In this document: one piece after another, positions 1-64,000 of the stretch
How positions within the stretch are numbered: position 1 is the first letter of the stretch
Layout of the letters: every line of letters begins with the position of its first letter
DNA from: Candidatus Saccharimonadia bacterium
Lineage (GTDB): Bacteria; Patescibacteriota; SICC01
Length of the DNA: 64,000 bases
Reading direction: 5' to 3'
NCBI GenBank assembly: GCA_025449535.1
Contig: JANWJF010000001.1
Span: 549,136 to 613,135 of the forward strand
Notes under the pieces: generated by a model
The model's input: only the letters and a program-made list of their open reading frames with translations
Database searches by the model: none
Told to the model about the DNA's origin: nothing
Made by a program: the position numbers and the translations under genes

Positions 1-213
1 ACCGCGGCCGGGGGAAAGAAGCTCCTCGAGATCGTCCGGGAACCCGGTTCGACGGATCGGCTCGACGTCACCTTGGTCGGACTGGTGGTCTCCGGCGTCG
101 TGGGCTACGCGACCATCAAGTATCTGCTCAAGTTCCTGGCCCATCACAAGCTGGACGTATTCGCCTGGTACCGGTTGGCGCTGGCGGCGGTCATCATCCT
201 GACGCTGCTGTAA
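1..213 (+). CDS. uppP: undecaprenyl-diphosphatase (UppP/BacA), C-terminal fragment; 5' end outside window
   Basis: Frame 1 runs from the window edge to TAA at 211-213. The translation ...VGYATIKYLLKFLAHHKLDVFAWYRLALAAVIILTLL resembles the hydrophobic BacA C-terminus. Confidence 0.5.
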   Translation, partial: TAAGGKKLLEIVREPGSTDRLDVTLVGLVVSGVVGYATIKYLLKFLAHHKLDVFAWYRLALAAVIILTLL

Positions 214-223
214 GCTGGAAGAA

Positions 224-640
224 ATGGACACGAACAAGACCGCCTATGTTGCCAGTCGCGTCCGCGAAGCGGACCGCGCCAAGGCCTTGGCGAAAGGACT
301 TGCGGACATCGGCTACCGGACCATCCTCGACTGGACGAGTTACGAGCCCAAGAAACCGTACCGTGAGAACCGGACCGCCAACCGCGAGTTTTCCATTCAG
401 GCGGTGGAAGCTGCTCGGGATGCCGACGTATTCGTCCTGCTAGATGCGCCGGGCATGGTCGGCGCGTACATCGAGACCGGTGTCGCGATCGCGGAGACGC
501 TCCGTAATCCGAAGAAGCGGGTGTTCGTAGCGGGTGAGCCGATGCGGGACTCGGTCTTCTTCAGCCTGCCATCCGTCGAATACGTCGACTCGACCGAGGA
601 GATCGTCGAGGCCCTGACGCCACAGAAGGCAGCCGTCTGA
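224..640 (+). CDS. nucleoside 2-deoxyribosyltransferase-like / YtoQ-like Rossmann protein (hypothetical)
   Basis: 138-aa ORF. The DADVFVLLDAP...G..ETGVA pattern is typical of the Nuc_deoxyrib_tr-like fold. Assignment is by motif only. Confidence 0.45.
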   Translation: MDTNKTAYVASRVREADRAKALAKGLADIGYRTILDWTSYEPKKPYRENRTANREFSIQAVEAARDADVFVLLDAPGMVGAYIETGVAIAETLRNPKKRVFVAGEPMRDSVFFSLPSVEYVDSTEEIVEALTPQKAAV

Positions 641-641
641 G

Positions 642-1277
642 ATGGTCACCGACTTCATCGAATGGGTCTCGCATCTGGCCGTCGCGCTGATCGAGTCGCT
701 CGGGTACTTCGGGATCTTCCTCGGCATGGCGATCGAGTCGATCAACATCCCCCTGCCGTCCGAGGTGCTGATGACGTTTTCCGGCGCCTTGGTCGCCCAA
801 GGCGAGTTCGACTTCTGGCTGGTGGTGCTGCTCGGCGCGCTCGGCAACGTGGTCGGGTCCGTCGGCAACTATTATCTGGCGGCGTACGGCGGTCGGCCGC
901 TGTTCGAGAAGTACGGGAAGTACGTCCTGGTGCATCACAAGGACCTTGAGCTGGCGGACCGTTGGTTCAAGAAGTACGGCCTGGCGACGGTCTTCTTCAC
1001 CCGGATGTTGCCGGTGGTCCGGACGTTCATCTCGTTCCCGGCCGGCCTCTCCCGCGTACCGATGGTGCCGTTCATCCTGCTGACCTTCGCTGGCTCCTTC
1101 ATCTGGTGCGTGTTCCTGACCTACCTCGGATTCTACTTCGGCGAGAACTACGAGGAACAGATCCGACCGATCTTCAAGCAGTTCGACCTGTTGATCGGAG
1201 CCGCCATCGTCGCGCTGGTGGTCTGGTACGTCCTGCGCCACTTCGATATCAAGATCTTCCGGCGCAAGGACCGGTAG
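642..1277 (+). CDS. DedA/SNARE-associated family membrane protein
   Basis: 211 aa with multiple TM segments. The LGYFGIFLGMAIESINIPLPSEVL motif is typical of DedA. ATG overlaps the previous stop. Confidence 0.8.
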   Translation: MVTDFIEWVSHLAVALIESLGYFGIFLGMAIESINIPLPSEVLMTFSGALVAQGEFDFWLVVLLGALGNVVGSVGNYYLAAYGGRPLFEKYGKYVLVHHKDLELADRWFKKYGLATVFFTRMLPVVRTFISFPAGLSRVPMVPFILLTFAGSFIWCVFLTYLGFYFGENYEEQIRPIFKQFDLLIGAAIVALVVWYVLRHFDIKIFRRKDR

Positions 1278-1439
1278 CCGTTAATTCTTGTTCGAACGAA
1301 GCGAGAACTGCATAGTTTGGAGTTCTCGGCCTTTGGCCTCGAACAATAACCAGTCGAGGTTATAATCCGTCCAGTCAGTCGGGCGGGATAGAGCGTTTAG
1401 AAAGAATAAACGCCCCATCCCGGAGTCCCCACTGCGTAT

Positions 1440-1772
1440 TCACGGTTCCTGGGGTTGCTGCCGTTGGCTTGATCGGGCTTGTCGTTGTCGGCGCCTCCGG
1501 CGGCCGGCGAACGATGCGATGACCCAGAGGATTCCGGCGAGCATCGCAACGATCGCGAAGGTCCGAATCTCCGAGTCGTAGTTGGCGCCGACGAAGGTCG
1601 CCGCGAATGCGACGGCCGCGATGACGAAACAGGTCTCTTTGGCGCCTTTCGGCATGAACAGTCCGATGAACGCGAAGAAGAGCGCGACGGTCCATCCGGT
1701 CTCGATCAACCCGGGGTTGAACGCGACCAAGACCAGGCACACCACTGCCAGCAGGATGACGAAACGGGTCAT
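1440..1772 (-). CDS. small integral membrane protein (hypothetical)
   Basis: 110 aa with three hydrophobic helices and a C-terminal Arg-rich tail. Clean ORF on the minus strand. Confidence 0.6.
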   Translation of the reverse strand: MTRFVILLAVVCLVLVAFNPGLIETGWTVALFFAFIGLFMPKGAKETCFVIAAVAFAATFVGANYDSEIRTFAIVAMLAGILWVIASFAGRRRRRQRQARSSQRQQPQEP

Positions 1773-1865
1773 CGGGATTTCCTTTCCTAGACGGTACGCA
1801 ATAAGGGACTGACTGGACGGATTTTCAAAGGACGGTGGGTAACCGTACCATATGCTTATTTTATT

Positions 1866-1900
1866 GACAACAGAGGCACTTTTTGATATTGTGAGCAGCT
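1866..1900 (+). promoter_or_regulatory. sigma70-like promoter candidate (TTGACA-N17-TATTGT) for the gene at 2010
   Basis: The sequence ttgacaacagaggcactttttgatattgt lies ~110 nt upstream of the ATG. An AAGGAGA RBS sits 6 nt before the ATG. Confidence 0.45.
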
Positions 1901-2009
1901 TCAGGCGACGGCTGGCAGCTTAACAAGGGAGTTCTTCGAGTGTGACACCAGGGCGGCCCGGCCGCTCCGGTCTCGCACTCGAAAGCTACCTACGACAAGC
2001 GAAAAGGAG

Positions 2010-2666
2010 ATGAGAGCGTTGAAGACCAGGCTCTTGCTCGCAGTACCGGCAGTATTCGCAGTGCTCCTCTGGGGCGTGGCTCCGGTCGGGGCGCAGGGAC
2101 CTTTCCATCAGGGAGCGTTCCCCGGGCTCGAGAAGTCTTCAGGCTCGCATCGCGCACAGTGCCCGGCAAACAGCAATCCCCATTCCAAGGGTGATTGCCA
2201 AAGTCGGCATGGACAGCTGAGTTCCGATGGTCTGTCCTACGCATGCGGATTTCCGACTATCCCGCATTCGGACTGTACTCCACCCCCGATCGACTACAGG
2301 CCGCCGGTTGCAACCGGCCACAACGAGCACCCGCCAGGTGACCCCTATTGGAGAGAACGCGAACTCGACAAGAAGGAGAAGCGTCTCGCCAGGGACGAAC
2401 GGTACGTCCTTAACTGGGAAGGCGAATTGCTGCAACGGGAAGACAAGGTGGAAAGGGTCGAAGCCGACTGGCAGGCTCTGCTCGCGGCCTGTCTCTTCGG
2501 ACTCTGGATCGGTGGCTGCATAGCGGCTGCTATCGCCGGATGGGCAATCAAGTACGACCCTGAAAAGAAGACGGCGGAAAAGATCCGGAACTGGTGGTTC
2601 TTCGCCCCGTGGGCAACCCTGTTGACTCTCTGGGCCTGCAACGCCATCGCGGGCTACATCATCTGA
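2010..2666 (+). CDS. secreted/membrane-anchored hypothetical protein (signal peptide, C-terminal TM helices)
   Basis: 218 aa. N-terminal signal MRALKTRLLLAVPAVFAVLLWGVAPVGAQG, then a Cys/Pro-rich region and two C-terminal TM segments. Confidence 0.7.
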   Translation: MRALKTRLLLAVPAVFAVLLWGVAPVGAQGPFHQGAFPGLEKSSGSHRAQCPANSNPHSKGDCQSRHGQLSSDGLSYACGFPTIPHSDCTPPPIDYRPPVATGHNEHPPGDPYWRERELDKKEKRLARDERYVLNWEGELLQREDKVERVEADWQALLAACLFGLWIGGCIAAAIAGWAIKYDPEKKTAEKIRNWWFFAPWATLLTLWACNAIAGYII

Positions 2667-2737
2667 AGCGTCAAATAAACCGATTCTATGAATCGGCCGA
2701 TCATTTATCCCCGAAAGGGTCTTTGGATCGGAGCAGT

Positions 2738-2758
2738 ACCTCTTCGGAGGTCTTTTTT
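2738..2758 (+). terminator. Rho-independent terminator (acctc-TTCG-gaggt followed by CTTTTTTG)
   Basis: A GC hairpin with a UUCG tetraloop is followed by a T6 tract 70 nt after the stop at 2666. A second hairpin ccgattc-tatg-gaatcgg lies at 2680-2697. Confidence 0.7.
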
Positions 2759-2762
2759 GATG

Positions 2763-3218
2763 TCAGTCGTTCCAGTGCCGCGGCACCAGGTCGAACGCGA
2801 ATAGCGAGGCGACGAAGGCGGCGACCAACGTGAGAAAGAGGGCCAGCAGGAGGGCGGTCAGCCGCGGATGCGTTTTCACGAAGCGGACCACCGCTTTGGT
2901 GAAGGAACTGTTCTTGGCGTTGTCCGCATGCTCGAGCGCCTTGGCCAGCAAGCGTTCCGCCCAGTGGAATTCCAGCGCCAGCAAGTAGAGACCGACCGGG
3001 ATCACGGCGAAGGCCGGCCCGGGCAGGGCCAGCAGGGCCAGGCCGGCGAACGTGATGACGCCGCCACCGACGATGGTCAGTCCGCGCACGAACTTGCTGC
3101 GCTGCCGGTGCTTCAGGCGCTTCTCGCGCAGCTTCGCGATCAAGGGGAACCGCTCCAACAATTCGTCGGGATCCAGCCGGTCCAACCGGCGCTTCCGTCG
3201 TGGTCGGGGATTTCCCAT
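2763..3218 (-). CDS. PGPGW-type small transmembrane protein (hypothetical)
   Basis: 151 aa with a basic N-terminus, two TM hairpins and an LALPGPAFAVIP motif. Confidence 0.6.
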   Translation of the reverse strand: MGNPRPRRKRRLDRLDPDELLERFPLIAKLREKRLKHRQRSKFVRGLTIVGGGVITFAGLALLALPGPAFAVIPVGLYLLALEFHWAERLLAKALEHADNAKNSSFTKAVVRFVKTHPRLTALLLALFLTLVAAFVASLFAFDLVPRHWND

Positions 3219-3603
3219 GCGCCCGGATGATACACTAAATCCCGTGGCTTCCCGGAATAAGCTGGCATTCTATTACTTCGCAGGCGCGATCGTCCTGTTC
3301 GCGATCGGATACGGCTTGGCTTGGTTCTCCGAGCAGCCTCTTTTCTCGAAGGAAGTGTTCCCGCAGAACATCCATGAGGAACCGAAGCAGGAACCCAGTC
3401 GGACGCCGCTGCCGGACGAAGGACAGCAAGGCGAAGCGACCGCCTCAGTGAAGCCGGGTCGGCAGTACGAGGTGCAGCCCGGCGACACGATCAGCTCCGT
3501 GGCCGAGGCGAACGACCTCAGCTTCGAGGAGCTGGCCCAGTACAACGACATCCCGTATCCGTACAACCTGGCCGTCGGTCAGGTGATCGTGATCCCGGAA
3601 TGA
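3217..3603 (+). CDS. LysM domain protein (membrane-anchored)
   Basis: The C-terminal YEVQPGDTISSVAEANDLSFEELAQYNDIPYPYNLAVGQVIVIP is a canonical LysM. The N-terminal TM helix is AFYYFAGAIVLFAIGYGLAWF. The start is ambiguous (ATG 3217 or GTG 3245). Confidence 0.65.
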   Translation: MRPDDTLNPVASRNKLAFYYFAGAIVLFAIGYGLAWFSEQPLFSKEVFPQNIHEEPKQEPSRTPLPDEGQQGEATASVKPGRQYEVQPGDTISSVAEANDLSFEELAQYNDIPYPYNLAVGQVIVIPE

Positions 3604-4874
3604 CAAAGCAAGCGTTCTCAACCCGCGTCCTGCCGAACGGCCTGACCATCATGACGGTCCCTCGCGAAGGCACCGAGGCCGCAACGGTCAGCTTCCTGTT
3701 CCGCGGCGGCAGCCGGTACGAGTCGCCGGAGACGAACGGCCTGGCGCACTTCAATGAACATATGGTGTTCAAGGGTGGCGAACGGTACCCGGATTACCGG
3801 GACGTCCGGAAGGCGTTCGACCAGGTCGGGGCCGTCAACAACGCCTACACCGGAGAGGAGATCACCGGGTTCTGGGCGAAGACCCCGGCGGCGCACATCC
3901 TCAACGTCGTCGACGTCTGGAGCGACATCCTGACCGCGGCGAAGTACGACCCGGCGGAACTCGACAAGGAGCGCGGCGTGATCGTCGAAGAGATCAACAT
4001 GTATGAGGACGATCCGGCCTCGGACATCCAGCACGTACTGGAAGTGGTCACTTTCCCGGACCATCCGTTGGGCCGGCCGACACTCGGTCCCAAGGAGAAC
4101 ATCCGCCGGTTCACGCCGGATGACTTCCGGGCGTACGACCGGACGCACCAGACGCCGGATCGCTGCGTCCTCACCATCGCCGGGAAGCTGGACGGCCTCG
4201 ACCAGGCCGTACTGGACGGGAAGCTGGAGGCGTTCACCGGCTCCAGCGACGTCGCTCCGGAACCGGCCCGGTTCAAGGGCGACGGACCGCGGCTCAAGCT
4301 GAAGCACAAGGAGACCGAGCAGACGCATCTTGCCTTCGCGCTCCGGGGACCGTCCCTGCGGGACGAGAAGCGGCGTGCCGTTTTCAGCATGTTGGCGCAT
4401 GTGCTGGGCAGCGCCAGCGGCCGGCTGTTCGACGAGGTGCGCGAGAAGCGCGGTCTGGCGTACTACGTCTACGCCGTACCGGACCAGCTCACGGACGCCG
4501 GCATCCTAGTGGTCGCCGCCGGGGTCCGCAACGACCAGGCCGTCGAGGCGACGAAGGCCATCGTCGGGGAGCTGAAGCGGCTCCGCGACGGCGACCTTCC
4601 TGACGACGAACTCTCGGTGATCCGCGAGTCGCTGCTGGGCCGGTTGGCGCTCCGCTGGGAGGATTCGCAGGCCCTGGCCGAGTTCTACGGACGCCAGCAG
4701 CTGCTACTCGGCAAGGTCCGGGCGACGGACGAACTGCTCAAGGAGCTCAAGGCTGTGACGGCGAAAGAGATCGTCTCGCTCGCCAAGGAGATCGTCCGGG
4801 ACGACGACCTCACGATGGCGGCGATCGGCCCGCAGGACGAAGGCAAGCTCAAGGCCGAGCTGTCGTTCGGGTAG
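3600..4874 (+). CDS. M16 family zinc peptidase (pitrilysin/insulinase-like)
   Basis: 424 aa. The HFNEHMVFKG motif is the inverted HxxEH zinc motif of the M16 family. The start overlaps the LysM gene stop. Confidence 0.85.
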   Translation: MTKQAFSTRVLPNGLTIMTVPREGTEAATVSFLFRGGSRYESPETNGLAHFNEHMVFKGGERYPDYRDVRKAFDQVGAVNNAYTGEEITGFWAKTPAAHILNVVDVWSDILTAAKYDPAELDKERGVIVEEINMYEDDPASDIQHVLEVVTFPDHPLGRPTLGPKENIRRFTPDDFRAYDRTHQTPDRCVLTIAGKLDGLDQAVLDGKLEAFTGSSDVAPEPARFKGDGPRLKLKHKETEQTHLAFALRGPSLRDEKRRAVFSMLAHVLGSASGRLFDEVREKRGLAYYVYAVPDQLTDAGILVVAAGVRNDQAVEATKAIVGELKRLRDGDLPDDELSVIRESLLGRLALRWEDSQALAEFYGRQQLLLGKVRATDELLKELKAVTAKEIVSLAKEIVRDDDLTMAAIGPQDEGKLKAELSFG

Positions 4875-4889
4875 CGCCCCGTCCCCCGG

Positions 4890-5303
4890 TCACTCCTGGT
4901 TCGGAGGGGCGAACTCGCGGAGCCAGGCCTCGGCTTCCGCTTCGGTCTCGAAGATCCTGACCTGGTTCGTCTTGCCGGTGATGTTGAGCATCAGCTGGCC
5001 CACGACGCGCAGCGAGGGAGCGACTCCGAACGCGGCGATCCGGTCGAAGTAACGCGTACTCAGGGTGTGCTTCATCTCGTTCCGGGCCGCCTGAGTCTGC
5101 CCGCCGATCTGCGAGAAATCGGACATGATCAGGACCGGCTCGTGCTTGGCCTGGAGTTCGGCGACGATCTGCTCGGTCTCGGCGGTCGACGTCTGTACCG
5201 TCTCCGCCGTCTGGTCGCCGACGTAGCGATGGCGGATCAGCCCGTTCTCGAGGGAGACGCGGACGGTACCGGAGCTGGCGGGGTCGGCGGTCATCATACG
5301 CAT
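4890..5303 (-). CDS. hypothetical protein (possible STAS-like fold)
   Basis: 137-aa ORF with coding-like composition, convergent with the M16 gene. No recognisable motif. Confidence 0.5.
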   Translation of the reverse strand: MRMMTADPASSGTVRVSLENGLIRHRYVGDQTAETVQTSTAETEQIVAELQAKHEPVLIMSDFSQIGGQTQAARNEMKHTLSTRYFDRIAAFGVAPSLRVVGQLMLNITGKTNQVRIFETEAEAEAWLREFAPPNQE

Positions 5304-5364
5304 TCTACCAAGTCACCGCCGTGGGGATGACGACCGGGGCCGAAAACCGCTAAGCTAGTACGGT

Positions 5365-5961
5365 ATGAAACAGATCAAGGAAGAACGCACCCTCGTGCTC
5401 GTGAAGCCGGACGGTGTCATGCGCGGCCTCACTGGCGAGGTGATCAAGCGGATCGAACGGCGCGGACTCAAGGTCGTTGCGCTGAAGATGGTACAGGTCG
5501 ATCGCAAGCATCTGGAGGATCACTTTCCCAAGGAGGACTCCTGGATGGAACGCCTCGGCGAGAAGGGACTGAAGACCTTTGCCGAGTATAAGATCGACCC
5601 TAAGGAGCACATGGGCACCGACGACAAGAAGCAGATCGGCAAGATCGTGAAGGACAGCCTGTTCGAGTACATGACCTCGGGCCCGATCGTGGCGCTGGTG
5701 ATCGAAGGCATCCACGCGATCGACATGGTCCGGAAGCTGGCAGGGAACACGTTGCCGGTCTTCGCCGAGATGGGGACGGTCCGGGGCGACTTCTCCGTCG
5801 ACTCGCCGGCGGTAGCCAACGTCGAGAAGCGGGCGATCAAGAACATCATGCATGCCTCCGAGACGCCGGAAGAGGCCGCCAACGAGATCGACCTTTGGTT
5901 CGACAAGGACGAGATCCACGACTACCAGCGCGCCGAGCAATCCGTCGCGTTCGATGCCTGA
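5365..5961 (+). CDS. ndk: nucleoside diphosphate kinase with ~40-aa internal insertion
   Basis: The ERTLVLVKPDGV, SGPIVALVIEG and NIMHASET motifs (with catalytic His) are present. It is 198 aa versus the usual ~140. Confidence 0.85.
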   Translation: MKQIKEERTLVLVKPDGVMRGLTGEVIKRIERRGLKVVALKMVQVDRKHLEDHFPKEDSWMERLGEKGLKTFAEYKIDPKEHMGTDDKKQIGKIVKDSLFEYMTSGPIVALVIEGIHAIDMVRKLAGNTLPVFAEMGTVRGDFSVDSPAVANVEKRAIKNIMHASETPEEAANEIDLWFDKDEIHDYQRAEQSVAFDA

Positions 5962-6412
5962 CGGCGGACCGCGACCGGGAATCAACTACGTAGGGATATC
6001 GACGTCTTTCTATTGCCACGACGGGAAGGGTCACTTCCTGCTGGCGCTTCGCGGAAAGAACTGCCGGGACGAGCAAGGGACCTGGGATCCCGGCGGCGGG
6101 CAGCTCGAGTTCGGCATGGCCGTGGATGAGAACGTCCTGACCGAGATCAGGGAGGAGTACGGTTGCGAAGGCACGATCCAGGAAGTCCTGCCGGCGTATT
6201 CTGTGTTCCGGGACCTGGACGGTGTCAGGACCCATTGGCTGGCGATCCCGCACTTCGTGTTGATCGAACGCGGTACGGAGCGCAACAACGAGCCGCACAA
6301 GTTCGATGACCTCGGGTGGTTTCCTTGCGGGGAATGGCCGCAGCCGCTGCATCAAGGGTTCGCCCAGGCCTACGAGCGGTACCGGGACCGGTTCGAGAAG
6401 TACCGAAGATAA
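5954..6412 (+). CDS. NUDIX hydrolase
   Basis: The ATG at 5954 overlaps the ndk end. The NUDIX-box region is GGGQLEFGMAVDENVLTEIREEYG. Confidence 0.7.
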   Translation: MPDGGPRPGINYVGISTSFYCHDGKGHFLLALRGKNCRDEQGTWDPGGGQLEFGMAVDENVLTEIREEYGCEGTIQEVLPAYSVFRDLDGVRTHWLAIPHFVLIERGTERNNEPHKFDDLGWFPCGEWPQPLHQGFAQAYERYRDRFEKYRR

Positions 6413-6470
6413 ACCCACCAGGCCGTCGAAAACATTTGCGTGCCTGCGGGTACTACAATGGTAGGCACCA

Positions 6471-6543
6471 GGCCCTGTAGCTCAGTGGACAGAGCGTCTC
6501 CGTCCTAAGGAGAGCGTCGGGGGTTCGAATCCCTCCAGGGCCT
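6471..6543 (+). tRNA. tRNA-Arg (anticodon CCT)
   Basis: Cloverleaf with acceptor GGCCCTG/CAGGGCC, a D arm, anticodon stem tctcc/ggaga with loop gtCCTaa, and T arm gggggttcgaatccctc. CCA is encoded. Confidence 0.9.
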
Positions 6544-6585
6544 CCAAAGCCGCCACCCCGCCGGTAGGGTATACTGTGTCCGCTA

Positions 6586-7821
6586 ATGACCATCCTGGCA
6601 GAAGCCGAAGGAGGAGGTCTTGCGCTGGAACTCGAGCGCGAGGAGGGGAAGGCCAATCTGGTAGAGACCGTCGAACGCCTCGCAGCGGAGCGGGAGCGGA
6701 TCATCGTATTGATCGCCGGCGGTTCCTGTAGCGGCAAGACGACGGCCGCCCGGGAGCTCGCGGAACGGTTCGGGACTGATGCGCTGCTGGTCCCAACCGA
6801 TTCGTACTATCACGGACGGAGCCGGCTGCCAGACCTGCTGCCGCCGGGACACCACGATAACTTCGATCATCCCGACGCCGTGGAACTCGACCGACTGGCG
6901 GCCGACCTTCGGGCGCTCCGCGAAGGCAGGGTCGTCGAGATGCCGAACTACCAGTTCGATACCGCCGAACGGGCCGAGCCGGTCACGGTAGGGCCGAAGC
7001 CGATCATTATCGTCGAGGGTCTCTACGCGCTAAGCGAGCCGCTCCGGTCGATCGGTCCGGACTACGGCGTCTTCTTCGACGCCAGCCGGCACGGTAAGTT
7101 CATCCGGCGGTTGAAGCGGGAAGCCGGTGGCGCGGAACGGGACACCCGCGAGAGCGTCTACGATATCGTGGCTCGGATCGCGGAAATGGTGGAGCCGATG
7201 TACGAGCGGTATGTCGAGCCGACCCGCGCCCACGCCGACTTGATTGTCCGCAACGATTACACGCCCGAGGAATCCGCCGAACTGCCGCGCGTCGACCAGC
7301 TCAAGCTGCGCTGCCCGGAGGGGTTCGCGCTGCCCGAGCCGTATCGGACCGGCCGCGCCGTCCGCCAGGTGGACCACTATTTCTTCGACCCGGCGATGGC
7401 AGCCGGCGAGACCCTCCGGATGCGCAAGGAAGGCTCCGGGCCGGATCGGACGATGACGCTGTCGTATCGGGTATCGGGCCACGAGCGGCTCCCGCTCTTC
7501 CGGGGCCATCTGTCCGCGGAAGTCTCGGAGGACGTCAGCGGGTTATTGGAGCGGCTATACGGCTCGCGGCTGTTTGTCGAGAAGCGGCGCACGGAATACG
7601 CGCCGCCGTGCCTGGAGGGCGGCACCGTACACGTCGACACGGACGTCGAGGCTCGCTCGAACGGCCGCCGTGCGGAACTAGGCACGTTCGCCGAGTTCAG
7701 CGCGGTAGGCGAGATCACGCCGGTGGAAGCGCTCCGCCTGGAGCGGTCCGTGGGCCGCGCGCCGGAGGACATCGTGAACCGGAGCTACTACCAGCTGGCC
7801 CGCGAGGCGCTCGTCCTCTAA
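6586..7821 (+). CDS. udk: uridine kinase-like P-loop domain fused to a C-terminal CYTH (triphosphate tunnel) domain
   Basis: N-terminal Walker A IAGGSCSGKTT with Udk/PRK-like spacing. The C-terminal ~200 aa (…RCPEGFALPEP…HYFFDP…ETLRMRKEG) resemble a CYTH fold by motif only. Confidence 0.65.
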   Translation: MTILAEAEGGGLALELEREEGKANLVETVERLAAERERIIVLIAGGSCSGKTTAARELAERFGTDALLVPTDSYYHGRSRLPDLLPPGHHDNFDHPDAVELDRLAADLRALREGRVVEMPNYQFDTAERAEPVTVGPKPIIIVEGLYALSEPLRSIGPDYGVFFDASRHGKFIRRLKREAGGAERDTRESVYDIVARIAEMVEPMYERYVEPTRAHADLIVRNDYTPEESAELPRVDQLKLRCPEGFALPEPYRTGRAVRQVDHYFFDPAMAAGETLRMRKEGSGPDRTMTLSYRVSGHERLPLFRGHLSAEVSEDVSGLLERLYGSRLFVEKRRTEYAPPCLEGGTVHVDTDVEARSNGRRAELGTFAEFSAVGEITPVEALRLERSVGRAPEDIVNRSYYQLAREALVL

Positions 7822-7848
7822 GGTCCGATAATCCGGTAGAATGGCCGC

Positions 7849-8013
7849 GTGAAAGAAAAAACACGCAAACGCGTCCATTTGGCGGTCATCTGGACCCTGA
7901 TCCTGATCTTCGCGGCCAGCGGCGTGCTGCTCTATCTGCCCGGTTTGAACGGAACCGGCGACTCGTCGGCCACTCCGGCGCCTCCCCAGCAGCAAGCTTC
8001 GTTCGGATACTAG
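7849..8013 (+). CDS. small membrane protein (GTG start, leaderless candidate)
   Basis: VKEKTRKRVHLAVIWTLILIFAASGVLLYLPGLNG... has one TM helix. The GTG lies 6 nt after a TAGAAT -10 box. The ORF track misses it because of the GTG start. Confidence 0.45.
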   Translation: MKEKTRKRVHLAVIWTLILIFAASGVLLYLPGLNGTGDSSATPAPPQQQASFGY

Positions 8014-8023
8014 CGGGGGCGGC

Positions 8024-8695
8024 ATGCTGAACCCGTTCGACATCACCATCCAGAACCAGGCGGATGACGAGGAGATCGTCCGGGTCTGGCGTCACCATCC
8101 GGTCACGCTGGTGCCGCCGGCGCTCCGGGTGATCGCCTTCGCGCTGATCCCGCTGGCGCTGCTGTTCATCACCGGCTTCGCCTTGTTCGGGAGCGCGCTG
8201 CTGTTCGGGCTGTTCGTCGTGATCCTGGCGCTGGTACTGACCTACGCCGCCTACGAATGGGTCAGCTGGTGGGGCGACGTCTACATCCTCACCAACTATC
8301 GGATCATCGACGTGGAGCAACGGGGGTTCTTCCACCGGAGCTTCTCGGAAGCGACCCTCGGCAAGATCCAGGACATCTCGCACGAGGTGTCAGGGTTCCT
8401 GCCGACGGTCTTCAACTTCGGGAACGTGCTGGTGCAGACCGCCGGCTCGCTTCCGAACATCGACCTTAACGACGTGAAGAAGCCGCAGGACCAGGCCCTG
8501 TATCTGCTGCGTGCCCAGCAGGCGTACTTGGAGAACGAGGACAAGGATATCTCCGCCGGGGAGCTGATCGAACTGCTGACCAAGCATCGCGGCCGGCTGG
8601 ACGAGCTGGCGGAGGAGGACCGCAAGCGGCGCAAGGACGGCATCGGCAAGCAGATGGACAAGAACCAGGGCAAGGGAAAGCCGAAGAAGCGATGA
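8024..8695 (+). CDS. membrane protein with bacterial PH (bPH_2/YdbT-like) domain
   Basis: 223 aa with two TM helices, then YILTNYRIIDVEQRGFFHRS typical of bPH_2, and a basic C-terminal tail. Confidence 0.65.
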   Translation: MLNPFDITIQNQADDEEIVRVWRHHPVTLVPPALRVIAFALIPLALLFITGFALFGSALLFGLFVVILALVLTYAAYEWVSWWGDVYILTNYRIIDVEQRGFFHRSFSEATLGKIQDISHEVSGFLPTVFNFGNVLVQTAGSLPNIDLNDVKKPQDQALYLLRAQQAYLENEDKDISAGELIELLTKHRGRLDELAEEDRKRRKDGIGKQMDKNQGKGKPKKR

Positions 8696-9861
8696 GCGTC
8701 CGGATCGCCGTCAACGGGCTGTTCCTCGGCCGACCGCACACCGGCATGGGACGATACACCCTCGGGTTGCTCAAGGCGCTGCCCGCCGCGATGAAGGATG
8801 CCGAGTTCGTCGTCTTCGTGCCGGACAAGCCGGACCCGTCCCTGAAGCTGCCGCCAGGGGTTCGGGCCGTCGTCGTACCGACCAAACGCTCCCTCCTTGG
8901 CCGTGGCAAGGCGGTCGACGAGTGGGAACGGAACAAGCTCGGCCTGGCAGCCAGCCAACTTAAGGCGCACCTGATCTTCCAACCGTACCCGACCCCGCCG
9001 ACCCGGAACCCGTACCAGGTCCCGGTCGCGATGGCGGTGCACGACATGATCCCCTGGCAGCTGTCGCGCTACCGTCGTTCGCTGCGCAGCCGTCTGAAGC
9101 TCCGCGGGGTACTCGACGGCATCCGCCGGGCGGACCGTATCGTCACCGTCAGCCGGGCATCCGCCGGGGCGGTCACTTGGGCGAGCAAGGTGCCGGCCGA
9201 CCGGATCAGCGTCACGTACGAAGGGTTGGAGCCGGAGTACTCCCGGAGGCCGTCCGCCGCCGCGATCGCCGCGGCCCGGAAGCGCTACGGTCTGCAGCGG
9301 CCGTTCGTGTTCTATATCGGCGGCTACGACTTCCGGAAGAACGTCCGAGGGCTGATCGAAGGATTCGCCGCGTCCGGACTGGCCGGCGGCCACGACCTGG
9401 TCCTGGCCGGTGCCGTGACCGCCCCGGCCTCGGCGCTGTACGAGGACTTCCACAAGCTGCCCCAGCTGATCGCCCAGGCCGGCATCGGCGGGCGGACCAA
9501 GGTGCTCGGGTTCGTCTCGGAGGGCGAGAAGCGGGCCCTGCTGGCGGCGGCGGATTCGTTCGCGTTCCCGTCACTGGCGGAAGGCTTCGGGCTTCCGGTC
9601 CTCGAGGCCCTGGCCGCCAAGACGCCCGTCGCCGCGACGGACATCGCCACCAACCAGGAGCTGTTTCCCGGCGCCTACGAGCCGTTCCGGCCGGACCAGA
9701 CGGAGGAGCTCGCGAAGGCGCTCCGGGACGCGACACTGGAGCCGGACTCTGCCAAGGTCGCGCGGGGCACGGAGGCCGTCTCGCGGTACACGTGGTCCGC
9801 CTGCGCGGAGCGCACCGCCCGGGTGTTTTCGGAAATGGTCGCCAGATACCATAAAAAATGA
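8692..9861 (+). CDS. glycosyltransferase family 4 (GT-B, group 1)
   Basis: The EGFGLPVLEALAAKTPVAATD motif is the GT1/GT4 EX7E region. 389 aa. Confidence 0.85.
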   Translation: MSVRIAVNGLFLGRPHTGMGRYTLGLLKALPAAMKDAEFVVFVPDKPDPSLKLPPGVRAVVVPTKRSLLGRGKAVDEWERNKLGLAASQLKAHLIFQPYPTPPTRNPYQVPVAMAVHDMIPWQLSRYRRSLRSRLKLRGVLDGIRRADRIVTVSRASAGAVTWASKVPADRISVTYEGLEPEYSRRPSAAAIAAARKRYGLQRPFVFYIGGYDFRKNVRGLIEGFAASGLAGGHDLVLAGAVTAPASALYEDFHKLPQLIAQAGIGGRTKVLGFVSEGEKRALLAAADSFAFPSLAEGFGLPVLEALAAKTPVAATDIATNQELFPGAYEPFRPDQTEELAKALRDATLEPDSAKVARGTEAVSRYTWSACAERTARVFSEMVARYHKK

Positions 9862-9915
9862 CGCTTGCGGTATCCAACGTAGCGACCGTATACTTTAAAC
9901 GTTAACGGAATACCC

Positions 9916-11151
9916 GTGCCGAACATCCAAAAGAAAATCAAGGGACTGAAGCCGGACGTCCGCAAGTGGTCGAAGCGGCATAAGGTCGTCGTCGGCATCC
10001 TGGCGGCGCTGGTGCTGCTGTACGTCGTCTACGGCATCATCCTCTATGCCACCGGCGGCAGCGACGGGCTGACCCGGTTCGTCTCCAACTTCGCGTACTA
10101 TCCGGCCGCCAAGGTGTTCGCTCCCGGCTTCTGGCCGTTCTTCCTGGGCAGCATCGTCGCCACCGCCATCCTGATCGGATCGGTCGGCCGACTGGCGTAC
10201 CTGTTGATCGGCAAGGGCAAGACGGCCCGCGACGACCTGCTTATCCCGGGTGCCCTGGTCGTGCTCAGTGCGGTCAGCCTGGCCTGGTTGCCGCCCGTCA
10301 CCTCGGCGACGGTCAGCTACGGCGAGTTCCTCGAGCGCGTCGCCACTTTCGACAAGATCCAGTCCGCCCAGCAACAGGCCCAGGGGCTTCCCGCCCAGCA
10401 GGACGCGACGATTCGGCCGTTCGCCCTCCAGCAACTGATCCAACAACGGCTGGTCCAGCAGGTCGGCACGAAGCTCGGCATCTCGGTCAGCGACCAGAAG
10501 GTCGACGAGGCCTACAAGGAGCAAGCCCAGCGTGTGCAGGGCGAGAAGGAGTTCAAGCGGTTACTCAAGGAACGCTTGGGCTGGTCACCGCGCGAGTACA
10601 AGCAGGAGCTCCGCACCAACGTCCTGCTGCAGGAAGCGCTGAACGAGAAGATTACCACCGATCCGAAGCTCAACAAGGACGCCAAGGATAAGGCGGACAA
10701 GGCGCTGCAGGCGCTCAAGGACGGCCAGAGTTTCGCGGCCGTCGCCAAGAAGTATTCCGAGGACCCGACCGCCAGCAAGGGCGGCGCCCAAGGCAAGGTG
10801 AAGCGCGGCGAGCTGGATCCGGCGATCGAGAAGGAAGCCTTCGCGCTGAAGGTCGGCGGCACCAGTAACGTGATCAACGCCCGCCAAGGCTTCGTGATCA
10901 TCAAGGTGAACTCACGGAACGAGCAGACGGTCGACCTCAGCCAGATCCTGGTCGTCGGCAAGAGCGTCACCACGTACTTCCAGGAGATCCTGCCGAAGAC
11001 CAAGGTCTGGGTGATGGTGGACGGGTTGCGCTGGGACAAGACCCTGTTCGTCGTCCAGTCGACCGAACCGCAGCCGCAACAGCAGTTGCCGCAGGTCCAA
11101 GGATCGGGCGCTCCGGCCCCGGCCCAGTCCGGCGCCCCGGCCGCCCGATAG
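9916..11151 (+). CDS. membrane-anchored PpiC/parvulin-type peptidyl-prolyl isomerase (PrsA/SurA-like)
   Basis: N-terminal TM segment. The parvulin core is FAAVAKKYSEDPTASKGGAQGKVKRGELDPAIEKEAFALKVGGTSNVINARQGFVIIKV. The C-terminus is Gln/Pro-rich. Confidence 0.8.
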   Translation: MPNIQKKIKGLKPDVRKWSKRHKVVVGILAALVLLYVVYGIILYATGGSDGLTRFVSNFAYYPAAKVFAPGFWPFFLGSIVATAILIGSVGRLAYLLIGKGKTARDDLLIPGALVVLSAVSLAWLPPVTSATVSYGEFLERVATFDKIQSAQQQAQGLPAQQDATIRPFALQQLIQQRLVQQVGTKLGISVSDQKVDEAYKEQAQRVQGEKEFKRLLKERLGWSPREYKQELRTNVLLQEALNEKITTDPKLNKDAKDKADKALQALKDGQSFAAVAKKYSEDPTASKGGAQGKVKRGELDPAIEKEAFALKVGGTSNVINARQGFVIIKVNSRNEQTVDLSQILVVGKSVTTYFQEILPKTKVWVMVDGLRWDKTLFVVQSTEPQPQQQLPQVQGSGAPAPAQSGAPAAR

Positions 11152-11224
11152 CCGCTATCGCCACTCGGTGAATAATCCCGATATACTGGTACGGTATGCG
11201 TTTCGCATACGTGCACCTTCGGGG

Positions 11225-11285
11225 CCGTACTTCGTACGTCCCCTCGTCACTCGGAAATGATCAAGCAAGCTTGTCATTTCTCTCG
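11225..11285 (+). promoter_or_regulatory. conserved two-hairpin module upstream of tRNA-Asp (ccgtacTTCgtacg … TCGGAAATG-palindrome-CATTTCTCTCG)
   Basis: The same architecture recurs before three other tRNA genes (see findings). Confidence 0.5.
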
Positions 11286-11291
11286 TTCCTC

Positions 11292-11366
11292 GGGGGCGTA
11301 GCTCAGTCTGGTTAGAGCGCCTGCCTGTCACGCAGGAGGTCGCCGGTTCGAGTCCGGTCGTCCCCG
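11292..11366 (+). tRNA. tRNA-Asp (anticodon GTC)
   Basis: Acceptor GGGGGCG/CGTCCCC and anticodon loop ctGTCac. CCA is not encoded. Confidence 0.9.
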
Positions 11367-11390
11367 CATAAGTGGTCTAATATAAAACCC

Positions 11391-11912
11391 ATGCCATTGA
11401 TTTACGTTATGGGAGTTAACGGCTCCGGCAAGTCGACAGTGAGAAAAGAGCTGAGTGCTCGCGGGTACCAAGCGCACGAATTGGATGAGGCTCCTGGGGT
11501 CGGCTTTTACAACAAGCGAACCGGGAAAAAGACTCCGCTAGGAGCGAGAACAAAGGCATGGTATGACCAGCATGAATGGATTATGCCTCGTGAAAAGGCA
11601 GAAGAATTTGCAGCTCGTGCTAAAAATGAGTTGATTTTCCTCTGTGGTGGCGTACATAACGAAAAAGACCTTTGGGATCTCTTTGACGTTGCTATCTATT
11701 TGGACATCGATGAACCGACTGTTCTTAAGCGTGTCAGGGAGCGGTCCAAAGGGACGGGAAAAGCTCCCGCGGAATTAGCCGAGCTTCTAAGGTGGCACGC
11801 AATCGCCAAGGACATTTACCTGAAACGAGGAGCAAAAATTGTAAACTCCGCGCAGCCAATCAAGAAGGTAGTTGATGACGTTTTGTCATTCGTGCCATTA
11901 GTTAAAGACTGA
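11391..11912 (+). CDS. P-loop NTPase / small nucleotide-kinase-like protein in a lower-GC insert
   Basis: Walker A VMGVNGSGKST and a DxD-like FDVAIYLDID motif. 173 aa. GC is visibly lower than the flanks. Confidence 0.6.
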   Translation: MPLIYVMGVNGSGKSTVRKELSARGYQAHELDEAPGVGFYNKRTGKKTPLGARTKAWYDQHEWIMPREKAEEFAARAKNELIFLCGGVHNEKDLWDLFDVAIYLDIDEPTVLKRVRERSKGTGKAPAELAELLRWHAIAKDIYLKRGAKIVNSAQPIKKVVDDVLSFVPLVKD

Positions 11913-11913
11913 T

Positions 11914-11940
11914 AACGGTTCGAATCCGGTTGTCCCCGCC
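11914..11940 (+). repeat. direct repeat of the tRNA-Asp 3' end (att-like remnant)
   Basis: acggttcgaatccggttgtccccgcca matches tRNA-Asp 11342-11366 (cggttcgagtccggtcgtccccgc) with 2 mismatches. Confidence 0.7.
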
Positions 11941-11952
11941 ACAAAATCTGAA

Positions 11953-12366
11953 TTACATCAGGTCTTCTAGCTGTTCAGGAGTAAGCCGTAGTACAACGAA
12001 GGCACCAGAACCCTTAACCAGGTTCGCAGAATGGATGACGTCGGGCGGAATGACTATGACGGCAGGTGATTCTACTTCGCGCTCTTCTTCTCCCACGCGA
12101 ATTCGATACACTAATTCACCCGGGGCTCCAGCTAGTACATTTACCTCAGGAAAGGGGTGTGTATGAGCAATTCCGTATTTTCGTTCTTCTTGAGGGGCAC
12201 CGTCAACGACATGAACTGCAGTGTAAAGCGGCTCACCAGCAAAGTAGCGGCGAATATCAGCGTTGTCGCCATACCCTGCTCGCTCTCCTGTATGGTCCCG
12301 GATATGCGAAATGGGTGTTTCTTCTAGGGGCACAACCACTGATTCAAAACCTTTAGAATGAGTCAT
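11953..12366 (-). CDS. cupin-domain protein
   Basis: 137 aa with His-rich motifs (HTHPFPEVNVL, VIHSANL) typical of the cupin metal site. GC is lower than the flanks. Confidence 0.55.
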   Translation of the reverse strand: MTHSKGFESVVVPLEETPISHIRDHTGERAGYGDNADIRRYFAGEPLYTAVHVVDGAPQEERKYGIAHTHPFPEVNVLAGAPGELVYRIRVGEEEREVESPAVIVIPPDVIHSANLVKGSGAFVVLRLTPEQLEDLM

Positions 12367-12423
12367 GATGACCGGGGTTAATGACAGCTTAATTTACCAC
12401 TGTTAAGTCAAAAACAAAAGTAA

Positions 12424-13092
12424 TTATTGAGATCTTGGCCTTCTATTCCAGCTCCGCGCCAGGTGGCGCATCTTGGAGTGCCGGGCCAGCAGGGCGAGCG
12501 AGAGAATCGTGACGGCCGCGCCGATCAGCGCCGTCAGCCAGGGGCGGCTGACCAGGAAGTTGCCCGCGTAGACGTCCGCCGCGAGCCGGGGCGCTGCGCC
12601 GGCGACAGTCGCCAGGAGGTAGGTCCTATACCGGATCCGCAGCAGTCCGGCGAAGTAGCTGTACCAATCGAACGTGAATCCGGCGAACAGCCGCAACAGC
12701 ACGATCGACTGCCAGGTGCCGAGCAGTTCGACCTCCTTGAGGTATGCCTGGTACTCTGGCTTGCCACGGAGCCAACGCTCGCCGAGCCAGCGGGCGATCC
12801 AGAAGTTGGCTGACGCGCCTATGGCCTGGGCGGCCAGGACCAGGAGCAACCCCCACAGGGGATCGAACAGCAATCCAGCGGAGATGGTCAGCGGGCGGGT
12901 CGGCAGGGGCGGGACGACCACGCTGACCGCCACGGCCGCCGCGAAGAGCAGTGGACCGAGCAGGCCGCCGTCGAGCGCGGTGCCGTATACTTCGCGCACC
13001 AATGCCGGCACTGGCAGGAGCCAGGCCGTCGCGGACAATGCGAATAAGACGCCGAGCGTCGCGACGAGCCCCAGCCAGTGCTTCCGCGGCAT
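12424..13092 (-). CDS. TVP38/TMEM64 (DedA-related) family membrane protein
   Basis: 222 aa and multi-TM. The …ISAGLLFDPLWG…GASANFWIARWLG motif is typical of the family. Confidence 0.7.
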   Translation of the reverse strand: MPRKHWLGLVATLGVLFALSATAWLLPVPALVREVYGTALDGGLLGPLLFAAAVAVSVVVPPLPTRPLTISAGLLFDPLWGLLLVLAAQAIGASANFWIARWLGERWLRGKPEYQAYLKEVELLGTWQSIVLLRLFAGFTFDWYSYFAGLLRIRYRTYLLATVAGAAPRLAADVYAGNFLVSRPWLTALIGAAVTILSLALLARHSKMRHLARSWNRRPRSQ

Positions 13093-13093
13093 G

Positions 13094-13279
13094 CTACTCT
13101 TTGACGCCCCGGAACCCGATCAGGGCGACCAGGTAGGTCACGATACAGTTGATGATGACCATCTTCAGGATCGGCAGATCGGGGTCGATCCCGATCAGGA
13201 TCGCCGTGCCGATCCAGACCGCGGAGATCACCCCGGCGGTATACGGGTACTTGATGAAGAGGATGAAGTCCTTAAGCAT
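13094..13279 (-). CDS. small two-helix membrane protein
   Basis: 61 aa and hydrophobic. It is tightly packed between the ABC1 kinase and TVP38 genes in the same orientation. Confidence 0.45.
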   Translation of the reverse strand: MLKDFILFIKYPYTAGVISAVWIGTAILIGIDPDLPILKMVIINCIVTYLVALIGFRGVKE

Positions 13280-14727
13280 GGGCGGCTCCCCGGATGTGTC
13301 CCTGCAGCTTGCTGAACAAGGCAGGATCCTTCATTGAGACGCGGTCGAGCCACGCCGCGACGACTCCCATCGCCCGGTCCGCGTCCCGGAAGCGCTTGGC
13401 GCCTTCCAATACCGCGTGGTCGGACTCGACTTGATCGATCACCGCCTTGAAGACGTCCGGCATGACCGTGAACTTGCAGTCCAGGCTGTCGACCAACACC
13501 ATGAACAGCTGTCCGGCCCGGACGAAGTTAGGCGACTCGTGGTGCAGCCGGAGGCCGAACCGGTTGTTCTCATTGATGATCCGGTCGAAGATCGTGGTCA
13601 GCATGCCCCGCTGCAGCAGGCGCTGGATGTCGTTCTGGCTGTCCCGGGAGTGGAATCGGCGACTGGCGGCCCGGCCGAGCTCGTCGAGGATGGCGTTGGC
13701 CTGGTCCCGAGCGACGTAGGAGTCCAGGACGTTGATCGCCGCGACGAGGTCCGCGGCGTAGAACCGGAGCGAGGTCACCGCGAAGGACTCGATGTCGAAG
13801 TCGCCGAGGTAGCACTTCCGGTACTCCCGCAGCATGTCGACCACCACGCCCCGATCGGTCGGCGACGGCGCGGAGATGCCGAAGTCGATCAGGCCGACCT
13901 TGTTGTCGCGCATCAGCCGGACGTTGCCCGGATGCGGGTCGCCCTGGATCGAGTCGTGCTTGAAGACGCCGTGAATCAGCTCGAATCCCAATGTCGCCAT
14001 CTGCGTATCCAGATCCGAACCGAGTTGCGCCTGGACGTATTCGGCCGGACTCTTGCCCTTGCGCTTCAGGTCGAGCAACTCGACCGCGGAGATGCCCTCG
14101 ACGTACTCCTGCACCAGGATCTTCCGGGTGGTGAGTTCGGCGAACGTCTTAGGGATTACCAGGTGCGAGTGATCCTTGTACCGTTCGTGCAGGGTAAGGC
14201 CAAAGCCCGCCTCGCGGACGTAGTTGGTCTCCCCGAGCGTCGTCTGCTTGAACTCCTTGAAGAGCATCTTGAGGTCGATCTTCACGTCAGGCTTCAGCAG
14301 GTTGATTACCCGCACCGCGAAGCCGATCAGCCGGAGGTCGAAGGAAAGGCACCGGACCAGACTCGGCCGAAGCGCCTTGATGATCACCCGGTCGCCGCTC
14401 CTGAGCCGCGCCATGTAGACCTGGCCGAAGGAGCCGCCAGCGAACGGCTGCTCGGACTCCAGCTCCAGCTGGCCGGCCTGGGCGCCCAGCTCCGCCTGGA
14501 GCATCCGGCGGATGTCGAGCGGTTCCGTGTCTACGTCCTCGTAGACGCGGAGATGGTCGACGGTCTGCCAGCGGTCGAAGAGGTCGGCGCGTAGCAGCAT
14601 CACCTGCAGGAACTTGATGTAGATGCCGCCGAGCTTGGAGAAGCCCGTGTACAACGTCTCGCCCAGTCGCAGGTCGTTCTGGGTCAGGTGGTAATATCCG
14701 ATCTTGGCGAGGACGCGGATGACGGCA
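13272..14727 (-). CDS. ABC1/UbiB/ADCK atypical kinase family protein
   Basis: The family is supported by …FGQVYMARL… and HGVFKHDSIQGDPHPGNVRLMRDNKVGLIDFGISA. The first ~88 codons of the 572-aa track ORF look non-coding, so the start is placed at MRMFRLFAVIRVLAKIG (14727). Confidence 0.75.
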
Positions 14728-15019
14728 AACAGGCGGAACATGCGCATGGTCACGCCCGCTGCAGGAACCCTAGCAAGTACAACATGAACGTGAAGGTTAC
14801 GGTGATCGCGTACAGCTCGAAGCGCGCCCCGGTATCCAGGAAGGAGGCGATCACGAGTGACGCGATCCATACAACGACGATACTGATGAGGACGAAGAGG
14901 TACTTCAAGAAAACGCGTATTTATCTTCCCCTGTGCCTCAAGGATATCACCTTTTCTCCAAGCACCTGCCACGCCTAGGTTGCAAGTCATCAGGCATGCT
15001 ATCCTTATCCGTTCGCATT

Positions 15020-17476
15020 ATGAATGAAGAGAATCCAGAGTCGGAATGGTTGACTGCCGAAGCCTCCCGGTGGGCGTTCGATGAGACCGTATGGAATCTG
15101 CTTGTAACAGCCCCACATAACCCGCAGGGCCTTACGGTTGGCAGCATGGCGGAATACGTGGCCAGGCGGTATGTCCATCGTGCACGCGGGCTGCCATCAG
15201 AACATACCGATGTCAGTAATGTGGACTTTTCCGGGTTGACCGAAAACGAGCCTTTACCTGGGCCTGAGCCCACCGAACCGGGCGCCAAGCCTGATGATTC
15301 TGGTACCGTCGACTTGGCGAAAGGCGACATCAGTCCCGAAGATCAGAAGGAAATCATGGATTCGTTGATCTTGGCAATCGCCCGGCATTACGACATCCAG
15401 CCCATCGATCTCATGATGGGTGATCGCAAACGCAAGCTCTACAAGCCCCGTCGCGTAGCCTGCTACGCGCTCCGGAACTACGCTAGGATGCCGTTCGATG
15501 ACGTCGCCAGGATCATCGGCGGAACGAGTGCATCGGCGGCATACCAGTCGGCGCTGAGAGTCCGTAGGGAAGATCTTCCTCGGGATATCGAATTACAACG
15601 TGACCTGGTCAGAATCCGCCAGGCCATCCCTCCAGAGCACCGACGTTACATTGCTGACGACGACCTGTTCGACCCGGTCGTGCTTGAAGCGACCGAAGGG
15701 GAGTTCACGCCTGGAGCAATAGAGCCAACCGAGGTCGAGAAGCCGGAAGGAATCCCGGAGGTTCCCATTGGTGACATCATTTTCGAGGTGTGCCGGCAGT
15801 TGGAGGTGACCCAGGAGCAACTGGTCGCCAAGCGGTCTCGGTACGAGAACCGACCGCTGCAAATCGCCGCTTTGCTGGCTGATGAGCTGACCGACTTTTC
15901 ACACGAGAAGATTGGAGCCGAACTGGGAGACCGGTCCGCTCCCGGTATCAAGTCATTGGTGAACCGGGCCGCCCAGGTGATTCCCGACGATCCCGAGTGG
16001 TCCGGACGTTTCCAGGCGGTCAAGGAAGCGCTGCTGATTAGGCATGGCATTCCGGTCGACGGATTGGATGGTGATTCAAGCCAGAATCCGCTGTTCGACA
16101 TGTTGGACGAACCAGGAGAACGGGATGACATCGGGCCGGTCGAAATCGCCCCCGGGGCACCGGAAGCGGCTGAACTCAGTGTCGAGCCCGATGGCCAGTC
16201 TGATGCCGACGAGGAAAAACCGGAAGTCCTGATAGGCGACGAACCGGGGGAAGAAGATGTGGCTCCGGAGGAAGTCGGCGATCCGGAAGGAACGACTGAT
16301 GGTACGGCGGCGGGTGGAGAAAAATTGGCCGAAGAAGTAACCCCGCTTGTGGACGATGAGGAAACTGATGATGAGGCACTCGGCCAGGAGACGATTGAAC
16401 TTTCTACCGAGGGAAGCCGGGCCCAATATACCGAAGAAGGTATCCAAGAGACCATCAAGGCGGTACAAGAAGGGGAAAAGGGTGCGGAAAATGATTTGCT
16501 GTCCAGCCTCCAGCCGAAGTTCGTGGGAGCTGTCGGGGGAGAACGACTTTCGGGATCCAAACGGAATGCCCGCTTAGCGGAGCTCCGCAGCGATGCATTG
16601 GTAGCTGCTAGGCGGTACGACCTTCGTGCGAAGAAACCTATCCTTGAGGCGATTGCAGAGGTGCGGGCGGAGCGGATTCTCCGGCAGGAAAGAACGCAGG
16701 AAGGACTGCAAAAATTGGTGCCTGAACCCTTGCCTGGAGAAACGGACATTGCAAGGGATATCCAAGCTGATTCCGAAGCAGCAGAGCGGCTCCTCCGACA
16801 TTACGATGGAATGATCGACGGCATCACGACCCTTTGTGTCGGCAAGAAGCTCGATGCGGAGGTGAAACAGCTGCTCCGGACGGCCGCAGAAAGCCAATTT
16901 CTGACTGCGGCGAGATACTTTCATACCAGCGGCAATGAGCATTTCGGACTCTGGTGCGCCAAGAGCATCAGCGTCGCCTTGCACAAAGAGATTGAGAAAC
17001 CCAAAGTGGCGGAGCAGCTTGATGCGGCGGAAGAGGAAGCCATCGTGGAAGAGCCGGACGAAACGACCAGTGCAGTCGAGGAACCACCTAAGACAAAACC
17101 CATCTCCACCAAGGCTCCTGTCGTCCTGCCCAAGGACCGGACCGAGCATTTGTTGCCGGTAGGATCCCTGGCGGTCATCGTAGGCAATCAGGAGGAACGG
17201 GTGACCAGGGTTAGGATCAAGGATCCGGAAAAGGACAACACCATAGTGACGAATCTCGAAATACTGGAACAAAATATCAGGGCCAATCCGCACATCATCT
17301 GTGGCACGAATTCACCTGTCCTCATCCCCCTATCGGTACTGGCACGGATACGAGAGGACGACTCGTTTAGAAAGCAATGGCTTGAGCAATGTCACAATGG
17401 GTATACTCCGGATTCGGTCCGGATGATAGAGCGCAACATCGACGCGGCATTGGCTGATCCATTGTTGGCTGCCTAG
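15020..17476 (+). CDS. large acidic protein with two DnaA domain-IV-like HTH domains and a distinct C-terminal domain (hypothetical regulator)
   Basis: Residues ~125-190 (IQPIDLMMGDRKRKLYKPRRVACYALRNYARMPFDDVARIIGGTSASAAYQ) and ~260-330 (…AKRSRYENRPLQIAALLADELTDFSHEKIGAELGDRSAPGIKSLV) match the DnaA C-terminal pattern. A long Asp/Glu-rich linker follows. GC is lower than the flanks. Confidence 0.7.
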   Translation: MNEENPESEWLTAEASRWAFDETVWNLLVTAPHNPQGLTVGSMAEYVARRYVHRARGLPSEHTDVSNVDFSGLTENEPLPGPEPTEPGAKPDDSGTVDLAKGDISPEDQKEIMDSLILAIARHYDIQPIDLMMGDRKRKLYKPRRVACYALRNYARMPFDDVARIIGGTSASAAYQSALRVRREDLPRDIELQRDLVRIRQAIPPEHRRYIADDDLFDPVVLEATEGEFTPGAIEPTEVEKPEGIPEVPIGDIIFEVCRQLEVTQEQLVAKRSRYENRPLQIAALLADELTDFSHEKIGAELGDRSAPGIKSLVNRAAQVIPDDPEWSGRFQAVKEALLIRHGIPVDGLDGDSSQNPLFDMLDEPGERDDIGPVEIAPGAPEAAELSVEPDGQSDADEEKPEVLIGDEPGEEDVAPEEVGDPEGTTDGTAAGGEKLAEEVTPLVDDEETDDEALGQETIELSTEGSRAQYTEEGIQETIKAVQEGEKGAENDLLSSLQPKFVGAVGGERLSGSKRNARLAELRSDALVAARRYDLRAKKPILEAIAEVRAERILRQERTQEGLQKLVPEPLPGETDIARDIQADSEAAERLLRHYDGMIDGITTLCVGKKLDAEVKQLLRTAAESQFLTAARYFHTSGNEHFGLWCAKSISVALHKEIEKPKVAEQLDAAEEEAIVEEPDETTSAVEEPPKTKPISTKAPVVLPKDRTEHLLPVGSLAVIVGNQEERVTRVRIKDPEKDNTIVTNLEILEQNIRANPHIICGTNSPVLIPLSVLARIREDDSFRKQWLEQCHNGYTPDSVRMIERNIDAALADPLLAA

Positions 17477-17495
17477 TCCCCGACACTTCACCAGC

Positions 17496-18539
17496 ATGTA
17501 TGCTGGCCGTATGGCAGCGACGCAGAAGATCAGGCTGATCCGGAACCTGGAGGGCGGCGACCTTTTCGAGCTTTTCCTGGTGTCGGCGGCCTCGACCATC
17601 CTGGTCGTCCGGGCGTACCTCAAGCTCGCGGACTATCCCCAGATCGGCGGGGACACCTTGCACATCGCGCATATGCTTCCCGGCGGGATGCTGATGGTGC
17701 TCGGCCTGATCCTGGCCCTCGGGTTCCTGAACAAGGAAGCCCGGACGCTGGCCGCCTTCCTGAGCGGCATCGGGTTCGGCCTGTTTATCGACGAGCTGGG
17801 CAAGTTCATCACCCAGGACAACGATTACTTCTTCCAGCCGACGATCGGCCTGATCTATGTGATCTTCGTCATGCTGTTCCTGCTTGCGAAGTACATCGGC
17901 GATCGCCGGGCGACGGAGCGCGAGAACCTGATTAACGCGATAGAAGCCGCCAAGGAAGTCGCGATCGGCGACTTGGACCGGGTCGAGCAACGGCGGGCGC
18001 TGGCGTATCTGAAGCAAGCGGGGGACGGCGCTATCGGCAAGAGAATCGCCGAGTTGCTCCGTGAGGCGAAGACAAACTCCCGGAACGACGAGAACCCGTA
18101 CCAGCGGATTCGCGGCTGGTTGGCCGAACGGTACGTGGGTTTGGTCGAACGACCTTGGTTCAGCCGCGCCGTCATCGCCTTCTTCGTGCTCGGATCGTCC
18201 GCTTCGCTCGTGTTGTCGGCCTACGACATCGTGGCGCGCCCGGCACAGGTATCCTTCGCCGACAAGGGGGAACTGCTCTTCTCCTCGGTCACGGGGATCC
18301 TGGTGCTGCTCGGGACCTTCCGGTTGCTGCGGCGTTCGCGACTGGCCGGATACCAGACGTTCGAGCGGGCGGTGCTCGTCTTCCTGTTCCTGACCCAGTT
18401 CTTCCTCTTCATCCAGGACGAACTGGCGGCGCTTCCCGGCCTGGCGATAGGGTTGCTGGTCCTATCCGCGCTTCACTACGCCATCCGCCAGGAACGGTAC
18501 GGCCGCAAGGTCACTCGGGCAGCCGGCTCACCCGGATGA
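17496..18539 (+). CDS. polytopic membrane protein (hypothetical)
   Basis: 347 aa with ≥6 TM helices. No recognisable catalytic motif. Confidence 0.65.
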   Translation: MYAGRMAATQKIRLIRNLEGGDLFELFLVSAASTILVVRAYLKLADYPQIGGDTLHIAHMLPGGMLMVLGLILALGFLNKEARTLAAFLSGIGFGLFIDELGKFITQDNDYFFQPTIGLIYVIFVMLFLLAKYIGDRRATERENLINAIEAAKEVAIGDLDRVEQRRALAYLKQAGDGAIGKRIAELLREAKTNSRNDENPYQRIRGWLAERYVGLVERPWFSRAVIAFFVLGSSASLVLSAYDIVARPAQVSFADKGELLFSSVTGILVLLGTFRLLRRSRLAGYQTFERAVLVFLFLTQFFLFIQDELAALPGLAIGLLVLSALHYAIRQERYGRKVTRAAGSPG

Positions 18540-19668
18540 TCCGGTCGTCCCCCTTCTGCGGCTCGCCACGGCCGTCACGGTTGGACGTCAGGATGTAGAG
18601 CGCGCCGTCGGGACCGGTCGCCACGGTCCGGATCCGCCCGAACTCGTCTTTGAACAGCTCCCGGTCATCGGACACGCGGTCATCCTCGATCGTGACTTCG
18701 TGCAGGTGCGCGTCCCGCAGCGCGCCGAAGTACAGCCTGCCGTCCTTGATCGTCAGGGAAGCCGGAGCCCAGGCGACGCTGTTGCCGCTGGAAAGGATCG
18801 GCATACCCAACCCGAAACGGCGTTCGGTGCCGGTAATCAGCGGCCAACCGTAGTTGCCGCCGCGCTCAATCCGGTTCAGCTCGTCGCGGCAGCAGAGCCC
18901 GAACTCTCCGGTCGGGCCGTGCTCGGTCGCGTACAGCCGCCCCTCCGAGTCCCAGGCAAGGCCCTGCGGGTTGCGGTGTCCGAACGACCAGACCAGGTTG
19001 TCGAACGGGTTGTCCGCCGGGACGGACCCGTCCGGGTTCATCCGGAGGATCTTTCCGGCCAGGGAGCCCTGCTCCTGGGCCAGGTCCGGATCCTGCGCGT
19101 CCCCGGTGGTGACGTACAACTTCCGGTCGGGGCCGAACCGCAACCGTCCGCCGTTGTGGTTCGCGTTGCCGGGGATGTCGTCGAGCAGGACGCGTTCGTT
19201 CACGAGCTTGTCGGCGTCATCGAGCCGGTAGCGGACCACCTGGTTGGTCAGGTCGTCGCCCGAACTCTCGCTGGCGTACAGGTAGACGAAGCGGTCCCGC
19301 TCGAAGTCCGGACTGATCGCCATGCCCTGCAGCCCGCCCTCGCCCCTGGCGACGGTCGCCAGGGTGAGCGCCGGTTCACCGCGGAGACGGTCGTTTTCCA
19401 GCACCCGCACTCGCCCGGGCCGTTCGGTCACCAGGGCCTTGGTTTTGGACAGGAACGCGATATCCCACGGGACCTCCAGTCCCCCCGCCACGGTCTCGAT
19501 TGCCGACCCGGACTGGGACACGGAAGTCGGTGAGGGCGCGGTCCGGGGGCGGTCGAACGAGCCGCCCACGACGGCGATCCCGACGGCCACTACGGTCAGC
19601 AGGCAGATCACGGCTATGGCCAGGTTTCGCATATTAGCCGGTATCTCACTTCTGGACGTGGATTGCAA
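18511..19668 (-). CDS. PQQ-dependent soluble sugar dehydrogenase family (GSDH/YliI-like beta-propeller), secreted
   Basis: N-terminal signal peptide. The …HNGGRLRFGPDRKLYVTTGD… and PQGLAWDSEGRLYATEHGP…GGNYGWP motifs are characteristic of the family. Confidence 0.75.
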   Translation of the reverse strand: MQSTSRSEIPANMRNLAIAVICLLTVVAVGIAVVGGSFDRPRTAPSPTSVSQSGSAIETVAGGLEVPWDIAFLSKTKALVTERPGRVRVLENDRLRGEPALTLATVARGEGGLQGMAISPDFERDRFVYLYASESSGDDLTNQVVRYRLDDADKLVNERVLLDDIPGNANHNGGRLRFGPDRKLYVTTGDAQDPDLAQEQGSLAGKILRMNPDGSVPADNPFDNLVWSFGHRNPQGLAWDSEGRLYATEHGPTGEFGLCCRDELNRIERGGNYGWPLITGTERRFGLGMPILSSGNSVAWAPASLTIKDGRLYFGALRDAHLHEVTIEDDRVSDDRELFKDEFGRIRTVATGPDGALYILTSNRDGRGEPQKGDDRIIRVSRLPE

Positions 19669-20417
19669 TGGAGCGGGTTCCGAACGTCGCTAGCTATACT
19701 GGCACCATGCGGCTGGGAAAACTCATCGCCACGTCCGGGATGGCTTCGCGACGCCGGGCCGTCGAACTCGTGAAGACGGGTGCGGTCCGGGTGGACGGAC
19801 GGGTCGAACGGGACCCGGCGGTCGACGTGTCTCCGGATGTCACGGTCAGCGTCGAAGGCAAACGTCTGCGTCGCGAACCGCTTCGCCACTACATCCTGCA
19901 CAAGCCGGTCGGCGTCGTCTCCACGGCAGCCGACACCCATGGTCGGCGGACGGTCACCGACCTGGTCCCCGCGGAAACGCGTGTCTATCCGGTCGGTCGA
20001 CTGGATGCCGATTCCTCCGGACTGGTCCTGCTTACGAACGACGGCGACCTGGCGAACCGGCTTACCCATCCGCGGTACGGGATCGCGAAGACCTACCGGG
20101 TGACCTTCGAAGGCATGCTGGACGGGAAGGCCCTGGATCGGCTGCGGCGCGGCATCCGGCTGCGCGAAGGCGATCGTTACGTCGTCACCAAGCCGGCGGA
20201 CGTCCGGGTCGTCCGGTCGGGTCGTGGCAGCACCACCGCCGAATTGACCATCCGGGAAGGACGGAACCGCCAGATCCGGCGGATGGGAGACGCGGTCGGC
20301 CATCCGGTCACGAACCTGGTCCGAATCCGGATGGGGTCGCTGTCCCTGGGTCGCCTGCCGAAAGGCAAGTACCGGACGCTTTCGCCATCCGAACTGAAGG
20401 AGCTACGGAATCTCTGA
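19668..20417 (+). CDS. RsuA/RluB-family pseudouridine synthase (S4 domain + catalytic domain)
   Basis: An S4-like N-terminus (GKLIATSGMASRRRAVELVKTGAVRVDG) precedes the catalytic motif VYPVGRLDADSSGLVLLTNDGDL. The start may be the internal ATG at 19707. Confidence 0.85.
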   Translation: MERVPNVASYTGTMRLGKLIATSGMASRRRAVELVKTGAVRVDGRVERDPAVDVSPDVTVSVEGKRLRREPLRHYILHKPVGVVSTAADTHGRRTVTDLVPAETRVYPVGRLDADSSGLVLLTNDGDLANRLTHPRYGIAKTYRVTFEGMLDGKALDRLRRGIRLREGDRYVVTKPADVRVVRSGRGSTTAELTIREGRNRQIRRMGDAVGHPVTNLVRIRMGSLSLGRLPKGKYRTLSPSELKELRNL

Positions 20418-20426
20418 CGCGTTCGG

Positions 20427-20891
20427 TTACTCGGTGCGGTACCGGAACGCCAGCGCCAGCCCGCCGAACAGGTAGCCGATCAACAGGCCGGTAATGCCGA
20501 GGGCGTCGACCATGCTCGGATCGATCAGCCGTCCGATGACCTGCACGACGACGATGTACGCCACCAGGGCGAACAAGAGCGAGCTCGAGAGCGCGCCGTA
20601 CCGTCGGATCTTCGGCCAGGCCACCGCCCAGATGATCCCGATGAACGCCCAGACCACGAAGTGGATCGCGGAACCGATCAGCCAGTCGAGGCCGAGCTTA
20701 GGTGACTCGATGGCGTCCGGGCCGAGCACCGACGCGGAGAGGAACGAACCAAAGTCCGCCGCCGACCCGTCGCCCAGCGCGCCGACCAACAACATCCAGG
20801 TCCAGACCACCGCCCCGGCGAACAATCCGGCCAGCAGGCCCCGGTCCAGCTTCGGCACATGCTTACGTTCTACGACGTTCACTTGCGGCAT
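20427..20891 (-). CDS. membrane protein (hypothetical, 4 TM)
   Basis: 154-aa hydrophobic ORF. Confidence 0.55.
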   Translation of the reverse strand: MPQVNVVERKHVPKLDRGLLAGLFAGAVVWTWMLLVGALGDGSAADFGSFLSASVLGPDAIESPKLGLDWLIGSAIHFVVWAFIGIIWAVAWPKIRRYGALSSSLLFALVAYIVVVQVIGRLIDPSMVDALGITGLLIGYLFGGLALAFRYRTE

Positions 20892-20945
20892 ACGGCTATC
20901 ATACTCGATATACTAAAAAATGGTCCCGACTTCGTTTCACAACAC

Positions 20946-21019
20946 GCCGCCTTAGCTCAGTTGGCCAGAGCAGTCCCTTCGTAAGGGAAAGGTCCCCGGT
21001 TCGAATCCGGGAGGCGGCT
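20946..21019 (+). tRNA. tRNA-Thr (anticodon CGT)
   Basis: Acceptor GCCGCCT/AGGCGGC, anticodon loop ttCGTaa and T arm ggtccccggttcgaatccggg. One G-A mismatch lies at the base of the anticodon stem. Confidence 0.8.
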
Positions 21020-21056
21020 CAAGGAATTCGCAGGATTCCGGAATCAGGTCGATACC

Positions 21057-21734
21057 GTGTCGGATAAGCTCAAACATATCATCAAGGCCCAGCGGATTAC
21101 CGAACGGGTGTTCGAGGACCTACTGAAGGAAATCCATGCCGGCCGGACGGAAATCGAAATCCGTGACCGGCTGCTCGACCTTGCGAAATACCATGGGGCC
21201 AGCGGCCATGCTTTCGATCCTAAAGTGGGGGCGGGCCGTAATGCTGCGGATCCACATGTCGAGCCGACCGACCGGAAGCTTCGCCCCGGTCAGCTCCTCC
21301 TGATCGACATGGGTGCTACCTACGGGGGGTACTGTTCGGATATGACCCGGATGGTCGCGATCGGGAAGCCGTCCAGTGAGGCGAGGAAGGCCTATGGAAT
21401 CGTCCTGCGGGCCCAACAAGCGGCGATCCGAGCCGCGAAGCCCGGGCTGACCGGGAAAGAACTCGACGCGGTCGCGCGGGATGTCATCAGGCGAGCGGGA
21501 TACGGGAAGCGCTTCATACATGCGCTCGGACACGGCATCGGCCGGAAGCTTCACCAGGACCCGCGGTTGACGCCCCTTCGGAAGACGCGGCTCAAGCCCG
21601 GCGACGTCGTCACCGTCGAACCCGGCATCTACGTGCCCGGCCGGTTCGGAGTACGGGTGGAAGACATGCTACTGATCACGCCGCGCGGGAATCGCAACCT
21701 TACTCGTACGCCCAAGAAGCTATGGATCCTGTGA
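21057..21734 (+). CDS. M24 family metallopeptidase catalytic domain (Xaa-Pro/Met aminopeptidase-like, short form)
   Basis: The pita-bread metal-ligand pattern is seen in …LIDMGATYGGYCSDMTRM…HALGHGIG…VTVEPGIY…VRVEDMLLIT. Confidence 0.75.
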   Translation: MSDKLKHIIKAQRITERVFEDLLKEIHAGRTEIEIRDRLLDLAKYHGASGHAFDPKVGAGRNAADPHVEPTDRKLRPGQLLLIDMGATYGGYCSDMTRMVAIGKPSSEARKAYGIVLRAQQAAIRAAKPGLTGKELDAVARDVIRRAGYGKRFIHALGHGIGRKLHQDPRLTPLRKTRLKPGDVVTVEPGIYVPGRFGVRVEDMLLITPRGNRNLTRTPKKLWIL

Positions 21735-21749
21735 TACCATTGCACGTTC

Positions 21750-22261
21750 ATGAGATTCGAACGCGGTAACTTCGGCGTCGATACGGTGGATGGACGGGTA
21801 CTGTCCGTCCTGGTCTACACGCAGCCTCAGATGGCGACGAGACTCCTCTGCGAACATATGCGCCGGCCCGGATTCGACCACGCCCTCGCGGAGCAGGTGA
21901 TGCCGTATCTCGACCGGATCAAAAACGACTACATGGTCCGCGAGGTGGTGGAAACAGGAAGGCTTCCGAGGATCCCTGCGTACGCTTGGCGTTCGCTGAT
22001 CAGATCGGCATGGTGGCGCGACGGGACCGGAACGACGCCTACGCCTTGCTCAGTGCGGCGTGCTTGGAAGACCGGTCCGCGATGCCTGACCTGGTCCGGG
22101 CCGGATTGCAGGCGGTCCAGCGGGACGCTCCCGAGGAATACCACTTCCTGGTCAAGAAGGGGCTCCACGAGATGCAGAAGGAGCTCAGGCCGGGCGCGCT
22201 CGCCCGGCGCCAGCGAATCAATCGCCGGTTCCGCCGGGCGCTCGAAGCGATAGGGCAGTAA
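21750..22261 (+). pseudogene. hypothetical gene split over two frames (possible frameshift or two short ORFs)
   Basis: Frame 0 reads MRFERGNF…RLPRIPAYAW and degrades into low-complexity sequence. Frame 2 from ~21965 reads …LAFADQIGMVARRDRNDAYALLSAACLEDRSAMPDLVRAGLQAV… to 22261 and looks protein-like. Confidence 0.4.
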
Positions 22262-22278
22262 GCTAAACTGGACGGTGC

Positions 22279-22349
22279 GCGGGTATCGTATAGTGGCATT
22301 ACGCGTGCTTCCCAAGCACGAAAGAGGAGTTCGATTCTCCTTACCCGCT
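22279..22349 (+). tRNA. tRNA-Gly (anticodon CCC)
   Basis: Acceptor GCGGGTA/TACCCGC, anticodon stem cgtgc/gcacg with loop ttCCCaa, and a short variable loop. Confidence 0.85.
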
Positions 22350-22358
22350 CAACGAACA

Positions 22359-22550
22359 GTGAAAGGTTCCACTGAGAAACTGTTGTCCGCAATGCTTGCC
22401 ATCATCAGGCACAAGCCTGGCATCCGTCCGTCCGAACTGAACCGGCGCTTGGGTCGCGAGCACTCAAACCACTATCGACGGACGCTGATCAAACGAGGAC
22501 TGGTCAGGAAAGAGAAAGACGGTCCAGTCGTGCGGTATTATCCTGAGTGA
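22359..22550 (+). CDS. small winged-helix DNA-binding protein (putative transcriptional regulator)
   Basis: A GTG start directly after the tRNA gives VKGSTEKLLSAMLAIIRHKPGIRPSELNRRLGREHSNHYRRTLIKRGLVRKEKDGPVVRYYPE, which has an HTH and a wing-like pattern. GC is low. Confidence 0.5.
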   Translation: MKGSTEKLLSAMLAIIRHKPGIRPSELNRRLGREHSNHYRRTLIKRGLVRKEKDGPVVRYYPE

Positions 22551-22554
22551 ACGC

Positions 22555-23058
22555 ATGAAAACCGCTCTCATTGTCATAGACGTTCAAAATTACTTCGTGA
22601 ACGATCGCACCGCCAGGGTTCCTGGAAAGATTGCTGACCATATCCGTTTACGAAAACCCGAACTGGCTTTCTTTACCAGGTTCATCAATAAGGAAAGTTC
22701 CCAGTTCGTAAAGATGCTCAACTGGCGCGAGTGCATGAGCAGTCCTGATGTTGACCTCAGTCCAGAAATCAAAGCGTTCGCGGGCGAGCCGAATACTTTT
22801 GACAAGACTGGCTTCTCGATCTTTCGGTCGAAAAGTCTCACGTCTCGTCTAAAAGAAGAGAACGTGACTCATGTACAACTATGCGGCATCGACATTGATG
22901 CTTGCGTGCTGGCATCGGCCTATGAGGCATTCGACCGAGGATATCGCGTAGAGGTGCTAGACGGTATCTCTGGAAGCCACCATGGCGAAGACTTAGGCAG
23001 AGCCGCGGTTGATATCATTAATAGGAACCTGCGATCCAAGAGTGAACCCAGGCAATGA
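22555..23058 (+). CDS. isochorismatase-family cysteine hydrolase
   Basis: LIVIDVQNYF…; the conserved Cys lies in QLCGIDIDACVL. 167 aa in a lower-GC segment. Confidence 0.75.
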   Translation: MKTALIVIDVQNYFVNDRTARVPGKIADHIRLRKPELAFFTRFINKESSQFVKMLNWRECMSSPDVDLSPEIKAFAGEPNTFDKTGFSIFRSKSLTSRLKEENVTHVQLCGIDIDACVLASAYEAFDRGYRVEVLDGISGSHHGEDLGRAAVDIINRNLRSKSEPRQ

Positions 23059-23188
23059 TTCCAACCCGGCAGTCTCTACTATGGGACGCAACGTGTTAAT
23101 TCCTCGGTCTTTTCGATAGTATGCTCAGTTATGACTCACCAAATACGGAGGCCGGGAGAACCGGCCGACGGACGATAATGGAAACAAT

Positions 23189-23836
23189 ATGGCATCCGAA
23201 GTAGCACGCGTAGAAGGCGTCGAACCAGGCGGCAAGAAAGGCGTTCGCGCCTGGCTACGGGAACGTTTTCCTCTGCGCTCGGATCACGAGATGGCTACCG
23301 AGCGAGCGGTCGCGGAAGCGGTGAAGGACTCGGAGTTCGTCGGCCCGTACCCGCGCTCCGTATCCGACGCGGTAATCACCGGCCTTGAGCAGGGCCTTCC
23401 ATTGCCGGACGAAGCCCATCTCAAAGGAAAGCAGGCCACGGGGTTTGCGTGTGAAAGACGTCCGACCATGATCCTGGTCGGAGACCCGCTGGCTCCTAAC
23501 TTGGTGGTCTACCGGATTGAGATCCAAGAGACGGTGGATCGCTGCAAAGAGGTTGAACTGACGATCGCGGGTGAGGGTGACCAACGGCAAGTTGTCGAGG
23601 CGACCGCTTGGTTCGAGCAACACCTTCTCGGTCAGCAACAAGCCGTTCCTCTGGGACTGCCGCTTCCAATGGAGTCCATGGATTTGCTTAAGCTTGCCGC
23701 GGATCTCGAGGGCCGCGTCCGGGATGGGACCTCCATTCCTGTTCAGGGGACGGCTGAACAGAGAGTTAACATCCACCATGTCGCCCCGCGTTTGTCTGCC
23801 GACGGGCCGGAGACGGATGCCAGGTTGGATCCATGA
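23189..23836 (+). CDS. hypothetical protein
   Basis: 215-aa ORF with coding-like composition and no recognisable motif. Confidence 0.5.
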   Translation: MASEVARVEGVEPGGKKGVRAWLRERFPLRSDHEMATERAVAEAVKDSEFVGPYPRSVSDAVITGLEQGLPLPDEAHLKGKQATGFACERRPTMILVGDPLAPNLVVYRIEIQETVDRCKEVELTIAGEGDQRQVVEATAWFEQHLLGQQQAVPLGLPLPMESMDLLKLAADLEGRVRDGTSIPVQGTAEQRVNIHHVAPRLSADGPETDARLDP

Positions 23837-23858
23837 GTCCGGTGATACAGTAAAGTCG

Positions 23859-24440
23859 ATGTCGCAGTCGACGTTCAATCCCGAGACTACTGCCCAGGCC
23901 GAGAAACGGTTCTGGCGAGCCCACAACGACAAGGATATGCCACGCATCCGTGCCTCGCTGGAACAATGGACCAGCGAACTGTATGGCGTGGACAAGCAGT
24001 CATCCCAGGAAGCGGTAGGTCACTTGTTTGCGGCGGTCGCGTCACACGACAGCCGCGACTGGGGCGCCGCGGTCGAACATGCGGCCGGATACTATCGCGT
24101 CATCCGTGACTCCTCGGCGTTGGACTTTGATCCGCAGACTGCCGGCGAACTCGAGGTCGCCTGGTGGCGCATACATGACGAACTGGAACACGAACCGGAC
24201 AAGACCCGTCTGGTCGAAGCGTTCAGCCGTTTGTACGCGGAACTCTTCGGCATCTCGCCCGTCGCGGCCCGGGAAGCCGGTGTGCTGAAGGCGCAGGCGA
24301 CGGTCGAGCATGACCTGGCAGAGGACCCCGATACCGACCCGGGCACGGTAGACGGGCATTGGGACGCTGCAGCGGGCGCGCTCAAGCAAAGTTACCAAGC
24401 GCTGCGGCGCGTGAGGGCTGAGCCAGGCCGTCCAGCATGA
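23859..24440 (+). CDS. hypothetical protein
   Basis: Internal ATG of track ORF 23571, in-frame as MSQSTFNPETTAQAEKRFW…. The upstream part of that ORF overlaps the previous gene and looks non-coding. Confidence 0.5.
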   Translation: MSQSTFNPETTAQAEKRFWRAHNDKDMPRIRASLEQWTSELYGVDKQSSQEAVGHLFAAVASHDSRDWGAAVEHAAGYYRVIRDSSALDFDPQTAGELEVAWWRIHDELEHEPDKTRLVEAFSRLYAELFGISPVAAREAGVLKAQATVEHDLAEDPDTDPGTVDGHWDAAAGALKQSYQALRRVRAEPGRPA

Positions 24441-25042
24441 CGGACCTCGCTCCGCGGCCTCCGCTCCGCAACCGCTACTATGGGTTCCGGCACGGCCAGA
24501 GCGAGGCGAACGTCCAGGGCATCATCCTGAGCGACCCCGCGATCGGCACCAAGCGGTACGGTTTGACCGACGTCGGCCGGCAGCAGGTGGCGGAGTCGGC
24601 GCGCGCCCATCGTGACGTGCTTGAACGCGCGGTGCTCTACTCGTCCGACTTCCTGCGGACGAAGCAGACGGCGGAAGAGATCGTCTCGGTCGCCGGACTG
24701 TCGACCCCGGTGCGGTACGATATCCGCCTGCGCGAACGCTTCTTCGGGGACTTCGACGGCGGTTCCAACGAGGCGTATCACCTGGCCTGGCAAGGGGACC
24801 GACAGTCGGCGAAACGGACGGAGCACGGCGTGGAATCCGTCACGCACGTCGCCGAACGGATGTCCGCCTTCATCCGGGAGCTCGAAGGGCAGTCGGCGGA
24901 CCGTGACGTCGTGCTCGTCGGGCACGGGGATCCGTTCCAGATCGCGGAAGCCTGGCTGCGGGGCGATGACCTGCGGAACCATACGTCCCATTCCTTCGAG
25001 ACCGGGGAGATGCGGTTGCTGAACCCTGCTGCGTTACACTAA
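24437..25042 (+). CDS. histidine phosphatase family protein (phosphoglycerate-mutase-like)
   Basis: The RHG motif in YGFRHGQSEANVQGI and the downstream …LVGHGDPF place it in the family. Confidence 0.8.
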   Translation: MTDLAPRPPLRNRYYGFRHGQSEANVQGIILSDPAIGTKRYGLTDVGRQQVAESARAHRDVLERAVLYSSDFLRTKQTAEEIVSVAGLSTPVRYDIRLRERFFGDFDGGSNEAYHLAWQGDRQSAKRTEHGVESVTHVAERMSAFIRELEGQSADRDVVLVGHGDPFQIAEAWLRGDDLRNHTSHSFETGEMRLLNPAALH

Positions 25043-25046
25043 AACC

Positions 25047-26297
25047 ATGCTTCGCAACCATCTCATCTACACCACCTATTGCGACTGGCGTTTGAACATC
25101 AAGAAAGCCGAAGGGAGCCACCTTTGGACCGACGACGGGAAGCAACTCATTGACTTCGCGACGGGGTGGAATGTGGCGAACCTCGGCTGGAATCATCCCG
25201 AGGTGATGGAGGCAGTACTGGGGGTTACGAAGGAAAAGACCTATGGATCGCTCTGGATGGGTAACGCCACACGCGACCAGTATGCCAAGGCACTTACCGA
25301 CGCCCTGCCCGGAGAACTTTCCGCGGTCGGCCCCGCTACCGGCGGCACGGAAGCCAATGAAGAGGCGCTCAAGTCAGCCCGTGCCTTCACCAGGCGCAAG
25401 AAGCTGATCGGCTTAGCGCCCGCGTACCATGGCCAATCGTTCGGCAGCATGGCGATTGGCACACCACCCGAGTACGTTAGTGACATCGGTCCGCTGGTTC
25501 CGGACTTCGTCCAGCTCGATTATCCGGACACGTACCGTTCCAAGCAGTCACCGGAGGAGTTGCTGGAGTCTTTCGTGGAGAAGCTCGAGGAAGTTCTCAA
25601 GAAGGAAGACGTCGCGGCCATGATAACGGAGACAGGCGTCGTTACCGGCGAAGGCAATATGGCGCTCGCGCCACCGGGATACCTTACTCGTGTGCGGGAG
25701 CTTACGAAGAAATACGGAACACTACTTATCGTCGACGAGGTAGGTACCGGCTTCTCCCGGACGGGGAAACTGTTCGGTGTCGAACATGAGAACGTCGAGC
25801 CGGACATCATGACGTTCGCCAAAGGACAGTCCAACGGTGCGGCGCCACTCGGTGCGATGGTGGCCCGGACCGATATCGCGGAACGGATCTACGACAAGGC
25901 GAACATCACCTCGACCTACGGTTGGCTACCGGGGCCCTGCGCTGCCGGACTGAAGACGCTGGAGGTTCACCAGCGCGACAAAGTATGGGAACAGGCGGCG
26001 GAGAACGGGGAGTACCTGGTGAAGTCCTTGCGTGAGCAGTTGGCTGACCATCCGCTGGTAGACGATGTGCGCGGTGTCGGCATGCTGGTCGGCATCGATA
26101 TCGTCAAGGACAAGCAGGACAAGGAGACGCATGCTGAAGCTGGAGCATCCGTCCGGGAGGAGGCGCTAAAGCGAGGGCTGCACGTCCCGCCAGGTATGAC
26201 CGGGACGATCCAACTGATGCCGCCGCTGACGATCGAACGGGACGTGCTCGATGAAGGCATCGAGATTCTCGTCGACGTGATCAAAGAAGCGAAGTAA
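25047..26297 (+). CDS. class-III pyridoxal-phosphate aminotransferase
   Basis: LIVDEVGTGFSRTGKLFGVEHENVEPDIMTFAKG contains the PLP-lysine motif. 416 aa. Confidence 0.85.
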   Translation: MLRNHLIYTTYCDWRLNIKKAEGSHLWTDDGKQLIDFATGWNVANLGWNHPEVMEAVLGVTKEKTYGSLWMGNATRDQYAKALTDALPGELSAVGPATGGTEANEEALKSARAFTRRKKLIGLAPAYHGQSFGSMAIGTPPEYVSDIGPLVPDFVQLDYPDTYRSKQSPEELLESFVEKLEEVLKKEDVAAMITETGVVTGEGNMALAPPGYLTRVRELTKKYGTLLIVDEVGTGFSRTGKLFGVEHENVEPDIMTFAKGQSNGAAPLGAMVARTDIAERIYDKANITSTYGWLPGPCAAGLKTLEVHQRDKVWEQAAENGEYLVKSLREQLADHPLVDDVRGVGMLVGIDIVKDKQDKETHAEAGASVREEALKRGLHVPPGMTGTIQLMPPLTIERDVLDEGIEILVDVIKEAK

Positions 26298-26583
26298 TCA
26301 GACTACCCCTGGAAAACTGACGTGACCGGGATTGTCTGTTTAGGTAGTAATCGCTTCGTAAAGCCAAGATATTTTGACTTTGTAGCGCAGTAAGGTAGAT
26401 TGAAGCTTGCTGTTTACTGATGCCAGCAGCTCAAACCGTACAGAGCGAGCTGTTTTTGATTGGCTAGCGGACCTTACCAGCCAGGCCATTTCCAAAATCA
26501 AACTATTTTTCATCTGCCGACCAGCGGATGGATCATTCGGGGTCAGTTCTGGAACTCAAGCAAAGACAGAAGGAGACAGAGGC

Positions 26584-27429
26584 ATGACTAAAAGGATGAA
26601 AGCGAGGGCGACGAGATGCGTCCTAGCGGCTCTCGCAATGGCCACCGCATTGGCCATCATGGCCGGGTCGGCGAGCGCGGCGGTGACCTACACCCCGATC
26701 TATGACAACGTCCCGAGCCCGTTGCCCGGCAACGTGCCGTCGCAGCCGTTCCAGGCGCAACAGGTCTCGGAGTTCGGCGGCCAAGTCGAATTCTCAGGCC
26801 CCAGTGCCAACAACACGAAGGTCACGGTCGCGATGAGCAGCTGGGCCTGTCAGAGCGGGACCTGGCATGAAGGCACGTGTGCAACCACCCTCGGAGCAAA
26901 GTTCTCCTGGCCGGTCACGCTCAAGATCTACCACGCGGAACCGGACAACTCAGTCGGCGCGCAGACCGGAGAACTGACGCAGGCGTTCAACATGCCCTAC
27001 CGACCGTCAGCCAACGTTCCGAAATGCGGGGACGGCAGGTGGTACTACGGCGGGAAATGCTTCAACGGCAAGCTGTTCAAGATCGTCTTCCCACTGAAGG
27101 GCGTCTACTTGCCGAAAAAAGCGATCATCAGCGTCGAGTACAACACGAGTGGCTACGGTCCTGAACCGCAGGGCTATAGCAATCCGTGCAACGAAGCGGT
27201 CAGTGGCTGCTTCTACGACTCGTTGAACGTGGGGCTCACCGGCACGCCGACGGTAGGTGCTGCTCCGCTGCCGAAAGACGCCTACATCAACTCAGCCACG
27301 CCCGGCGTCTACTGTGACGGCGGAACCGGAGGCACAAACGTATTCCGGTTCGACCCGGGTTGCTGGTTCAGTGAAGCAGAAGAAAAAGTGGAAACGTACC
27401 AGCCGAAGTTCGAAGTCACGACCGGCTAA
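26584..27429 (+). CDS. secreted Cys-containing hypothetical protein
   Basis: Start chosen at MTKRMKARATRCVLAALAMATALAIMAGSASA (signal peptide) with an AGGAGA RBS 8 nt upstream. The upstream part of the track ORF lies in an AT-rich intergenic region. Confidence 0.6.
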   Translation: MTKRMKARATRCVLAALAMATALAIMAGSASAAVTYTPIYDNVPSPLPGNVPSQPFQAQQVSEFGGQVEFSGPSANNTKVTVAMSSWACQSGTWHEGTCATTLGAKFSWPVTLKIYHAEPDNSVGAQTGELTQAFNMPYRPSANVPKCGDGRWYYGGKCFNGKLFKIVFPLKGVYLPKKAIISVEYNTSGYGPEPQGYSNPCNEAVSGCFYDSLNVGLTGTPTVGAAPLPKDAYINSATPGVYCDGGTGGTNVFRFDPGCWFSEAEEKVETYQPKFEVTTG

Positions 27430-27459
27430 CCCCACCACACCAAACGACCGACGCAGTAC

Positions 27460-27491
27460 GGGCCACCCCAGCCATTCCGCTGGGGTGGCCC
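27460..27491 (+). terminator. strong GC hairpin (12-bp stem gggccaccccag / ctggggtggccc, 8-nt loop) after the secreted-protein gene; no U-tract
   Basis: Perfect inverted repeat 30 nt after the stop at 27429. Confidence 0.5.
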
Positions 27492-27646
27492 AGACACCGC
27501 CCATCGGGATCTCTCGACCTTCTCCCAGGAGAAGAAATCGTAGAGGTTCCGGGCGGTGTTGTCGTATAGTTTGGTATACGGACCGTGCTTGCTGACGTAA
27601 CCCGACCTTAATAGAACGTCCCCTCGACTCTCCAAGGAGGTGAGCC

Positions 27647-28213
27647 ATGGAACAGGCTATCCTGCGCATCAACCCGAACGTCGTCAGTCTCACCGGCGTC
27701 GCACTCTGTGCCGTCGCCGGGGTCATCGCCCTGCTGACCGAAGCCTGGCTGATGGTAGCCGTGGTGTTCGCCGCCGGCGTACTGTGCGACCTGCTGGACG
27801 GCAAATTGGCTCGCCGGAATCCGGACGTGACTCGGCGGAAAGTCGGTGCCGTAGTCGACGCGCTGTGCGACAAGCTCGGCGAAGCCGCCTTCGTCTTCCC
27901 GCTGATCCTTGCGACGCCCCCTGACTTCTATCTGCTGGGCATCGCGTACGGCCTCGGCCTTTGGTCCTCGGAGGTAAAGATGGAATACAGCGGTGGCAAC
28001 CTGCCATCGGGATTCGACATCCCGTGGCGGGAGGTGAAGGTATTCGGCCGTGGCAGCCGGACAGTCACGCTGGTGGCTACCTTGCTGGTCGCCGGGCTCT
28101 ACGGTGAGCATTGGTTCGTCGTAGGATTCTGGGTCCTGCTCGTCACGAATGGAATCAGCGTGGTCTGGAGGAACAGCAAGGTTTGGAGGCACCTCCGGAA
28201 AGCAGACATCTAA
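27647..28213 (+). CDS. CDP-alcohol phosphatidyltransferase family protein
   Basis: DLLDGKLAR…GAVVDALCD fits the D-G-x2-AR…G-x3-D-x3-D motif. 188 aa, multi-TM. A strong SD AAGGAGGTGA precedes the ATG. Confidence 0.75.
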   Translation: MEQAILRINPNVVSLTGVALCAVAGVIALLTEAWLMVAVVFAAGVLCDLLDGKLARRNPDVTRRKVGAVVDALCDKLGEAAFVFPLILATPPDFYLLGIAYGLGLWSSEVKMEYSGGNLPSGFDIPWREVKVFGRGSRTVTLVATLLVAGLYGEHWFVVGFWVLLVTNGISVVWRNSKVWRHLRKADI

Positions 28214-28367
28214 CGGACTGGCAGCCGGCGTCAATCGACGCGTCCGTGTGAATCCCCCGCTCAGGATCGGATTCATGTAACAGGCTTCTTCCAAGCACAT
28301 CGGACGGTGTCTTTGGAAGAGTGAACGATCGATCGTTCATATGGCGGAAGCTGCGTATAGTGAAATC

Positions 28368-28928
28368 ATGAAGAAAATCGTCGTCGGCTCCACCAATCCC
28401 GTGAAGGTCGACGCCACACGACAGGCGTTCGAAGCCGTCTGGCCGAAGGAACGGTTTACGGTCGAAGGCGTCAAGGTCGATTCCGGCGTCTCGGACCAGC
28501 CGATGAGCTTCGAGGAGACGATCCGTGGCGCGAAGAACCGGGCCCGAGCGGCGATGCTCCTGAAGCAAACCGACTTTGCGGTCGGACTGGAGGCCGGCGC
28601 GGACAAGATGCCGGCGGGTTGGTTCGAGACCGGCTGGTGCGCGGTGCTGGATGCGGACGGGACCTTCGGCGTGGGGTCTTCCCCGGTCATCGCGATGGGT
28701 GGCCCGGTCATGGATCGGATCCTCGAAGGCAAGGAGCTTGGTGACGTCATCGACGACATGACGGCGCGGTCCGGCGTGAAGCATCAAGAGGGTTTCTTCG
28801 GCATCATGACCAACGGGGCGGTCACCCGGACCGACGCGTTCCGAATCGGCATCATCTTCGCCTTGGCCCGATTCGCGCAACCGGAGTTCTTCGCGGAACC
28901 CTCCGCCCATACGGAAGCCAGTAACTGA
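28368..28928 (+). CDS. inosine/xanthosine triphosphatase (YjjX/Maf-Ham1 superfamily)
   Basis: MKKIVVGSTNPVKV…SGVSDQP… is typical of YjjX-type non-canonical NTPases. Confidence 0.65.
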   Translation: MKKIVVGSTNPVKVDATRQAFEAVWPKERFTVEGVKVDSGVSDQPMSFEETIRGAKNRARAAMLLKQTDFAVGLEAGADKMPAGWFETGWCAVLDADGTFGVGSSPVIAMGGPVMDRILEGKELGDVIDDMTARSGVKHQEGFFGIMTNGAVTRTDAFRIGIIFALARFAQPEFFAEPSAHTEASN

Positions 28929-28978
28929 AAGACCCCGGCCGAAGCCGGGGTCCCTCGCTTGAGTCGACGTAATCGAGA

Positions 28979-29227
28979 TTACTGTCGAGGCGTAGCTTCG
29001 CGGACGGTAAGCTCTCGTCCGTCGAGCTCCTTACCGTTGAGCTCGGCGACGGCCTTGTCGGCCTGCGCGTCGTCGTCGAACTTCACGAATCCGAATCCGC
29101 GACTGCGGCCGGAATCGCGATCGCTGACCACGTTCGCTTGCGTCGGGCTGTAGGCAGCAAAGTGCTGCTTCAGTCCGTCGCTGTCGACGCTCCAAGGAAG
29201 ATTGCCAATAAACAATTCCTTAGCCAT
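28979..29227 (-). CDS. RRM-domain RNA-binding protein
   Basis: RNP-2 LFIGNL and RNP-1 RGFGFVKF motifs. 82 aa. Confidence 0.85.
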   Translation of the reverse strand: MAKELFIGNLPWSVDSDGLKQHFAAYSPTQANVVSDRDSGRSRGFGFVKFDDDAQADKAVAELNGKELDGRELTVREATPRQ

Positions 29228-29396
29228 GAACGGCTCCTTTCGTTACCAGAGGAGCCTCGGACAAACCTAACACTCAATCTCTGCATTGATACAACGCGGT
29301 AAGCGTAGAGGAATACCGTGGTTTTGGCAAATTTAATGGCAAGCTACGCGTAAATTCGATACACTGCAGGGTCTTTATGGAAACGCGGGTAATCAG

Positions 29397-30065
29397 ATGA
29401 GCGGCGATCCAGGCGGACCTCCCGAAGGGCCGGACCGTCCGGAAGTGCTGTACGAAGGTCCGTACAGCATCGAGCAGTGTGCCGCCGCGGCGTGCTGGGT
29501 CTATGACCTGTCACTAAGCGAGCTGAGAAGCGCCTCTCGGATGAACAGCGCGTTGAGCGCTCGCAGCCTGGCGGTCTGCCTGGCCCGGGCCCAAGAGGAG
29601 CCGCCGTCGTATCCGCAGATCGGAAGATACCTCTACCGGCATCATTCGACGATTATGAACAGCGAAGCCCGCGGCAGGGCGATGCTCGAAGATAACCGGG
29701 AATTCAGGATGCGGTACGAGAAGGCGCGGCGAGGAATCCAGGAAGGCACCGTCGAGAGGGGGCCGACCAAACCCAGTGAGGATCGCCTCCAAGACCTGAT
29801 CAAGGACGCCATTTGGCGCGGAGAGCTTACTCCGATCGACGTGCTGGACCATGAGATTGCCCGGGGAATGAAGATCCACGAATTACTGGTTGCGCTGCCC
29901 GCTTCGGATGGCGAAGCGACGATGAGTGCCGAGGAACGGGCCAGCCTGATCCTCCTGACCGCGGGGATACTGGAAAGGCGACGTGTGCAGGACATGTCTC
30001 AAGTCGAGAAGGACGCCCTCTACCACGTTCTTGATGAGCTAGGGTTCATGCCGAAGTCAGCCTAG
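29397..30065 (+). CDS. DnaA domain-IV-like HTH protein (not DnaA; hypothetical regulator)
   Basis: SIEQCAAAACWVYDLSLSELRSASRMNSALSARSLAVCLARAQEEPPSYPQIGRYLYRHHSTIMNSEAR matches the DnaA C-terminal DNA-binding pattern. No AAA+ domain is present. Confidence 0.6.
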   Translation: MSGDPGGPPEGPDRPEVLYEGPYSIEQCAAAACWVYDLSLSELRSASRMNSALSARSLAVCLARAQEEPPSYPQIGRYLYRHHSTIMNSEARGRAMLEDNREFRMRYEKARRGIQEGTVERGPTKPSEDRLQDLIKDAIWRGELTPIDVLDHEIARGMKIHELLVALPASDGEATMSAEERASLILLTAGILERRRVQDMSQVEKDALYHVLDELGFMPKSA

Positions 30066-30080
30066 CTGTACACTGGAGCC

Positions 30081-30590
30081 ATGCCGGCCTCCAAAATCAG
30101 TCTCGACCAGGCCAAGCCCAACAAATTGTTCTACGTGGTGGCAACGGCCATGCCATACCGTAAGTCCGACGGCCGGTGCTTGATCCTCAAGCGCGACGAA
30201 CGGGAGACCGCACACCCCGGCAAATGGGGCGTAACCGGCGGGAAGCTCGAGCACGAGGACTTCGACCTTGCCAAGCCGACCCGGATGAACGGCGATGTTT
30301 ACGATTTCCAGGGCGCGTTCGAAAAACTGTTACGGAAAGAGGCGAAAGAGGAAGCGGCGATCAAGCTCGGCGATGACTTCCGTTACTTGGGCAGCTTGGT
30401 ATTCGTGCGCCCGGACGAGACGCCGGTCGCGTTGTTCCAATTCGCCGCCGAATACGCCGGCGGAGACGTGAAGCCCGAAGTTGGCGGATTCACGGACTTT
30501 GCCTGGGTAAACGCCGAAGAAGTGAAGCAATACGATTGCATCGACGGCATCCATGATGAGGTCAGCCGGACGATCGCGGCGTTCGGGTAG
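30081..30590 (+). CDS. NUDIX hydrolase
   Basis: NUDIX box GAFEKLLRKEAKEEAAI (GX5EX7REUXEEXGU-like). Confidence 0.75.
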   Translation: MPASKISLDQAKPNKLFYVVATAMPYRKSDGRCLILKRDERETAHPGKWGVTGGKLEHEDFDLAKPTRMNGDVYDFQGAFEKLLRKEAKEEAAIKLGDDFRYLGSLVFVRPDETPVALFQFAAEYAGGDVKPEVGGFTDFAWVNAEEVKQYDCIDGIHDEVSRTIAAFG

Positions 30591-30612
30591 GTCGAGCGGT
30601 ATACTGAAGGCC

Positions 30613-32400
30613 GTGCTGAATCAGAAGCAGATCGCCGCGTACCGGAAGCACCCCGCGTTCACCGATCCGCGGGTATCCTCCTCCGCGACCCGCCGCACCG
30701 TGCCGCCGGACCTCTGGCGGTTGCTGGAAGCGACGCCGGGACTGATTACCTGGGGCATCCTGCTCGGCAGCGCCGCGCTGTCGATCTTCATGCCGCGCTG
30801 GGTCGCCTACGCGATCCTCATGTTCGACGTCTATTGGCTGGTGAAGTCGGTGACGCTGTCCGGCAACCTGATTCGGGCGTACCAGCATCTCCGCCGGGAT
30901 ACCCGCATCGACTGGAGCAACCGCCTCAAGGCCCTGGAGCGTAGCATCGATTCGCACGCCGCGACCCTCAGCAGGGTGATCCGTCGGATTGACGGCGGAC
31001 GTACGGGAATTCGCAAATGGCTCTGGCTCCGCCGCGTCGACCTGACGAACCGGCGGTTAGCCCGGGATTACCGGGACCTGGGGATCGAGCTCGCCCAAGT
31101 CCGGACCGCGATAGAGTCGGACACGCCGTCACCACGGGCATCCCGCATCCATCATCTGGTCGTCGTCGCGACGTATACCGAGGAGCTCGAGACGCTCCGC
31201 CCGAGCTTCCAGGCGCTCGTGGAGTCGACTTACGACCCCAAGCGGATGATCATCGTGCTGGCCACGGAAGAGCGCGACAAGCGCCGGGCGCAGGCGAACG
31301 CCCGCGTCCTCAAACGCGAGTTCGGGAGCCGGTTCAAGAAGTTCATCGTCACCGAACACCCGTCGAACATCACCGGCGAGGTGAAGGGCAAGGGTAGCAA
31401 CATCAACTGGGCCGGCCGGAAGGCGATCGCGGAGATCGACAAGCTCGGCATCCCGCACGAAGAGGTGATCGTGACCACGCTGGACGCCGACCACCGGCCG
31501 CACCCGCAGTACTTCGCGGCCGTGACCTACCAGTACCTGCTCGAGCCGGACCGGCGCCACCGCAGCTTCCAGCCGACGCCGCTGTTCCATAACAACCTCT
31601 GGTACACGACCGCGATCAACCGCGTGCTGTCCACCGGTTCGTCCTTCTGGCACATGATCGAGTCCACGCGGCCCTGGCGGCTCCGGAACTTCGCGGCGCA
31701 TTCACAGGGGCTCCAGACCGTGGTCGATACCGACTTCTGGTCGATCGACACCATCGTCGAGGACGGCCAGCAATATTGGCGGACGTACTTCCGCTACGAT
31801 GGCCGGCACTTCGTGCAGCCGGTATACGTGCCGGTGTACCAAGACGCGGTCCTCGGCGACACCTATCCCGGGACGCTCAAGGAGCAGTACCTCCAACTCC
31901 GGCGCTGGGCCTACGGCGCTTCCGACTTCCCGTACGCCGTCGTGAACGCCTGGCGGAACCCGCGCATCTCACTCGGCAACAAGCTGCTCCAAATCGGCCG
32001 CTTCCTGGAGGGTCACGTCACCTGGGCGGTCGCGCCGATCCTGATCACGTTCGTCGGCTGGTTCCCGATCTACCTATCCCCGGCGTTCCGGGAGACGTTG
32101 TTCGGCCAGACCCTGGCTCCTACCGCGAGTTTCATCCTGACCCTGGCCTTGGTCGGGATCATCGTGACGATCCTGATCTCCCTGCTGCTGCTGCCGCCGA
32201 AGCCGCCCGGATACAAGGAGCGCCACCGGTTGCTGCACGTCGCGCAATGGGTGTTGATGCCGGTGACGACGATCATCTTCTCCAGCCTGCCGGCGATCGA
32301 GTCGCAGACCCGGCTGATCTTCGGGCGCTACCTGGAGTTCCGGGTCACACGGAAACGGACCAAGGCGCTGCGGACGCTGGAGCGCCGGGCCAAGGCCTAG
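30613..32400 (+). CDS. processive family-2 membrane glycosyltransferase (cellulose/chitin-synthase-like, QxxRW)
   Basis: DxD-like TLDADHRP and QLRRWAYG (QxxRW), with N- and C-terminal TM clusters. The start is GTG 30613, or alternatively ATG 30553 overlapping the NUDIX gene. Confidence 0.75.
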   Translation: MLNQKQIAAYRKHPAFTDPRVSSSATRRTVPPDLWRLLEATPGLITWGILLGSAALSIFMPRWVAYAILMFDVYWLVKSVTLSGNLIRAYQHLRRDTRIDWSNRLKALERSIDSHAATLSRVIRRIDGGRTGIRKWLWLRRVDLTNRRLARDYRDLGIELAQVRTAIESDTPSPRASRIHHLVVVATYTEELETLRPSFQALVESTYDPKRMIIVLATEERDKRRAQANARVLKREFGSRFKKFIVTEHPSNITGEVKGKGSNINWAGRKAIAEIDKLGIPHEEVIVTTLDADHRPHPQYFAAVTYQYLLEPDRRHRSFQPTPLFHNNLWYTTAINRVLSTGSSFWHMIESTRPWRLRNFAAHSQGLQTVVDTDFWSIDTIVEDGQQYWRTYFRYDGRHFVQPVYVPVYQDAVLGDTYPGTLKEQYLQLRRWAYGASDFPYAVVNAWRNPRISLGNKLLQIGRFLEGHVTWAVAPILITFVGWFPIYLSPAFRETLFGQTLAPTASFILTLALVGIIVTILISLLLLPPKPPGYKERHRLLHVAQWVLMPVTTIIFSSLPAIESQTRLIFGRYLEFRVTRKRTKALRTLERRAKA

Positions 32401-32401
32401 G

Positions 32402-34699
32402 CTACGGGGCGACGACCTTCAGCAGCATGTTGTACCCCGGGTCGGGGAACCAGGCCGCGCCATCTTGCACCAAGGAGAAGTACTCCCGGTAGGTGCCGGG
32501 CGCAGGAGCCGCGGTCAGGGGTACGCTGAACAGGGCGATCTGTCCCGGCTCGATCATGGTGTCGGCGCCGTTCACGGTCATGTTGCCGCTGAGGTCGGTG
32601 ACCGTGCCGTCTATCGTCGAAGCCCGGTTGGCGTTCAGCCACGGGTCACCGCCGGTGAGGGTCCGGAAGGCGGAGCTGCGGTTCTGCGGGTGGGTCGTCG
32701 CCAACCGGACGGGGTTGGTCCCGCTCGCGGACCAGGTGAGGCGGCCGGTATTCTTGATCGCGACCCGGGCGGTCATCGTGCTGTTCCGGGCGAAGGATTG
32801 CTGGTTCCCGGAGTAGACGGTCTTCATGAACTGGAGGTTCCGGGCGACCGCTACCGGTACGGGGAAGTTGATTCCGTAATCCTCGGGCAGCCAACCCACC
32901 CCGTCCATCACCGGTCGGACGTAGAGCCGGTAGTTGCCGGCGCCCAGGCTGTCCGGGATCGTGATCGTGAAGTCGAACTCGGCGACCTGACCGGGATCCA
33001 CCGTCGTATCCCCGGGCGCGCCCACCACGGAATCCACGGCCGACGGCCGGTTCCGGGCGATCCAGGGGTCGGGTCCCGTGGTAGTGATGAAGGCGGACTT
33101 GTGGTCCCGGGCCCGGTCGGTGCCGAGCCTGAGGTTGCCGTCCACCGGCCAGGCTTCCCGTCCGGTGTTCTTCAGGCGCACCGTGACGTCCTGCTCGGTC
33201 ACGCCTGGGGTGATCGTCGCGGGGTCGGCCGACTTGGACACGTACGAGTAGTGGTAGCCGCGGTCCAGGATGTTGAAGAGCACGGAACTGCCGGTATCGG
33301 ACATGTGCTTCTTGCCCTCGACCACCGGGGAGAAGTACTCCCGGATGTTGCCGACCTTGTCCGGCGTGGTGGTCACGAACGAGAAGACGGCGATCTCGCC
33401 GGTCGTGATCGTCGCGTCCGCCACCACGGAATCAGTTCCCGGATCGTACCGTCCGTCGATGGCGGAAGCCCGGTTCTTGTCCGGCCAGTTCTCCGAAGCG
33501 TCGATATCTCCCGCCCCGATCGTCCGGAAGGCGCTGGTGCGGTCCGTCGGCCGCCGGGTCGCCAGACGCACGGGGTTGGCCCCGCCGGCGTTCCATTGCA
33601 ACTCCCCGACGTTCCTGACCAGGATCTTCACGCTTCGCCGGTCACCGGGCAAGAGGCCGGAGGGCGAGGCCGTCGAATCGAGGTCCGTCGGCCCGGAGTC
33701 GGGTTCGGTGACGTAGGTCCCGTAGTGTTGGCCGCGCCAGTCCGGCGGCTTGATCGTCATGGTGGCGCAAAGGCCCAGGTCGCGCATCCAGCCCAGGTTC
33801 TCGACGACCGGCGCGAAGCACTCCGGGTAAGTGCCCGGGTTACCGCTCGACTTGAACGTCGCCCGGAACTGCGCCAGCTGGCCCGACGGCGTGTCGTCCA
33901 ATAGTTCGATCCGGTTGCGGGTCAGCCATCCCTCCGCGGTCCCGCCGTCCGAGAACCCGCTGCCGCGGTCCTGCGGCCGGTTGCCGCCGAGACGCACGGG
34001 CGTCGATCCGCCCTTCAGCCACGTCTGCCGTCCGGTGTTCCAAAGCTTGAAGGTCATCACGGACTCGCCGTTGCTGTTCATGGACCGGTTTCCGGAAATC
34101 GCGGCACCGACGTAGTCGTAGTTGGAACGTCGGTCGTTCACGTACTTGCCCGATGCGACCCAGCCGGCGCAGCAACTCGGCTCGTACCCGTGGATGGTGT
34201 GGTCGTAGGAACCGGTCCCGGCCTTGTAGGTGGCCTGTCGGATCCCGAAGTGGGTGTGCGGATCCCAGTTGCCGTTTACCGATCCGCGCGGTCCGACCGT
34301 CCCGATGCGCTGGCCTTTCTTGACCGTCGCCCCGGCCCCGACGCGCCGGTCGTTGTTGAGGTGCCCGTAGAGGCTCAGGATCGAGCTGCTCTTCCAGCTA
34401 TGCTGGATGATGATCAGATTGCCCCAACGGTACGAGTCGGGCGTCCGGGCCGAGTACTTCACGACGCCGTCGGCTGCGGCGAACACCGGGATGCCGTCGT
34501 TATGACAGACGTCCTCCGCGACGTGATATCCCCACCCCCCGATGTACTGGCCGTACGCGTAATTCGGCGTCCCGTACGGGAAGCAGGGAATCTGGAACGA
34601 GGACGCGGCCTTGGCGTCCGCGGGCCCGACCGTCAGCACGAAGGCGGCCGCGGTGATCGCGGCGGCCGTGCCGAGCAAGAATGTCAGTATTGATTTCAA
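32402..34699 (-). CDS. secreted M23 (LytM-type) metallopeptidase followed by four ~120-aa repeats of an unrecognised domain
   Basis: Signal peptide. M23 motifs HVAEDV…GHLNNDRRVGAGATVKKGQRIGTVG…HTHFGI. The repeat consensus is NTG..xW..GG.NPVRLGT.RP.DRSSAF…NRAS.IDG…PGQ.A.F.F…PG.YREYF.PV.EG..W. The start is TTG. Confidence 0.8.
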   Translation of the reverse strand: MKSILTFLLGTAAAITAAAFVLTVGPADAKAASSFQIPCFPYGTPNYAYGQYIGGWGYHVAEDVCHNDGIPVFAAADGVVKYSARTPDSYRWGNLIIIQHSWKSSSILSLYGHLNNDRRVGAGATVKKGQRIGTVGPRGSVNGNWDPHTHFGIRQATYKAGTGSYDHTIHGYEPSCCAGWVASGKYVNDRRSNYDYVGAAISGNRSMNSNGESVMTFKLWNTGRQTWLKGGSTPVRLGGNRPQDRGSGFSDGGTAEGWLTRNRIELLDDTPSGQLAQFRATFKSSGNPGTYPECFAPVVENLGWMRDLGLCATMTIKPPDWRGQHYGTYVTEPDSGPTDLDSTASPSGLLPGDRRSVKILVRNVGELQWNAGGANPVRLATRRPTDRTSAFRTIGAGDIDASENWPDKNRASAIDGRYDPGTDSVVADATITTGEIAVFSFVTTTPDKVGNIREYFSPVVEGKKHMSDTGSSVLFNILDRGYHYSYVSKSADPATITPGVTEQDVTVRLKNTGREAWPVDGNLRLGTDRARDHKSAFITTTGPDPWIARNRPSAVDSVVGAPGDTTVDPGQVAEFDFTITIPDSLGAGNYRLYVRPVMDGVGWLPEDYGINFPVPVAVARNLQFMKTVYSGNQQSFARNSTMTARVAIKNTGRLTWSASGTNPVRLATTHPQNRSSAFRTLTGGDPWLNANRASTIDGTVTDLSGNMTVNGADTMIEPGQIALFSVPLTAAPAPGTYREYFSLVQDGAAWFPDPGYNMLLKVVAP

Positions 34700-34761
34700 G
34701 ATAGTAGGAGCGTTACTCCAGTCCTACCAAATATGAGGTATGGCTACAATCGAGCAACCGC

Positions 34762-37488
34762 TCAATCGCTGGCCTGGGGCGATCCGACGACGCTGCCTGA
34801 CACCACCAGGCTGTGGTCCGGGAACCAGGCCCGATTCTCCTGGACCAACCGGAAGTATTCGTTGAAGTGGCCGACGGTGCTGGCGGTGACGGTGAAGTTG
34901 AACAGGGCCGTCTCGCCGGGCAGGATCTCCGTGGCCGGGGTCGAATCGAAGGTCGTGACGTTGAGCACGCGGCCGTCGATCCCGGACGCTCGATTTGCCG
35001 AGAGCCAGGGGTCTTCGCCGGCCAGTGTCGCGAACGAGGAAGACCGGTCCGTCGGGCGGGCGGTGCCCAACCGGACGCGATTGACGCCGCTGACGGGCCA
35101 AGCGTACCGTCCCGTGTTCTTCACCGCGAGCTGGACCACGGCGGTGTCGCCCGTGCGCAGGTCACTCAGGTTCCGGGAGGCGGATTGTCCTACCACCCGG
35201 TAGTCGTAGGTCTGGGCGGTGACGTTCAGTGGCACGGAGATGCCGCGGTCGGGGAACCAGGCCTCGCCCTCGCGGACCAAGTTGAACCGCTCCGTGCGCG
35301 CGCCGCCCTCGACCTCGGAGCTCACCTGCATCGGCACGTTGAACTGCGCGATTTCTCCCTGCTTGATCTCGGCCGCGCCTGTATCCAGGGAATCGCCGTC
35401 AACGCGCCCGTCGATCCCGGAGGCCCGGGTCGGCGAGAACCAAGCGTCGGCGCCGGTCAGCGCGGCGAAGGCCGAGGAGCGATCCTGGGGTCCGCTGGTC
35501 CCGAGCCGGACCGGACTCGGGCCGTCCACCGGCCACGGCACGTGGCCGTGATTCCGAATCCGGACGGTGGCGGTGACCGTGTCACCGTAGCCGAGGTCCG
35601 CCGGGTTCTGTGAGTAACGTTGGCTGACCACCCCGTAGTCGTAGTCCCCGGAGCGCACGGTGACCGGGACATACTTGTCCGATTCCCGCAGCCACTCCTT
35701 GCCGTCGATCACCGGTCGGAAGTACTCGCGATATGACCCGTCCGGCTTGGAGGCCGACTTCACCTGGAAGTCGAACCGGGCGATCTGGCCGGGGTCGACC
35801 ACGTCCTCGGCCGGCGCGTCGGCCACGGCGTCGATGGTGCTGGCCCGGCTGGCGGAGATCCAGTCCGGGCCCCGGAACGCGGATGACCGGTCGCGTTTCC
35901 GATCGGTGCCGAGCCGGAGCGGACCGCCGACCTTCCATGAGGACTGGCCGCTGTTCCGGATGTAGACCCGAGCCGTCTCGGTGTCGCCGCCGAGGGATAT
36001 CGGATCAGGGTCGTCCTGCTTCACCCATGCGTAATGGTTGCCCTTGGGCAGCACGCGCAAGCCGAAGTGAAGGTTGGCATCCAGCCAACGATCGCCCTCG
36101 ATTACCGGCCGGAAATGCTCGCGGTACTCGCCCGACTTGCTGGGAGACTTGACAGTGAACGAGAAGACGCCGATCTGTCCCGGCTTCACGGCGGACGCGG
36201 GGGTGATCCGGCTCTCCGACGGGATGTAGATGCCGTCCAGTTTGGACGCGCGGTTCCCGGCAAGCCATCCTTCGCTGCCGGGTACCCGGCCGCCGGACTT
36301 CACGGCGAACCCGCTGCGCCGGTCGCGGCGATGCTCGGTCCCGAGCCGTACGGGATGCTTGCCGCCCGCGTTCCAGGCGAAGTCGCCGGTGTTCTTAATG
36401 TAGGCTTTCAGGTTCACGAGGGTGCCGCCGGCCAAATACCGGTGCGTGTCCGTCCGGGTCAGGGAGACCGGGGAGAGGTCGTCATGGGCCGTGACGCGGT
36501 AGCCTTGGGCTCCGTACCGCGGCAAGCGGACCGTCACCTTAGCGTGCATACCGGTGTCCCGCATCCAGCCGACGCCTTCCACGACTGGCCGGAAGTACTT
36601 ATGGTACGTCCCCGGCTTCACTCCCTTGTTGTTGAACCGCGCCCGGAAGACGGCGGTCTGGCCGGGGGCGGTGTCGGACTGCATCTCGATCCGGCTGGGA
36701 TTCAGCCAGCCGTGTCCGCCCATGCCGGCCGAGAAGGCGGTGCGGTGGTCTCGCGGACGGTCGGTCCCGAGCCGTACGGGGTTGGCGCCGCCCTTGCTCC
36801 AGGTTGCGGTGCCGGTGTTCCGCAGGCGGAACTCGACCCAGTATTCCGAGGACTTGCCCTGAACGGTGGCCCCGGTCTGCGAGATATGGCTGTAGTTATA
36901 CGTCGGCTGCCGCACCTGACGGTTCTGGATATAGCGGGTCGGGTGGGTGTAGCGGTTGATCTCTCCACCGCGCTCGTACCCGTTGATCAGGGACCAGTAG
37001 CTTCCGGTCGCCGTGCCGTAAGACCCGGGCGTGATCGAGAAGTGGAGGTGCGCTCCCCAGCGGCCGTTCTCCCGGGTGTGTCCTGGGCCGATGGTACCGA
37101 TCCGTTGGCCCTTGCCGACCCGCTGTCCGGCGCTGACCCGGCGGTCGTTGCCAAGGTGTCCGTACAGCCCGACCGCCCGCGACCCGTCGTCATGTTCGAT
37201 CATGATCAGGTTGCCCCAGCGCCAGGAGTCCGGCGTGAGCGCAGAGTACTTCACCGTGCCATCGGCGATCGCGTAGACCGGTGTCCCGGCCCGGCACCCG
37301 ATGTCCTGCCCGGAGTGATACCCCCAACCGGAGACGAACTGGCGGAAGTCGTAGCCGGACAAGCGCCAGGGGGAGCAGCCGTACTGGTACCCGGAAGCCG
37401 CGTGGCTGGGTCCGGCACCGACGAACGCCGCGGCGGCGATCAGGACCGCTGCCGTCATTCCCAGGATGAGTGTCTTCCGCCTATGCAT
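34762..37488 (-). CDS. secreted M23 metallopeptidase paralogue followed by ≥5 copies of the same ~120-aa repeat
   Basis: Signal peptide MHRRKTLILGMTAAVLIAAAAFVGAGPSHA. M23 core YHSGQDIG…GHLGNDRRVSAGQRVGKGQRIGTIG…HLHF. The repeats resemble those of the adjacent paralogue. Confidence 0.8.
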   Translation of the reverse strand: MHRRKTLILGMTAAVLIAAAAFVGAGPSHAASGYQYGCSPWRLSGYDFRQFVSGWGYHSGQDIGCRAGTPVYAIADGTVKYSALTPDSWRWGNLIMIEHDDGSRAVGLYGHLGNDRRVSAGQRVGKGQRIGTIGPGHTRENGRWGAHLHFSITPGSYGTATGSYWSLINGYERGGEINRYTHPTRYIQNRQVRQPTYNYSHISQTGATVQGKSSEYWVEFRLRNTGTATWSKGGANPVRLGTDRPRDHRTAFSAGMGGHGWLNPSRIEMQSDTAPGQTAVFRARFNNKGVKPGTYHKYFRPVVEGVGWMRDTGMHAKVTVRLPRYGAQGYRVTAHDDLSPVSLTRTDTHRYLAGGTLVNLKAYIKNTGDFAWNAGGKHPVRLGTEHRRDRRSGFAVKSGGRVPGSEGWLAGNRASKLDGIYIPSESRITPASAVKPGQIGVFSFTVKSPSKSGEYREHFRPVIEGDRWLDANLHFGLRVLPKGNHYAWVKQDDPDPISLGGDTETARVYIRNSGQSSWKVGGPLRLGTDRKRDRSSAFRGPDWISASRASTIDAVADAPAEDVVDPGQIARFDFQVKSASKPDGSYREYFRPVIDGKEWLRESDKYVPVTVRSGDYDYGVVSQRYSQNPADLGYGDTVTATVRIRNHGHVPWPVDGPSPVRLGTSGPQDRSSAFAALTGADAWFSPTRASGIDGRVDGDSLDTGAAEIKQGEIAQFNVPMQVSSEVEGGARTERFNLVREGEAWFPDRGISVPLNVTAQTYDYRVVGQSASRNLSDLRTGDTAVVQLAVKNTGRYAWPVSGVNRVRLGTARPTDRSSSFATLAGEDPWLSANRASGIDGRVLNVTTFDSTPATEILPGETALFNFTVTASTVGHFNEYFRLVQENRAWFPDHSLVVSGSVVGSPQASD

Positions 37489-37530
37489 ATGTTCGTTTCG
37501 TGCTCAGTATCCTTTCCGAAAAATTAGCTT

Positions 37531-37559
37531 AATATAGCAAAAAAATAGCACCTTGTCAA
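37531..37559 (-). promoter_or_regulatory. sigma70 consensus-like promoter TTGACA-N17-TATATT driving the 908-aa M23 gene
   Basis: Minus strand reads cTTGACAaggtgctatttttttgcTATATTaag, about 40 nt upstream of the ATG at 37488. Confidence 0.6.
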
Positions 37560-37940
37560 GTCCTTTAAGCTTGGTTGAGCTATTTTTTGATCACAACAAA
37601 CAGAGCCCCAGCGATTCGCTGGAGCCCTGTATCCCTCTCGGGGTTTTTGTTGACGGTACCCGGGTACCGATGAATTCTCACGGACGGCTTTTTGCCGCCA
37701 GCGATTTTTGTTTTCACTTCCTAGTGTACCTTGCCGGATTCAGGCAAAGGGCTTTTCGGGAAAAGTAAAATTGTCTTGGTTAAGGTAAAAAAGCATTTAC
37801 CGAACAAGGCTATTCCGGGTCCGACTGGGGAAAATCCCCTTCCTTCGGAAATAAAAAGCCATGTCAAGCGGTGTCCGGTGGCGGTCAGGAATATCTAGTG
37901 CACGCTTGCTTAGACCCTATTCCGAACGCGTACACTGGAA

Positions 37941-39011
37941 GTGATGGCAATCCTGACGTACGCCTTCCTGCTTACCTTCGCCGCCGCCGCGGCGCTCACG
38001 CCGTGGGTCGGACGGTTCGCGCTCAAATCCGGGATCGTCGACCATCCGGGCGGCCGGCGGATTCACCGGAAGGTGACGCCGCGCCTCGGCGGGGCGGCGG
38101 TGATGGCGGCGTTCTTCATCGGGTTCCTGGTCTTCCTGCCGCAGTTGTCCCCGAACTTCCGCCCCGGGCAGCTACTGATCTTCTCACTGACCGCCCTCTT
38201 CCTGTTGGCGGTCGGGTTCGTCGACGACAAGCGCGGCTTGCCGCCCGCGGTGCAGCTGCTGAGCCACGCCGTGGCCGGCGTCTCGTTGGCCGCCGCCGGG
38301 ATGGCGATCGAGGAGGTGACCAACCCGTTTGGCGGGAAGGTCGCGTTGGACCAGCTCCAAGTCGCGATGCCGTTCGACGCCGGAGGGCGGATGCTGAACC
38401 TGCCGGCGGACCTGATCACCGTGGTCTGGGTGGTACTGGTGATCAACGCCGTGAACTGGCTGGACGGCTTGGACGGCCTGGCGGCCGGAGTCGGCGGAAT
38501 CGCGGCGGTCACCGTCGCGTTGCTCTCGCTATCGGCCGTCGTGGGCCAGCCGCACGTCGCACTGCTGGCATTGCTCCTGGCGGGGAGCATCGGCGGGTTC
38601 CTGGTCTATAACTTCCATCCGGCGAAGATATTCCTGGGGACGGTCGGTTCGACGTTCATCGGCTACGTTCTGGCGACGCTGGCGGTGATCTCCGGTGGCA
38701 AGATCGCGACGGCGTTCCTGGTGCTCGGCTTTCCGATCCTGGACGCGACCACGATCATCCTGCGCCGGATCGCCACCGGCGCCCCGCCATGGAAGCCGGA
38801 CACGCGGCACCTCCACCACCTGTTGCTGAAGCGCGGCTTCTCCGTCCGCAAGACGGTCCTGTTCCTGTACGGCGTCTCGGCCGTCTTTGGCCTGACGGCG
38901 CTGATCGCCGGGACTACCGGCCGCAAGGTATTGATGGCGGCGGTACTCGCCGTGATGCTGGCCGCTTTGCTGGTCTGGCTGGCCCGGCCGGTCGCCAAGT
39001 CTGCAAAGTAA
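37941..39011 (+). CDS. glycosyltransferase family 4 polyprenyl-phosphate N-acetylhexosamine-1-phosphate transferase (WecA/TagO/MraY family)
   Basis: Multi-TM. The family motifs are …VDDKRGL… and INAVNWLDGLDGLAAG. Confidence 0.8.
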   Translation: MMAILTYAFLLTFAAAAALTPWVGRFALKSGIVDHPGGRRIHRKVTPRLGGAAVMAAFFIGFLVFLPQLSPNFRPGQLLIFSLTALFLLAVGFVDDKRGLPPAVQLLSHAVAGVSLAAAGMAIEEVTNPFGGKVALDQLQVAMPFDAGGRMLNLPADLITVVWVVLVINAVNWLDGLDGLAAGVGGIAAVTVALLSLSAVVGQPHVALLALLLAGSIGGFLVYNFHPAKIFLGTVGSTFIGYVLATLAVISGGKIATAFLVLGFPILDATTIILRRIATGAPPWKPDTRHLHHLLLKRGFSVRKTVLFLYGVSAVFGLTALIAGTTGRKVLMAAVLAVMLAALLVWLARPVAKSAK

Positions 39012-39083
39012 ATCAGACCATATATGAATAGGGCCCGCTCCGTGCGCTATGCGCGTTGGGGCGGGCCCTAGCCCTGACGGATG

Positions 39084-39395
39084 TCAGAAGATGCTGCTCA
39101 GCAGGTAGTAGCCGACGAGAAAGCATCCGGTTCCGGCGACAACGACGGCGAAGAAAATCGCGAACACCTTCGTCGACTCTTCTTCCAGCTGGAGGCCGCG
39201 GTCGACTCTCCATAGGAATACCGAGACCAGGGCGATTCCCAGCAGTAGGCTGACGAAGCCGAGCATTTCCAGTCCGGCGCCGTACAGGAGGCCGCAGAGG
39301 AGCATCAGTACCAGCGCCGCGGGCGCGGCCACGGCACCGAGTGCCCCTAGGGCTGTGGACGGCCTCGCCGAAGCGGGTTCCGCGTTCGCGGGCAT
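39084..39395 (-). CDS. small membrane protein (hypothetical)
   Basis: 103 aa with three hydrophobic segments. Confidence 0.5.
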   Translation of the reverse strand: MPANAEPASARPSTALGALGAVAAPAALVLMLLCGLLYGAGLEMLGFVSLLLGIALVSVFLWRVDRGLQLEEESTKVFAIFFAVVVAGTGCFLVGYYLLSSIF

Positions 39396-39527
39396 GACAT
39401 ACCTCCAGGTTCGAAAGGGCGATTGGTAAATCCCATAGTAGAGACAAAAAGATGTACCAGCAAGCGTTTTGCTATCGATGGACGGCCGTGGCGCCAGGGC
39501 CGGGTCTCACGGTAAGCTAAGGACCGT

Positions 39528-39752
39528 ATGGCCAAGAAGGACAGCAAGGACATCAGCGCCGGCAAAGGCCTCTGGATGGGACTCCTCATCCTCGGGCAGG
39601 TGACGGCGATCCTGGTGATCACCGCGATCGCCGGGTACGTGCTCGACCTGACGTTCGACACGGCGCCGTTCGCGCTGGCCGGCAGCGTGATCGTCGGCGG
39701 CATCGGCGCGACCCTTATCGTCCTGAAGGAAGTAGCGAGGATCAGCAAGTAA
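39528..39752 (+). CDS. AtpZ/AtpI-like small membrane protein preceding the atp operon
   Basis: 74 aa and two TM helices, immediately upstream of atpB. Its stop overlaps atpB (taATGg). Confidence 0.55.
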   Translation: MAKKDSKDISAGKGLWMGLLILGQVTAILVITAIAGYVLDLTFDTAPFALAGSVIVGGIGATLIVLKEVARISK

Positions 39753-40546
39753 TGGCTGCCGAGCTCCACACGCCGCCGCTCGGTCCGGAGCATCTCTTCG
39801 AGGTCGCGGGCATCCCGATCACCAACGGGATCCTCGGTACCTGGGTGGCGATGGCGCTGCTGATCCTGTTCCTGCTGGTCGCGACCCGAAAACTCCGGGC
39901 AGTACCGAAGGGCAGCCAGAACATGCTCGAGATGATCGTCGAGCAGCTGACCGGCATTGTGAACACGGTGATGGAAGACGAAGACAAGACCCGAAAATAC
40001 CTGCCGTTGATCCTGACGATCTTCCTCTTCGTGCTGTTCCTGAACTGGGCGGCGCTGCTGCCGGGCTTCGGCACGATCCTGTTCGACACGGGACACGGCC
40101 ACGAGGCCTCGCTCTTGCGGGCGGGCTCGACCGACCTCAACCTCACCTTCGCGATGGCCGGCGTGGCGTTCCTGGTCGTCCAGGCCACCGGCCTGGTGGT
40201 GGTCGGCATCTTCAAGTACCTCAGCAAGTTCGTGCACGTGCACAGCGCGTTCCACCGTCCGTTCAAGATCAGGAACGTCCTGATGACCATCCCGAACTTC
40301 CTGCTCGGCCTCACTGAGCTGATCTCCGAGGTCGCGAAGTTCATCGCGCTGAGCTTCCGGCTCTACGGCAACATCTACGCCGGCGAGGTCCTGCTGGTCG
40401 TGTTCGGGACGCTGTTGCCCGTCTTCGTGCCGTTGTCCGGCCCGTTCTACCTGCTGGAGGTCTTCGTCGGCCTGATTCAGGCGTTCGTGTTTGCTATGCT
40501 GACTATTGTGTTCATCAAGATCGCGTCGCTGAATACGGAACACTGA
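39752..40546 (+). CDS. atpB: F0F1 ATP synthase subunit a
   Basis: …LSFRLYGNIYAGEVLL… contains the conserved Arg of subunit a. Confidence 0.9.
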   Translation: MAAELHTPPLGPEHLFEVAGIPITNGILGTWVAMALLILFLLVATRKLRAVPKGSQNMLEMIVEQLTGIVNTVMEDEDKTRKYLPLILTIFLFVLFLNWAALLPGFGTILFDTGHGHEASLLRAGSTDLNLTFAMAGVAFLVVQATGLVVVGIFKYLSKFVHVHSAFHRPFKIRNVLMTIPNFLLGLTELISEVAKFIALSFRLYGNIYAGEVLLVVFGTLLPVFVPLSGPFYLLEVFVGLIQAFVFAMLTIVFIKIASLNTEH

Positions 40547-40566
40547 CCCGCGACGCGCATATATAA

Positions 40567-40809
<243 letters not shown>

Positions 40810-40818
40810 GAGATTCGT

Positions 40819-41331
40819 ATGGAGATCCTCGAACGATTCGGCATCGAGGGTAAGCTGTTGCTTGTCCAACTGATCAACTTCGCGATCCTGCTCGTGATCG
40901 TTTGGAAGTTCATCCTGCCCCGGCTGACCAAACTGATGCGCGACCGGGAACAGAAGGTCGCCGACTCACTGAAGCAGGCGGAGCAGGCTCGTAAGGAAGC
41001 AGAGGAGCTTCAGGCGCAGCAGGCCAAGGACCGCGAGGCCGCCCGAGCCGAGGCCGAGCGGATCCTCGCTGAGGCCAAGGAAGCGGCCCACGAGTCCAAG
41101 GAGCAGGTCATGGCGGAGGCCCGGAAGGAAGCGTCCGCGCTCCGTGAGCGGACCGAGGAAGCGCTGGCCCAGGAGCGCGAGTCGCTACGGACGGAACTCC
41201 GCGCGGAACTGGCCGGCCTGACCGTCGAGACCACCCGGAAGATCCTGACCGATGTCGTGAAGCCGGCGGACCGCAAGCGCCTGGTCCAGGCCGCGGAGAA
41301 GCACCTCGCCAAGGAGAAGAAGCGTGGCTGA
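40819..41331 (+). CDS. atpF: F0F1 ATP synthase subunit b
   Basis: N-terminal TM helix, then a charged coiled-coil (KEAEELQAQQAKDREAARAEAERIL). Confidence 0.85.
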   Translation: MEILERFGIEGKLLLVQLINFAILLVIVWKFILPRLTKLMRDREQKVADSLKQAEQARKEAEELQAQQAKDREAARAEAERILAEAKEAAHESKEQVMAEARKEASALRERTEEALAQERESLRTELRAELAGLTVETTRKILTDVVKPADRKRLVQAAEKHLAKEKKRG

Positions 41332-41845
41332 CCTCGGACCGTACGCGGACGCGCTGGCGACCGTCGCCACGGACCAGGCCGCGGCGTGGCGGGAACTGGC
41401 GGCGTTGTCCGAGGCCGTCTCCCGTGAGCCCGAGCTCAAGCGGGGCCTGATCGACGCGGCCGCCCGGCGGGAGCCGGCCCGCGGCAAACGCCTGGCGAAA
41501 CTGCTGAAGCCGGTGAGCGCGCCGGTCGCCAAGCTGGTGGCACTGCTCCTGGCGGAGGGCGCGATCGACCGCCTGTCCGAGCTCGTCGACGTCCTGGCCC
41601 GGAGGCTGTCCAAACGGGGCTACGTCCGGGTGCACCTGGAATCGGCGGACCCGCTGCCCGATACTGAAGTACGTACCGTACTCCGTGCGCTGAAGGTCGC
41701 GCCGGCGAAAGCGCTGGTGACCTCCGAGACGGATCCCTCGTTGATCGCCGGCATCCGGGCCGCCGTGGACGGACAGGTACGTGACGCGACGCTGGGCGGC
41801 CGGCTCGACCGGGTCGCCGAAGCGCTGACGGGAGCGAACGCATAA
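41324..41845 (+). CDS. atpH: F0F1 ATP synthase subunit delta (OSCP)
   Basis: Assigned by position between atpF and atpA, and by its 173-aa helical OSCP-like sequence. Confidence 0.8.
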
Positions 41846-41850
41846 CCATC

Positions 41851-43350
41851 ATGGCCAAGACAACCGAACAGATCGTCGAATCGCTGAAGACCGCCGTCGG
41901 ACGGGCCAAGGTCGGCTCGGAGCTGGCAGACACCGGCCGGATCATCACCGTCGGCGACGGCATCGCCATCGTCTCCGGGCTGTCCGGCGTCCAAGCCGCC
42001 GAGAAGCTGGCGTTCCCGGGCGGACGGTCCGGCATGGCCCTGAACCTCGAGGAAGGTACCGTCGGCGTGGTCCTGCTGGACGGCGCGGCCGGCCTCTCCG
42101 AAGGCGACGAGGTCCGGCGCACCGGCGAGGTCATGAACGTGCCGGTCGGCGAGGAACTCGTCGGTCGCGTGGTCAACGCACTCGGCGAGCCGATCGACGG
42201 CAAAGGGCCGGTCAAGACGAAGCAACGCGAGCCGGTCGAGAAGATCGCGCCGGGCGTGATCAGCCGGAAGTCCGTCGGCGAACCGCTGCACACCGGCATC
42301 AAGGCCATCGACGCGATGGTGCCGATCGGCCGCGGCCAACGGGAGCTGATCATCGGCGACCGCCAATCCGGCAAGACGACCATCGCCGTCGACACCATCC
42401 TGAACCAGGAGGACGTGATCTCGATCTACGTCGCCGTGGGTCAGAAGGAGTCGAAGGTCCGGCGTCTAGTGGCGACCCTGGAGAAGGGCGGCGCGATGAA
42501 GCGCTCGATCATCGTCGTGGCTTCCGCGACGGACCCGGCGGCCCAGCAGTACCTGGCGCCGTACGCCGGCGCGACCATGGGCGAATACTTCCGTGACAAC
42601 GGCAAGGACGCCTTGATCGTCTTCGACGACCTCTCCAAGCACGCCTCGGCCTACCGCGAGCTCTCGCTCCTGCTCCGCCGCCCGTCCGGTCGCGAGGCCT
42701 ACCCGGGCGACGTCTTCTACCTGCACTCGCGGTTACTGGAACGCGCGGCCAGGCTTGAAGACAAGCACGGGGGCGGCTCGCTGACCGCCCTGCCGGTGAT
42801 CGAGACCCAGGCCGGCGGTCTCGACGCGTACATCCCGACCAACGTGATCTCGATTACGGACGGCCAGATCTACCTGGAGACGGATCTCTTCTATCAGGGC
42901 ATCCGTCCGGCGATCAACGTCGGCAACTCGGTCTCCCGGGTCGGCGGCAGCGCCCAGAACAAGGGCATGAAGTCGGTGGCCGGCACGCTCCGCCTGGAGC
43001 TGGCGCAGTACCGCGAACTGGCGGCCTTCGCCCAGTTCGGTTCCGACCTGGACGAGGCGACCCAGAAGAAGCTGGAGCGCGGCAAGCGGCTCACCGAGAT
43101 GCTGAAGCAGCCGCAGAACCAGCCGCTGTCGGAATGGGCCGAGGTCGCGGCGATCTACGCCGTCACCAGCGGCGGGTTGGACGACGTCGCGCCGGAGCAG
43201 GTCGGCGCGTTCGAGGCGGCGCTGCGGAAGCAGCTCGAGACCAAGGAGAAGAAGTTGGTCGAAGAGATGCGCAAGGACCCGAAGCTGCCGGACGCGCAGA
43301 AGAAACGGTTGGATTCGATCATCGCCTCGGTCAAGAAGAAGCTGAAATGA
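41851..43350 (+). CDS. atpA: F0F1 ATP synthase subunit alpha
   Basis: Walker A GDRQSGKT and the alpha-subunit signature …[42 protein letters not shown]. Confidence 0.95.
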
Positions 43351-43859
43351 CCCCGAAGACGACCCTGTACCTGGCGATTACCGTCAACGGGATGATCGCC
43401 AAGCAGAACGGCCACGTCGACCATGTGTCCAAGCAGTCGTTTGCCGGCTACCGCCGGATGATCAAACGGGCCGGTAATGTTGTCGTCGGCCGGCGAACCT
43501 ATGAAGACATGCTCGAAGGCGGTGATCTCAAAGGTTTGCATGTAGAGGCCTGTGTAGTCAGTCGGAAACGGTTCACGGCCAAAGAGCCGTTCCACGCCGT
43601 GACCTCTCCGCACCGCGCCCTGGCTTGGTTGGCCAAGCAAGGACAGACGAACGTGTTGGTGACCGGCGGTGCGCATATCGCGGCTTCGTTCATGAAAGCC
43701 GGGTTGGTCGATGAACTATACGTCGATGTGGAACCGACCGCGCTCGGCAGCGGCGTGAACCTGTTTGAAGGCAAGGACTTTGAGGTCAAGCTCAAGTTGC
43801 TCGGCACCAAGAAGCTCTCGCGGGACGAGGTGCAACTGCGTTATAAAGTGGTGAAGTAA
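43347..43859 (+). CDS. dihydrofolate-reductase-like (RibD C-terminal domain) protein inserted between atpA and atpG
   Basis: [18 protein letters not shown]…VVGRRTYE…[25 protein letters not shown] is the RibD_C/DHFR-like pattern. The ATG overlaps the atpA stop and the stop overlaps the atpG ATG. Confidence 0.7.
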
Positions 43860-44710
43860 TGGCTTCCACGCGCGACATCAAACGGCGGCTGTCCTCGATC
43901 GACAACACCCGGCAGATCACCCGGGCGATGGAGATGGTGGCGGCCACCAAGATGCGCAAGGCCCAGGCGGCCGTCCGAGCCGGCCGGGAGTACGGCGAGC
44001 GGGCGCAGGAACTCCTGAACGCAGTGTCCGCCGAAGCCGACGGGCGGGAACAGCCGCTGCTGGCCCGCCGACCGATCAAGCGGACGGGCGTGGTGCTGGT
44101 CACCTCCGACCGGGGCCTCGCCGGAGCGATGAACACGAACGTCCTGAAGGCCGGTTTGGGAGCGGCGAAAGGCGGTCAAAGCACGTTCGTCCCGGTAGGA
44201 CGCAAGGCCGAGCAGGCGCTCTCTGCACGCAAGCTGCCGATGACCGCCGCCTTCAGCGGATTGCTGGACACCCCGGAGTACCAGGAGGTCCTGCCGATCG
44301 CGGAGATCCTGATCAACGACTTCACCGAGGGAAAGCTGGACGCGATCGACCTGGTCTATCCACGGTTCGTTTCCACACTGAGGAACGAACCGGTCGTCGA
44401 ACGGCTCCTGCCGGCGACGCTGCCGGAGAAGAAGGAAGGCGGACAATCGGCCCGCGCCTTGCTCAACTTCGAGCCGAGCCCGGAGGAAGTGCTCACCGCG
44501 CTGCTGCCGCGGTTGATCGAGATCCGGCTGTTCACGGCGCTGCTCGAGACCAAGGCCTCCGAGCATTCCGCGCGGATGATCGCGATGCGGAACGCCACCG
44601 GGAACGCCGAGGACCTGCTGGACGCGCTCAAGCTCAGCTATAACCAGGCCCGGCAGCAGGCGATCACCACCGAGATCGCCGAGATTTCGGCTGCGAGCGC
44701 CACGAAGTAG
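43859..44710 (+). CDS. atpG: F0F1 ATP synthase subunit gamma
   Basis: [36 protein letters not shown] is the gamma N-terminus. The C-terminus is …ITTEIAEISAASATK. Confidence 0.9.
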   Translation: MASTRDIKRRLSSIDNTRQITRAMEMVAATKMRKAQAAVRAGREYGERAQELLNAVSAEADGREQPLLARRPIKRTGVVLVTSDRGLAGAMNTNVLKAGLGAAKGGQSTFVPVGRKAEQALSARKLPMTAAFSGLLDTPEYQEVLPIAEILINDFTEGKLDAIDLVYPRFVSTLRNEPVVERLLPATLPEKKEGGQSARALLNFEPSPEEVLTALLPRLIEIRLFTALLETKASEHSARMIAMRNATGNAEDLLDALKLSYNQARQQAITTEIAEISAASATK

Positions 44711-45232
44711 CTACTTGGGAACCCGAAAGTCTTCAAGGTCGATGATTTCGAATTGGTTTTCTTTCGAATCCCAAATACCAAAACTGGGCTGGCCACTTCC
44801 GGTCCCGGCAATCTCTCCTGGGTTTGCCAGTAGCGTCCCGTTTTCGAGCGTTTCCGTATGTTTGGCATGATCATGTCCATAAAAACTGGCACGGTACTTT
44901 CCGGAAGCTGCCGCGTTCCTGGCCAGTAACGGGAAATGGGTTAGGAAAATCAGACCATCCGGTGTTTCTAGCTCCCGAAATTGGTCAGCAACAATGGAAA
45001 AGTTCTTTGCTGAGCCGAATCTGAGCAGCATTCCCGCTTGCATACCGTCGACGTTGCCCCAGACACATATCCAGTTGATATCCTTGTGCTTGATCATTGC
45101 TTCGACAATGCCACCTGCACAGAAGTCGCCGAGATGAAAGCAGGTTGTAATGCCCTTTTCTCTCATTCCCCGGATAGCCTCTTCTAGGTTGTAGAAATTG
45201 TCGTGGGAATCGGAAATGACACCGTATTGCAT
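44711..45232 (-). CDS. YfcE-like metallophosphoesterase (calcineurin-like)
   Basis: Metallophosphoesterase motifs DSHDN and GDFC…GNVD…GHDH. GC is lower than the flanks. Confidence 0.75.
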   Translation of the reverse strand: MQYGVISDSHDNFYNLEEAIRGMREKGITTCFHLGDFCAGGIVEAMIKHKDINWICVWGNVDGMQAGMLLRFGSAKNFSIVADQFRELETPDGLIFLTHFPLLARNAAASGKYRASFYGHDHAKHTETLENGTLLANPGEIAGTGSGQPSFGIWDSKENQFEIIDLEDFRVPK

Positions 45233-45333
45233 ATCATCCTAACTATAGTGCAAGCCTTCTTGACGCACCTTATCTGCGGGGTACGATAGGCACGTGAGGG
45301 AGCAAATCGCTTGCTCATTCAGACAAAAAAGCA

Positions 45334-45720
45334 TTGACGGAAAGTCCTTTCTACGCTACAATGCCTCAACCTGAAGAACCCATGAACAGCTTTCAACTCC
45401 AGGAACTGATCAAGAACGTGCAGACGATGATGCGCTGTCCGAGCTGTGGCGCGAATTATTCCGAGGGTCATATCCACTTCCTGGGCCAGCTCGACATGGC
45501 CGCGCTGATCCAGCTCGATTGCGAGAGCTGCGGGTTGCCGGTGATGGCCACGATCGTGGTCTCCGGCAAGGAACAGACGCCGAAGCTGCTTTCCGACGTG
45601 AGCAAGGAAGACCTCAAGGGCAGGCACGCCAAGGAACCCGTCACTTCCGACCACGTAGTCGATGCCCACCAATTCCTGAAGGAATTCGACGGGAACTTCG
45701 AGAAAATCTTCAAGGCGTAA
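45334..45720 (+). CDS. Zn-ribbon (CxxC…CxxC) hypothetical protein
   Basis: CPSCG…H.H…CESCG pattern. The start is uncertain (ATG 45334 or MNSF at 45382). Confidence 0.5.
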   Translation: MTESPFYATMPQPEEPMNSFQLQELIKNVQTMMRCPSCGANYSEGHIHFLGQLDMAALIQLDCESCGLPVMATIVVSGKEQTPKLLSDVSKEDLKGRHAKEPVTSDHVVDAHQFLKEFDGNFEKIFKA

Positions 45721-45789
45721 AATCTACAGCAGGAACGGTCCCTAAGCCTTGACTAAAAGGCAAAATTCTGCTATGTTACGCCATTAATC

Positions 45790-46110
45790 ATGGGTGATTC
45801 GGAAAAAGCAGAACCTGCGGGGCTAGCCCCTCACGTAGCCGGCGAGACCGGCGAGGATCCGGTCGAAGCCGTGCTCCGGGGAGAGGAGCGCGACTTGGCG
45901 CTCGAAACGGTGCTGCGTATGCACGAGGAAGGCGCCCTGGATGACCGCCAACTGGCAGTACTTGAAGCCCGGTTCAGGGACGAAAAAGGGTACGAGGAAA
46001 TCGGCAGCAAACTCGGTCTGACCGGACCGACGGTTAGTCAGATAGAGCAGGGCGCGCTGAGCAAAGTCGGCGCCGTGCTTCGGCATACCGGCTACTTTGA
46101 TTCACATTAA
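45790..46110 (+). CDS. sigma-70 region-4-only HTH protein
   Basis: YEEIGSKLGLTGPTVSQIEQGALSKV matches the sigma-70 region 4 / LuxR-type HTH. The protein is only 106 aa and has no region 2. Confidence 0.55.
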   Translation: MGDSEKAEPAGLAPHVAGETGEDPVEAVLRGEERDLALETVLRMHEEGALDDRQLAVLEARFRDEKGYEEIGSKLGLTGPTVSQIEQGALSKVGAVLRHTGYFDSH

Positions 46111-46164
46111 GTCCGTAGGCACGATTCGCTGACCGTGGTGCCGCTTTTACGGTACCGTAAAGGT

Positions 46165-47250
46165 ATGTCCGAATCGGCACAATCCGAAGAGAAACGGATC
46201 GCGGTCTTTGGCGCTGGATTTACCAGCGCAGTAGCGGCGCGGATTATCAATCATCATCCAGAGCTTAGGCTTGCCGTGGTAACCAGCCGTAGCCATGCGG
46301 GTGGTCGGTTTGATTGGATGTCCCAAGATTGGGCTGTTCCGCTGCGTGGGGTGCCGGTCAACTTGGAGCATCCGTCGAATGTACTCGAGGATCCGGAAAG
46401 CTGGCGTCTGGATGGCGCGCTCGTGACCTACGCGGGCGCCGAGAGCATCGAAGCAGTGGCAAGTCTACGGGAAGTAGACGTGCCGGTAGTCCACCTGGGC
46501 GGCGATTTTCGGCTACGTGATCCGGAAGTGCGCCGCGAGCAGTACGGGAGCAATCCGGAAGTGGACGAACTGCTCGCTAATGGAAGCGTTGCCTACGGGC
46601 TCACAGAACTATATCGGGCTGAGATCGATCAGGCGGAGATAGTTGCGAATCCCGGCTGCTACCCGGACGCGTCCGTTCTTGGTCTCGCTCCGCTGGCGCG
46701 CGAGGGACTAATTGAGTCCGTGCACATCGAGGCATACTCCGGAACCTCGGGCGGTGGGATCGAGAAAGCCGCGGAGTACCGGTCCGCGAGCGAAGACATC
46801 ATCAAGTATGGAGAAAACGGCCATCGGCACGTGCCGGAGATCGAACAAGAACTGGCTGCGCTTGGTTCTGCCTGTACGGTCGAGTTCCGACCGCATGCCA
46901 TCAAGGATGTCTTCCAGGGAATGAGCGTCAGTTGCACCGTGACCTTGAATCGTGACGCATTTCCGGACGAGATCGAAGCGCTTTACCGGGATGCATATCG
47001 GGATGAGCCATTCGTCGAAGTGGTTAGTGGCCCGAGTCCGGTCACCATGGATAACGTTCGGGAAACGAATCTCTGTCGCATGTACGTGGCTCCGCTGCAA
47101 GCCGGGGAAGGTACCAAGTTCTCGGTCAAGGTCGTGATCGACAACCTCTGGAAAGGCGCTTCCGGCCAGGCGGTCCAGAACCTCAACCGTATGCTCGGCT
47201 TGCCGGAAGAAACCGGTTTAGAATTCTCGCTCATGTCATCCCGAACGTAG
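46165..47250 (+). CDS. argC: N-acetyl-gamma-glutamyl-phosphate reductase family (ArgC/LysY-type semialdehyde dehydrogenase)
   Basis: Rossmann N-terminus IAVFGAGFTSAVAARII and the catalytic-Cys motif VANPGCYP. ArgC versus LysY cannot be resolved from the sequence. Confidence 0.7.
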   Translation: MSESAQSEEKRIAVFGAGFTSAVAARIINHHPELRLAVVTSRSHAGGRFDWMSQDWAVPLRGVPVNLEHPSNVLEDPESWRLDGALVTYAGAESIEAVASLREVDVPVVHLGGDFRLRDPEVRREQYGSNPEVDELLANGSVAYGLTELYRAEIDQAEIVANPGCYPDASVLGLAPLAREGLIESVHIEAYSGTSGGGIEKAAEYRSASEDIIKYGENGHRHVPEIEQELAALGSACTVEFRPHAIKDVFQGMSVSCTVTLNRDAFPDEIEALYRDAYRDEPFVEVVSGPSPVTMDNVRETNLCRMYVAPLQAGEGTKFSVKVVIDNLWKGASGQAVQNLNRMLGLPEETGLEFSLMSSRT

Positions 47251-47352
47251 TAAGGGATCTGTAAGGTCAGTGATTTCTCAGATTCCTCGCGTTGCTCGGA
47301 ATGACAAGGTGACTGGAGCGAATCGTCAGATAACGCTATCATTGACTGACGT

Positions 47353-48087
47353 ATGGCTGATTACACGCTCAAAGCGGAACCGCGCGAAGAAACCGGCAAG
47401 CAGGTCGGTCGGCTGCGCCGTGACGGCAAGGTGCCGGCGGTGCTCTACGGCCACGGCGTGAAGCCGCGGAACCTGACGTTGGTGCGCGGCGAGCTGGAGC
47501 GCGTCTACCACAAGGCGGGCGGCTCGACCGTGGTCGGGATCAAGTTGGACAAGGGCGAGGAGAATGCGCTGATCCAGGAGGTCCAGCACGACCCGCGGAC
47601 CGGCCGGTATCTGCATGCGGATCTCTACCGCGTCCGGATGGACGAGAAGATCAAGGCGACCGTGCCGCTGGCGTTCGAGGGCACCGCTCTGGCTGTCCGC
47701 GAGCTCGACGGTACGCTGCTGACCAACCTCAACGAGGTCGAGGTCGAGTGTCTGCCGGGCGACCTGCCGTCCGAGATCGTAGTGGACGTCGGGACGCTGA
47801 AGACGTTCGAGGACTCGATTACCGTAGGAGACCTGAAGGTCGCATCCGGCGTGGAGATCCACGCCGAGGAAGACGCCAGCGTCGCGACGGTGACGCCGCC
47901 GCGTACTCAGGAGGAACTCGAGGCGCTCGACGAGGAAGATACCGAGGGCAAGGTCGAGGATACCGAGGTCGAGGGTGCGGACGAGGAAGGTGCCGAAGGC
48001 GAGGGCGAAGGCGAAGACGCCGGTGGCGACGATCAATCAGACGATCAAAAATCGGACGAAAAGTCCGACGACAAGAAGAAGGAGTAG
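47353..48087 (+). CDS. rplY: 50S ribosomal protein L25/general stress protein Ctc with acidic C-terminal tail
   Basis: …PAVLYGHG…L..D…RVRMDEKI… is the L25/Ctc pattern. The C-terminal ~60 aa are Asp/Glu/Gly-rich. Confidence 0.85.
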   Translation: MADYTLKAEPREETGKQVGRLRRDGKVPAVLYGHGVKPRNLTLVRGELERVYHKAGGSTVVGIKLDKGEENALIQEVQHDPRTGRYLHADLYRVRMDEKIKATVPLAFEGTALAVRELDGTLLTNLNEVEVECLPGDLPSEIVVDVGTLKTFEDSITVGDLKVASGVEIHAEEDASVATVTPPRTQEELEALDEEDTEGKVEDTEVEGADEEGAEGEGEGEDAGGDDQSDDQKSDEKSDDKKKE

Positions 48088-48088
48088 C

Positions 48089-48391
48089 TTAGCTGCCGAT
48101 GCGATACGCCGGCTTCACGCCGAGCAGATCGCCGAGCATGTAGGCGACGACCAGGTAGGCAAGGAAGATCAGGATCAGGCCGAGCACGGCGTAGAGCACG
48201 GTGTTCCGGGCCTTCTCGACGCCTTCCGCGTTGCCCATCGAGACGATGAACCGGAAGCCGCCGATGATGATGAACAGCAGCGCCACGGCCCCCGCCCAGA
48301 GCAGGAGGGCATTGATGACCTGCGCGAAGACCTCGCTCATATCCGTGGCGGTCAGGGGGTTGGGGACGATTGGTGCGGTAAGTAGTTCCAT
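48089..48391 (-). CDS. VirB2/TrbC-like pilin candidate (small secreted two-TM protein)
   Basis: 100 aa. N-terminal leader-like MELLTAPIVPNPLTATDMSEVF, then two hydrophobic helices separated by a GNAEG loop, and a C-terminus …YRIGS. TAGAAT sits 9 nt upstream of the ATG (leaderless). Confidence 0.4.
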   Translation of the reverse strand: MELLTAPIVPNPLTATDMSEVFAQVINALLLWAGAVALLFIIIGGFRFIVSMGNAEGVEKARNTVLYAVLGLILIFLAYLVVAYMLGDLLGVKPAYRIGS

Positions 48392-48489
48392 CGAGTTTGG
48401 ATTCTACCGGATTGGCGCCGAATAGGCGAGCGTTATCTCGCTGGTTCAGCGTTTTTCACGGCTTCTGAACATATCGCAGATTCGCCGCG

Positions 48490-48519
48490 TTGACAAGCGG
48501 GTAAGCGAGCGACTATAGT
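48490..48519 (+). promoter_or_regulatory. sigma70-like promoter TTGACA-N18-TATAGT with 10-bp direct repeats GTAAGCGAGC flanking the -10
   Basis: ttgacaagcggGTAAGCGAGCgacTATAGTaGTAAGCGAGCt lies ~70 nt upstream of the LTD gene ATG. Confidence 0.5.
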
Positions 48520-48591
48520 AGTAAGCGAGCTACCATAAGGTGGCCGGAGGGCGGGGGGCAATCGGGACATGGGTTTCCTTTAGACATACGC

Positions 48592-49278
48592 ATGAAGAAG
48601 CTACTTTTAATCCTGGCCTTGGTCGTACTGCCGCTGCCGGTCGCCGCGGCCGACCCTTCTCCTTCGCCGAACGCCACGCCGGTTCCCAAGCCCGTGGGCG
48701 GCGAGGTACGGATCAATGAGTTCCTGCCGAATCCCGAAGGAGCCGATTCCGGCAATGAATGGGTGGAACTGAAGAACGTCAGCAGCAAGACGCTCGACGT
48801 CGGCGGTCTGAAGCTGAAGCGCCAATCGGGGACCACCTTGGTGACGGTCCCTGCCGGGACCGTGCTGGAGCCGGGAGGGATCCTCTCCCAGAGCGCATCC
48901 AGCAGCATGACGAACGGCGGCGACACGATCGAATTGTGGGCGGACACGGTCCTGATCGACCAGGTGACGTATGACGTCGCGGAGGACGGGATGGCCTGGA
49001 CCCGTCTTGGCACCGGCGAAGGGGCCTGGACGGATGTACCTACCCCGGGCGAGGAGAATCCGGCCGAGGTGCCGGCAGGGACGCCGGATACCGGCACGGC
49101 CGCCGACCCGACCAGCGCTACCACCCGGGCACCGGTCGTCGGCAGCAGCAGCGTAGCCCGGCGCACCGCCACGGCGCCCGCCAAGCGAGGACCGCTGCCC
49201 AAATCCGGACCCGACGCCTGGCCGTACGTCCTGCCCGTGTTGCTCGCCACCCTCTATGCTTATAAGGCAGGCATATGA
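48592..49278 (+). CDS. lamin-tail-domain (LTD) secreted protein with C-terminal LPKSG + hydrophobic + KAGI sorting-like signal
   Basis: Signal peptide. The LTD core is INEFLPNPEGADSGNEWVELKNVSSKTLDVGGLKL…GGDTIELW. The C-terminus is KRGPLPKSGPDAWPYVLPVLLATLYAYKAGI. Confidence 0.7.
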   Translation: MKKLLLILALVVLPLPVAAADPSPSPNATPVPKPVGGEVRINEFLPNPEGADSGNEWVELKNVSSKTLDVGGLKLKRQSGTTLVTVPAGTVLEPGGILSQSASSSMTNGGDTIELWADTVLIDQVTYDVAEDGMAWTRLGTGEGAWTDVPTPGEENPAEVPAGTPDTGTAADPTSATTRAPVVGSSSVARRTATAPAKRGPLPKSGPDAWPYVLPVLLATLYAYKAGI

Positions 49279-49724
49279 TTTCCATGGTCACGAACTCGCC
49301 GGAAGAGACGAAGGAACTGGGGCGCCGCTTGGCGGAATCGCTCGATGGCGGTGAGAACCTGCTGCTGGTCGGCGACCTCGGTGCGGGAAAGACAGCGTTC
49401 GCGCAAGGGCTGGCCCAGGGGCTCGGTGTCACCGAGCCGGTGAAGTCGCCGACCTACACGTACCTGCGGGAATACGACCTGCCGAACCGGTCCACGCGGT
49501 TGGCCCACTTCGACCTCTACCGCCTGCCGGACCGGCCGACGGAAGCGGAACTGCGTTCGATAGAACTTCCGGAACGGCTGGCCGACCGGAACGTGATCAC
49601 GGTCATCGAATGGGCGGACAAGCTGCGCGAACAAGGCGGCACCTGCTGGACCCTCGAGTTCTCCGTTGCCGAGGATGGCAAGCGCGACATCCGGATCCCG
49701 AAGGCATTGAAGCGGGCGATTTGA
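49275..49724 (+). CDS. tsaE: tRNA threonylcarbamoyladenosine biosynthesis protein TsaE
   Basis: Walker A LVGDLGAGKTAF, then …KSPTYTYLREY. 149 aa. Confidence 0.85.
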   Translation: MISMVTNSPEETKELGRRLAESLDGGENLLLVGDLGAGKTAFAQGLAQGLGVTEPVKSPTYTYLREYDLPNRSTRLAHFDLYRLPDRPTEAELRSIELPERLADRNVITVIEWADKLREQGGTCWTLEFSVAEDGKRDIRIPKALKRAI

Positions 49725-50140
49725 TGAGGCGCTTCCTGTTGATCGACACCGCCGCGGAACCGTCTGCCATCGCGCTGGCGACCGCCCGGAAGGTCCTGGC
49801 CGAGTCGACGGTAACGAACCGCAAGCGTCTATCGGAGGAACTGCTGGCCCGGATCGACACGCTCTGCGGCGAATCAAGCACGCCACTCAAGGAGCTTTCC
49901 GCGATCGGCATCGTCAGCGGGCCGGGACCGTTCACGGCGCTCCGGATCGGCACGGCGGTCGCCAACGCCTTGGGGTACGCCCACAAGCTTCCGCTGGTCC
50001 CGGTCGGAGGCGACGAGGTACCGTCCCTGCCGGCGTTCGCCAAGCTGGTGGCGGAGAAGCTGGACAAGCGCGAGACGGTCGGCGCGGTCCTGCCGAACTA
50101 CGGCCGCGAACCGTCGATCACGCCGCCGAAGAAAAAGTAA
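49724..50140 (+). CDS. tsaB: TsaB/YeaZ-like (inactive Kae1 homologue, short form)
   Basis: ATG 49724 overlaps the tsaE stop. MRRFLLIDTAAEPSAIALA… and …GIVSGPGPFTALRIGTAVANALG are typical of the YeaZ N-terminal domain. Confidence 0.7.
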   Translation: MRRFLLIDTAAEPSAIALATARKVLAESTVTNRKRLSEELLARIDTLCGESSTPLKELSAIGIVSGPGPFTALRIGTAVANALGYAHKLPLVPVGGDEVPSLPAFAKLVAEKLDKRETVGAVLPNYGREPSITPPKKK

Positions 50141-50151
50141 ACTGCCAGCGC

Positions 50152-52110
50152 CTACTTCGCGTTACCCGAGACCCGGTACACATCGATCGGGCCGGTCGGG
50201 GAATCGAACCGTTCCCAGCGCGGATACCGTTCCGCGAAGTACGCCTCGTCCACCTCATACCCTTCGTCGGCCCGCTCGGACGGGCCGATCATGACGTAGT
50301 CGGTCCCGTACTGCTTCAGCAACGCGGGGGTCTCGGGGTCGCCCTCGTAGATCCTGGTGACGTCGAGCTCGCGACCTTTGTAGTCCAGGCCGTAACTCCA
50401 GAGCCAGCCGGTATAGCCCAACACCAGGCTTCGTCCGGCCAGCGCCCCGACCGGGTTGTTGATCACCTGCGAGGTCAGCCAGACGGAGTCCGGCGCCGAA
50501 CGTTCCCGGACGGTCTCGGCGATCCGTCCGCCCACCGGGTCGAACATCAACGCCCGGTAATGGTTGGGCGGGACCGTCTTGGCGACGTCCCCGATGCCGG
50601 CCAGGATCAGGAAGGGGAACAGGACGGCGACGCCGGCCCGGGCCCAGCCGCCCCGCTCGAACAACCAGACCAACAGCGCGGCCACCGCGGGGATGCTCAT
50701 CAGCAGCCAGTAGACGAGCAGCTTGGTGTTGTCCCAGTCCCAGGGCTGGAAGACGTAGAGGTTCGCGACCAGCCAGACGATCGCTCCGGCCCCGGTGAAC
50801 TGCAGCAAAAGCGGGTTGCGCTTCCGCAGCCACCAGAACGAGACCAGGAGCAGCGGCAGGAACAGACCTGCGTTCTTCAGCCAAAACCAAGGCAGGAACT
50901 CGCCATGGGCCGTCCAGCCGAGCTGGTACCGGAAGAAGAGGTACGATCGTACGCCGGAGGAAACCCAAAGTACCTGTGGCAGCGCCAGGAGCAGGATCGG
51001 GACGATGAAGTAGAGCCATGGCCCCAGCTGGGCCAACCGCCGCTTCCGCCGCCCGGCCAGCCGGCTCCAGGTGAAGACCACGAGTCCCGGCGTCAGCAGG
51101 CCGAGGAAGACCAGCGAATGGGTGTGGACCAACGGCAACAGCGCGCCGAGCAGTCCGGCGGCCAGGAACGGCTTGCGGGGGTCCCGGCCCTTCAGGCCGG
51201 CGTAGAGGAGCGAGAGGATCGCCAGGGTCAACGGCAGGCCGAACAGGAAGGCGCGCTGCGGGACCAGGTACGCGAAGATCGGGTTGATGAAGTTGATGTT
51301 CGAGAACGGCTCGCCGCTGCCGGTGGACGTGTAGGAATTGGGTATCTTCGCCAGGAAGGTCCCAAGCGATTGGTGCGCGTCGACGAAGTCGACGATCAGG
51401 TTCACGAAGCCGAGCCCGCCGAAGAGATAGAAGAGGACGGCGCCGGCGACCATCGCCTTGGGGCCGACGGTCAGCCGCAGGAAGGCCATGAGCAACCCCA
51501 GGCCGCAGACGATCAGCAGGACGCCGGGGACCTTCATGGCGGCGGTCAGGCCGATACCGCCGACGGCCAGCATCGCCGAGACGAAGTTCGTGAGCAGCGG
51601 ATAGGTGATCTTCTGACCGGCCAGCGCCGTCTGCTCCGGCGGGAAGTTGTCACCGTGGATGAAGCTGGTCGTCTGGGCGAGGTGCTGGTTCCAGTCGCCC
51701 CAGACGTTGCCGAACCCCGCATAGATCGAACCTCCGTCCTCGAACAGCGCCCGCCACATGATCGTCGAAAGCAGTGCCGCCAGCGCCAGGAACGCGAGCG
51801 CCCCCAACCTGAACCACCGGCCCCGCCAGCGCTTCCGGAAGTCCTTCGCCTCGGATGCGACCTGGTCGGGGATACCGGACCGCCAGCCGATCGCCAGGGC
51901 CCCGGCTGACAGCAGGGCGCTCGGGACGGCCACGGCCGCCGCGGACATCCCGAACAGCAGCGCCCAGACGAACCCGAGCAGGCCGCCGACGGCCAGCCCG
52001 ACCGGGATCCCGGCGAACACCCGTTCCTCGATCCGGAACTTGATCGGCAACAGGCAGGCGACGCAGGTCCCGAACGCGGCCGCGCTGATCAGGAATAGGA
52101 CGGAAAGCAT
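50152..52110 (-). CDS. large polytopic membrane protein, GT-C-like (putative glycosyl/arabinosyl-transferase, ArnT/PMT/YfhO-like)
   Basis: 652 aa with ≥12 TM helices and a ~150-aa C-terminal extracytoplasmic domain. Family assignment is by architecture only. Confidence 0.5.
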   Translation of the reverse strand: MLSVLFLISAAAFGTCVACLLPIKFRIEERVFAGIPVGLAVGGLLGFVWALLFGMSAAAVAVPSALLSAGALAIGWRSGIPDQVASEAKDFRKRWRGRWFRLGALAFLALAALLSTIMWRALFEDGGSIYAGFGNVWGDWNQHLAQTTSFIHGDNFPPEQTALAGQKITYPLLTNFVSAMLAVGGIGLTAAMKVPGVLLIVCGLGLLMAFLRLTVGPKAMVAGAVLFYLFGGLGFVNLIVDFVDAHQSLGTFLAKIPNSYTSTGSGEPFSNINFINPIFAYLVPQRAFLFGLPLTLAILSLLYAGLKGRDPRKPFLAAGLLGALLPLVHTHSLVFLGLLTPGLVVFTWSRLAGRRKRRLAQLGPWLYFIVPILLLALPQVLWVSSGVRSYLFFRYQLGWTAHGEFLPWFWLKNAGLFLPLLLVSFWWLRKRNPLLLQFTGAGAIVWLVANLYVFQPWDWDNTKLLVYWLLMSIPAVAALLVWLFERGGWARAGVAVLFPFLILAGIGDVAKTVPPNHYRALMFDPVGGRIAETVRERSAPDSVWLTSQVINNPVGALAGRSLVLGYTGWLWSYGLDYKGRELDVTRIYEGDPETPALLKQYGTDYVMIGPSERADEGYEVDEAYFAERYPRWERFDSPTGPIDVYRVSGNAK

Positions 52111-52197
52111 ACTTGTTCAGGGTACCGCGCCCGCTGACCCCCGGCGAGCCTCCGCCAGGGTGGTATAGTGGAACGGAAATGATAACGGTACACAGGT

Positions 52198-53715
52198 ATG
52201 GACATTCCGTTGCTGCTAGTAGCCGCCGGGGTCGGAATCGGCGTCGGTTATGCGATTTTTGCGAATCGCGGCAAGGGCGAGCACGAGCGGGCCAAGGTCA
52301 AGGCTGACAAGGAGCTCGCCGAAGCCCAGGCCAAGGCCAAGGAACTGACGCTCAAGGCGCAGGAAGACGTCCTGCGTGCCAAGGAATCCGCCAAGCAAGA
52401 GGAAGCCGACCTGCGCAAGCGCCTGGAGGCATCCGAGTCGCGCGTGGCCGCGCGTGAGCAGACGCTCGACCAGAAGGAGAAGCAGCTCGACGGGAAGCGC
52501 GAGCAGCTTGATGCCGACCGCGAACAGGTCCGGAAGCTCAAGGACGAAGTCGAGGAAGTGAAGCAGCGCCAGGTGGCTAACCTGGAGAAGGTCTCCAAGC
52601 TGACCCAGGCGAAGGCCAAGGACGTTCTCCTGAAGATGGTCGAGAAGGACTTCTCCTCCGAGCTGGCCCGCCGGGCGAAGGAGATCGAGGACAAGGCGAA
52701 CGAGGAGGCCGAGGTGCGGGCCAAGAAGATCATCGCCCAGTCGATCCAACGGTACGCCGCCGACCAGTCCGCCGAGCTCACCGTGACCACGGTGAAGATC
52801 CCGAACGACGACGTGAAGGGGCGGATCATCGGCAAGGAAGGCCGGAACATCCAGTCCTTCGAGAAGGCCACCGGCATCGACATCATCGTCGACGACACGC
52901 CGGACACCGTGGTGATCTCCGGCTACAACCCGGTGCGCCGCCAGATCGCCCGGATCGCGATGGAGAAGCTGGTCGCGGACGGCCGGATCAACCCGTCGCG
53001 GATCGAGGAAGTCGTAAAGAAGGCCGAGACGGAAGTGAACCAGATCACCAAGAAGGCCGGCGAGGATGCGCTGTACGAGCTGAAGCTGTCCGGCATCAAC
53101 CCGGACCTTACCAAGTTGCTCGGCACGATGAAGTTCCGGACCTCGTACGGCCAGAACATCCTCAAGCACTCCGTCGAGGTCAGCTTCATCGCCCAGATGC
53201 TGGCCGGCGAGCTGAAGGTCGACGCCACCAAGGCCAAGCTGGCCGGACTCTTCCATGACATCGGCAAGGCCGTCACCCACGAGGTCGAAGGACCGCACGC
53301 GTTGATCGGCCGCGACATCTGCAAGAAGTACGGTCTGCCCGAGGACGTCTGCCACGCCGTCGGCGCCCACCACGAGGACCTGCCGATCGAGTCGACGCTC
53401 GACATCATCACCCAGGTGGCGGACGCGATCTCCGGCGCCCGCCCGGGTTCACGACGCGAGAGCTTCGAGCAGTACGTCAAACGGCTAACCGAACTGGAGA
53501 ACGTCGCCAACGGATTCGACGGCGTCGAGAAGGCGTACGCGATCCAGGCCGGCCGCGAGGTACGGGTCATCGTGAAGCCCGAGGAAGTCGACGACCTCTC
53601 GACGCTAAAGCTGGCCAAGGACGTCGCCCGGAAGATCGAGAAGGAAATGACCTTCCCGGGCCAGATCACCGTTAACGTACTCCGCGAGACCAAGGCGACC
53701 GAGATCGCGAAGTAG
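52198..53715 (+). CDS. rny: ribonuclease Y
   Basis: N-terminal TM helix, a coiled-coil, KH domain VKIPNDDVKGRIIGKEGRNIQSFE and HD domain …LAGLFHDIGKA…. Confidence 0.9.
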   Translation: MDIPLLLVAAGVGIGVGYAIFANRGKGEHERAKVKADKELAEAQAKAKELTLKAQEDVLRAKESAKQEEADLRKRLEASESRVAAREQTLDQKEKQLDGKREQLDADREQVRKLKDEVEEVKQRQVANLEKVSKLTQAKAKDVLLKMVEKDFSSELARRAKEIEDKANEEAEVRAKKIIAQSIQRYAADQSAELTVTTVKIPNDDVKGRIIGKEGRNIQSFEKATGIDIIVDDTPDTVVISGYNPVRRQIARIAMEKLVADGRINPSRIEEVVKKAETEVNQITKKAGEDALYELKLSGINPDLTKLLGTMKFRTSYGQNILKHSVEVSFIAQMLAGELKVDATKAKLAGLFHDIGKAVTHEVEGPHALIGRDICKKYGLPEDVCHAVGAHHEDLPIESTLDIITQVADAISGARPGSRRESFEQYVKRLTELENVANGFDGVEKAYAIQAGREVRVIVKPEEVDDLSTLKLAKDVARKIEKEMTFPGQITVNVLRETKATEIAK

Positions 53716-53716
53716 A

Positions 53717-54145
53717 ATGTCCGGCCATAACCAACTCGTGCTCTTCGAAGGAAAGCACTGGCGGGTGCAGCTGCATCACAACCAGAGCTACCTCGGACGC
53801 TCCAAAGCGATACTAAAACGCGAGCTCCTGGACCCACTCGAATGTACCGCCGAGGAACGCGACGAGCTTTGGGAAGAGATACTCCCCAAGTATCGGCAGG
53901 CAGTAAACGCTGCGTTCAAGCCCATCAGAATCAACTACGCCCACCTGGCGAACGCGGACCTGCAAGTGCATTGGCACCTCGTCCCGCGTTATGAGGATCC
54001 GAACGACCGGACATTCGAAGGAATCACGTTCGTAGATACAAATGTTGGACACAACTTCGCGCCACATCCGGACGTTCCTGATGGCGCGACGGACGAGCTG
54101 GTCCAGGCAATCCGTGTGGCGTTGAAAAACCATCTACCGGCGTGA
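53717..54145 (+). CDS. HIT-family protein
   Basis: Histidine-triad QVHWHLVPRY (HxHxHxx). 142 aa. Confidence 0.7.
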   Translation: MSGHNQLVLFEGKHWRVQLHHNQSYLGRSKAILKRELLDPLECTAEERDELWEEILPKYRQAVNAAFKPIRINYAHLANADLQVHWHLVPRYEDPNDRTFEGITFVDTNVGHNFAPHPDVPDGATDELVQAIRVALKNHLPA

Positions 54146-54933
54146 AAATCCTCTTCCTGGCGGATGTCTATGGGCCAGCCGGAGTGAAGGCTGTCCAAGA
54201 AACGCTTCCGGGCTGGAAAAAGAAATACAGTCCTGACTTCACCATCGTAAATGCTGAGAACTCCGCATCCGACGGCGTGAACGCGACGCCGGAAACTTTG
54301 ACGGCTTTACGGGAGGCCGGCGCGGAGGCGTTTACGCTCGGTGACCACTTCCTCTACCGGAAGTTCAAGCCGCTAGCCTCGTTCCCGATCGTCCGGCCGT
54401 CGAACCTGGAGACGGAAGACGGAGTCGGTTCGAACGTCTTCGAAACCGTTACGGGCAAGAAAGTCCTCGTTGCTGTCTTGATGGGAAAGTTTGCAATGAA
54501 GCCCGGTGCGACGAATTATTTTCAGGCGGCAGATGACTTACTTCGAAAACACGGGTCGGAAAAACCCGACGCGGTTTTCATAGAGTTCCATGCCGGAGCG
54601 ACCAGCGAGGAACAGGCCATGGGCTTTTACCTGGATGGAAAAGTCAGCGTAGTCGTCGGCACGCATACTCATGTCCCGACCGCGGACACACGCATCCTGC
54701 CGAAGGGTACGGCTTTCCAAAGCGACGTCGGCATGTGCGGGGCGCTCAACTCAGTAATCGGAGCTACCGTTGAGTCCTCATTAAACTTCCTGCGAAAGGA
54801 ACTTGGCGAAGATGTCGGCAAGGCCCGACCCGAGGCGCCAAACCAGGGGCCTTACGTCTGCGATGCGGTCCTGATTGAGACCGATGGACCGACGAAAGCA
54901 AAGTCGATCAAGCGTCTGACATCCCGGCCTTAA
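54142..54933 (+). CDS. ymdB: YmdB-family metallophosphoesterase (2',3'-cyclic-nucleotide 2'-phosphodiesterase-like)
   Basis: MKILFLADVYGPAG…NAENSASDG…FHAGATSE…GTHTHVPTAD is the TIGR00282-like pattern. It lies directly downstream of rny, as in Firmicutes. Confidence 0.75.
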   Translation: MKILFLADVYGPAGVKAVQETLPGWKKKYSPDFTIVNAENSASDGVNATPETLTALREAGAEAFTLGDHFLYRKFKPLASFPIVRPSNLETEDGVGSNVFETVTGKKVLVAVLMGKFAMKPGATNYFQAADDLLRKHGSEKPDAVFIEFHAGATSEEQAMGFYLDGKVSVVVGTHTHVPTADTRILPKGTAFQSDVGMCGALNSVIGATVESSLNFLRKELGEDVGKARPEAPNQGPYVCDAVLIETDGPTKAKSIKRLTSRP

Positions 54934-55526
54934 TCCGTCGCGGCCGATTCGATCGGGTTTTCGGCATACGCCCGAAATCCAGTCGGGACTTCCACCACAC
55001 CGTCCGGTGTATCAATGTGTTCCGCGTCCGGAGGCAGGGTGACTTCCAGTCCTTCCCAATTCGGCGGCGGCTCGTAATATCCTGAGACGACCAAGGACTC
55101 GCTTTGTTCAGTCAGTGCGACGATCGTGTAAAAAGATTCCGGCGGCAACGGTACTTCCCAGCCAGGTGCCAGGATAGTCTGGTCTACCAGGACGTTCCCA
55201 GGCTTCATAGTGACCAGTAGTCCATACCCCCGGTGGACGGTCAGACTTTTCTCCGGAGCCGCCTGGGTCCAGTAGGCTAGCTCCGTACGGTTGCCTGGCA
55301 GGATCACGGCCGCGTTTCGGCTGGCCCGGGCCTCATCACCGTCAGAATAGGTGATTTCTAAGTAGGTGTATGCGGCGCCATCCGATTCTTCCTGGCTTTC
55401 GCTGATCGCTACCCGTCGATCCGGGTGATCGGCGAGGTCGGCCGCAACGTCGATACCGTACGCAGCGGCGATTTCCTCAGGTGAATGCTCGGCTCCAGGC
55501 GCAATCATGGCTGACAATTGTAGCAA
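54930..55526 (-). CDS. hypothetical protein (cupin-like beta-rich?)
   Basis: 198-aa ORF convergent with ymdB, with coding-like composition. Confidence 0.45.
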   Translation of the reverse strand: MLQLSAMIAPGAEHSPEEIAAAYGIDVAADLADHPDRRVAISESQEESDGAAYTYLEITYSDGDEARASRNAAVILPGNRTELAYWTQAAPEKSLTVHRGYGLLVTMKPGNVLVDQTILAPGWEVPLPPESFYTIVALTEQSESLVVSGYYEPPPNWEGLEVTLPPDAEHIDTPDGVVEVPTGFRAYAENPIESAATD

Positions 55527-55669
55527 AGGAAAAATCCCTTGTCTAGAGGCTTTTTCATCAATCAGCTATCCACACGTACTCGGTTGACAGATTTTTTCCC
55601 ATGGCCATACTGGGGTTACCAAGCAAAAGGCTTTGGTTAACCTATTCCCTACGAGAGGAGGTGACGCAC

Positions 55670-55963
55670 ATGGCAGGTGCAACGATGAACAAGCAAGACC
55701 TCATCGAGACGATGGCGAACCGTGCCAAGATCTCGAAGAAGTCCGCTACGGTGGCGCTTGAGGCGCTGACCGATTCGATCACGAAGACGCTCCAGAACCG
55801 GGGCAAGGTATCGATCAGCGGCTTTGGCGCGTGGTACGCGAACACGCGGGCGCCGCGCATGGGCGTGAACCCGCAGAACACCAGCGAACGGATCAACATT
55901 CCGGAGACGACGGTGGCGAAGTTCACTCCCGGCAAGAACCTGAAGGAAGCCGTCCGCAAGTAA
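55670..55963 (+). CDS. hup: HU-family DNA-binding protein
   Basis: MNKQDLIETMANRAKISKKSATVALEALTDSITKTLQNRGKVSISGFG…RAPRMGVNPQ…KFTPGKNLKEAV is a canonical HU. A GGAGG RBS lies upstream of ATG 55670; an alternative start is at 55685. Confidence 0.85.
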   Translation: MAGATMNKQDLIETMANRAKISKKSATVALEALTDSITKTLQNRGKVSISGFGAWYANTRAPRMGVNPQNTSERINIPETTVAKFTPGKNLKEAVRK

Positions 55964-56037
55964 TATGGCGGACGTACGGTAGCTCTCTCGGCGGGAACGT
56001 CGAGGGGGCTTTTGTATATCGGCTAAGATTGGTACAT

Positions 56038-56111
56038 CGGGGCGTAGCGCAGCCTGGTAGCGCGCCTGCTTTGGGAGCAGGAGGTCGTCAGTTCGAATCT
56101 GACCGCCCCGA
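56038..56111 (+). tRNA. tRNA-Pro (anticodon TGG)
   Basis: Acceptor CGGGGCG/CGCCCCG, anticodon stem cctgc/gcagg with loop ttTGGga, and T arm gtcagttcgaatctgac. Confidence 0.85.
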
Positions 56112-56112
56112 C

Positions 56113-57219
56113 ATGGTGACCCGTCGGAAAATCGTATCAACATTCTTTCTGCTCGCCGTCATCGGCGGCGGGCTGCTCTACGCCGACTACCAGTCGAAGG
56201 CGATGGAGCGGCGCGACGCAGAGCGCCGCGCCGCGGTCACCGCACTCAAGCGGACGCTGGATTCCCGGAGCACGCTTCCGGCCAGGGACGGTACGCTCAA
56301 GGCGAGGGCCACCGGAGGGCTCGCCGAGCTCGGTACGGCGCCGAAGCGGCCGGAGGATACGACGATCAACTACGCTGTCTCGTTGGACGCACGGACGTAC
56401 TTCGTCTGCACGGCGCTGGAGCGCGGCGGCGCGCTCTACGCCACCCGGCAGGGTACGTTCGACGGTCCGACGGAGAGCTGCCGCCCGGACGCCGATCCCG
56501 TCGCCGTGGGCTACGTTCTGGACGCGAAGCTGACCTCCGCGGGCGCCCGGGCGTTCCTGCGCGCGGACCCGGCGTTCGTCAGCAAGGGATTCATCCAGGA
56601 GAAATGCGCGGCTACCGCTGATGACGGGCAGCTGCAGGGCTGCTTCACCGGCGACCGGATCTACCTGATCGACCTGCCGGACGAAACGATCCGTCCGGAG
56701 GTCTCGGTCACCGCGGCGCACGAGACGCTGCATGCGGCCTGGGAAGGGTTGGCGTCGGAAGAACGCGAGCACCTGACCCGATTGCTCGAGAATCTTGCCC
56801 GGAAGCGCCCCGACCTGCAACGCGAGGCGGATTCGTACGATGAGGAAAGCCGGATCAACGAGCTGCATTCGATCGCAGGGACCGAGATCAAGGACGTCGG
56901 CAAGGAACTCGAGCGGCATTACGCGGAGTTCTTAAGCGACCGCGGGCTGATCGTGAAGCGGCACCTGGACTATGAGAAGGTCATTGACGGCCTGGAGGCG
57001 GAGATCGAGCGGCTCAAGGATGAGCTCACGGCGCTCGAGGCGCGCGGCCAGGCGCTCCTGGATAGCGGCGACATCGACGCGTACAACGCGTTCGTGGCGG
57101 AGTACAACTCCCGCGCGCCGGGAATGGTCGCGGAGATCAACGCCAAGGTCGACCGTTTCAACCGGCTCACGGAACACACCCGCCCGGACGGCCGGGTGGC
57201 CCCCGCCTCCGCGCGGTGA
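56113..57219 (+). CDS. membrane-anchored hypothetical protein with HExxH motif and C-terminal coiled-coil
   Basis: The ATG lies 2 nt after the tRNA-Pro 3' end. N-terminal TM helix, AHETLH motif, and a C-terminal coiled-coil (IERLKDELTALEARGQALL). Confidence 0.55.
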   Translation: MVTRRKIVSTFFLLAVIGGGLLYADYQSKAMERRDAERRAAVTALKRTLDSRSTLPARDGTLKARATGGLAELGTAPKRPEDTTINYAVSLDARTYFVCTALERGGALYATRQGTFDGPTESCRPDADPVAVGYVLDAKLTSAGARAFLRADPAFVSKGFIQEKCAATADDGQLQGCFTGDRIYLIDLPDETIRPEVSVTAAHETLHAAWEGLASEEREHLTRLLENLARKRPDLQREADSYDEESRINELHSIAGTEIKDVGKELERHYAEFLSDRGLIVKRHLDYEKVIDGLEAEIERLKDELTALEARGQALLDSGDIDAYNAFVAEYNSRAPGMVAEINAKVDRFNRLTEHTRPDGRVAPASAR

Positions 57220-57246
57220 GTTAGAATAGGGACCGTTATACGCGGG

Positions 57247-57310
57247 TGTACTCTGTACATCCGCGGCGTCGTTCGGAAATGCTAGAGTAAACTCTGCGTT
57301 TCCTCACTCC
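57247..57310 (+). promoter_or_regulatory. conserved two-hairpin module upstream of tRNA-Gly(TCC)
   Basis: tgtacTCTgtaca … TCGGAAATGctagagtAAactctgCGTTTCCTCAC, as in the other three loci. Confidence 0.5.
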
Positions 57311-57312
57311 TT

Positions 57313-57384
57313 GCGGGTGTCGTATAACGGCTATTACACCAGCCTTCCAAGCTGGGAATGCGGGTTCGATTCCCGCCACCCGCT
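57313..57384 (+). tRNA. tRNA-Gly (anticodon TCC)
   Basis: Acceptor GCGGGTG/CACCCGC and anticodon stem ccagc/gctgg with loop ctTCCaa. CCA is encoded. Confidence 0.85.
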
Positions 57385-57503
57385 CCACGCATCCGACCAC
57401 GGTCCATCCCTCGTAGCCTTGACTCAGGCACGGATTCGTGCTACTATTGGTCAATTTTCCGCTCCGAAGGCACGCGGCGCGCGAAGATAAAAAACCAATA
57501 CGC

Positions 57504-57830
57504 ATGCTTGCCACCGTCTTTCAAGGAGTCTTCGACACCACCTATGACATCACGTTCCGGGACCGCCTGCCGACCTTCGGCACGGGCCGCGACAAGATCA
57601 CCAAGGGATACATCGACCCGTTGAACGATCGCATCGTGATCCGGCGGGGACTTTCCGCGGACGACCGGGCGCTCACCTTGCTCCATGAGGTCGTCCACGA
57701 CTGCTATCCGGACTGGAGCGAACGGGACGTGGAGGAATGCGCGCGATTCGTCTACGACAACCTCTCGAACTCCGACCAGGGCATCGTCCAGTTCCTGGCC
57801 ACCGATCCCCAAGAGACCAGATCACGATAA
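57504..57830 (+). CDS. small HExxH zinc-metallopeptidase-like protein (SprT/ImmA-like)
   Basis: LLHEVVHDCYPDW carries the HExxH motif. Start chosen at the internal ATG (MLATVFQG…). 109 aa. Confidence 0.45.
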   Translation: MLATVFQGVFDTTYDITFRDRLPTFGTGRDKITKGYIDPLNDRIVIRRGLSADDRALTLLHEVVHDCYPDWSERDVEECARFVYDNLSNSDQGIVQFLATDPQETRSR

Positions 57831-57836
57831 CCGTCC

Positions 57837-57858
57837 AACCGACCGCAGGCGGTTTTTT
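57837..57858 (+). terminator. Rho-independent terminator (aaccg…cggtt hairpin + TTTTTTG)
   Basis: ccgtccaaccgaccgcaggcggttttttgc lies immediately after the stop at 57830. Confidence 0.65.
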
Positions 57859-57885
57859 GCTGCACGGATATACTACGGTTGCGCC

Positions 57886-57948
57886 CCGGTACTACGTACC
57901 GGAGCTCGGCACTCGGAAATGCTAGAGTGAACTCTGCATTTCTCTCGC
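57886..57948 (+). promoter_or_regulatory. conserved two-hairpin module upstream of the tRNA at 57954
   Basis: ccggtacTACgtaccgg … TCGGAAATGctagagtGAactctgCATTTCTCTCGC. Confidence 0.5.
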
Positions 57949-57953
57949 TTCTC

Positions 57954-58025
57954 GCCCCGGTAGCTCAGCGGAAGAGCAGGAGACTTCTAAGCTCAAGGCC
58001 GTAGGTTCGAATCCTACCCGGGGCA
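57954..58025 (+). tRNA. tRNA-Arg-like (anticodon TCT) with atypical anticodon stem
   Basis: Perfect acceptor (GCCCCGG/CCGGGGC), D and T arms. The anticodon loop CTTCTAA is identical to E. coli tRNA-Arg(UCU), but the anticodon stem GGAGA/GCTCA pairs only 3 of 5. Confidence 0.6.
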
Positions 58026-58042
58026 CATGGCCCAGGACGACG

Positions 58043-58077
58043 CCGGGAACCGGACGCGGTTCCCGGTCTTCGTTTTG
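58043..58077 (+). terminator. Rho-independent terminator (ccgggaaccg-GACG-cggttcccgg + TCTTCGTTTTG)
   Basis: A 10-bp GC-rich stem is followed by a T-rich tract 18 nt after the tRNA. Confidence 0.75.
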
Positions 58078-58129
58078 TCCGGGCGATGAGCGAGGGCATA
58101 ATGGTTGTGGGCATGGCATGGTGGCTATA

Positions 58130-58194
58130 GCTCAACAGGTTAGAGCGCCGGTTTGTGGTACCGGAGGTTGTGGGTTCGAGCCCCATTAGCCACC
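58130..58194 (+). tRNA. tRNA-His (anticodon GTG) with encoded G-1
   Basis: The extra 5' G pairs with discriminator C. Anticodon stem ccggt/accgg with loop ttGTGgt. Upstream promoter TTGTCC-N17-ATAATG. Confidence 0.85.
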
Positions 58195-58212
58195 CAATCA
58201 AGCAAGTATATT

Positions 58213-58713
58213 ATGTCTACAATACTCGAAACACCAGACTTCATTGTCAAAGCCCCCGATCAGCCGCATCACTCAAGGGAGAATGGGGGTCATGTGGTTA
58301 TTACTCCAAAGCAGCGCTTTGGGCATCGCACTGAAATGTCTACCGACCTCGCCACGAAACTAATGTATCTGACCATGATTGCGGGTGAGGCCGTGACTAA
58401 AGTTATGAAAGAGGCTGGACTCAAAGTAGTGAGGATCAACTATCAGGACAATGGCAACTGGGCGTACAAAGAACCCAAGAAAGAGCCACATCTGCATGTC
58501 CACCTTTACGTTCGCACGACTGGGGAACAGCACCCCGACAATGACTCACGCTTTCAAGCGTTTCCTGATGCCCTAGTTTTTCCAGATCGAGGTACTGGAT
58601 ATTACGAGAAGTTTCAGCCCCTCACTGATGAAGATTGCCAAGCAATCAATTCGGAGATGGTATCGCTGGCAAGGAGGGAAAAGTACCGGGACTTGGAGTT
58701 AGGGATCGCGTAA
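58213..58713 (+). CDS. HIT-like nucleotide hydrolase/transferase family protein (lower-GC island)
   Basis: The histidine triad HLHVHLY sits in a ~165-aa protein directly 3' of tRNA-His. GC is markedly lower than the flanks. Confidence 0.55.
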   Translation: MSTILETPDFIVKAPDQPHHSRENGGHVVITPKQRFGHRTEMSTDLATKLMYLTMIAGEAVTKVMKEAGLKVVRINYQDNGNWAYKEPKKEPHLHVHLYVRTTGEQHPDNDSRFQAFPDALVFPDRGTGYYEKFQPLTDEDCQAINSEMVSLARREKYRDLELGIA

Positions 58714-58765
58714 TTGCAGTTCTAACGTCGTCTGTGCAGACGCCTAAAACACGTAACTGCACGCG

Positions 58766-60025
58766 ATGACACATAATATGTCCGATTCAGTAAATATTGT
58801 CGGTTCAGGAATAGTCGGGCTTATTTCAGCGTATAAAGTTCATCAAAAGTTACGCATACCGGTCAGGGTATATGATGCTGGGCCCGATCCGAGGGCCCAG
58901 AGGAACCACTTCCATTCTTTTGGTGCCAGCTACAGCGGTCTAGATGCTCGTCATATTTCGATAACGGAAACCGGCCCGTGGACGGATGCTAGTCGCGAGG
59001 AATTGATTGAGCGAAGTCCCGCCGAGGGTGGTTGGAACTGTCTGGCTTCCGTTACTAAGAATCAATACGAGGCAGCGTGGCAACAAGAATTTAAATCGAT
59101 TGCCCGAGATGCCGATCGGCACGCTACGAATTCCCAGCAAGTCTTTGCAGCCAACAAGGAAGGCTTAATGGCGTGGGCAGAACTCCATCGCCGCAAGCCA
59201 AAGTTATTTGCGCCGATTTTCGATACTAATTACTTGACGATTATTTGCACGAATGAAGCCGACTTAGTCGACGAGTACGAAGGGGAAAAGCGGTTGGACG
59301 AGGGTCGCGTCAAGAATCTTCAACACACTATGCCCGTCGGGTACGAACCTCTCGACCAAAAGTTCCGGGACGGTATCCTGCACGGCTCATTCACGGTGGC
59401 CGGTAATGCGTATAACATTCGGAAACTGTGCGTCAACGTAATCGACTATTTGGAAGAGCATGGTGTTGAGTTTCACTGGCGAAATCCTATCAGCTTAGTT
59501 GACGGCGGTGACCGTGTTACGGAGTTGCCACCCGGCGATATTGTTTGGGCAAGCGGTGTCTCGGGAGGGATGTCATCCTTCCTTGCTGACAAGAAAATAC
59601 TGCTCCAAGGTGTTCTGGGCTGCTGGGTTGATATACCAAACCAGGGATTTAGCCACCCATTCAAAATTTACGGCAAAGAACCGACGAATTTCATTAATGC
59701 CACTCCCATCGGAAACAGGTTGCTACTTTCGGGAGGATATGGATGGGTTGGTACGCGCGCCCATGCCGAGGTCACCAAACTAGCCAAACCAACGATGCAG
59801 GCTTTTCTACATGAAGTCTCAAAGTTCTTCTTTGATGGCCGGGCTCTATCGGACAAGTATCCTCTAGCGACATGCATTCGCCCTTCGTTGCCGTCTGGGG
59901 TGACCCAAATAGAGGAGATTACTTACCAGGATCGGAGAGTCGTTACATGCATCGGCCACTCCGCCGGAGGGTTCACCCAATCTGCCCATGTAGCTGACGT
60001 GGTAGTGGAAAAGTTATCAAGCTAG
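58766..60025 (+). CDS. FAD-dependent oxidoreductase (DAO/glycine-oxidase-like)
   Basis: N-terminal dinucleotide-binding VNIVGSGIVGLISAY. 419 aa. GC is low. Confidence 0.65.
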   Translation: MTHNMSDSVNIVGSGIVGLISAYKVHQKLRIPVRVYDAGPDPRAQRNHFHSFGASYSGLDARHISITETGPWTDASREELIERSPAEGGWNCLASVTKNQYEAAWQQEFKSIARDADRHATNSQQVFAANKEGLMAWAELHRRKPKLFAPIFDTNYLTIICTNEADLVDEYEGEKRLDEGRVKNLQHTMPVGYEPLDQKFRDGILHGSFTVAGNAYNIRKLCVNVIDYLEEHGVEFHWRNPISLVDGGDRVTELPPGDIVWASGVSGGMSSFLADKKILLQGVLGCWVDIPNQGFSHPFKIYGKEPTNFINATPIGNRLLLSGGYGWVGTRAHAEVTKLAKPTMQAFLHEVSKFFFDGRALSDKYPLATCIRPSLPSGVTQIEEITYQDRRVVTCIGHSAGGFTQSAHVADVVVEKLSS

Positions 60026-60110
60026 AGTGCTAGGGATAAGCATCAGGCATCAGGTTTCATGGTGAGAACTGGAGCTGCGCGAACTTTCTTCCAGAAGCCT
60101 AAAGGAAATC

Positions 60111-60659
60111 ATGAACGAGCAAGACATCCTTAATCTCATCCGCGGCAACCGTTGGATGATGGATGTGCTGCAAGCCGCGCAGCGCGCCGACCTGCCGGAT
60201 TGGGTCATCGGTGCCGGCTTCGTGCGCAACCCGGTGTGGGACCATTTGCATGGCCGCGAACCAGTGCTTGATACGGATGTAGACCTTGTCTACTTCGACC
60301 GAGGTGCCGCGGACAAGGAAGCGGAGAAAAGGCATGAAGCCAAGCTGAAGGGCGATTTTCAAGCGGATTGGTCCGTCAAGAACCAAGCCCGGATGCATCT
60401 TAAGCACGGCGACGATCCGTACGAGAACACCGAGGACGCGTTGGCGCATTGGGTAGAGACGGCAACGTGCATCGGAGTCCGCCTGGACCGGAGCGGAGAC
60501 CTCATTCTGGTCGCGCCCCACGGTATCGACGACTTGGTCAATCTGGTGGTTCGTCCCGGCCCGCTGCACTCGAAGCCGGAGCAGGTGGTCGAACGGATTC
60601 GGGAGAAGCATTGGTTGGAGCGGTGGCCGAAGCTGCGGCTGACAGGTCTGCCGGAATGA
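60111..60659 (+). CDS. Pol-beta-superfamily nucleotidyltransferase family protein
   Basis: IGAGFVRNPVWDHLHGREPVLDTDVDLVYFD fits the G[GS]…DxD nucleotidyltransferase signature. Confidence 0.6.
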   Translation: MNEQDILNLIRGNRWMMDVLQAAQRADLPDWVIGAGFVRNPVWDHLHGREPVLDTDVDLVYFDRGAADKEAEKRHEAKLKGDFQADWSVKNQARMHLKHGDDPYENTEDALAHWVETATCIGVRLDRSGDLILVAPHGIDDLVNLVVRPGPLHSKPEQVVERIREKHWLERWPKLRLTGLPE

Positions 60660-61147
60660 ACAAGTACCTCGTCGTCCACTTCCTAGACTCGCTTTCCGAA
60701 GGCGAGCGGTTCGAGTCATCCGCATGGCCACTGCATCTGACGCTTATCCCTCCATTTTCTACCAATGCGGAACGGTCTGACTTGGAACAGTTCCTGCGAA
60801 CCGTCAGTCAGAGGAGGCCGATTGATTTGAAAGTCTCTGGCAAATCCTTATTCGGCGTTCGTCAGGACATTCCGGTCATGGAAGTGGTCCTGCTTCCTGA
60901 GCTGCGAGATTTGCACGAAGCGGTGGTCAACGCCTTGGAAGAGCAGGATGTCAGGCACGGAAGCCCGGCCCATATCAGGGAAGGATTCCGGCCGCACGTC
61001 ACGATACAAAAGAGCGGGACGGCCGAGCCGGGGCAGACGGTCCGCATGGATGCCATTACCTTGGTCGGCTACCCGACCGACAGGACCCGGGAGGTCCTTA
61101 CACATTTTCCGCTCGGCTCCGGCGTAGTACCATCGAATGATGGCTGA
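60656..61147 (+). CDS. 2H phosphoesterase superfamily protein (LigT / 2'-5' RNA ligase / cyclic phosphodiesterase-like)
   Basis: Two HxT/Sx motifs (WPLHLTLIPPF and RPHVTIQK) at the expected spacing. The ATG overlaps the stop of the nucleotidyltransferase gene. Confidence 0.6.
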   Translation: MNKYLVVHFLDSLSEGERFESSAWPLHLTLIPPFSTNAERSDLEQFLRTVSQRRPIDLKVSGKSLFGVRQDIPVMEVVLLPELRDLHEAVVNALEEQDVRHGSPAHIREGFRPHVTIQKSGTAEPGQTVRMDAITLVGYPTDRTREVLTHFPLGSGVVPSNDG

Positions 61148-61231
61148 AGACCTACCCCGCAGTATGCGCTGCCGTTTTGACTGGCTGTTCAAGCGGCAGA
61201 AGAACCGCTAGTTCTGCGGTACGATTGACCC

Positions 61232-62149
61232 GTGAGCAAACAAAAACGACCGGCCATCAAGACGCAGGGCCTGACCAAGTTCTATGGCAAGACCCGTGGC
61301 ATCGAGGACCTCAGCCTGACCGTCGAGCAGGGGGAGACATTCGGGTTCCTGGGGCCGAACGGCGCCGGCAAGAGCACGACGATCAACCTCCTGATGGGCT
61401 TCCGCAAGCCGACCGACGGCAAGGCGTTGGTGCTCGGGAAGCCGGTCGGGCCGGATGCGATCGAGACGCGGCGCCGGATCGGGTTCATGCCCGGCGAGCT
61501 GTCGTTGTACGGCCAGATGAAGGCGCACGCGTTGCTGGATTACTTCGCCCGGCTGCGTGGGAACGTCGAGGATGGATACATCCACGAGCTCGCGGAACGG
61601 TTCGACCTCGACCTGAGCAAGAAGGTGAAGGACCTCTCGAAGGGCAACAAGCAGAAGGTCGCGTTGGTGTCCGCTTGGATGCACAAGCCGGACCTGCTGA
61701 TCCTCGACGAACCTACCAGCGGCTTGGACCCGATCGTCCAAGAAGAGTTCCGCGATCTGGTCAGCGAAGCGAAGCGCCGGGGCGTTACCGTGTTTCTCTC
61801 GTCCCACGTACTGTCCGAGGCCGAGCACCTCTGCGACCGGGTCGGCGTCGTCAAGGAAGGACGCCTGATCGCGGTCGAGCGGATCGCGACGCTTCACGAG
61901 CGGGGTATCCGGCACGTCGAGGTGCAGTTCGCGACCAAGCCGTGGCCGGACATGCTGAAGCGGATCGATGGGATCCATGACGTTCGCGTCGAAGGCAGGA
62001 CCATGCGGTTCACCGTCCACGGTTCGATTGACAAGGTGATCAAGCTGCTCGCGAGGCATCGGATCATCAACCTGAGCAGCGACCCGGCCAGCCTGGAGGA
62101 ATTCTTCTTCGACGAGTACGAAGAGACGGTCAAGGAGGCCGGGACATGA
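61232..62149 (+). CDS. ABC transporter ATP-binding protein
   Basis: Walker A GPNGAGKST, signature LSKGNKQKV and Walker B LLILDEPTSGLD. Confidence 0.9.
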   Translation: MSKQKRPAIKTQGLTKFYGKTRGIEDLSLTVEQGETFGFLGPNGAGKSTTINLLMGFRKPTDGKALVLGKPVGPDAIETRRRIGFMPGELSLYGQMKAHALLDYFARLRGNVEDGYIHELAERFDLDLSKKVKDLSKGNKQKVALVSAWMHKPDLLILDEPTSGLDPIVQEEFRDLVSEAKRRGVTVFLSSHVLSEAEHLCDRVGVVKEGRLIAVERIATLHERGIRHVEVQFATKPWPDMLKRIDGIHDVRVEGRTMRFTVHGSIDKVIKLLARHRIINLSSDPASLEEFFFDEYEETVKEAGT

Positions 62150-62949
62150 ACGACCTCGGCGCTATCTTCCTGCGGACGCTCAGTGACTCACGCCGGAGCA
62201 TGTTCTGGTGGTCACTCGGCATGTTCGCGTTGATTTTCTTCGTGATGGCCCTGTATCCGACGTTCAAGGAGAATGCCGGGCAACTCAATGAGCTGTACCA
62301 GTCGTCCAAGGAAATCGTCGCGCTGGTCGGCACGCAGGACATGTCCACGGGGGTCGGCTTCCTGACCCAGGAAGTATTCTCGATCATGGCGCCGTTATTC
62401 TTGATCATCTACGGTATCCAACTGGGCGCGTCGGCGATCGGACGCGAGGAGGGCCGGGGGACGCTGCCGCTGCTCCTGGCCAACCCGATCTCCCGCAGCC
62501 GGGTCGTCTACGAGAAGTACGCCGCGATGAAGGCCGCGTTGCTGGTGGTGGCGGCTGTCGTGTTCGTGACCATCGCTCCGTTGGCACCGGTATTCGAGAT
62601 GAAGGACGTCGAGCTCGCCAAGCTGGCCACTGCGTCGCTGATGACGTTCCTGATCGGGCTGGCGTTCGGGTCGATCGCGTTCCTGGTCGGCGCCGCGACG
62701 GGTAACCGGGGACTGGCCGTCGGGGCTACTAGCGCGTTGGGTCTCGGCATGTATCTGCTGTACGTAATGGAACAGCTGGTGGATTCGTTGGAACCGTATC
62801 GCTGGCTGAGTCTATTCCACTATTACGTCCCGGACAACGTCCTGACCGACTTTCCCACGTTCGGAAACGTCCTTGTGCTGATCGGCGTCAGCGTGGCCGG
62901 ATTCGGCCTTTCCTTGCTGGTATTCCCCCGGCGCGATGTCCGGGCCTGA
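62146..62949 (+). CDS. ABC-2 family transporter permease
   Basis: 267 aa with 6 TM helices, translationally coupled to the ATPase gene. Confidence 0.75.
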   Translation: MNDLGAIFLRTLSDSRRSMFWWSLGMFALIFFVMALYPTFKENAGQLNELYQSSKEIVALVGTQDMSTGVGFLTQEVFSIMAPLFLIIYGIQLGASAIGREEGRGTLPLLLANPISRSRVVYEKYAAMKAALLVVAAVVFVTIAPLAPVFEMKDVELAKLATASLMTFLIGLAFGSIAFLVGAATGNRGLAVGATSALGLGMYLLYVMEQLVDSLEPYRWLSLFHYYVPDNVLTDFPTFGNVLVLIGVSVAGFGLSLLVFPRRDVRA

Positions 62950-62971
62950 GGCTATACTGTAAGCACTCGCG

Positions 62972-63040
62972 CCCGTATGCTCGCATACGGGTCGCTCCTC
63001 GTTCGGAAATGCTAAAGTGAACTTTGCATTTCACTCACTC
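62972..63040 (+). promoter_or_regulatory. conserved two-hairpin module upstream of tRNA-Arg(TCG)
   Basis: cccgtatgCTCGcatacggg … TCGGAAATGctaaagtGAactttgCATTTCACTCAC. Confidence 0.5.
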
Positions 63041-63043
63041 GTT

Positions 63044-63117
63044 GCGCCCGTAGCTCAGCGGATTAGAGCACCTGGCTTCGGACCAGGGGGTCGGAGGTTC
63101 GAATCCTTCCGGGCGCG
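63044..63117 (+). tRNA. tRNA-Arg (anticodon TCG)
   Basis: Acceptor GCGCCCG/CGGGCGC and anticodon stem cctgg/ccagg with loop ctTCGga. The T arm is ggaggttcgaatccttc. Confidence 0.75.
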
Positions 63118-63155
63118 CAGGACATGGTCCGCGGAGAGGTACGTATACTGGGCAC

Positions 63156-64000
63156 ATGAAGGTAGCCGTCATCGGAGGGGGCCGTTCCGGCGAACACGAG
63201 GTGTCGTTGGAATCCGCGAAGTCAATCCGCCAAGGGCTACGGGAGGCCGGGCATGAAGTGCATTACGTGGAGATCGCCAAGGACGGGACCTGGCGCCACG
63301 GTGACGAGGTCTTGGCCATCGAGCCCGGCAAGGGCCTGTTGGGCGCGGACGTCGTGTTCCCGGCGTTGCACGGTCCGTACGGTGAGGACGGGACGCTCCA
63401 GGGACTGCTGGAGCTGGTCGACGTGCCGTACGTCGGGAGCGGCCTGCACGCTTCCGCCACCTGTATGGACAAGGCGGTGTTCAAGGAGTTGATGGCTCAC
63501 GAGGGGCTTCCCCAAGTAGAGTTCGTCACCTTGCGGCACCCGATGAGCGAGGAGGACCGGCGGCGCATCGAAGGACTCGGCTGGCCGGTCTTCGTGAAGC
63601 CGTCCCGATTGGGTTCGTCGGTCGGCATCAGCAAGGCCGGGAACGCTGCCGAACTGGAAGCGGCACTGACGGAGGCGTTCCGCCGCGACTCGGTAGTACT
63701 GGTCGAACGGGCGTCGTCCGGCCGGGAGATAGAGGTCGGCATCCTGGGCGTCCAGGACCTGACGGTCTCGGAACCGGGCGAGATCATCGTGCCGGGCGAC
63801 GGTTGGTACGACTATGAGGCGAAGTACACGCCGGGGTCCGCGGAAGTCGTGATTCCGGCGAACCTACCGAAGGTCGCGGCTGACAAGGCCAAGGAGTTTG
63901 CCGAACGGGCGTTCCGGGCGACCGGGTGTTCCGGGATGGCCCGTATCGACTTCTTCTTGGAAGGTGAACAGGCGTTGGTCAGCGAGATCAACACGATCCC
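63156..64000 (+). CDS. ddl: D-alanine--D-alanine ligase, 3' end beyond window
   Basis: MKVAVIGGGRSGEHEVSLESAKSI…VVFPALHGPYGEDGTLQGLLELVDVPYVGSG…VFVKPSRLGSSVGIS… The frame is open to the window end. TATACT lies 6 nt before the ATG. Confidence 0.85.
   Translation, partial: MKVAVIGGGRSGEHEVSLESAKSIRQGLREAGHEVHYVEIAKDGTWRHGDEVLAIEPGKGLLGADVVFPALHGPYGEDGTLQGLLELVDVPYVGSGLHASATCMDKAVFKELMAHEGLPQVEFVTLRHPMSEEDRRRIEGLGWPVFVKPSRLGSSVGISKAGNAAELEAALTEAFRRDSVVLVERASSGREIEVGILGVQDLTVSEPGEIIVPGDGWYDYEAKYTPGSAEVVIPANLPKVAADKAKEFAERAFRATGCSGMARIDFFLEGEQALVSEINTI

Follow-up and report, generated by a model that had tools for sequence, protein, structure and literature searches.

A two-hairpin module upstream of four tRNA genes in a Candidatus Saccharimonadia genome is probably a REP/MITE-like palindromic insertion

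Four tRNA genes in the window (the whole 64,000-nt stretch of the Candidatus Saccharimonadia contig that was analysed) are preceded by a two-hairpin module. We interpret this module, with a probability of roughly 0.6, as a REP/MITE-like dispersed palindromic element that was inserted at tRNA 5' ends in this genome. The conserved unit, of about 45 nt, is sGY-TCGGAAATG-(13-15-nt palindromic core)-CATTTC-N-CTC-RCT, short and non-autonomous. It has landed inside the 5' end of the four tRNA genes, after nt 8-10, and the 8-11 nt at the start of the target are now directly repeated: one copy (U) has stayed behind the old -10 box, while the other (D) restores the tRNA downstream. An inverted copy (A') lies between U and the conserved hairpin, and U and A' together form hairpin 1. 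The old promoter would still start transcription, yielding a tRNA with a 75-100-nt leader composed of hairpin 1 and hairpin 2, which RNase P would remove at the true tRNA 5' end. Hairpin 1 would stop the decoy 5' fragment from pairing with the tRNA 3' acceptor strand. Insertion would be tolerated here because tRNA processing makes it harmless, and the element would have been spread and maintained at the DNA level, in the manner of REPs and MITEs.

Four modules at tRNA 5' ends

A scan for GGAAATG-N11-19-CRTTTC returned exactly four matches in the window, all on the + strand (11253-11280, 57275-57302, 57915-57942 and 63005-63032), against a chance expectation of 0.04 matches; none of 100 shuffles reached four. 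They lie at the four tRNA loci where a previous sequence-only reading of this DNA had placed two-hairpin modules. Nine tRNA genes, all on the + strand, were detected in the window by ARAGORN and Rfam. Those behind the modules are Asp(GTC), Gly(TCC), Arg(TCT) and Arg(TCG), and the remaining five have no module, as that reading had also noted. The CATTTC arm ends 11-12 nt before the tRNA 5' end at all four loci (ARAGORN, Rfam), and the distance from the CTC end of the module to tRNA +1 is 7-8 nt in 4/4 copies. A covariance model built from 40 family members (R1) and run on the window with filters off retrieved only these four copies, at 50-63 bits, the next-best score on the same strand being 11 bits. 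The approximately 9 kb beyond each end of the window contain two more tRNA genes (Lys and Gln) and zero further copies, which brings the tally in about 83 kb of genome to four copies, all at tRNA 5' ends, for 4 of 11 tRNAs. The copies recur in independent assemblies of the same organism (JGI, NCBI and Logan). The window itself has about 62% GC and encodes ATP synthase, RNase Y, an M16 peptidase, a SurA-like PPIase and M23 peptidases.

Every leader folds as hairpin 1 followed by hairpin 2, with folding z-scores from -3.4 to -6.6. The outer stem of hairpin 2 (GGAAAUGN/NCAUUUC) is 7-8 bp long and is followed by a bulged U and then by an inner stem of 4 bp that carries a 4-nt loop. The cores of the Gly, Arg(TCT) and Arg(TCG) copies (CTAGAGTGAACTCTG, CTAGAGTAAACTCTG and CTAAAGTGAACTTTG) are near-identical, and the Asp core differs. 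The outer arms had been described as invariant, which is not strictly so because the Gly copy has CGTTTC, resulting in one U·G pair, and misses the N before CTC. The bulged T, likewise attributed to every copy, is present in these four and absent from many family members elsewhere. The features of the four loci are as follows.

11182-11187, +: -10 box TATACT of the tRNA-Asp unit, read directly; common to module-less relatives
11193-11210, +: ancestral leader hairpin GGTATGCG-ttt-CGCATAC, outside the inserted element; a homologous hairpin is in the same place in L168 and L169
11221-11243, +: hairpin 1, Asp (sequence, folding); 5' arm GGGGCCGTAC, a decoy of tRNA nt 1-9 at the original tRNA start, loop ttc, and 3' arm GTACGtCCCC, the inverted copy
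11251-11284, +: hairpin 2, Asp, TCGGAAATG-ATCAAGCAAGCTTGT-CATTTC-TCTC (pattern; R1 59.8 bits; L167 orthologue)
11292-11367, +: tRNA-Asp(GTC) (ARAGORN, Rfam); its first 9 nt are the downstream duplication copy
57222-57227, +: TAGAAT, the -10 box for tRNA-Gly(TCC), also present in relatives with an empty site
57242-57264, +: hairpin 1, Gly, GCGGGTGTAC-tct-GTACATCCGC, with a 5' arm identical to tRNA nt 1-8
57273-57305, +: hairpin 2, Gly (pattern; R1 50.3 bits)
57313-57387, +: tRNA-Gly(TCC) (ARAGORN, Rfam)
57837-57854: terminator-like hairpin ahead of the Arg(TCT) -10 box
57869-57874, +: -10 box TATACT of the tRNA-Arg(TCT) unit
57882-57905, +: hairpin 1, Arg(TCT); CGCCCCGGTA, which copies tRNA positions -1 to +9, then C-tac-G, then the inverted copy TACCGGaGC
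57913-57946, +: hairpin 2, Arg(TCT), TCGGAAATG-CTAGAGTGAACTCTG-CATTTC-TCTC (pattern; R1 58.3 bits)
57954-58026, +: tRNA-Arg(TCT) (ARAGORN, Rfam)
62953-62958, +: TATACT, the -10 box for tRNA-Arg(TCG); the corresponding box in relatives reads TATAAT
62969-62995, +: hairpin 1, Arg(TCG), GCGCCCGTATG-ctcg-CATACGGGtCGC, with a 5' arm identical to tRNA nt 1-9
63003-63036, +: hairpin 2, Arg(TCG) (pattern; R1 62.7 bits)
63044-63118, +: tRNA-Arg(TCG) (ARAGORN, Rfam)

Hairpin 1 is a copy of the tRNA start

The first part of the module had been taken for a short GTAC palindrome. The hairpin is indeed there, but it is longer than proposed: its 5' arm has the same sequence as the initial 8-10 nt of the tRNA downstream, and its 3' arm is complementary to this 5' arm. 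Set against the corresponding tRNA starts, the arms read GCGCCCGTAtg/GCGCCCGTAG, cGCCCCGGTAc/cGCCCCGGTAG, GCGGGTGTac/GCGGGTGTCG and GGGGcCGTAc/GGGGgCGTAG. The order of elements is the -10 box, 8-14 nt, U (the copy of tRNA nt 1-9), a tip of the C-tnc-G type, A' (the inverted copy), 7-8 nt, hairpin 2, another 7-8 nt and D (the real tRNA). At the Asp locus only, the ancestral leader hairpin lies between the -10 box and U.

The direct repeats span 8-11 bp (GCGCCCGTA, CGCCCCGGTA, GCGGGTGT, and GGGGcCGTA versus GGGGgCGTA), as in a target-site duplication. By inspection, the ends of the insert are not complementary (hairpin tip and A' on the left, CTC plus 7-8 nt on the right), that is, there are no terminal inverted repeats, and the sole conserved inverted repeat of the insert is the internal hairpin 2. 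Folding of whole precursors supports the proposed role of hairpin 1: two of three were predicted to form hairpin 1, hairpin 2, an intact acceptor stem and the T arm, with a full cloverleaf predicted for the Arg(TCT) precursor only. The Arg(TCG) precursor has the competing structure as its minimum-energy fold, in which the tRNA 3' strand is paired with the decoy and the true 5' strand with A'.

Empty and filled sites in related genomes

Syntenic contigs were retrieved from three relatives through the ABC-2 permease encoded beside tRNA-Arg(TCG), whose identity to the window protein is 75% in L162, 51% in L164 and 45% in L165. The tRNA order, Pro(TGG), Gly(TCC), Arg(TCT), His and Arg(TCG), is preserved in all three, and R1, with filters off, gave zero hits at E<=1 in their 46 kb. 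At these empty sites, a -10 box lies 8-9 nt before tRNA +1 (e.g. gtgagTTAGAATaggattcgt directly followed by GCGGGTGTCG, or TATAATtccacgtac by GCGCCCGTAG), and the tRNAs are nearly leaderless. The Gly -10 region gtgagTTAGAATagg is common to the window, L162 and L165. At the three corresponding filled sites, what follows this -10 box is a gap of 8-14 nt, the copy of tRNA nt 1-9, the insert and the intact tRNA; the ancestral upstream -10 box is retained at all four filled sites of the window.

For the Asp locus, contigs were found via the upstream PPIase (71% identity in L167, 60% in L168 and 53% in L169), and the Asp -10 region atcccgaTATACTggtacgg was found in all three. The site is filled at the same position in L167 (R1 53 bits) and empty in L168 and L169, where the TATACT box and the first leader hairpin are nevertheless present. 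The Asp copies of the window and L167 have identical arms (TCGGAAATG/CATTTC) but differ at three core pairs, each swapped on both sides (A-T to C-G, C-G to G-C and A-T to G-C).

Because syntenic relatives have the same tRNAs and -10 boxes without the module, the simplest reading of these sequences, with polarity assigned by parsimony, is that about 60-70 nt were inserted behind tRNA nt 8-10, accompanied by an 8-11-bp target duplication. In principle, a precise deletion between the direct repeats might also recreate an empty site. The Asp insertion is older than the other three, since it is shared with L167, and the near-identical cores of the other three copies fit a later local spread.

The sequence-only reading had offered a structured tRNA leader or RNase P processing signal as one possible role, and had proposed a scan of relatives for the module. 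Orthologous tRNA sites turned out to be mostly bare: L162, L164 and L165 have no module at Gly(TCC), Arg(TCT) or Arg(TCG), and L168 and L169 have none at Asp, with only the Asp site of L167 filled, which is not the occupancy of orthologous positions expected of a cis-regulatory leader. The module is probably transcribed as a leader, given that it lies downstream of a -10 box also present in relatives, and to this extent the proposal stands; it is, however, an insertion rather than a conserved tRNA feature, and elsewhere it precedes protein and rRNA genes.

The family in other genomes

We scanned one genome per species for the exact pattern TCGGAAATG-N13-15-CRTTTCNCTC. At least 119 loci were found in species-representative genomes, about three quarters of them, among the matches listed, with a palindromic core. 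Patescibacteria hosts among the matches listed include Nomura-, Doudna-, Kaiser-, Moran-, Uhr-, Magasanik- and Saccharibacteria, Paceibacterota and several MAGs labelled otherwise. The listed Bacteroidales hosts, from rumen and gut, belong to Prevotellaceae, Bacteroidaceae and Muribaculaceae, and their core is nearly always CTCAAATAAATTTGG. The extended consensus sGY-TCGGAAATG...CATTTC-N-CTC-RCT is identical in both phyla. A separate metagenome scan with the GC-type core pattern yielded 25 loci, the window's own contig not being among them.

The tRNA arrangement is repeated only in L087 (tRNA-Pro), L090 (tRNA-Arg of an Uhrbacteria genome) and L148 among the matches listed, and in these three a copy of the tRNA 5' end lies upstream too. 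In four Patescibacteria loci, one of them upstream of rpmH, a start codon is found exactly 13 nt after CTC, within the lower stem. Other copies precede -10-like boxes (TTGATAATAA, GTACAATAG, TATAGT) or sit between convergent genes. About a quarter of the copies among the matches listed are antisense to neighbouring genes, and an antisense copy is located about 60 nt upstream of Bacteroidetes 16S rRNA genes. In Bacteroidales, there are tandem copies with a 75-82-bp period and repeated copies at contig ends. At least four copies lie on the 215-kb contig of UBA4787. We found no function shared by the genes downstream of the copies. The family elsewhere is thus not tRNA-specific, so that the third role offered in the sequence-only reading, a palindromic repeat family targeted to tRNA genes, is the one supported for this genome, where 4/4 copies in about 83 kb are at tRNA 5' ends and relatives are empty, but not the family as a whole.

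Outside the window, this architecture recurs. Complementarity between the 5' and 3' flanks far exceeds that of permuted pairs (P = 1.5e-7 and 1.6e-8), and an upstream direct copy of the downstream flank is over-represented (P about 1e-6). A scan of viral contigs gave only 12 loci, mostly non-palindromic chance matches or one repeated coding sequence, and this near-absence rules out a phage-borne element. In L157, an inverted pair of copies flanks small phage-like ORFs.

These observations could be taken further, to a new class of tiny mobile DNA in Patescibacteria and Bacteroidales that homes to gene 5' ends, copies 8-11 nt of its target in both direct and inverted form, by target-templated or guide-like insertion, and is driven by a conserved enzyme of the host or encoded by the element. 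We regard this reading as possible, though doubtful. Its homing sites would be tRNA +1, -10/-7 promoter boxes and start codons, and the result would be self-insulating insertions that rebuild the tRNA gene or promoter. The targets within a genome are similar to one another (GSSSSSGTA here, promoter boxes elsewhere), a likeness that would fit template switching as well as insertion directed by homology or by a guide. We know of no transposition mechanism that produces a target duplication plus an inverted target copy.

If the insertion reading is true, a minority of tRNA genes in a minimal-genome bacterium get long structured leaders purely from insertions, which bears on tRNA processing. Identical arms in two distant phyla, in an element of about 45 nt that is not in Rfam, would imply a common host factor or horizontal movement. 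The Bacteroidales copies would form housekeeping promoter regions and break assemblies, which matters for annotation, promoter prediction and binning. Lastly, the direct and inverted copies of the target could point to a new insertion mechanism.

Base pairing, covariation and the level of selection

The proposed pairing holds in 89.5% of cells in 40 diverse copies, compared to 76% when shuffled and 38-55% when slid. As the sequence-only reading had maintained, covariation preserves the pairing: the covariation score is 0.335, compared to 0.110 in shuffles, with 0/500 shuffles as high and double-sided changes in 78 cells. Where -1 pairs with +1 to close the internal loop, 19 sequences have C-G and 11 have U-A. 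In the stems of 65 distinct copies, 697 of 718 pairs are Watson-Crick, 5 are G:T and 5 are A:C. Strong as the covariation is, there is no sense-strand excess of wobble pairs, which tends to favour a palindrome kept at the DNA level, either as a hairpin or cruciform on either strand or by self-templated correction, over an RNA under selection.

These results bear on the possibility that the module is a functional cis-acting RNA, that is, a protein-binding or switch-like leader in which the internal loop and the GGAAAUG/CAUUUC helix bind a widely conserved factor. In its switch form, A' would have two alternative partners, the upstream decoy and the downstream site itself (the tRNA 5' strand or the start codon); pairing with the decoy would leave the downstream site free, and the pairing would control processing or expression. 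The covariation of the core and of the loop-closing pair agrees with such a role, as do the three compensatory pairs that separate the Asp orthologues with unchanged arms, the identity of arms and flanks across phyla, the two mutually exclusive folds predicted, for example, for pre-tRNA-Arg(TCG), and the four start codons at a fixed distance in the lower stem. The cUUCGg-type hairpin-1 tips in L087 and L090 hint at RNA-level selection. We nevertheless consider a functional RNA unlikely. The orthologous tRNA sites of relatives are bare; copies occur in both orientations relative to their neighbours, being antisense in Bacteroidetes rRNA leaders; Bacteroidales copies are located upstream of the -7 box, so that the last copy would escape transcription; G·U is no commoner than A·C; and downstream genes share no function. 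Rfam at the gathering score matched only tRNA in the window and 16 related loci, and at E<=10 in 57200-58030 only tRNAs and chance hits, leaving the leaders uncovered. In a by-eye comparison, none of the self-cleaving ribozymes, K-turn, T-box antiterminator bulge, boxA/boxB, CIRCE and CodY fitted the consensus.

The unchanged Asp arms, together with the arms and flanks that are identical across phyla, suggest purifying selection for a function more than the decay of a selfish insert. The arm identity could alternatively stem from self-templated correction of the palindrome or from gene conversion among the copies.

Promoter-like sequences and local rearrangement

A DNA-level role has also to be weighed, in which hairpin 2 carries promoter elements or the palindromic site of a dimeric regulator for tRNA and housekeeping genes. 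Its best case is in Bacteroidales, where 98% of 51 distinct copies have a TAnnTTTG box that begins 10 nt behind CTC and the 3' arm of the core supplies a -33 TTTG 20 nt upstream of it. A spacing of 19-21 nt is the rule for Bacteroidetes-type promoters, and the two boxes make up a complete promoter of that type; such copies precede many housekeeping genes (thrS, cysS, topA, dnaX, guaB, ychF and many more). Several AT-rich Patescibacteria have -10-like boxes 8-9 nt after CTC (TTGATAAT, TACAAT, TATAGT), and in the window three copies contain TGcTAGAGT or TGcTAAAGT, which resemble an extended -10 box. The suggestion that TAGAGT/TAAAGT serves as a -10 box or operator is nevertheless not supported here: at the Asp locus, the supposed -10 position reads TCAAGC and, in the L167 orthologue, TGGAGC, so that no sigma-70-type hexamer (TAnnnT) is fixed in all copies. 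The ancestral upstream -10 boxes are still in place at all four filled sites, and the core varies freely as long as it remains paired, whereas a regulator site needs no self-complementary variable centre; moreover, the flanks are asymmetric and a bulge is present. The loci with a start codon 13 nt after CTC leave no room for a promoter. A consensus promoter scan called none in the element, but it is uninformative for promoters without a -35 box. On balance, a promoter or operator origin seems quite improbable.

A non-mobile origin by repeated local rearrangement (for instance fork stalling and template switching at the palindrome, copying the flanks both directly and inverted, with hairpin 2 spread by gene conversion among similar gene 5' ends) would suit the likeness of targets within a genome, the hairpin 1 tips centred on self-complementary tetranucleotides (GTAC, GGCC) and the cores that seem to be swapped as blocks between copies, but we judge it very unlikely, as the same multi-step result with 7-9-nt spacings on both sides of hairpin 2 in two phyla is hard to obtain without a dedicated mechanism, and the first arrival of hairpin 2 at a dissimilar site is left unexplained.

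Comparison with known systems

The preferred reading, a REP/MITE-like insertion, can be set beside several known systems. In eukaryotes, Ty3 of yeast and TRE5/TRE3 of Dictyostelium are autonomous retroelements that are guided by Pol III factors and target tRNA genes. They share with the module the insertion at the tRNA 5' end or start, the short target duplication and the harmlessness of the site; unlike them, it is a 60-70-nt bacterial element without coding capacity. Rolling-circle Rep/IS91 enzymes have the nick site CTTG/ATA, which the CTTGATAATAA box of AT-rich Patescibacteria resembles; an extended -10 box explains this sequence equally, and we did not retain the candidate. Like ordinary tRNA leaders processed by RNase P, the module lies upstream of the mature 5' end and is presumably removed by RNase P, but it differs from them in that orthologous sites are bare, that it carries a decoy of the tRNA 5' end and that it is also found at non-tRNA genes.

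As in the bridge RNAs of IS110 and the tigRNAs of TIGR-Tas (PMC12045711), a pair of segments (U/A and A', 8-11 nt) matches both target strands. This is a resemblance only, since the segments form a stem rather than loops and there is no Nop-domain neighbour, no array and no recombinase gene. By inspection, no RUGAUGA or CUGA motif is present, and the copies are solitary beside tRNA genes, which excludes TIGR-Tas as defined in PMC12045711.

Searches of the full-text literature by sequence and by concept found no description of the element, and it is described neither in the survey of GTAG/CGTC REPs (PMC3733652) nor in the MITE census (PMC11602168). Bacterial MITEs such as the Correia elements of Neisseria (PMC2229807, PMC10969869) are likewise small non-autonomous insertions with a target-site duplication that lie beside promoters or gene starts, may supply promoter elements, are transcribed and form hairpins. 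MITEs, however, are genus-specific (PMC11602168) and have the terminal inverted repeats of a parent IS and short fixed duplications (TA in Correia), whereas part of the present insert is templated by the target and its ends are not inverted repeats.

REPs and REPINs are repetitive extragenic palindromes mobilised by RAYT tyrosine transposases, with GTAG- and CGTC-tagged families (PMC3733652, PMC3116915), and REPs inside larger palindromes are on record (PMC3733652). The element matches them in being a short imperfect palindrome with many extragenic copies: 35-45 nt long, with a bulge and a conserved unpaired tag beside the stem, intergenic, single or clustered, in both orientations and co-transcribed with its neighbours. 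It differs in that GTAG is absent and CGTC is found only upstream in some copies, in the conservation of its stem across two phyla, compared to lineage-specific REP families, in lying at the 5' ends of genes, where REPs lie mostly at 3' ends, in its 8-11-bp target duplication, which REPs do not have, and in the inverted target copy. No RAYT gene was seen in the about 83 kb covered, and a Pfam search of 20 window proteins gave no transposase. Although the GTAG/CGTC tag is missing, REP/REPIN is the nearest known kind, and we therefore class the module as a dispersed palindromic repeat.

Putative promoters and 3' ends of the tRNA genes

Every tRNA gene in the window has its own -10-like box (TACAAT, TATACT, TAAACT, TAAGAT or CATAAT). 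The preferred -10 hexamer of the window's genome looks like TATACT. At several of these genes the tRNA +1 follows only 8-9 nt after its box, as it does in the three syntenic relatives that carry the same tRNA genes at sites empty of the element (L162, L164 and L165); tRNA transcripts with this spacing would have almost no leader.

Window regions with tRNA -10-like boxes
6440-6470
20905-20945
22255-22278
56015-56037
58095-58120

The 3' CCA is encoded in only some of the window tRNA genes, namely Arg(CCT) and Gly(TCC) (6471-6546 and 57313-57387), and is not encoded in Asp, Thr and Arg(TCG).

Other genes in and beside the window

Two very large proteins encoded side by side (765 and 908 aa) both carry an M23 peptidase domain at the N terminus together with Ig-like N_BRCA1_IG repeats. 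The sole Pfam match of an 847-aa protein is the DnaA C-terminal helix-turn-helix domain, found twice.

Genes of these window proteins
14933-17476 (+), DnaA C-terminal helix-turn-helix domain, twice
32402-34699 (-), M23 and N_BRCA1_IG
34762-37488 (-), M23 and N_BRCA1_IG

Immediately left of the window (L170, 2184-5958), a tyrosine integrase gene precedes a series of small unannotated ORFs, together possibly an integrated element; neither a tRNA gene nor a copy of the hairpin element adjoins this region. Three copies of the hairpin element, two of which are antisense to the genes, sit between small ORFs or overlap them in an AT-rich, phage-like metagenome contig (L157, 3559-5804).

Genomic settings of the element

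In Bacteroidetes, the element occurs about 60 nt upstream of the 16S rRNA 5' end, in antisense orientation to the rRNA. It also forms tandem arrays of 2-4 units with a period of 75-82 bp, each unit containing the promoter box and the hairpin. In Bacteroidales, many contigs terminate within the element (L016, L025, L029, L066, L102 and L118, the last at both ends), which indicates that it fragments assemblies.

Antisense element copies upstream of 16S rRNA genes
L139, 10573-10618
L146, 105-150
L152, 8791-8836

Tandem arrays of the element
L035, 347-463
L042, 2002-2123
L069, 4207-4402
L075, 2246-2522
L091, 3432-3560
L099, 197-323
L149, 7335-7449

Among the matches listed, four loci have a start codon exactly 13 nt past the CTC of the element (actcatttcgaatATG): L056 (1813), L059 (- strand), L065 and L110. 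A Shine-Dalgarno sequence is absent at all four, and one of the four start codons belongs to rpmH (L34).

In AT-rich Patescibacteria, the box 3' of the element is nearly always cTTGATAATAA (among the matches listed, L034, L041, L050, L085, L098, L105, L114 and L120). The hairpin-1 tip AGGGTATTAACCCT is kept in several of these genomes, as well as in a MAG labelled Leptospiraceae (L064). By its sequence, cTTGATAATAA reads as an extended -10 box; it also resembles the CTTG/ATA nick site (slash at the nick) of rolling-circle Rep/IS91 proteins.

Follow-up and report, generated by a model that had tools for sequence, protein, structure and literature searches.

Do the four enzyme genes that follow a tRNA-His gene in this Patescibacteria genome form one nucleotide-modifying system? 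The window, meaning the whole stretch of DNA analysed, spans 64,000 nucleotides, and all features described here lie on its plus strand. tRNA-His(gtg) occupies 58121..58195 (ARAGORN; the Rfam bounds are 58121-58194, and G-1 is encoded at 58120). It is followed by genes for a 166-aa HIT-superfamily protein (58213..58713), a divergent, low-GC FAD-dependent oxidoreductase of the DAO family (419 aa, 58766..60025), a stand-alone nucleotidyltransferase (NTase) of the PF06042 (COG3575) family (182 aa, 60111..60659; NTP_transf_6, 191.6 bits), and a 2H phosphoesterase (163 aa, 60656..61147; PF13563, 2_5_RNA_ligase2, 55.1 bits; LigT_PEase, PF02834, 26 bits). These genes are co-oriented, and the gaps from tRNA-His onward are 17, 52, 85, and -4 nt. 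Two backbone genes come next, an ABC ATPase (61232-62149) and an ABC-2 permease (62146-62949), which are 85% and 40% identical, respectively, to their copies in the related contig L006. An Rfam scan of 55.5-63.5 kb returned nothing but tRNAs. Pfam profile searches uphold all four family calls of the first-pass annotation. However, the segment is probably a composite of imported low-GC DNA and a resident NTase with its coupled 2H gene rather than a four-gene system. The main value of the analysis is this correction, in which a plausible nucleotide-modifying cassette becomes an imported fragment beside a resident gene.

Base composition divides the segment in two. The stretch 58196-60110, which holds HIT and DAO, has a GC content of 0.499, the minimum among all 1915-nt segments of the 64 kb (mean 0.619, sd 0.038). 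Together, the NTase and 2H genes have a GC content of 0.59, an unremarkable value at the 25th percentile, and GC is back to about 0.62 in the two ABC genes. The GC and GC3 values are 0.493 and 0.533 for HIT, 0.505 and 0.529 for DAO, 0.605 and 0.738 for the NTase, and 0.571 and 0.677 for 2H; GC3 in core genes is 0.85-0.9, versus 0.53 in HIT and DAO. An island of about 3 kb, with low GC from tRNA-His to the ABC genes, had been proposed. Its sharp trough is real, but it spans only about 1.9 kb and ends before the NTase. Foreign composition is confined to 58196-60110, and the "3-kb island" is composite.

The backbone order of the locus is RNase Y, YmdB, HU, tRNA-Pro, tRNA-Gly, tRNA-Arg(tct), tRNA-His, NTase, ABC, tRNA-Arg(tcg), and Ddl. 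Three related Patescibacteria contigs (L005, L006, and L007) keep this backbone, with the NTase at the identical syntenic site, and carry different genes between the tRNAs and the NTase, either RHH-PIN and a deformylase or a Ser-hydrolase and a CYTH protein. The NTase copies are 62-71% identical, which falls inside the range of the flanking genes (40-98%). Additionally, DNA homology to L005 resumes exactly at the NTase ATG. The synteny, the core-like identity, and the restart of homology at this codon indicate that the NTase is an old, vertically inherited resident of the locus. On the other side, homology to L005 and L006 stops right after tRNA-Arg(tct) (57954..58026; ARAGORN; 93-97% identical to both copies), the last shared backbone element before variable DNA. 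The left edge of the variable DNA therefore probably lies at about 58027, 3' of tRNA-Arg(tct) and not of tRNA-His. Genes thus appear to turn over in a slot between the tRNAs and the NTase, within a conserved, tRNA-rich CPR backbone. The idea that foreign DNA collects beside tRNA genes holds here, as the slot is filled differently in each related genome.

Variable presence among relatives together with deviant composition, the features of a genomic island, were found for 58196-60110 only. Neither an integrase nor flanking direct repeats of the tRNA 3' end, as expected of an integrase-mediated tRNA-linked island, were present; the four ORFs are all otherwise assigned by Pfam. The last 10 nt of tRNA-His and the 6 nt downstream (58186-58201) recur at 59649-59664. 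This repeat was considered as an att site or island border and rejected, as it lies inside an intact DAO ORF that matches the whole profile and GC does not change there.

A tRNA gene may have been part of the import. The tRNA-His genes of L005 and L006 are the same in sequence (100% identity); the window gene shares 76% identity with them, whereas its neighbouring tRNAs reach 88-97%. In another contig, L162 (contig GC 0.45), tRNA-His is directly followed by the closest HIT homologue (76% aa identity; nucleotide identity 70.6% over 531 nt). However, the window tRNA-His is 75.6% identical to the L162 copy and thus no closer to it than to the L005 and L006 copies. The arrangement matching L162 and the divergence of the tRNA suggest that tRNA-His probably entered by the same import as the HIT gene. 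On this reading, about 2 kb of low-GC DNA, apparently a recent import, brought into the slot a HIT nucleotide hydrolase or transferase and a divergent DAO-type amine or amino-acid flavoenzyme, with the HIT gene probably arriving with its own tRNA-His and being co-transcribed behind it. Gene gain in a streamlined CPR genome would proceed through accessory genes entering slots between tRNA genes, with a tRNA gene apparently replaced in this case.

The HIT call itself was marginal, as its Pfam score (21.5 bits) is exactly the cut-off. It is upheld by the HxHxHxx motif, which reads HLHVHLY at residues 93-99, by the conservation of its histidines, and by structure. Among 43 homologues, H95 never varies and H97 is kept in at least 90%, while the first His of the triad is variable; a second motif, RINYQDNGNW, is almost fully invariant. 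The AlphaFold model (pLDDT 92) matches HIT, Fhit, and Ap4A-phosphorylase (Rv2613c) structures with a Foldseek probability of 1.0. The protein has 110 homologue clusters and belongs to a small subfamily mostly from Patescibacteria.

DAO is a clear family member, with a PF01266 score of 64.1 bits (cut-off 27.9) over residues 9-415 and profile positions 2-352 of 353, and its N-terminal dinucleotide-binding GxGxxG motif reads GSGIVG. It matches no NCBIfam equivalog, the best score against those for D-amino acid dehydrogenase and glycine oxidase being 21.8 bits (cut-off 383), and no PDB sequence matches at E<0.01. A metagenome pattern scan found no relatives, and the only 3 plasmid matches (25-27% identity) have uninformative contexts. 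Because neither a donor nor relatives of DAO were found, composition alone argues for a joint import of HIT and DAO.

Could the four genes nevertheless have entered beside the tRNA in one event, as a single operon encoding enzymes that work one after another on a nucleotide or small molecule? The co-orientation and short gaps fit such an operon, nucleotide-like substrates are plausible for all four enzymes, and 7 contigs of this organism carry all four genes intact. Within the unit, a consensus scan also placed only a single weak terminator-like site, in DAO (59524-59539; 6 pairs, 3 G-C), and it placed a second weak one just past the 2H gene (61159-61172); the total of 5 such sites equals the shuffle mean of 5.0, so there is no excess. 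However, the two compositions (GC3 0.53 vs 0.68-0.74) and a syntenic, vertically inherited NTase in relatives without HIT, DAO, or 2H largely refute this reading, which is very unlikely. The four-gene set, or any pair from it, recurs in 0/80 NTase loci, 0/68 2H loci, and 0/8 HIT loci. None of the 80 NTase loci includes a homologue of DAO or of the 2H subfamily, none of the 68 2H loci includes NTase, HIT, or DAO, and the 8 HIT loci show unrelated contexts in which none of the other three genes occurs. The sole recurrence is the NTase-2H pair in L012, a close relative. The cassette acquired as one unit was thus not sustained, and no functional tie of HIT or DAO to each other or to the downstream genes was detectable. 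Expression is a separate matter. The consensus scan found a terminator-like hairpin (58042-58067; 11 pairs and a T-run) and a promoter-like site upstream of tRNA-His (58075-58102); terminator and promoter site counts do not exceed shuffle expectation, which leaves both features at 58042..58102 suggestive. HIT, DAO, NTase, and 2H may all be transcribed together from the promoter of tRNA-His, and shared expression could still reflect cooperation. Readthrough from tRNA promoters probably drives the imported genes.

A combination of NTase, phosphoesterase, and HIT protein recalls the parts lists of signalling and defence systems, and an anti-phage or nucleotide second-messenger module had been suggested. 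The best PADLOC match is a generic HIT (ThsC; 14.7 bits, E 0.005), followed by one at E 0.016, neither of which is significant, and PHROGs gave no significant matches. The NTase fold is CCA-like (E about 1e-5) and not CD-NTase-like. No effector gene or conserved neighbourhood accompanies the four genes. Among 2.9 million viral contigs, neither HIT nor 2H occurs, and the NTase is seen only at 6 contig ends. A defence or signalling role is therefore extremely improbable. A phage origin was likewise rejected, given the lack of PHROGs matches and of HIT and 2H on viral contigs.

The resident NTase is a typical PF06042 protein, with the family profile, the hG[GS] motif, the DxD carboxylates, and a single domain of about 180 aa. 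The motif GAGFVRN...DxD is conserved, with G34, A35, G36, and D58 invariant and D56 at least 90% conserved. PDB 2LA3, titled 'CCA-adding enzyme head domain', is matched both by sequence (E 2e-25, 34% identity) and by the AlphaFold model (pLDDT 94.8; Foldseek E 2e-14, TM 0.84). The model also matches class II CCA- and A-adding enzymes (Foldseek E 2e-5 to 7e-4, probability 1.0) and thus has the fold of their head domain. In contrast, the values are E 0.08 and probability 0.23 for the CD-NTase CdnE and E 0.1 for ANT(2'')-Ia. Class II CCA enzymes comprise neck, body, and tail domains in about 350-450 aa and carry the templating motif EDxxR. The neck, body, and tail are missing from the 182-aa NTase (TMt 0.22-0.29), and its EDxxR position reads EDALA. 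The lack of an RNA-binding body or tail and the EDALA reading weigh against a mechanism on RNA ends. PF06042/COG3575 corresponds to NTP_transf_6, group XX of Kuchta et al. (2009), a family without an assigned function (PMC2794190).

The 2H phosphoesterase carries both superfamily motifs, HLTL (HLT 27-29) and HVTI (HVT 114-116). In 40 relatives, H27 and H114 are invariant, T29 is nearly invariant, and T116 is the family consensus. Against the ThpR/LigT equivalog TIGR02258, the protein reaches 23.4 bits (cut-off 65.7); it has no PDB sequence match and falls in a distinct subfamily that counts about 760 representatives. Distant members lie between efp and a TlyA-like rRNA methyltransferase gene, a translation and RNA context. 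The translational coupling of the pair, as originally noted, was confirmed: the sequence ATGA (60656-60659) holds both the start codon of 2H and the stop codon of the NTase. The same overlap joins the NTase (75% identity) and 2H (56% identity) genes of L012, and the coupling is present in this lineage and one sister lineage. Conservation of the pair in other genomes, which had been singled out as a check, is therefore limited to L012 and does not extend to the 80 NTase or 68 2H loci.

Is the adjacency meaningful? It may be a lineage-specific insertion accident, in which case the two genes would not be functionally coupled and all four would act separately. The NTase partner differs by related lineage (2H, HAD, CYTH with an unknown 190-aa protein, or none), and 4-nt overlaps are common in compact CPR genomes, as in the ABC/ABC2 pair here. 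However, the pair and its exact ATGA overlap persist despite divergence to 75% and 56% identity, and phosphohydrolases account for three of the four alternative partners, a hint of a common theme. An accident is somewhat unlikely. In L173, the order is HAD-NTase-HAD with 4-nt overlaps, and in L006, the CYTH gene is directly upstream of the NTase. The 190-aa gene of L006 was considered as a diverged 2H and rejected; BLASTP gave E 0.008 across 88 residues, and its one Pfam match, to ANT(2''), is faint. A general rule of phosphoesterase partners for PF06042 was also rejected outside the window's clade, as 80 species genomes lack such a partner.

Of the functions first offered for the four genes together, RNA repair survives for the NTase-2H pair only. 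The pair is plausible, but unproven, as a lineage-specific system for healing and tailing RNA 3' ends. We infer its substrate and reaction order as follows. The 2H enzyme would act on a 2',3'-cyclic phosphate, opening or removing it, at the 3' end of an RNA or on a nucleotide, and the NTase, a CCA-type catalytic head with no tRNA-binding body or tail, would then add one or more nucleotides to the healed 3'-OH. A broader and distinctly doubtful extension is that, in one Patescibacteria clade, the PF06042 NTase acts as a stand-alone CCA head with an interchangeable coupled phosphohydrolase (2H in the window and L012, HAD in L173, and CYTH in L006), forming a minimal pair of proteins for healing damaged RNA (tRNA) 3' ends and extending them again.

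Neighbours of PF06042 in other genomes point elsewhere. Tightly coupled neighbours in the 80 species genomes are mainly GNAT acetyltransferases (6/28), beta-lactamase-family proteins, and glyoxalases. These neighbours resemble small-molecule modification and, with the lack of phosphoesterase partners there, speak against an RNA-end mechanism. Accordingly, the NTase, alone or with 2H and the neighbouring ABC-2 exporter, could nucleotidylate and detoxify antibiotics or xenobiotics, like ANT or Lnu enzymes. Genes flanking PF06042 are enriched for GNAT (7/138), MFS, glyoxalase/bleomycin-resistance, APH, and beta-lactamase families; the L006 gene after the NTase gives the faint ANT(2'') match, and the exporter lies directly downstream. 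However, these numbers are low and are what accessory regions in general tend to show, and in fold the NTase resembles CCA heads (E about 1e-5) far more than ANT(2'')-Ia (E 0.1). 2H phosphoesterases are not known to have a role in ANT- or Lnu-like resistance, and this reading is unlikely.

As in tRNA-associated genomic islands, genes of foreign composition lie directly 3' of a tRNA and vary among relatives, and as in tRNA-mRNA co-transcripts, the HIT gene begins 17 nt after the tRNA. Unlike such islands, the segment has no integrase and no flanking att repeats, is only about 2 kb long, and includes a tRNA gene that itself looks replaced. The HIT protein shares its fold with the Fhit/Ap4A-phosphorylase branch (Rv2613c, PDB 3ANO; Fhit, 1FIT; Foldseek E 5e-6 to 1e-3), and the nucleophile and following histidine are conserved in its subfamily. 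However, identity is 15-20%, an insertion precedes the triad, and the subfamily, mostly from Patescibacteria, has the RINYQDNGNW motif and an unconserved first triad histidine. The 2H protein resembles the RNA 2',3'-cyclic phosphodiesterase LigT/ThpR in its two HxT motifs, its length of about 160 aa, and its PF13563 and PF02834 matches, but it falls below the TIGR02258 cut-off, in a separate subfamily with distant members in efp-2H-tlyA operons.

The NTase matches the PF06042 representative from S. pneumoniae (NP_344798.1, PDB 2LA3) over its full length, as a single domain with hG[GS] and DxD. The two do not differ structurally; what sets the window NTase apart is its translational coupling to 2H, unseen in 80 other genomes. 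With class II tRNA nucleotidyltransferases (4WC2, 1VFG, 3H37, 5HC9), it shares the catalytic head fold (TMq about 0.5) and the motif-A-like GAGFVRN...DxD, but it has only 182 aa, no tRNA-binding body or tail, 14-23% identity, and EDALA. The E. coli CCA-adding enzyme is a fusion of the NTase with an HD-domain 2',3'-cyclic phosphodiesterase. The window's NTase and cyclic phosphodiesterase would represent the same functional pairing, although here the phosphoesterase is a separate 2H protein and not an HD domain. PF06042 has been known since 2009 and its structure since 2011, with no function, and this clade offers a testable lead, an RNA 3'-end nucleotidyltransferase working with a phosphoesterase. 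If true, the pair would be a split, non-orthologous analogue of the E. coli fusion and would provide the first function for PF06042.

The region at tRNA-His is an ordinary mosaic, in which a probably imported tRNA-His/HIT/DAO fragment lies beside a resident PF06042 nucleotidyltransferase (NTase) with a lineage-specific 2H partner. The first-pass annotation, which described a low-GC island of four nucleotide-modifying genes and read it as a possible acquired cassette, was confirmed in part as an observation and supported in part as an interpretation. Its four family calls were borne out by Pfam profile searches. The tRNA-His(gtg) gene (58121-58195, +), identified by tRNA gene calling and Rfam, is followed by four ORFs in one orientation: a HIT gene (58213-58713, +; Pfam HIT, 21.5 bits, exactly the cut-off), a DAO-type FAD oxidoreductase gene (58766-60025, +; Pfam DAO, 64.1 bits, full length), the NTase gene (60111-60659, +; NTP_transf_6, PF06042, 191.6 bits), and a 2H phosphoesterase gene (60656-61147, +; 2_5_RNA_ligase2, 55.1 bits; LigT_PEase, 26 bits). 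The proposed translational coupling of the last two genes also holds, as the NTase stop codon overlaps the 2H start codon in ATGA. The borderline HIT call is secured by the HLHVHLY motif, in which the second His is invariant and the third at least 90% conserved among 43 homologues, and by an AlphaFold model (pLDDT 92) that is structurally similar, with a match probability of 1.0, to HIT, Fhit, and Ap4A-phosphorylase proteins. The 2H protein carries two HxT motifs conserved across 40 relatives, with both histidines invariant. Most likely, the HIT protein acts as a phosphoramidase on nucleotides or as an ApnA hydrolase/phosphorylase, and the DAO protein as an amine or amino-acid oxidase/dehydrogenase. 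These are newly found members of known families, and the novelty of the region is low.

The GC trough is real, but it is shorter than the 3 kb originally described and is confined to HIT and DAO. The segment 58196-60110 has a GC content of 0.499, the lowest among all 1915-nt windows, whose mean over the 64 kb is 0.619 (sd 0.038), and GC3 is 0.533 in HIT and 0.529 in DAO versus 0.85-0.9 in typical core genes. NTase and 2H together have an unremarkable GC of 0.59 (25th percentile), with GC3 values of 0.738 and 0.677, respectively. The supposed island therefore consists of two compositionally different halves. Elsewhere in the window (GC 0.62), four further small genes have a GC of about 0.49 (11391-11912, +; 11953-12366, -; 22555-23058, +; 44711-45232, -). 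A P-loop kinase-like gene and an isochorismatase-family gene lie 3′ of tRNA-Asp (at 23 nt) and of tRNA-Gly(ccc) (at 204 nt), respectively; the other two are a Metallophos_2 phosphoesterase gene and a gene without a family match. Import of single genes to sites immediately 3′ of a tRNA gene seems to be recurrent in this genome. An 847-aa ORF (14933-17476, +) also has lowered GC (0.566), and its architecture is unusual: Pfam recognises two stretches of the DnaA C-terminal helix-turn-helix domain and nothing else.

The window, part of a metagenome-assembled Patescibacteria (CPR) genome, shares a backbone with three related Patescibacteria contigs, L005 (NTase 71% identical) and L006 and L007 (62-63%). 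Its order is RNase Y, YmdB, HU, tRNA-Pro, a 368-aa gene, tRNA-Gly(tcc), a gene of about 110 aa, tRNA-Arg(tct), and tRNA-His, followed by NTase, (ABC, ABC-2), tRNA-Arg(tcg), Ddl, NAGPA, AI-2E, and HAD. The NTase occupies the same position in all four, its identity to the relatives falls within that of the flanking genes (40-98%), and its ATG at 60111 is the exact point where DNA homology to L005 resumes; these findings mark the NTase as a resident gene of vertical descent. Gene content between the tRNAs and the NTase differs in every lineage compared: HIT and DAO in the window; prephenate dehydratase, tRNA-His, RHH-PIN, and peptide deformylase in L005; and shikimate kinase, prephenate dehydratase, tRNA-His, Ser-hydrolase, and CYTH in L006 and L007. 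HIT and DAO sit in this gene-turnover slot. In L005, the slot is occupied by an RHH-PIN toxin-antitoxin pair (2671-3320). In L006 (7011-8664), the CYTH protein lies upstream of the NTase, which is followed by a protein of 190 aa that matches ANT(2'') only faintly.

Homology to the relatives stops directly 3′ of tRNA-Arg(tct), the last shared element before the variable DNA. Between the window and L005 or L006, the neighbouring tRNAs share 88-97% identity; the tRNA-His genes of L005 and L006 are identical to each other, and that of the window is only 76% identical to both. The closest HIT homologue found anywhere (76% at the amino acid level) is on L162, a contig with a GC of 0.45, where it likewise lies immediately 3′ of tRNA-His, and 531 nt over tRNA and gene align at 70.6%. 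We infer that tRNA-His and HIT arrived as one unit, displacing the resident tRNA-His region, and DAO was probably part of the same unit because its composition is identical to that of HIT. Joint import carries two caveats, namely that the window tRNA-His is no closer to the L162 copy (75.6%) and that the 94 nt of spacer preceding the window gene are GC-rich. Acquisition at a tRNA hotspot, as first suggested, fits the tRNA-His/HIT/DAO fragment but not the NTase. The segment has no integrase gene. The last 10 nt of tRNA-His and 6 nt downstream (58186-58201) recur with one mismatch at 59649-59664. This 16-nt direct repeat resembles an att site, which its position makes implausible, and it is probably due to chance, because the second copy, the sole repeat of the tRNA 3′ end, falls within the intact DAO ORF and encodes FSHPFK there.

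At 58042-58067, upstream of tRNA-His, is a strong terminator-like hairpin, followed by a promoter-like site at 58075-58102. Weak terminator-like sites occur inside DAO (59524-59539; 6 pairs, 3 G-C) and after the 2H gene (61159-61172), and the totals of terminator- and promoter-like sites are no higher than the shuffled expectation. Since the HIT ATG lies 17 nt past the tRNA-His end, with similar spacing in L162, a tRNA-mRNA co-transcript is the probable source of HIT expression. Three tRNA genes, those for tRNA-Gly(tcc), tRNA-Arg(tct), and tRNA-Arg(tcg), are each preceded at a distance of about 40 nt by a conserved motif, TCGGAAATGCTA[GA]AGT[GA]AACT[CT]TGC, which extends to about 34 nt (57273-57297, 57913-57937, and 63003-63027; three matches versus 0.00 expected by chance). 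It was not found upstream of tRNA-His; it probably acts as a promoter or leader element of tRNA genes specific to this lineage. A full 3′ CCA is encoded in only two of the nine window tRNA genes (e.g., 11367, 21020, 22350, 56112, 58026, 58195, and 63118); in the other seven, 'CA' stands between the discriminator and unrelated sequence, and the organism therefore requires a CCA-adding activity.

A role in anti-phage defence, raised initially, found no backing. PADLOC returned just two matches for the four proteins, one generic to HIT (14.7 bits) and one at E 0.016, and a PHROGs search gave no match. Among 2.9 million viral contigs, none carries HIT or 2H, and the NTase occurs at six contig ends.

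HIT homologues form a small family (110 clusters), mostly in Patescibacteria, and none of eight contexts examined has DAO, NTase, or 2H nearby. A tRNA gene lies within 200 nt of the HIT-subfamily gene in four of nine contexts (window, L162, L008, and L010). GDSL-lipase genes adjoin it in L009 and L166, overlapping the HIT start in each, and 2-hydroxyacid dehydrogenase genes do so in L161 and L166. PF06042, with 1953 clusters at E<=1e-10, is a widespread family and corresponds to COG3575, "group XX", a probably active NTase of unknown function (Kuchta et al., 2009; PMC2794190). Across 80 species genomes with the NTase (Bacillota, Alphaproteobacteria, Gammaproteobacteria, Patescibacteria, and one archaeon), neither DAO nor the window's 2H subfamily occurs within 6 kb of it. 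The 2H protein has one close relative (56% identity) and 763 representatives at E<=1e-3; NTase, HIT, or DAO is near none of 68 metagenomic 2H-subfamily loci. Among the loci compared, the NTase-2H pair recurs only in L012, where a 75% identical NTase precedes the 56% identical 2H with the same ATGA overlap. Many distant 2H-subfamily members (23-30% identity; L125-L160) lie in the tight order EF-P (efp), 2H, S4+FtsJ (TlyA-like) methyltransferase (e.g., L148, 4407-6166; L151, 4383-6250), some on contigs of about 1 Mb. EF-P accounts for 24 and FtsJ for 18 of their 83 flanking ORFs, an arrangement that suggests a housekeeping role of the subfamily in RNA or translation.

Relatives assigned to the clade of the window are GCA_030699935.1, GCA_034375485.1, and the source genomes of L005, L012, and L173. 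Coupled NTase neighbours in the clade are repeatedly phosphohydrolases from different superfamilies: 2H in the window and L012, CYTH in L006 and L007, and HAD in L173 (2-1457), where a 71% identical NTase lies between two HAD-family hydrolase genes with a 4-nt overlap with each. 2H, HAD, and HD enzymes provide RNA 3′-end "healing" activities, as in the tRNA-ligase CPDase, the T4 Pnkp phosphatase, and the E. coli CCA enzyme with its HD domain. Tentatively, the most likely joint function of NTase and 2H, though a rather doubtful one, would be to remove a 2′,3′-cyclic or terminal phosphate and then to add nucleotides at the 3′ end of an RNA. NTase-flanking genes in the 80 genomes are heterogeneous (GNAT 7/138, MFS 6, glyoxalase 5, NUDIX 3, APH 2, and beta-lactamase 2), and GNAT is the commonest of 28 tightly coupled partners (6). 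The GNAT, glyoxalase, and beta-lactamase neighbourhoods would favour a small-molecule substrate instead of RNA, and the NTase-2H adjacency may be merely accidental. Only the NTase-phosphoesterase theme deserves to be retained as a lead, as it could point to what PF06042 does.

Structural comparison places the NTase near tRNA nucleotidyltransferases. Its AlphaFold model (pLDDT 94.8) matches 2LA3, whose title "reveals a CCA-adding enzyme head domain" (Foldseek E 2e-14, TM 0.84), and the class II CCA/A-adding enzymes 4WC2, 1VFG, 3H37, and 5HC9 (E 2e-5 to 7e-4, probability 1.0); MntA, CdnE, and ANT(2'')-Ia follow at E 0.07, 0.08, and 0.1. Like class II CCA enzymes, it has a motif-A-like GAGFVRN...DxD. 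Unlike them, it is only 182 aa long and lacks the body and tail domains, and the position of EDxxR, a motif of CCA-adding enzymes, reads EDALA. Because the head-domain fold matches while these other features are missing, the NTase is predicted to use the catalytic core of a tRNA nucleotidyltransferase, yet not to be a CCA-adding enzyme.

Follow-up and report, generated by a model that had tools for sequence, protein, structure and literature searches.

An NTP_transf_6 nucleotidyltransferase and a YjcG/LigT-like 2H phosphoesterase encoded by overlapping genes in a Patescibacteria lineage: probably a facultative pairing of separately distributed enzymes

The window analysed here is a 64,000-nucleotide stretch of contig JANWJF010000001.1 (Candidatus Saccharimonadia bacterium), in which the gene of a minimal Pol-beta-fold nucleotidyltransferase (NTase) runs directly into that of a 2H phosphoesterase. 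On balance, we favour reading the two as a co-transcribed, probably translationally coupled pair of separately distributed enzymes and not as a conserved two-component system, and we lean equally towards products that are expressed together yet separable in function. Elsewhere the two families are hardly ever found side by side, and the locus is therefore an ordinary lineage-specific gene pair rather than a new conserved system. Both proteins are new members of catalogued, functionally orphan families, and their adjacency, which does not amount to a new system, matters little as it stands. In the proposed mechanism, the NTase would use an NTP to add a nucleotide to a 3'-OH, with RNA as the most plausible acceptor, and the 2H enzyme would open 2',3'-cyclic phosphates or 2'-5' linkages. 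The pairing is best read as facultative, and both enzymes probably act on RNA 3' ends.

Genomic organization of the locus

The pair sits in a block of six + strand genes bounded by tRNA-His (58121-58195) on one side and tRNA-Arg (63044-63118) on the other. The block opens with the genes of a HIT-like protein (58213-58713) and a DAO-type FAD oxidoreductase (58766-60025), continues with the NTase gene (60111..60659; 182 aa) and the 2H phosphoesterase gene (60656..61147; 163 aa), and closes with those of an ABC ATPase (61232-62149) and an ABC-2 permease (62146-62949). At the level of Pfam and NCBIfam annotation, no ligase, kinase, phosphatase, sensor or effector is found among the genes from 58213 to 62949, and an Rfam scan of 55500-63500 returns tRNAs only. 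Both reading frames of the pair are real genes and not chance ORFs, as follows from their Pfam scores and from AlphaFold models with mean pLDDT above 95.

The two coding regions meet in the tetranucleotide ATGA (60656..60659, +), which, as read from the sequence, forms a 4-base stop/start overlap between the NTase stop TGA (60657-60659) and the 2H start ATG (60656-60658), exactly where the preliminary description had placed it. This overlap makes translational coupling of the two genes probable, and the co-expression that had been proposed from it is likewise graded as probable, the same ATGA overlap being present in a related contig (L002). The GenBank record of the locus (L169, GCA_036560925.1, 'Patescibacteria group bacterium') sets the 2H start at GTG 60623, which would give a 174-aa protein and a 37-base overlap; the ATG at 60656 is favoured by the homologue alignment, in which the family N-terminus reads M-x-K-Y-V, and by L002. 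Taken alone, the overlap is weak evidence of a functional link, because exact 4-base overlaps are frequent here, occurring in 6 of the 40 co-directional neighbour pairs in the window (crude gene set) and joining pairs without an evident functional connection, such as a LysM protein with an M16 peptidase and an unknown protein with YmdB.

The pair is flanked by a gap of 85 bases between the oxidoreductase and NTase genes, which holds a putative Shine-Dalgarno-like AGGA (60103..60106, +) 4 bases 5' of the NTase ATG, and by a gap of 84 bases between the 2H and ABC genes, so that a bicistronic unit is plausible, with promoter and terminator scans at chance level. Specifically, a promoter scan of the 85-base gap found nothing, and a consensus scan places a weak terminator-like hairpin (61159..61172, +) just 3' of the 2H stop. 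Lying before the ABC transporter genes, the hairpin could be where the bicistronic unit terminates; by itself it is not significant, since the terminator scan of the region returned 5 sites with 4.9 expected by chance.

Extension of the unit to the upstream HIT and FAD-oxidoreductase genes was considered and rejected. These genes have a GC content of 0.48-0.52 against about 0.6, neither is present in the syntenic relatives, and HIT homologues elsewhere lie beside unrelated neighbours.

The NTase is a single-domain member of the NTP_transf_6 family

Analysis assigns the NTase to PF06042 (NTP_transf_6; COG3575, DUF925), which it matches with 191.6 bits (E 1e-56; cut-off 25 bits) over positions 2-158 of the 159 in the Pfam model. 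It is homologous to Streptococcus pneumoniae NP_344798.1 (PDB 2la3, 'CCA-adding enzyme head domain'), with E 2e-25 in phmmer, E 6e-42 in a profile comparison and about 34% identity. Family and fold are the same in both proteins, the 2la3 protein being likewise a single domain of about 180-190 aa with conserved G-x-G and DxD motifs. Structurally, the AF2 model of the NTase (mean pLDDT 95.2) matches 2la3 at a Foldseek E of 4.6e-14 with TM 0.83/0.80. The next matches are the heads of class II CCA- and A-adding enzymes and poly(A) polymerase I (PAP I), at E 9e-6 to 2e-3 and probability 1.0; the matched structures 4wc2, 1vfg, 3h37, 5hc9 and 3aqk align with TMq of about 0.5-0.57 and target TM of 0.22-0.32. 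MNT antitoxins, ANT(2'') and a CD-NTase match the model only at E values of at least 0.04, and the CD-NTase CdnC reaches just E 0.54 and TMq 0.26.

The window NTase and the class II tRNA nucleotidyltransferases (CCA-adding, A-adding and poly(A) polymerase I) thus have the fold of the catalytic head in common, whereas the class II enzymes are about 350-460 aa long and the NTase, at 182 aa, lacks their neck, body and tail domains. In class II enzymes, these domains hold the tRNA and select C or A. No Pfam match to PolyA_pol (PF01743) is found in the NTase, and an hhalign comparison of the family alignment with E. coli Cca yields a probability of 1.8% with the wrong region aligned. Because no meaningful alignment was obtained with hhalign, the relationship to the CCA head rests on structure only, and the protein is a PF06042 member and not a class II enzyme proper.

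The Pol-beta signature, hG[GS] followed by DxD carboxylates, is present in the NTase as G34-A35-G36 and D56-x-D58. Among 31 homologues, G34, A35, G36 and D58 are invariant and D56 is conserved in at least 90%. At the level of sequence, the catalytic signature of the superfamily is therefore kept, and family knowledge suggests that the enzyme moves an NMP from an NTP to a hydroxyl. Because the fold is that of a CCA head, its acceptor would most plausibly be an RNA 3'-OH.

The family is widespread, a single scan recovering it from at least 596 species, and the 2la3 structure has been solved since 2011. The hG[GS] and catalytic carboxylate signature is stated for DUF925/COG3575 by Kuchta et al. 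(2009; PMC2794190), who place the family in group XX as probably active NTases and assign it no function. A literature search for functional data on PF06042, DUF925, COG3575 or 2la3 found nothing newer than that paper. Plasmid matches exist for the NTase, annotated just as 'nucleotidyltransferase family protein', and tblastn finds no phage homologues of either the NTase or the 2H protein.

The 2H protein belongs to a YjcG/LigT-like group

The downstream protein matches PF13563 (2_5_RNA_ligase2) with 55.1 bits (cut-off 27; E 1.2e-14) and PF02834 with 26 bits (cut-off 23.3). The family calls of the preliminary description, a minimal Pol-beta-fold NTase and a 2H phosphoesterase, are thus both right. 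The two catalytic motifs are H27-L-T29 and H114-V-T116; across 50 homologues, H27 and H114 are invariant and T29 and T116 are conserved in at least 90%, with W24 and H87 also invariant in this subfamily alignment. The active-site mapping that had been suggested for the pair accordingly finds the DxD of the NTase and both HxT motifs of the 2H protein present and conserved among the 31 and 50 homologues, respectively.

The AF2 model of the 2H protein has a mean pLDDT of 95.7, and its Foldseek matches comprise E. coli LigT, B. subtilis YjcG, plant CPDase, Deinococcus CPDase and Usb1. LigT, YjcG and CPDase are the best of these, at E 1e-5, ahead of human and yeast Usb1 (E about 1e-3, TM 0.56-0.67); poxvirus cGAMP PDE and MHV ns2 match weakly (E 4e-3 to 6e-2), and AKAP18 does so as well. 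With the family profile, B. subtilis YjcG (2d4g) is the sole clear match in the PDB (E 6e-7). YjcG and E. coli LigT/ThpR resemble the window protein in their 2H fold and their two HxT motifs. Unlike ThpR, however, the window protein scores 23.4 bits against the TIGR02258 ThpR equivalog, below its cut-off of 65.7, and falls in a distinct subfamily with its own usual gene context, efp-2H-tlyA. Its sequence identifies it as a 2H phosphoesterase of the YjcG/LigT-like group that keeps the catalytic signature, and, judging from family knowledge, it would hydrolyse 2',3'-cyclic phosphodiesters or 2'-5' bonds.

Members of the subfamily are about 160 aa long and carry WPLHxT and RPHVT motifs. An exhaustive search yields 763 cluster representatives, and a word-indexed homologue search gave 2. 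Domain fusions within it amount to one 2H-GNAT, and none joins a 2H domain to an NTase.

A separate observation concerns the surroundings of these genes. In 48 of the 80 metagenome loci of the subfamily, efp lies directly upstream of the 2H gene and/or the gene of a TlyA-like S4+FtsJ methyltransferase lies directly downstream. At the other loci the neighbours are mixed and include His_Phos_1 phosphatases, an APH kinase, a deaminase and LysR regulators. A literature search for 2H together with EF-P or TlyA found no functional data; the efp-2H-tlyA context may be a more useful clue to the role of small 2H enzymes.

The two families are almost never neighbours

Co-occurrence was surveyed from both sides. 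On the NTase side, with one genome per species, at least 596 loci were found and the best 80 were taken together with some 4 kb of sequence to either side; these 80 cover Patescibacteria, Alphaproteobacteria, Bacillota, Pseudomonas, Actinomycetota and one archaeon. A 2H gene lies within about 4 kb at none of these best 80 NTP_transf_6 loci (2H subfamily HMM, E<=1e-3), and the same HMM run over them at E<=50 with filters off gives nothing credible. The 75 immediate same-strand neighbours of these NTase genes are heterogeneous, the commonest being GNAT (7), followed by DnaN (3), glyoxalase (3) and His_Phos_1 (2). On the 2H side, 80 metagenome loci of the subfamily were found with a 10-sequence alignment, and no NTP_transf_6 gene is nearby in any of them. 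These counts apply to 80 loci per side, to metagenome contigs of which many are short, and to a 2H HMM that is specific to the subfamily.

The pair recurs in one place only, the 1.1-kb contig L002 of a close relative, in which the NTase is 75% identical, the 2H protein is 56% identical and the 4-base overlap recurs. That pair and overlap are retained despite this divergence argues for some selective maintenance within the clade. The preliminary description had envisaged a dedicated system, either a synthase/eraser pair or an RNA-end healing and sealing system, and had itself made this idea depend on the families co-occurring elsewhere. With 0 of 80 loci on each side and L002 as the only exception, such a dedicated system does not hold up, and for sealing there is in addition no ligase adjacent to the pair.

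The slot holding the 2H gene varies among syntenic relatives

Comparison of the window with three longer relatives reveals a common backbone made up of a 374-aa protein, a 114-aa HExxH protein, the NTase and Ddl. The order in the window is HIT, DAO, NTase, 2H and ABC. In L003 and L004 it is SKI, PDT, a hydrolase, CYTH, NTase, a 190-aa small-NTase-like protein with a weak ANT(2'') match, and ABC; the ABC operon is common to the window and these two, and the ABC ATPase of L003 is 85% identical. L001 carries PDT, RHH-PIN, peptide deformylase, NTase and Ddl. In L165 the NTase gene stands between two HAD genes with a 4-base overlap at each junction, and in L166 and L167 it stands between a CYTH gene and an unknown gene. 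L002 holds the NTase and 2H genes, after which a gene begins that resembles the one for the 190-aa small-NTase-like protein of L003.

The gene after the NTase in these syntenic relatives is thus a 2H gene, a second small NTase gene, a HAD hydrolase gene or nothing. Across this Patescibacteria lineage the NTase gene persists as a stable part of the backbone, and the gene downstream of it can be exchanged. The position between the NTase gene and the ABC-transporter operon is variable, and 2H is one of the genes that fill it. It follows that the two genes stand together through an operon arrangement specific to the lineage, with no obligate dependence of either protein on the other.

Functional interpretation of the pair

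The predicted enzymology of the two proteins would be complementary, with the 2H enzyme resolving cyclic-phosphate ends and the NTase extending 3'-OH ends, and this counts against the preferred reading of co-expressed but separable enzymes. An unlikely alternative, though the most attractive of the cooperative models, is joint healing and re-extension of RNA (tRNA) 3' ends as a split analogue of E. coli Cca. In this scheme, 2',3'-cyclic phosphates arising from metal-independent RNases or spontaneous cleavage would be opened by the 2H enzyme, the remaining monoester would be removed by an unlinked phosphatase, and the CCA-head-like NTase would then re-add the nucleotide or nucleotides. E. coli Cca resembles the window pair in that it both adds nucleotides and takes off 2',3'-cyclic phosphate, its HD domain clearing the cyclic phosphate before CCA repair (PMC6961547); it differs in that its phosphohydrolase is a fused HD domain, whereas the window encodes a separate 2H protein. 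A similar logic, in which 2H enzymes, phosphatases and NTases take part, is described for RNA repair: 2H enzymes clear cyclic 2'-3' ends before repair, and NTases restore lost nucleotides (PMC7824862). Repair cassettes (Pnkp/Hen1, RtcB and the RlaP NTase with RNA ligases) are like the window in combining an end-healing phosphoesterase with a nucleotide-restoring NTase (PMC7824862, PMC12776372); unlike them, the window locus has no ligase, polynucleotide kinase or phosphatase, its linkage is not conserved, and its NTase belongs to PF06042, whereas RlaP belongs to PF10127.

Several observations are in line with end repair. The nearest structural relatives of the NTase include CCA- and A-adding enzymes bound to tRNA, pair and overlap are retained in L002, and the usual efp-2H-tlyA context of the 2H subfamily is translation-related. 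An encoded CCA is absent from 6 of the 9 tRNA genes in the window, so that CCA addition matters in this organism. Against repair stand the absence of co-occurrence outside one small clade, the syntenic relatives that keep the NTase without a 2H gene, and an operon without phosphatase, kinase or ligase. Moreover, a 182-aa NTase without neck, body and tail would have to bind RNA without tRNA-binding domains, and its sequence profile matches neither PolyA_pol nor E. coli Cca. More specifically, it is doubtful that NTP_transf_6 and the YjcG-like 2H protein form a minimal split RNA/tRNA 3'-end repair module in this small Patescibacteria clade; if they did, this would be the first functional assignment for the PF06042 orphan family.

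Two further models are less likely than repair. In the first, the proteins would write and erase on one RNA 3' end, the NTase tailing it and the 2H enzyme trimming it to leave a cyclic phosphate, or a toxin-like NTase would be neutralised by the 2H protein. A eukaryotic parallel exists in TUT1, which tails U6 snRNA, and Usb1, which trims it and leaves a cyclic phosphate; the likeness of this system to the window is that of a conceptual Pol-beta NTase/2H pairing only, and TUT1 and Usb1 act on a specific snRNA. The tight coupling of the genes and the match of the 2H model to human and yeast Usb1 are consistent with this model, but co-occurrence is missing here as well, and LigT, YjcG and CPDase match the 2H protein better than Usb1 does. 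As for the toxin variant, the NTase is unlike a toxin in need of an antidote, because in hundreds of species it stands by itself or beside unrelated genes. Taken together, these points make the writer/eraser or toxin model very unlikely.

The second model, a second-messenger synthase with a degrading phosphodiesterase in the manner of OAS/PDE or CBASS, is disfavoured. OAS and cGAS do belong to the Pol-beta-fold NTases, and 2'-5' oligoadenylate or cGAMP is the substrate of some 2H enzymes; the antagonism of OAS-RNase L with 2H PDEs (AKAP7, MHV ns2) is one of host against virus, and, as with TUT1/Usb1, its resemblance to the window is conceptual. The parallel with OAS/PDE that had been drawn at the outset loses force through the CCA-head fold of the NTase, which is not OAS/cGAS-like, and there is no effector at the locus. 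What favours signalling is a generic possibility and the weak 2H fold matches to poxvirus cGAMP PDE and MHV ns2, and with a CdnC match no better than that given above, no sensor or effector gene among the neighbours (HIT protein, FAD oxidoreductase, ABC exporter), no link of either protein to defence or phages (no PADLOC or PHROG match, no phage homologues) and no conserved co-occurrence, this model is the least probable of all.

A further point against the preferred reading, that of a facultative pair of co-expressed enzymes, is that other close relatives of the NTase are also coupled to phospho-enzymes, namely CYTH and HAD proteins. The 2H, CYTH and HAD couplings could hint at a recurring theme of an NTase with a phosphohydrolase. 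Combined with the CCA-head fold, this occasional phospho-enzyme coupling provides an inexpensive and testable lead towards RNA 3'-end chemistry.

Gene neighbourhoods of the 2H phosphoesterase subfamily

The genes surrounding the window protein's 2H subfamily follow a conserved efp – 2H – tlyA-like order in 48 of the 80 metagenome loci, where efp, a tlyA-like gene or both flank 2H; the genes often abut or overlap one another, and the tlyA-like gene encodes an S4+FtsJ rRNA 2'-O-methyltransferase. This arrangement occurs at L090, L092, L104, L108–L110, L114, L116–L117 and L120–L164, with the 2H gene at approximately 4001–4470 in loci with full flanks. The conservation of this order points towards a function connected with translation or rRNA for the small 2H enzymes of this subfamily. 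A literature search for 2H proteins with EF-P or TlyA found no report of it.

At six metagenome loci, the 2H gene is immediately preceded by one for a His_Phos_1 histidine phosphatase (L097, 3243–3989; L112, 3414–3938; and four similar loci). Such a pairing of cyclic phosphodiesterase with phosphomonoesterase is what full 3'-end healing would be expected to require. Additionally, P0157 (313 aa), a protein from the exhaustive search for subfamily representatives, carries a 2H subfamily domain fused to a C-terminal GNAT acetyltransferase domain, the sole such fusion found. GNATs are also the commonest immediate same-strand neighbours of NTP_transf_6 genes, accounting for 7 of 75 such genes at the 80 best of at least 596 loci, a frequency that possibly reflects the mere abundance of GNATs.

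Regarding the start of the window's 2H gene, GenBank places it at GTG 60623, yielding a 174-aa product and a 37-base overlap with the NTase gene. The N-termini of homologues favour ATG 60656 (163 aa), and the GTG annotation is therefore probably a mis-called start codon.

Phospho-enzymes linked to NTP_transf_6 relatives

In the closest NTP_transf_6 relatives, the gene shows tight linkage to phospho-enzymes other than 2H. A CYTH triphosphatase-like gene lies immediately upstream of the NTP_transf_6 gene at three relatives' loci (L003, 4427–5501; L004, 3568–4642; L166, 158–1236), while at a fourth (L165, 2–1457) HAD hydrolase genes flank it on either side with 4-base overlaps. In the E. coli annotation, the CYTH gene ygiF is located two genes away from cca, a proximity that may be coincidental. 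The slot of the window's 2H gene is filled in relatives by a 190-aa protein bearing an NTase-like signature, GIGGS...DVD (L003, 5508–6080; the start of the gene also at L002, 1038–1106), whose sole annotation is a sub-threshold Pfam match to ANT(2'') (E 0.027).

tRNA genes and upstream region

The window contains nine tRNA genes (56038–58195, 63044–63118 and within 6471–22350), five of which alternate with genes for small proteins shortly before the NTase–2H pair. By inspection, six of the nine lack an encoded 3' CCA, so the organism must have an enzyme activity that adds CCA. Elsewhere in the 64-kb window, no motif resembling class II cca was found.

Directly after tRNA-His, a HIT-like gene and a DAO-type FAD oxidoreductase gene occupy 58213–60025, with a GC content of 0.48–0.52 versus approximately 0.60 in the surroundings. 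L003 and L001, two syntenic relatives, have neither gene, and the segment looks like a small insertion beside the tRNA cluster. The HIT protein has approximately 110 homologues, mostly in Patescibacteria, with unrelated neighbours elsewhere.

Between tRNA-Gly and tRNA-Arg (57438–57830) lies the gene for a protein of 130 aa that contains the HExxH motif in the form HEVVH. The protein has no Pfam match and weak PHROG metalloprotease matches; its identity in L003 and L001 is 81–83%.
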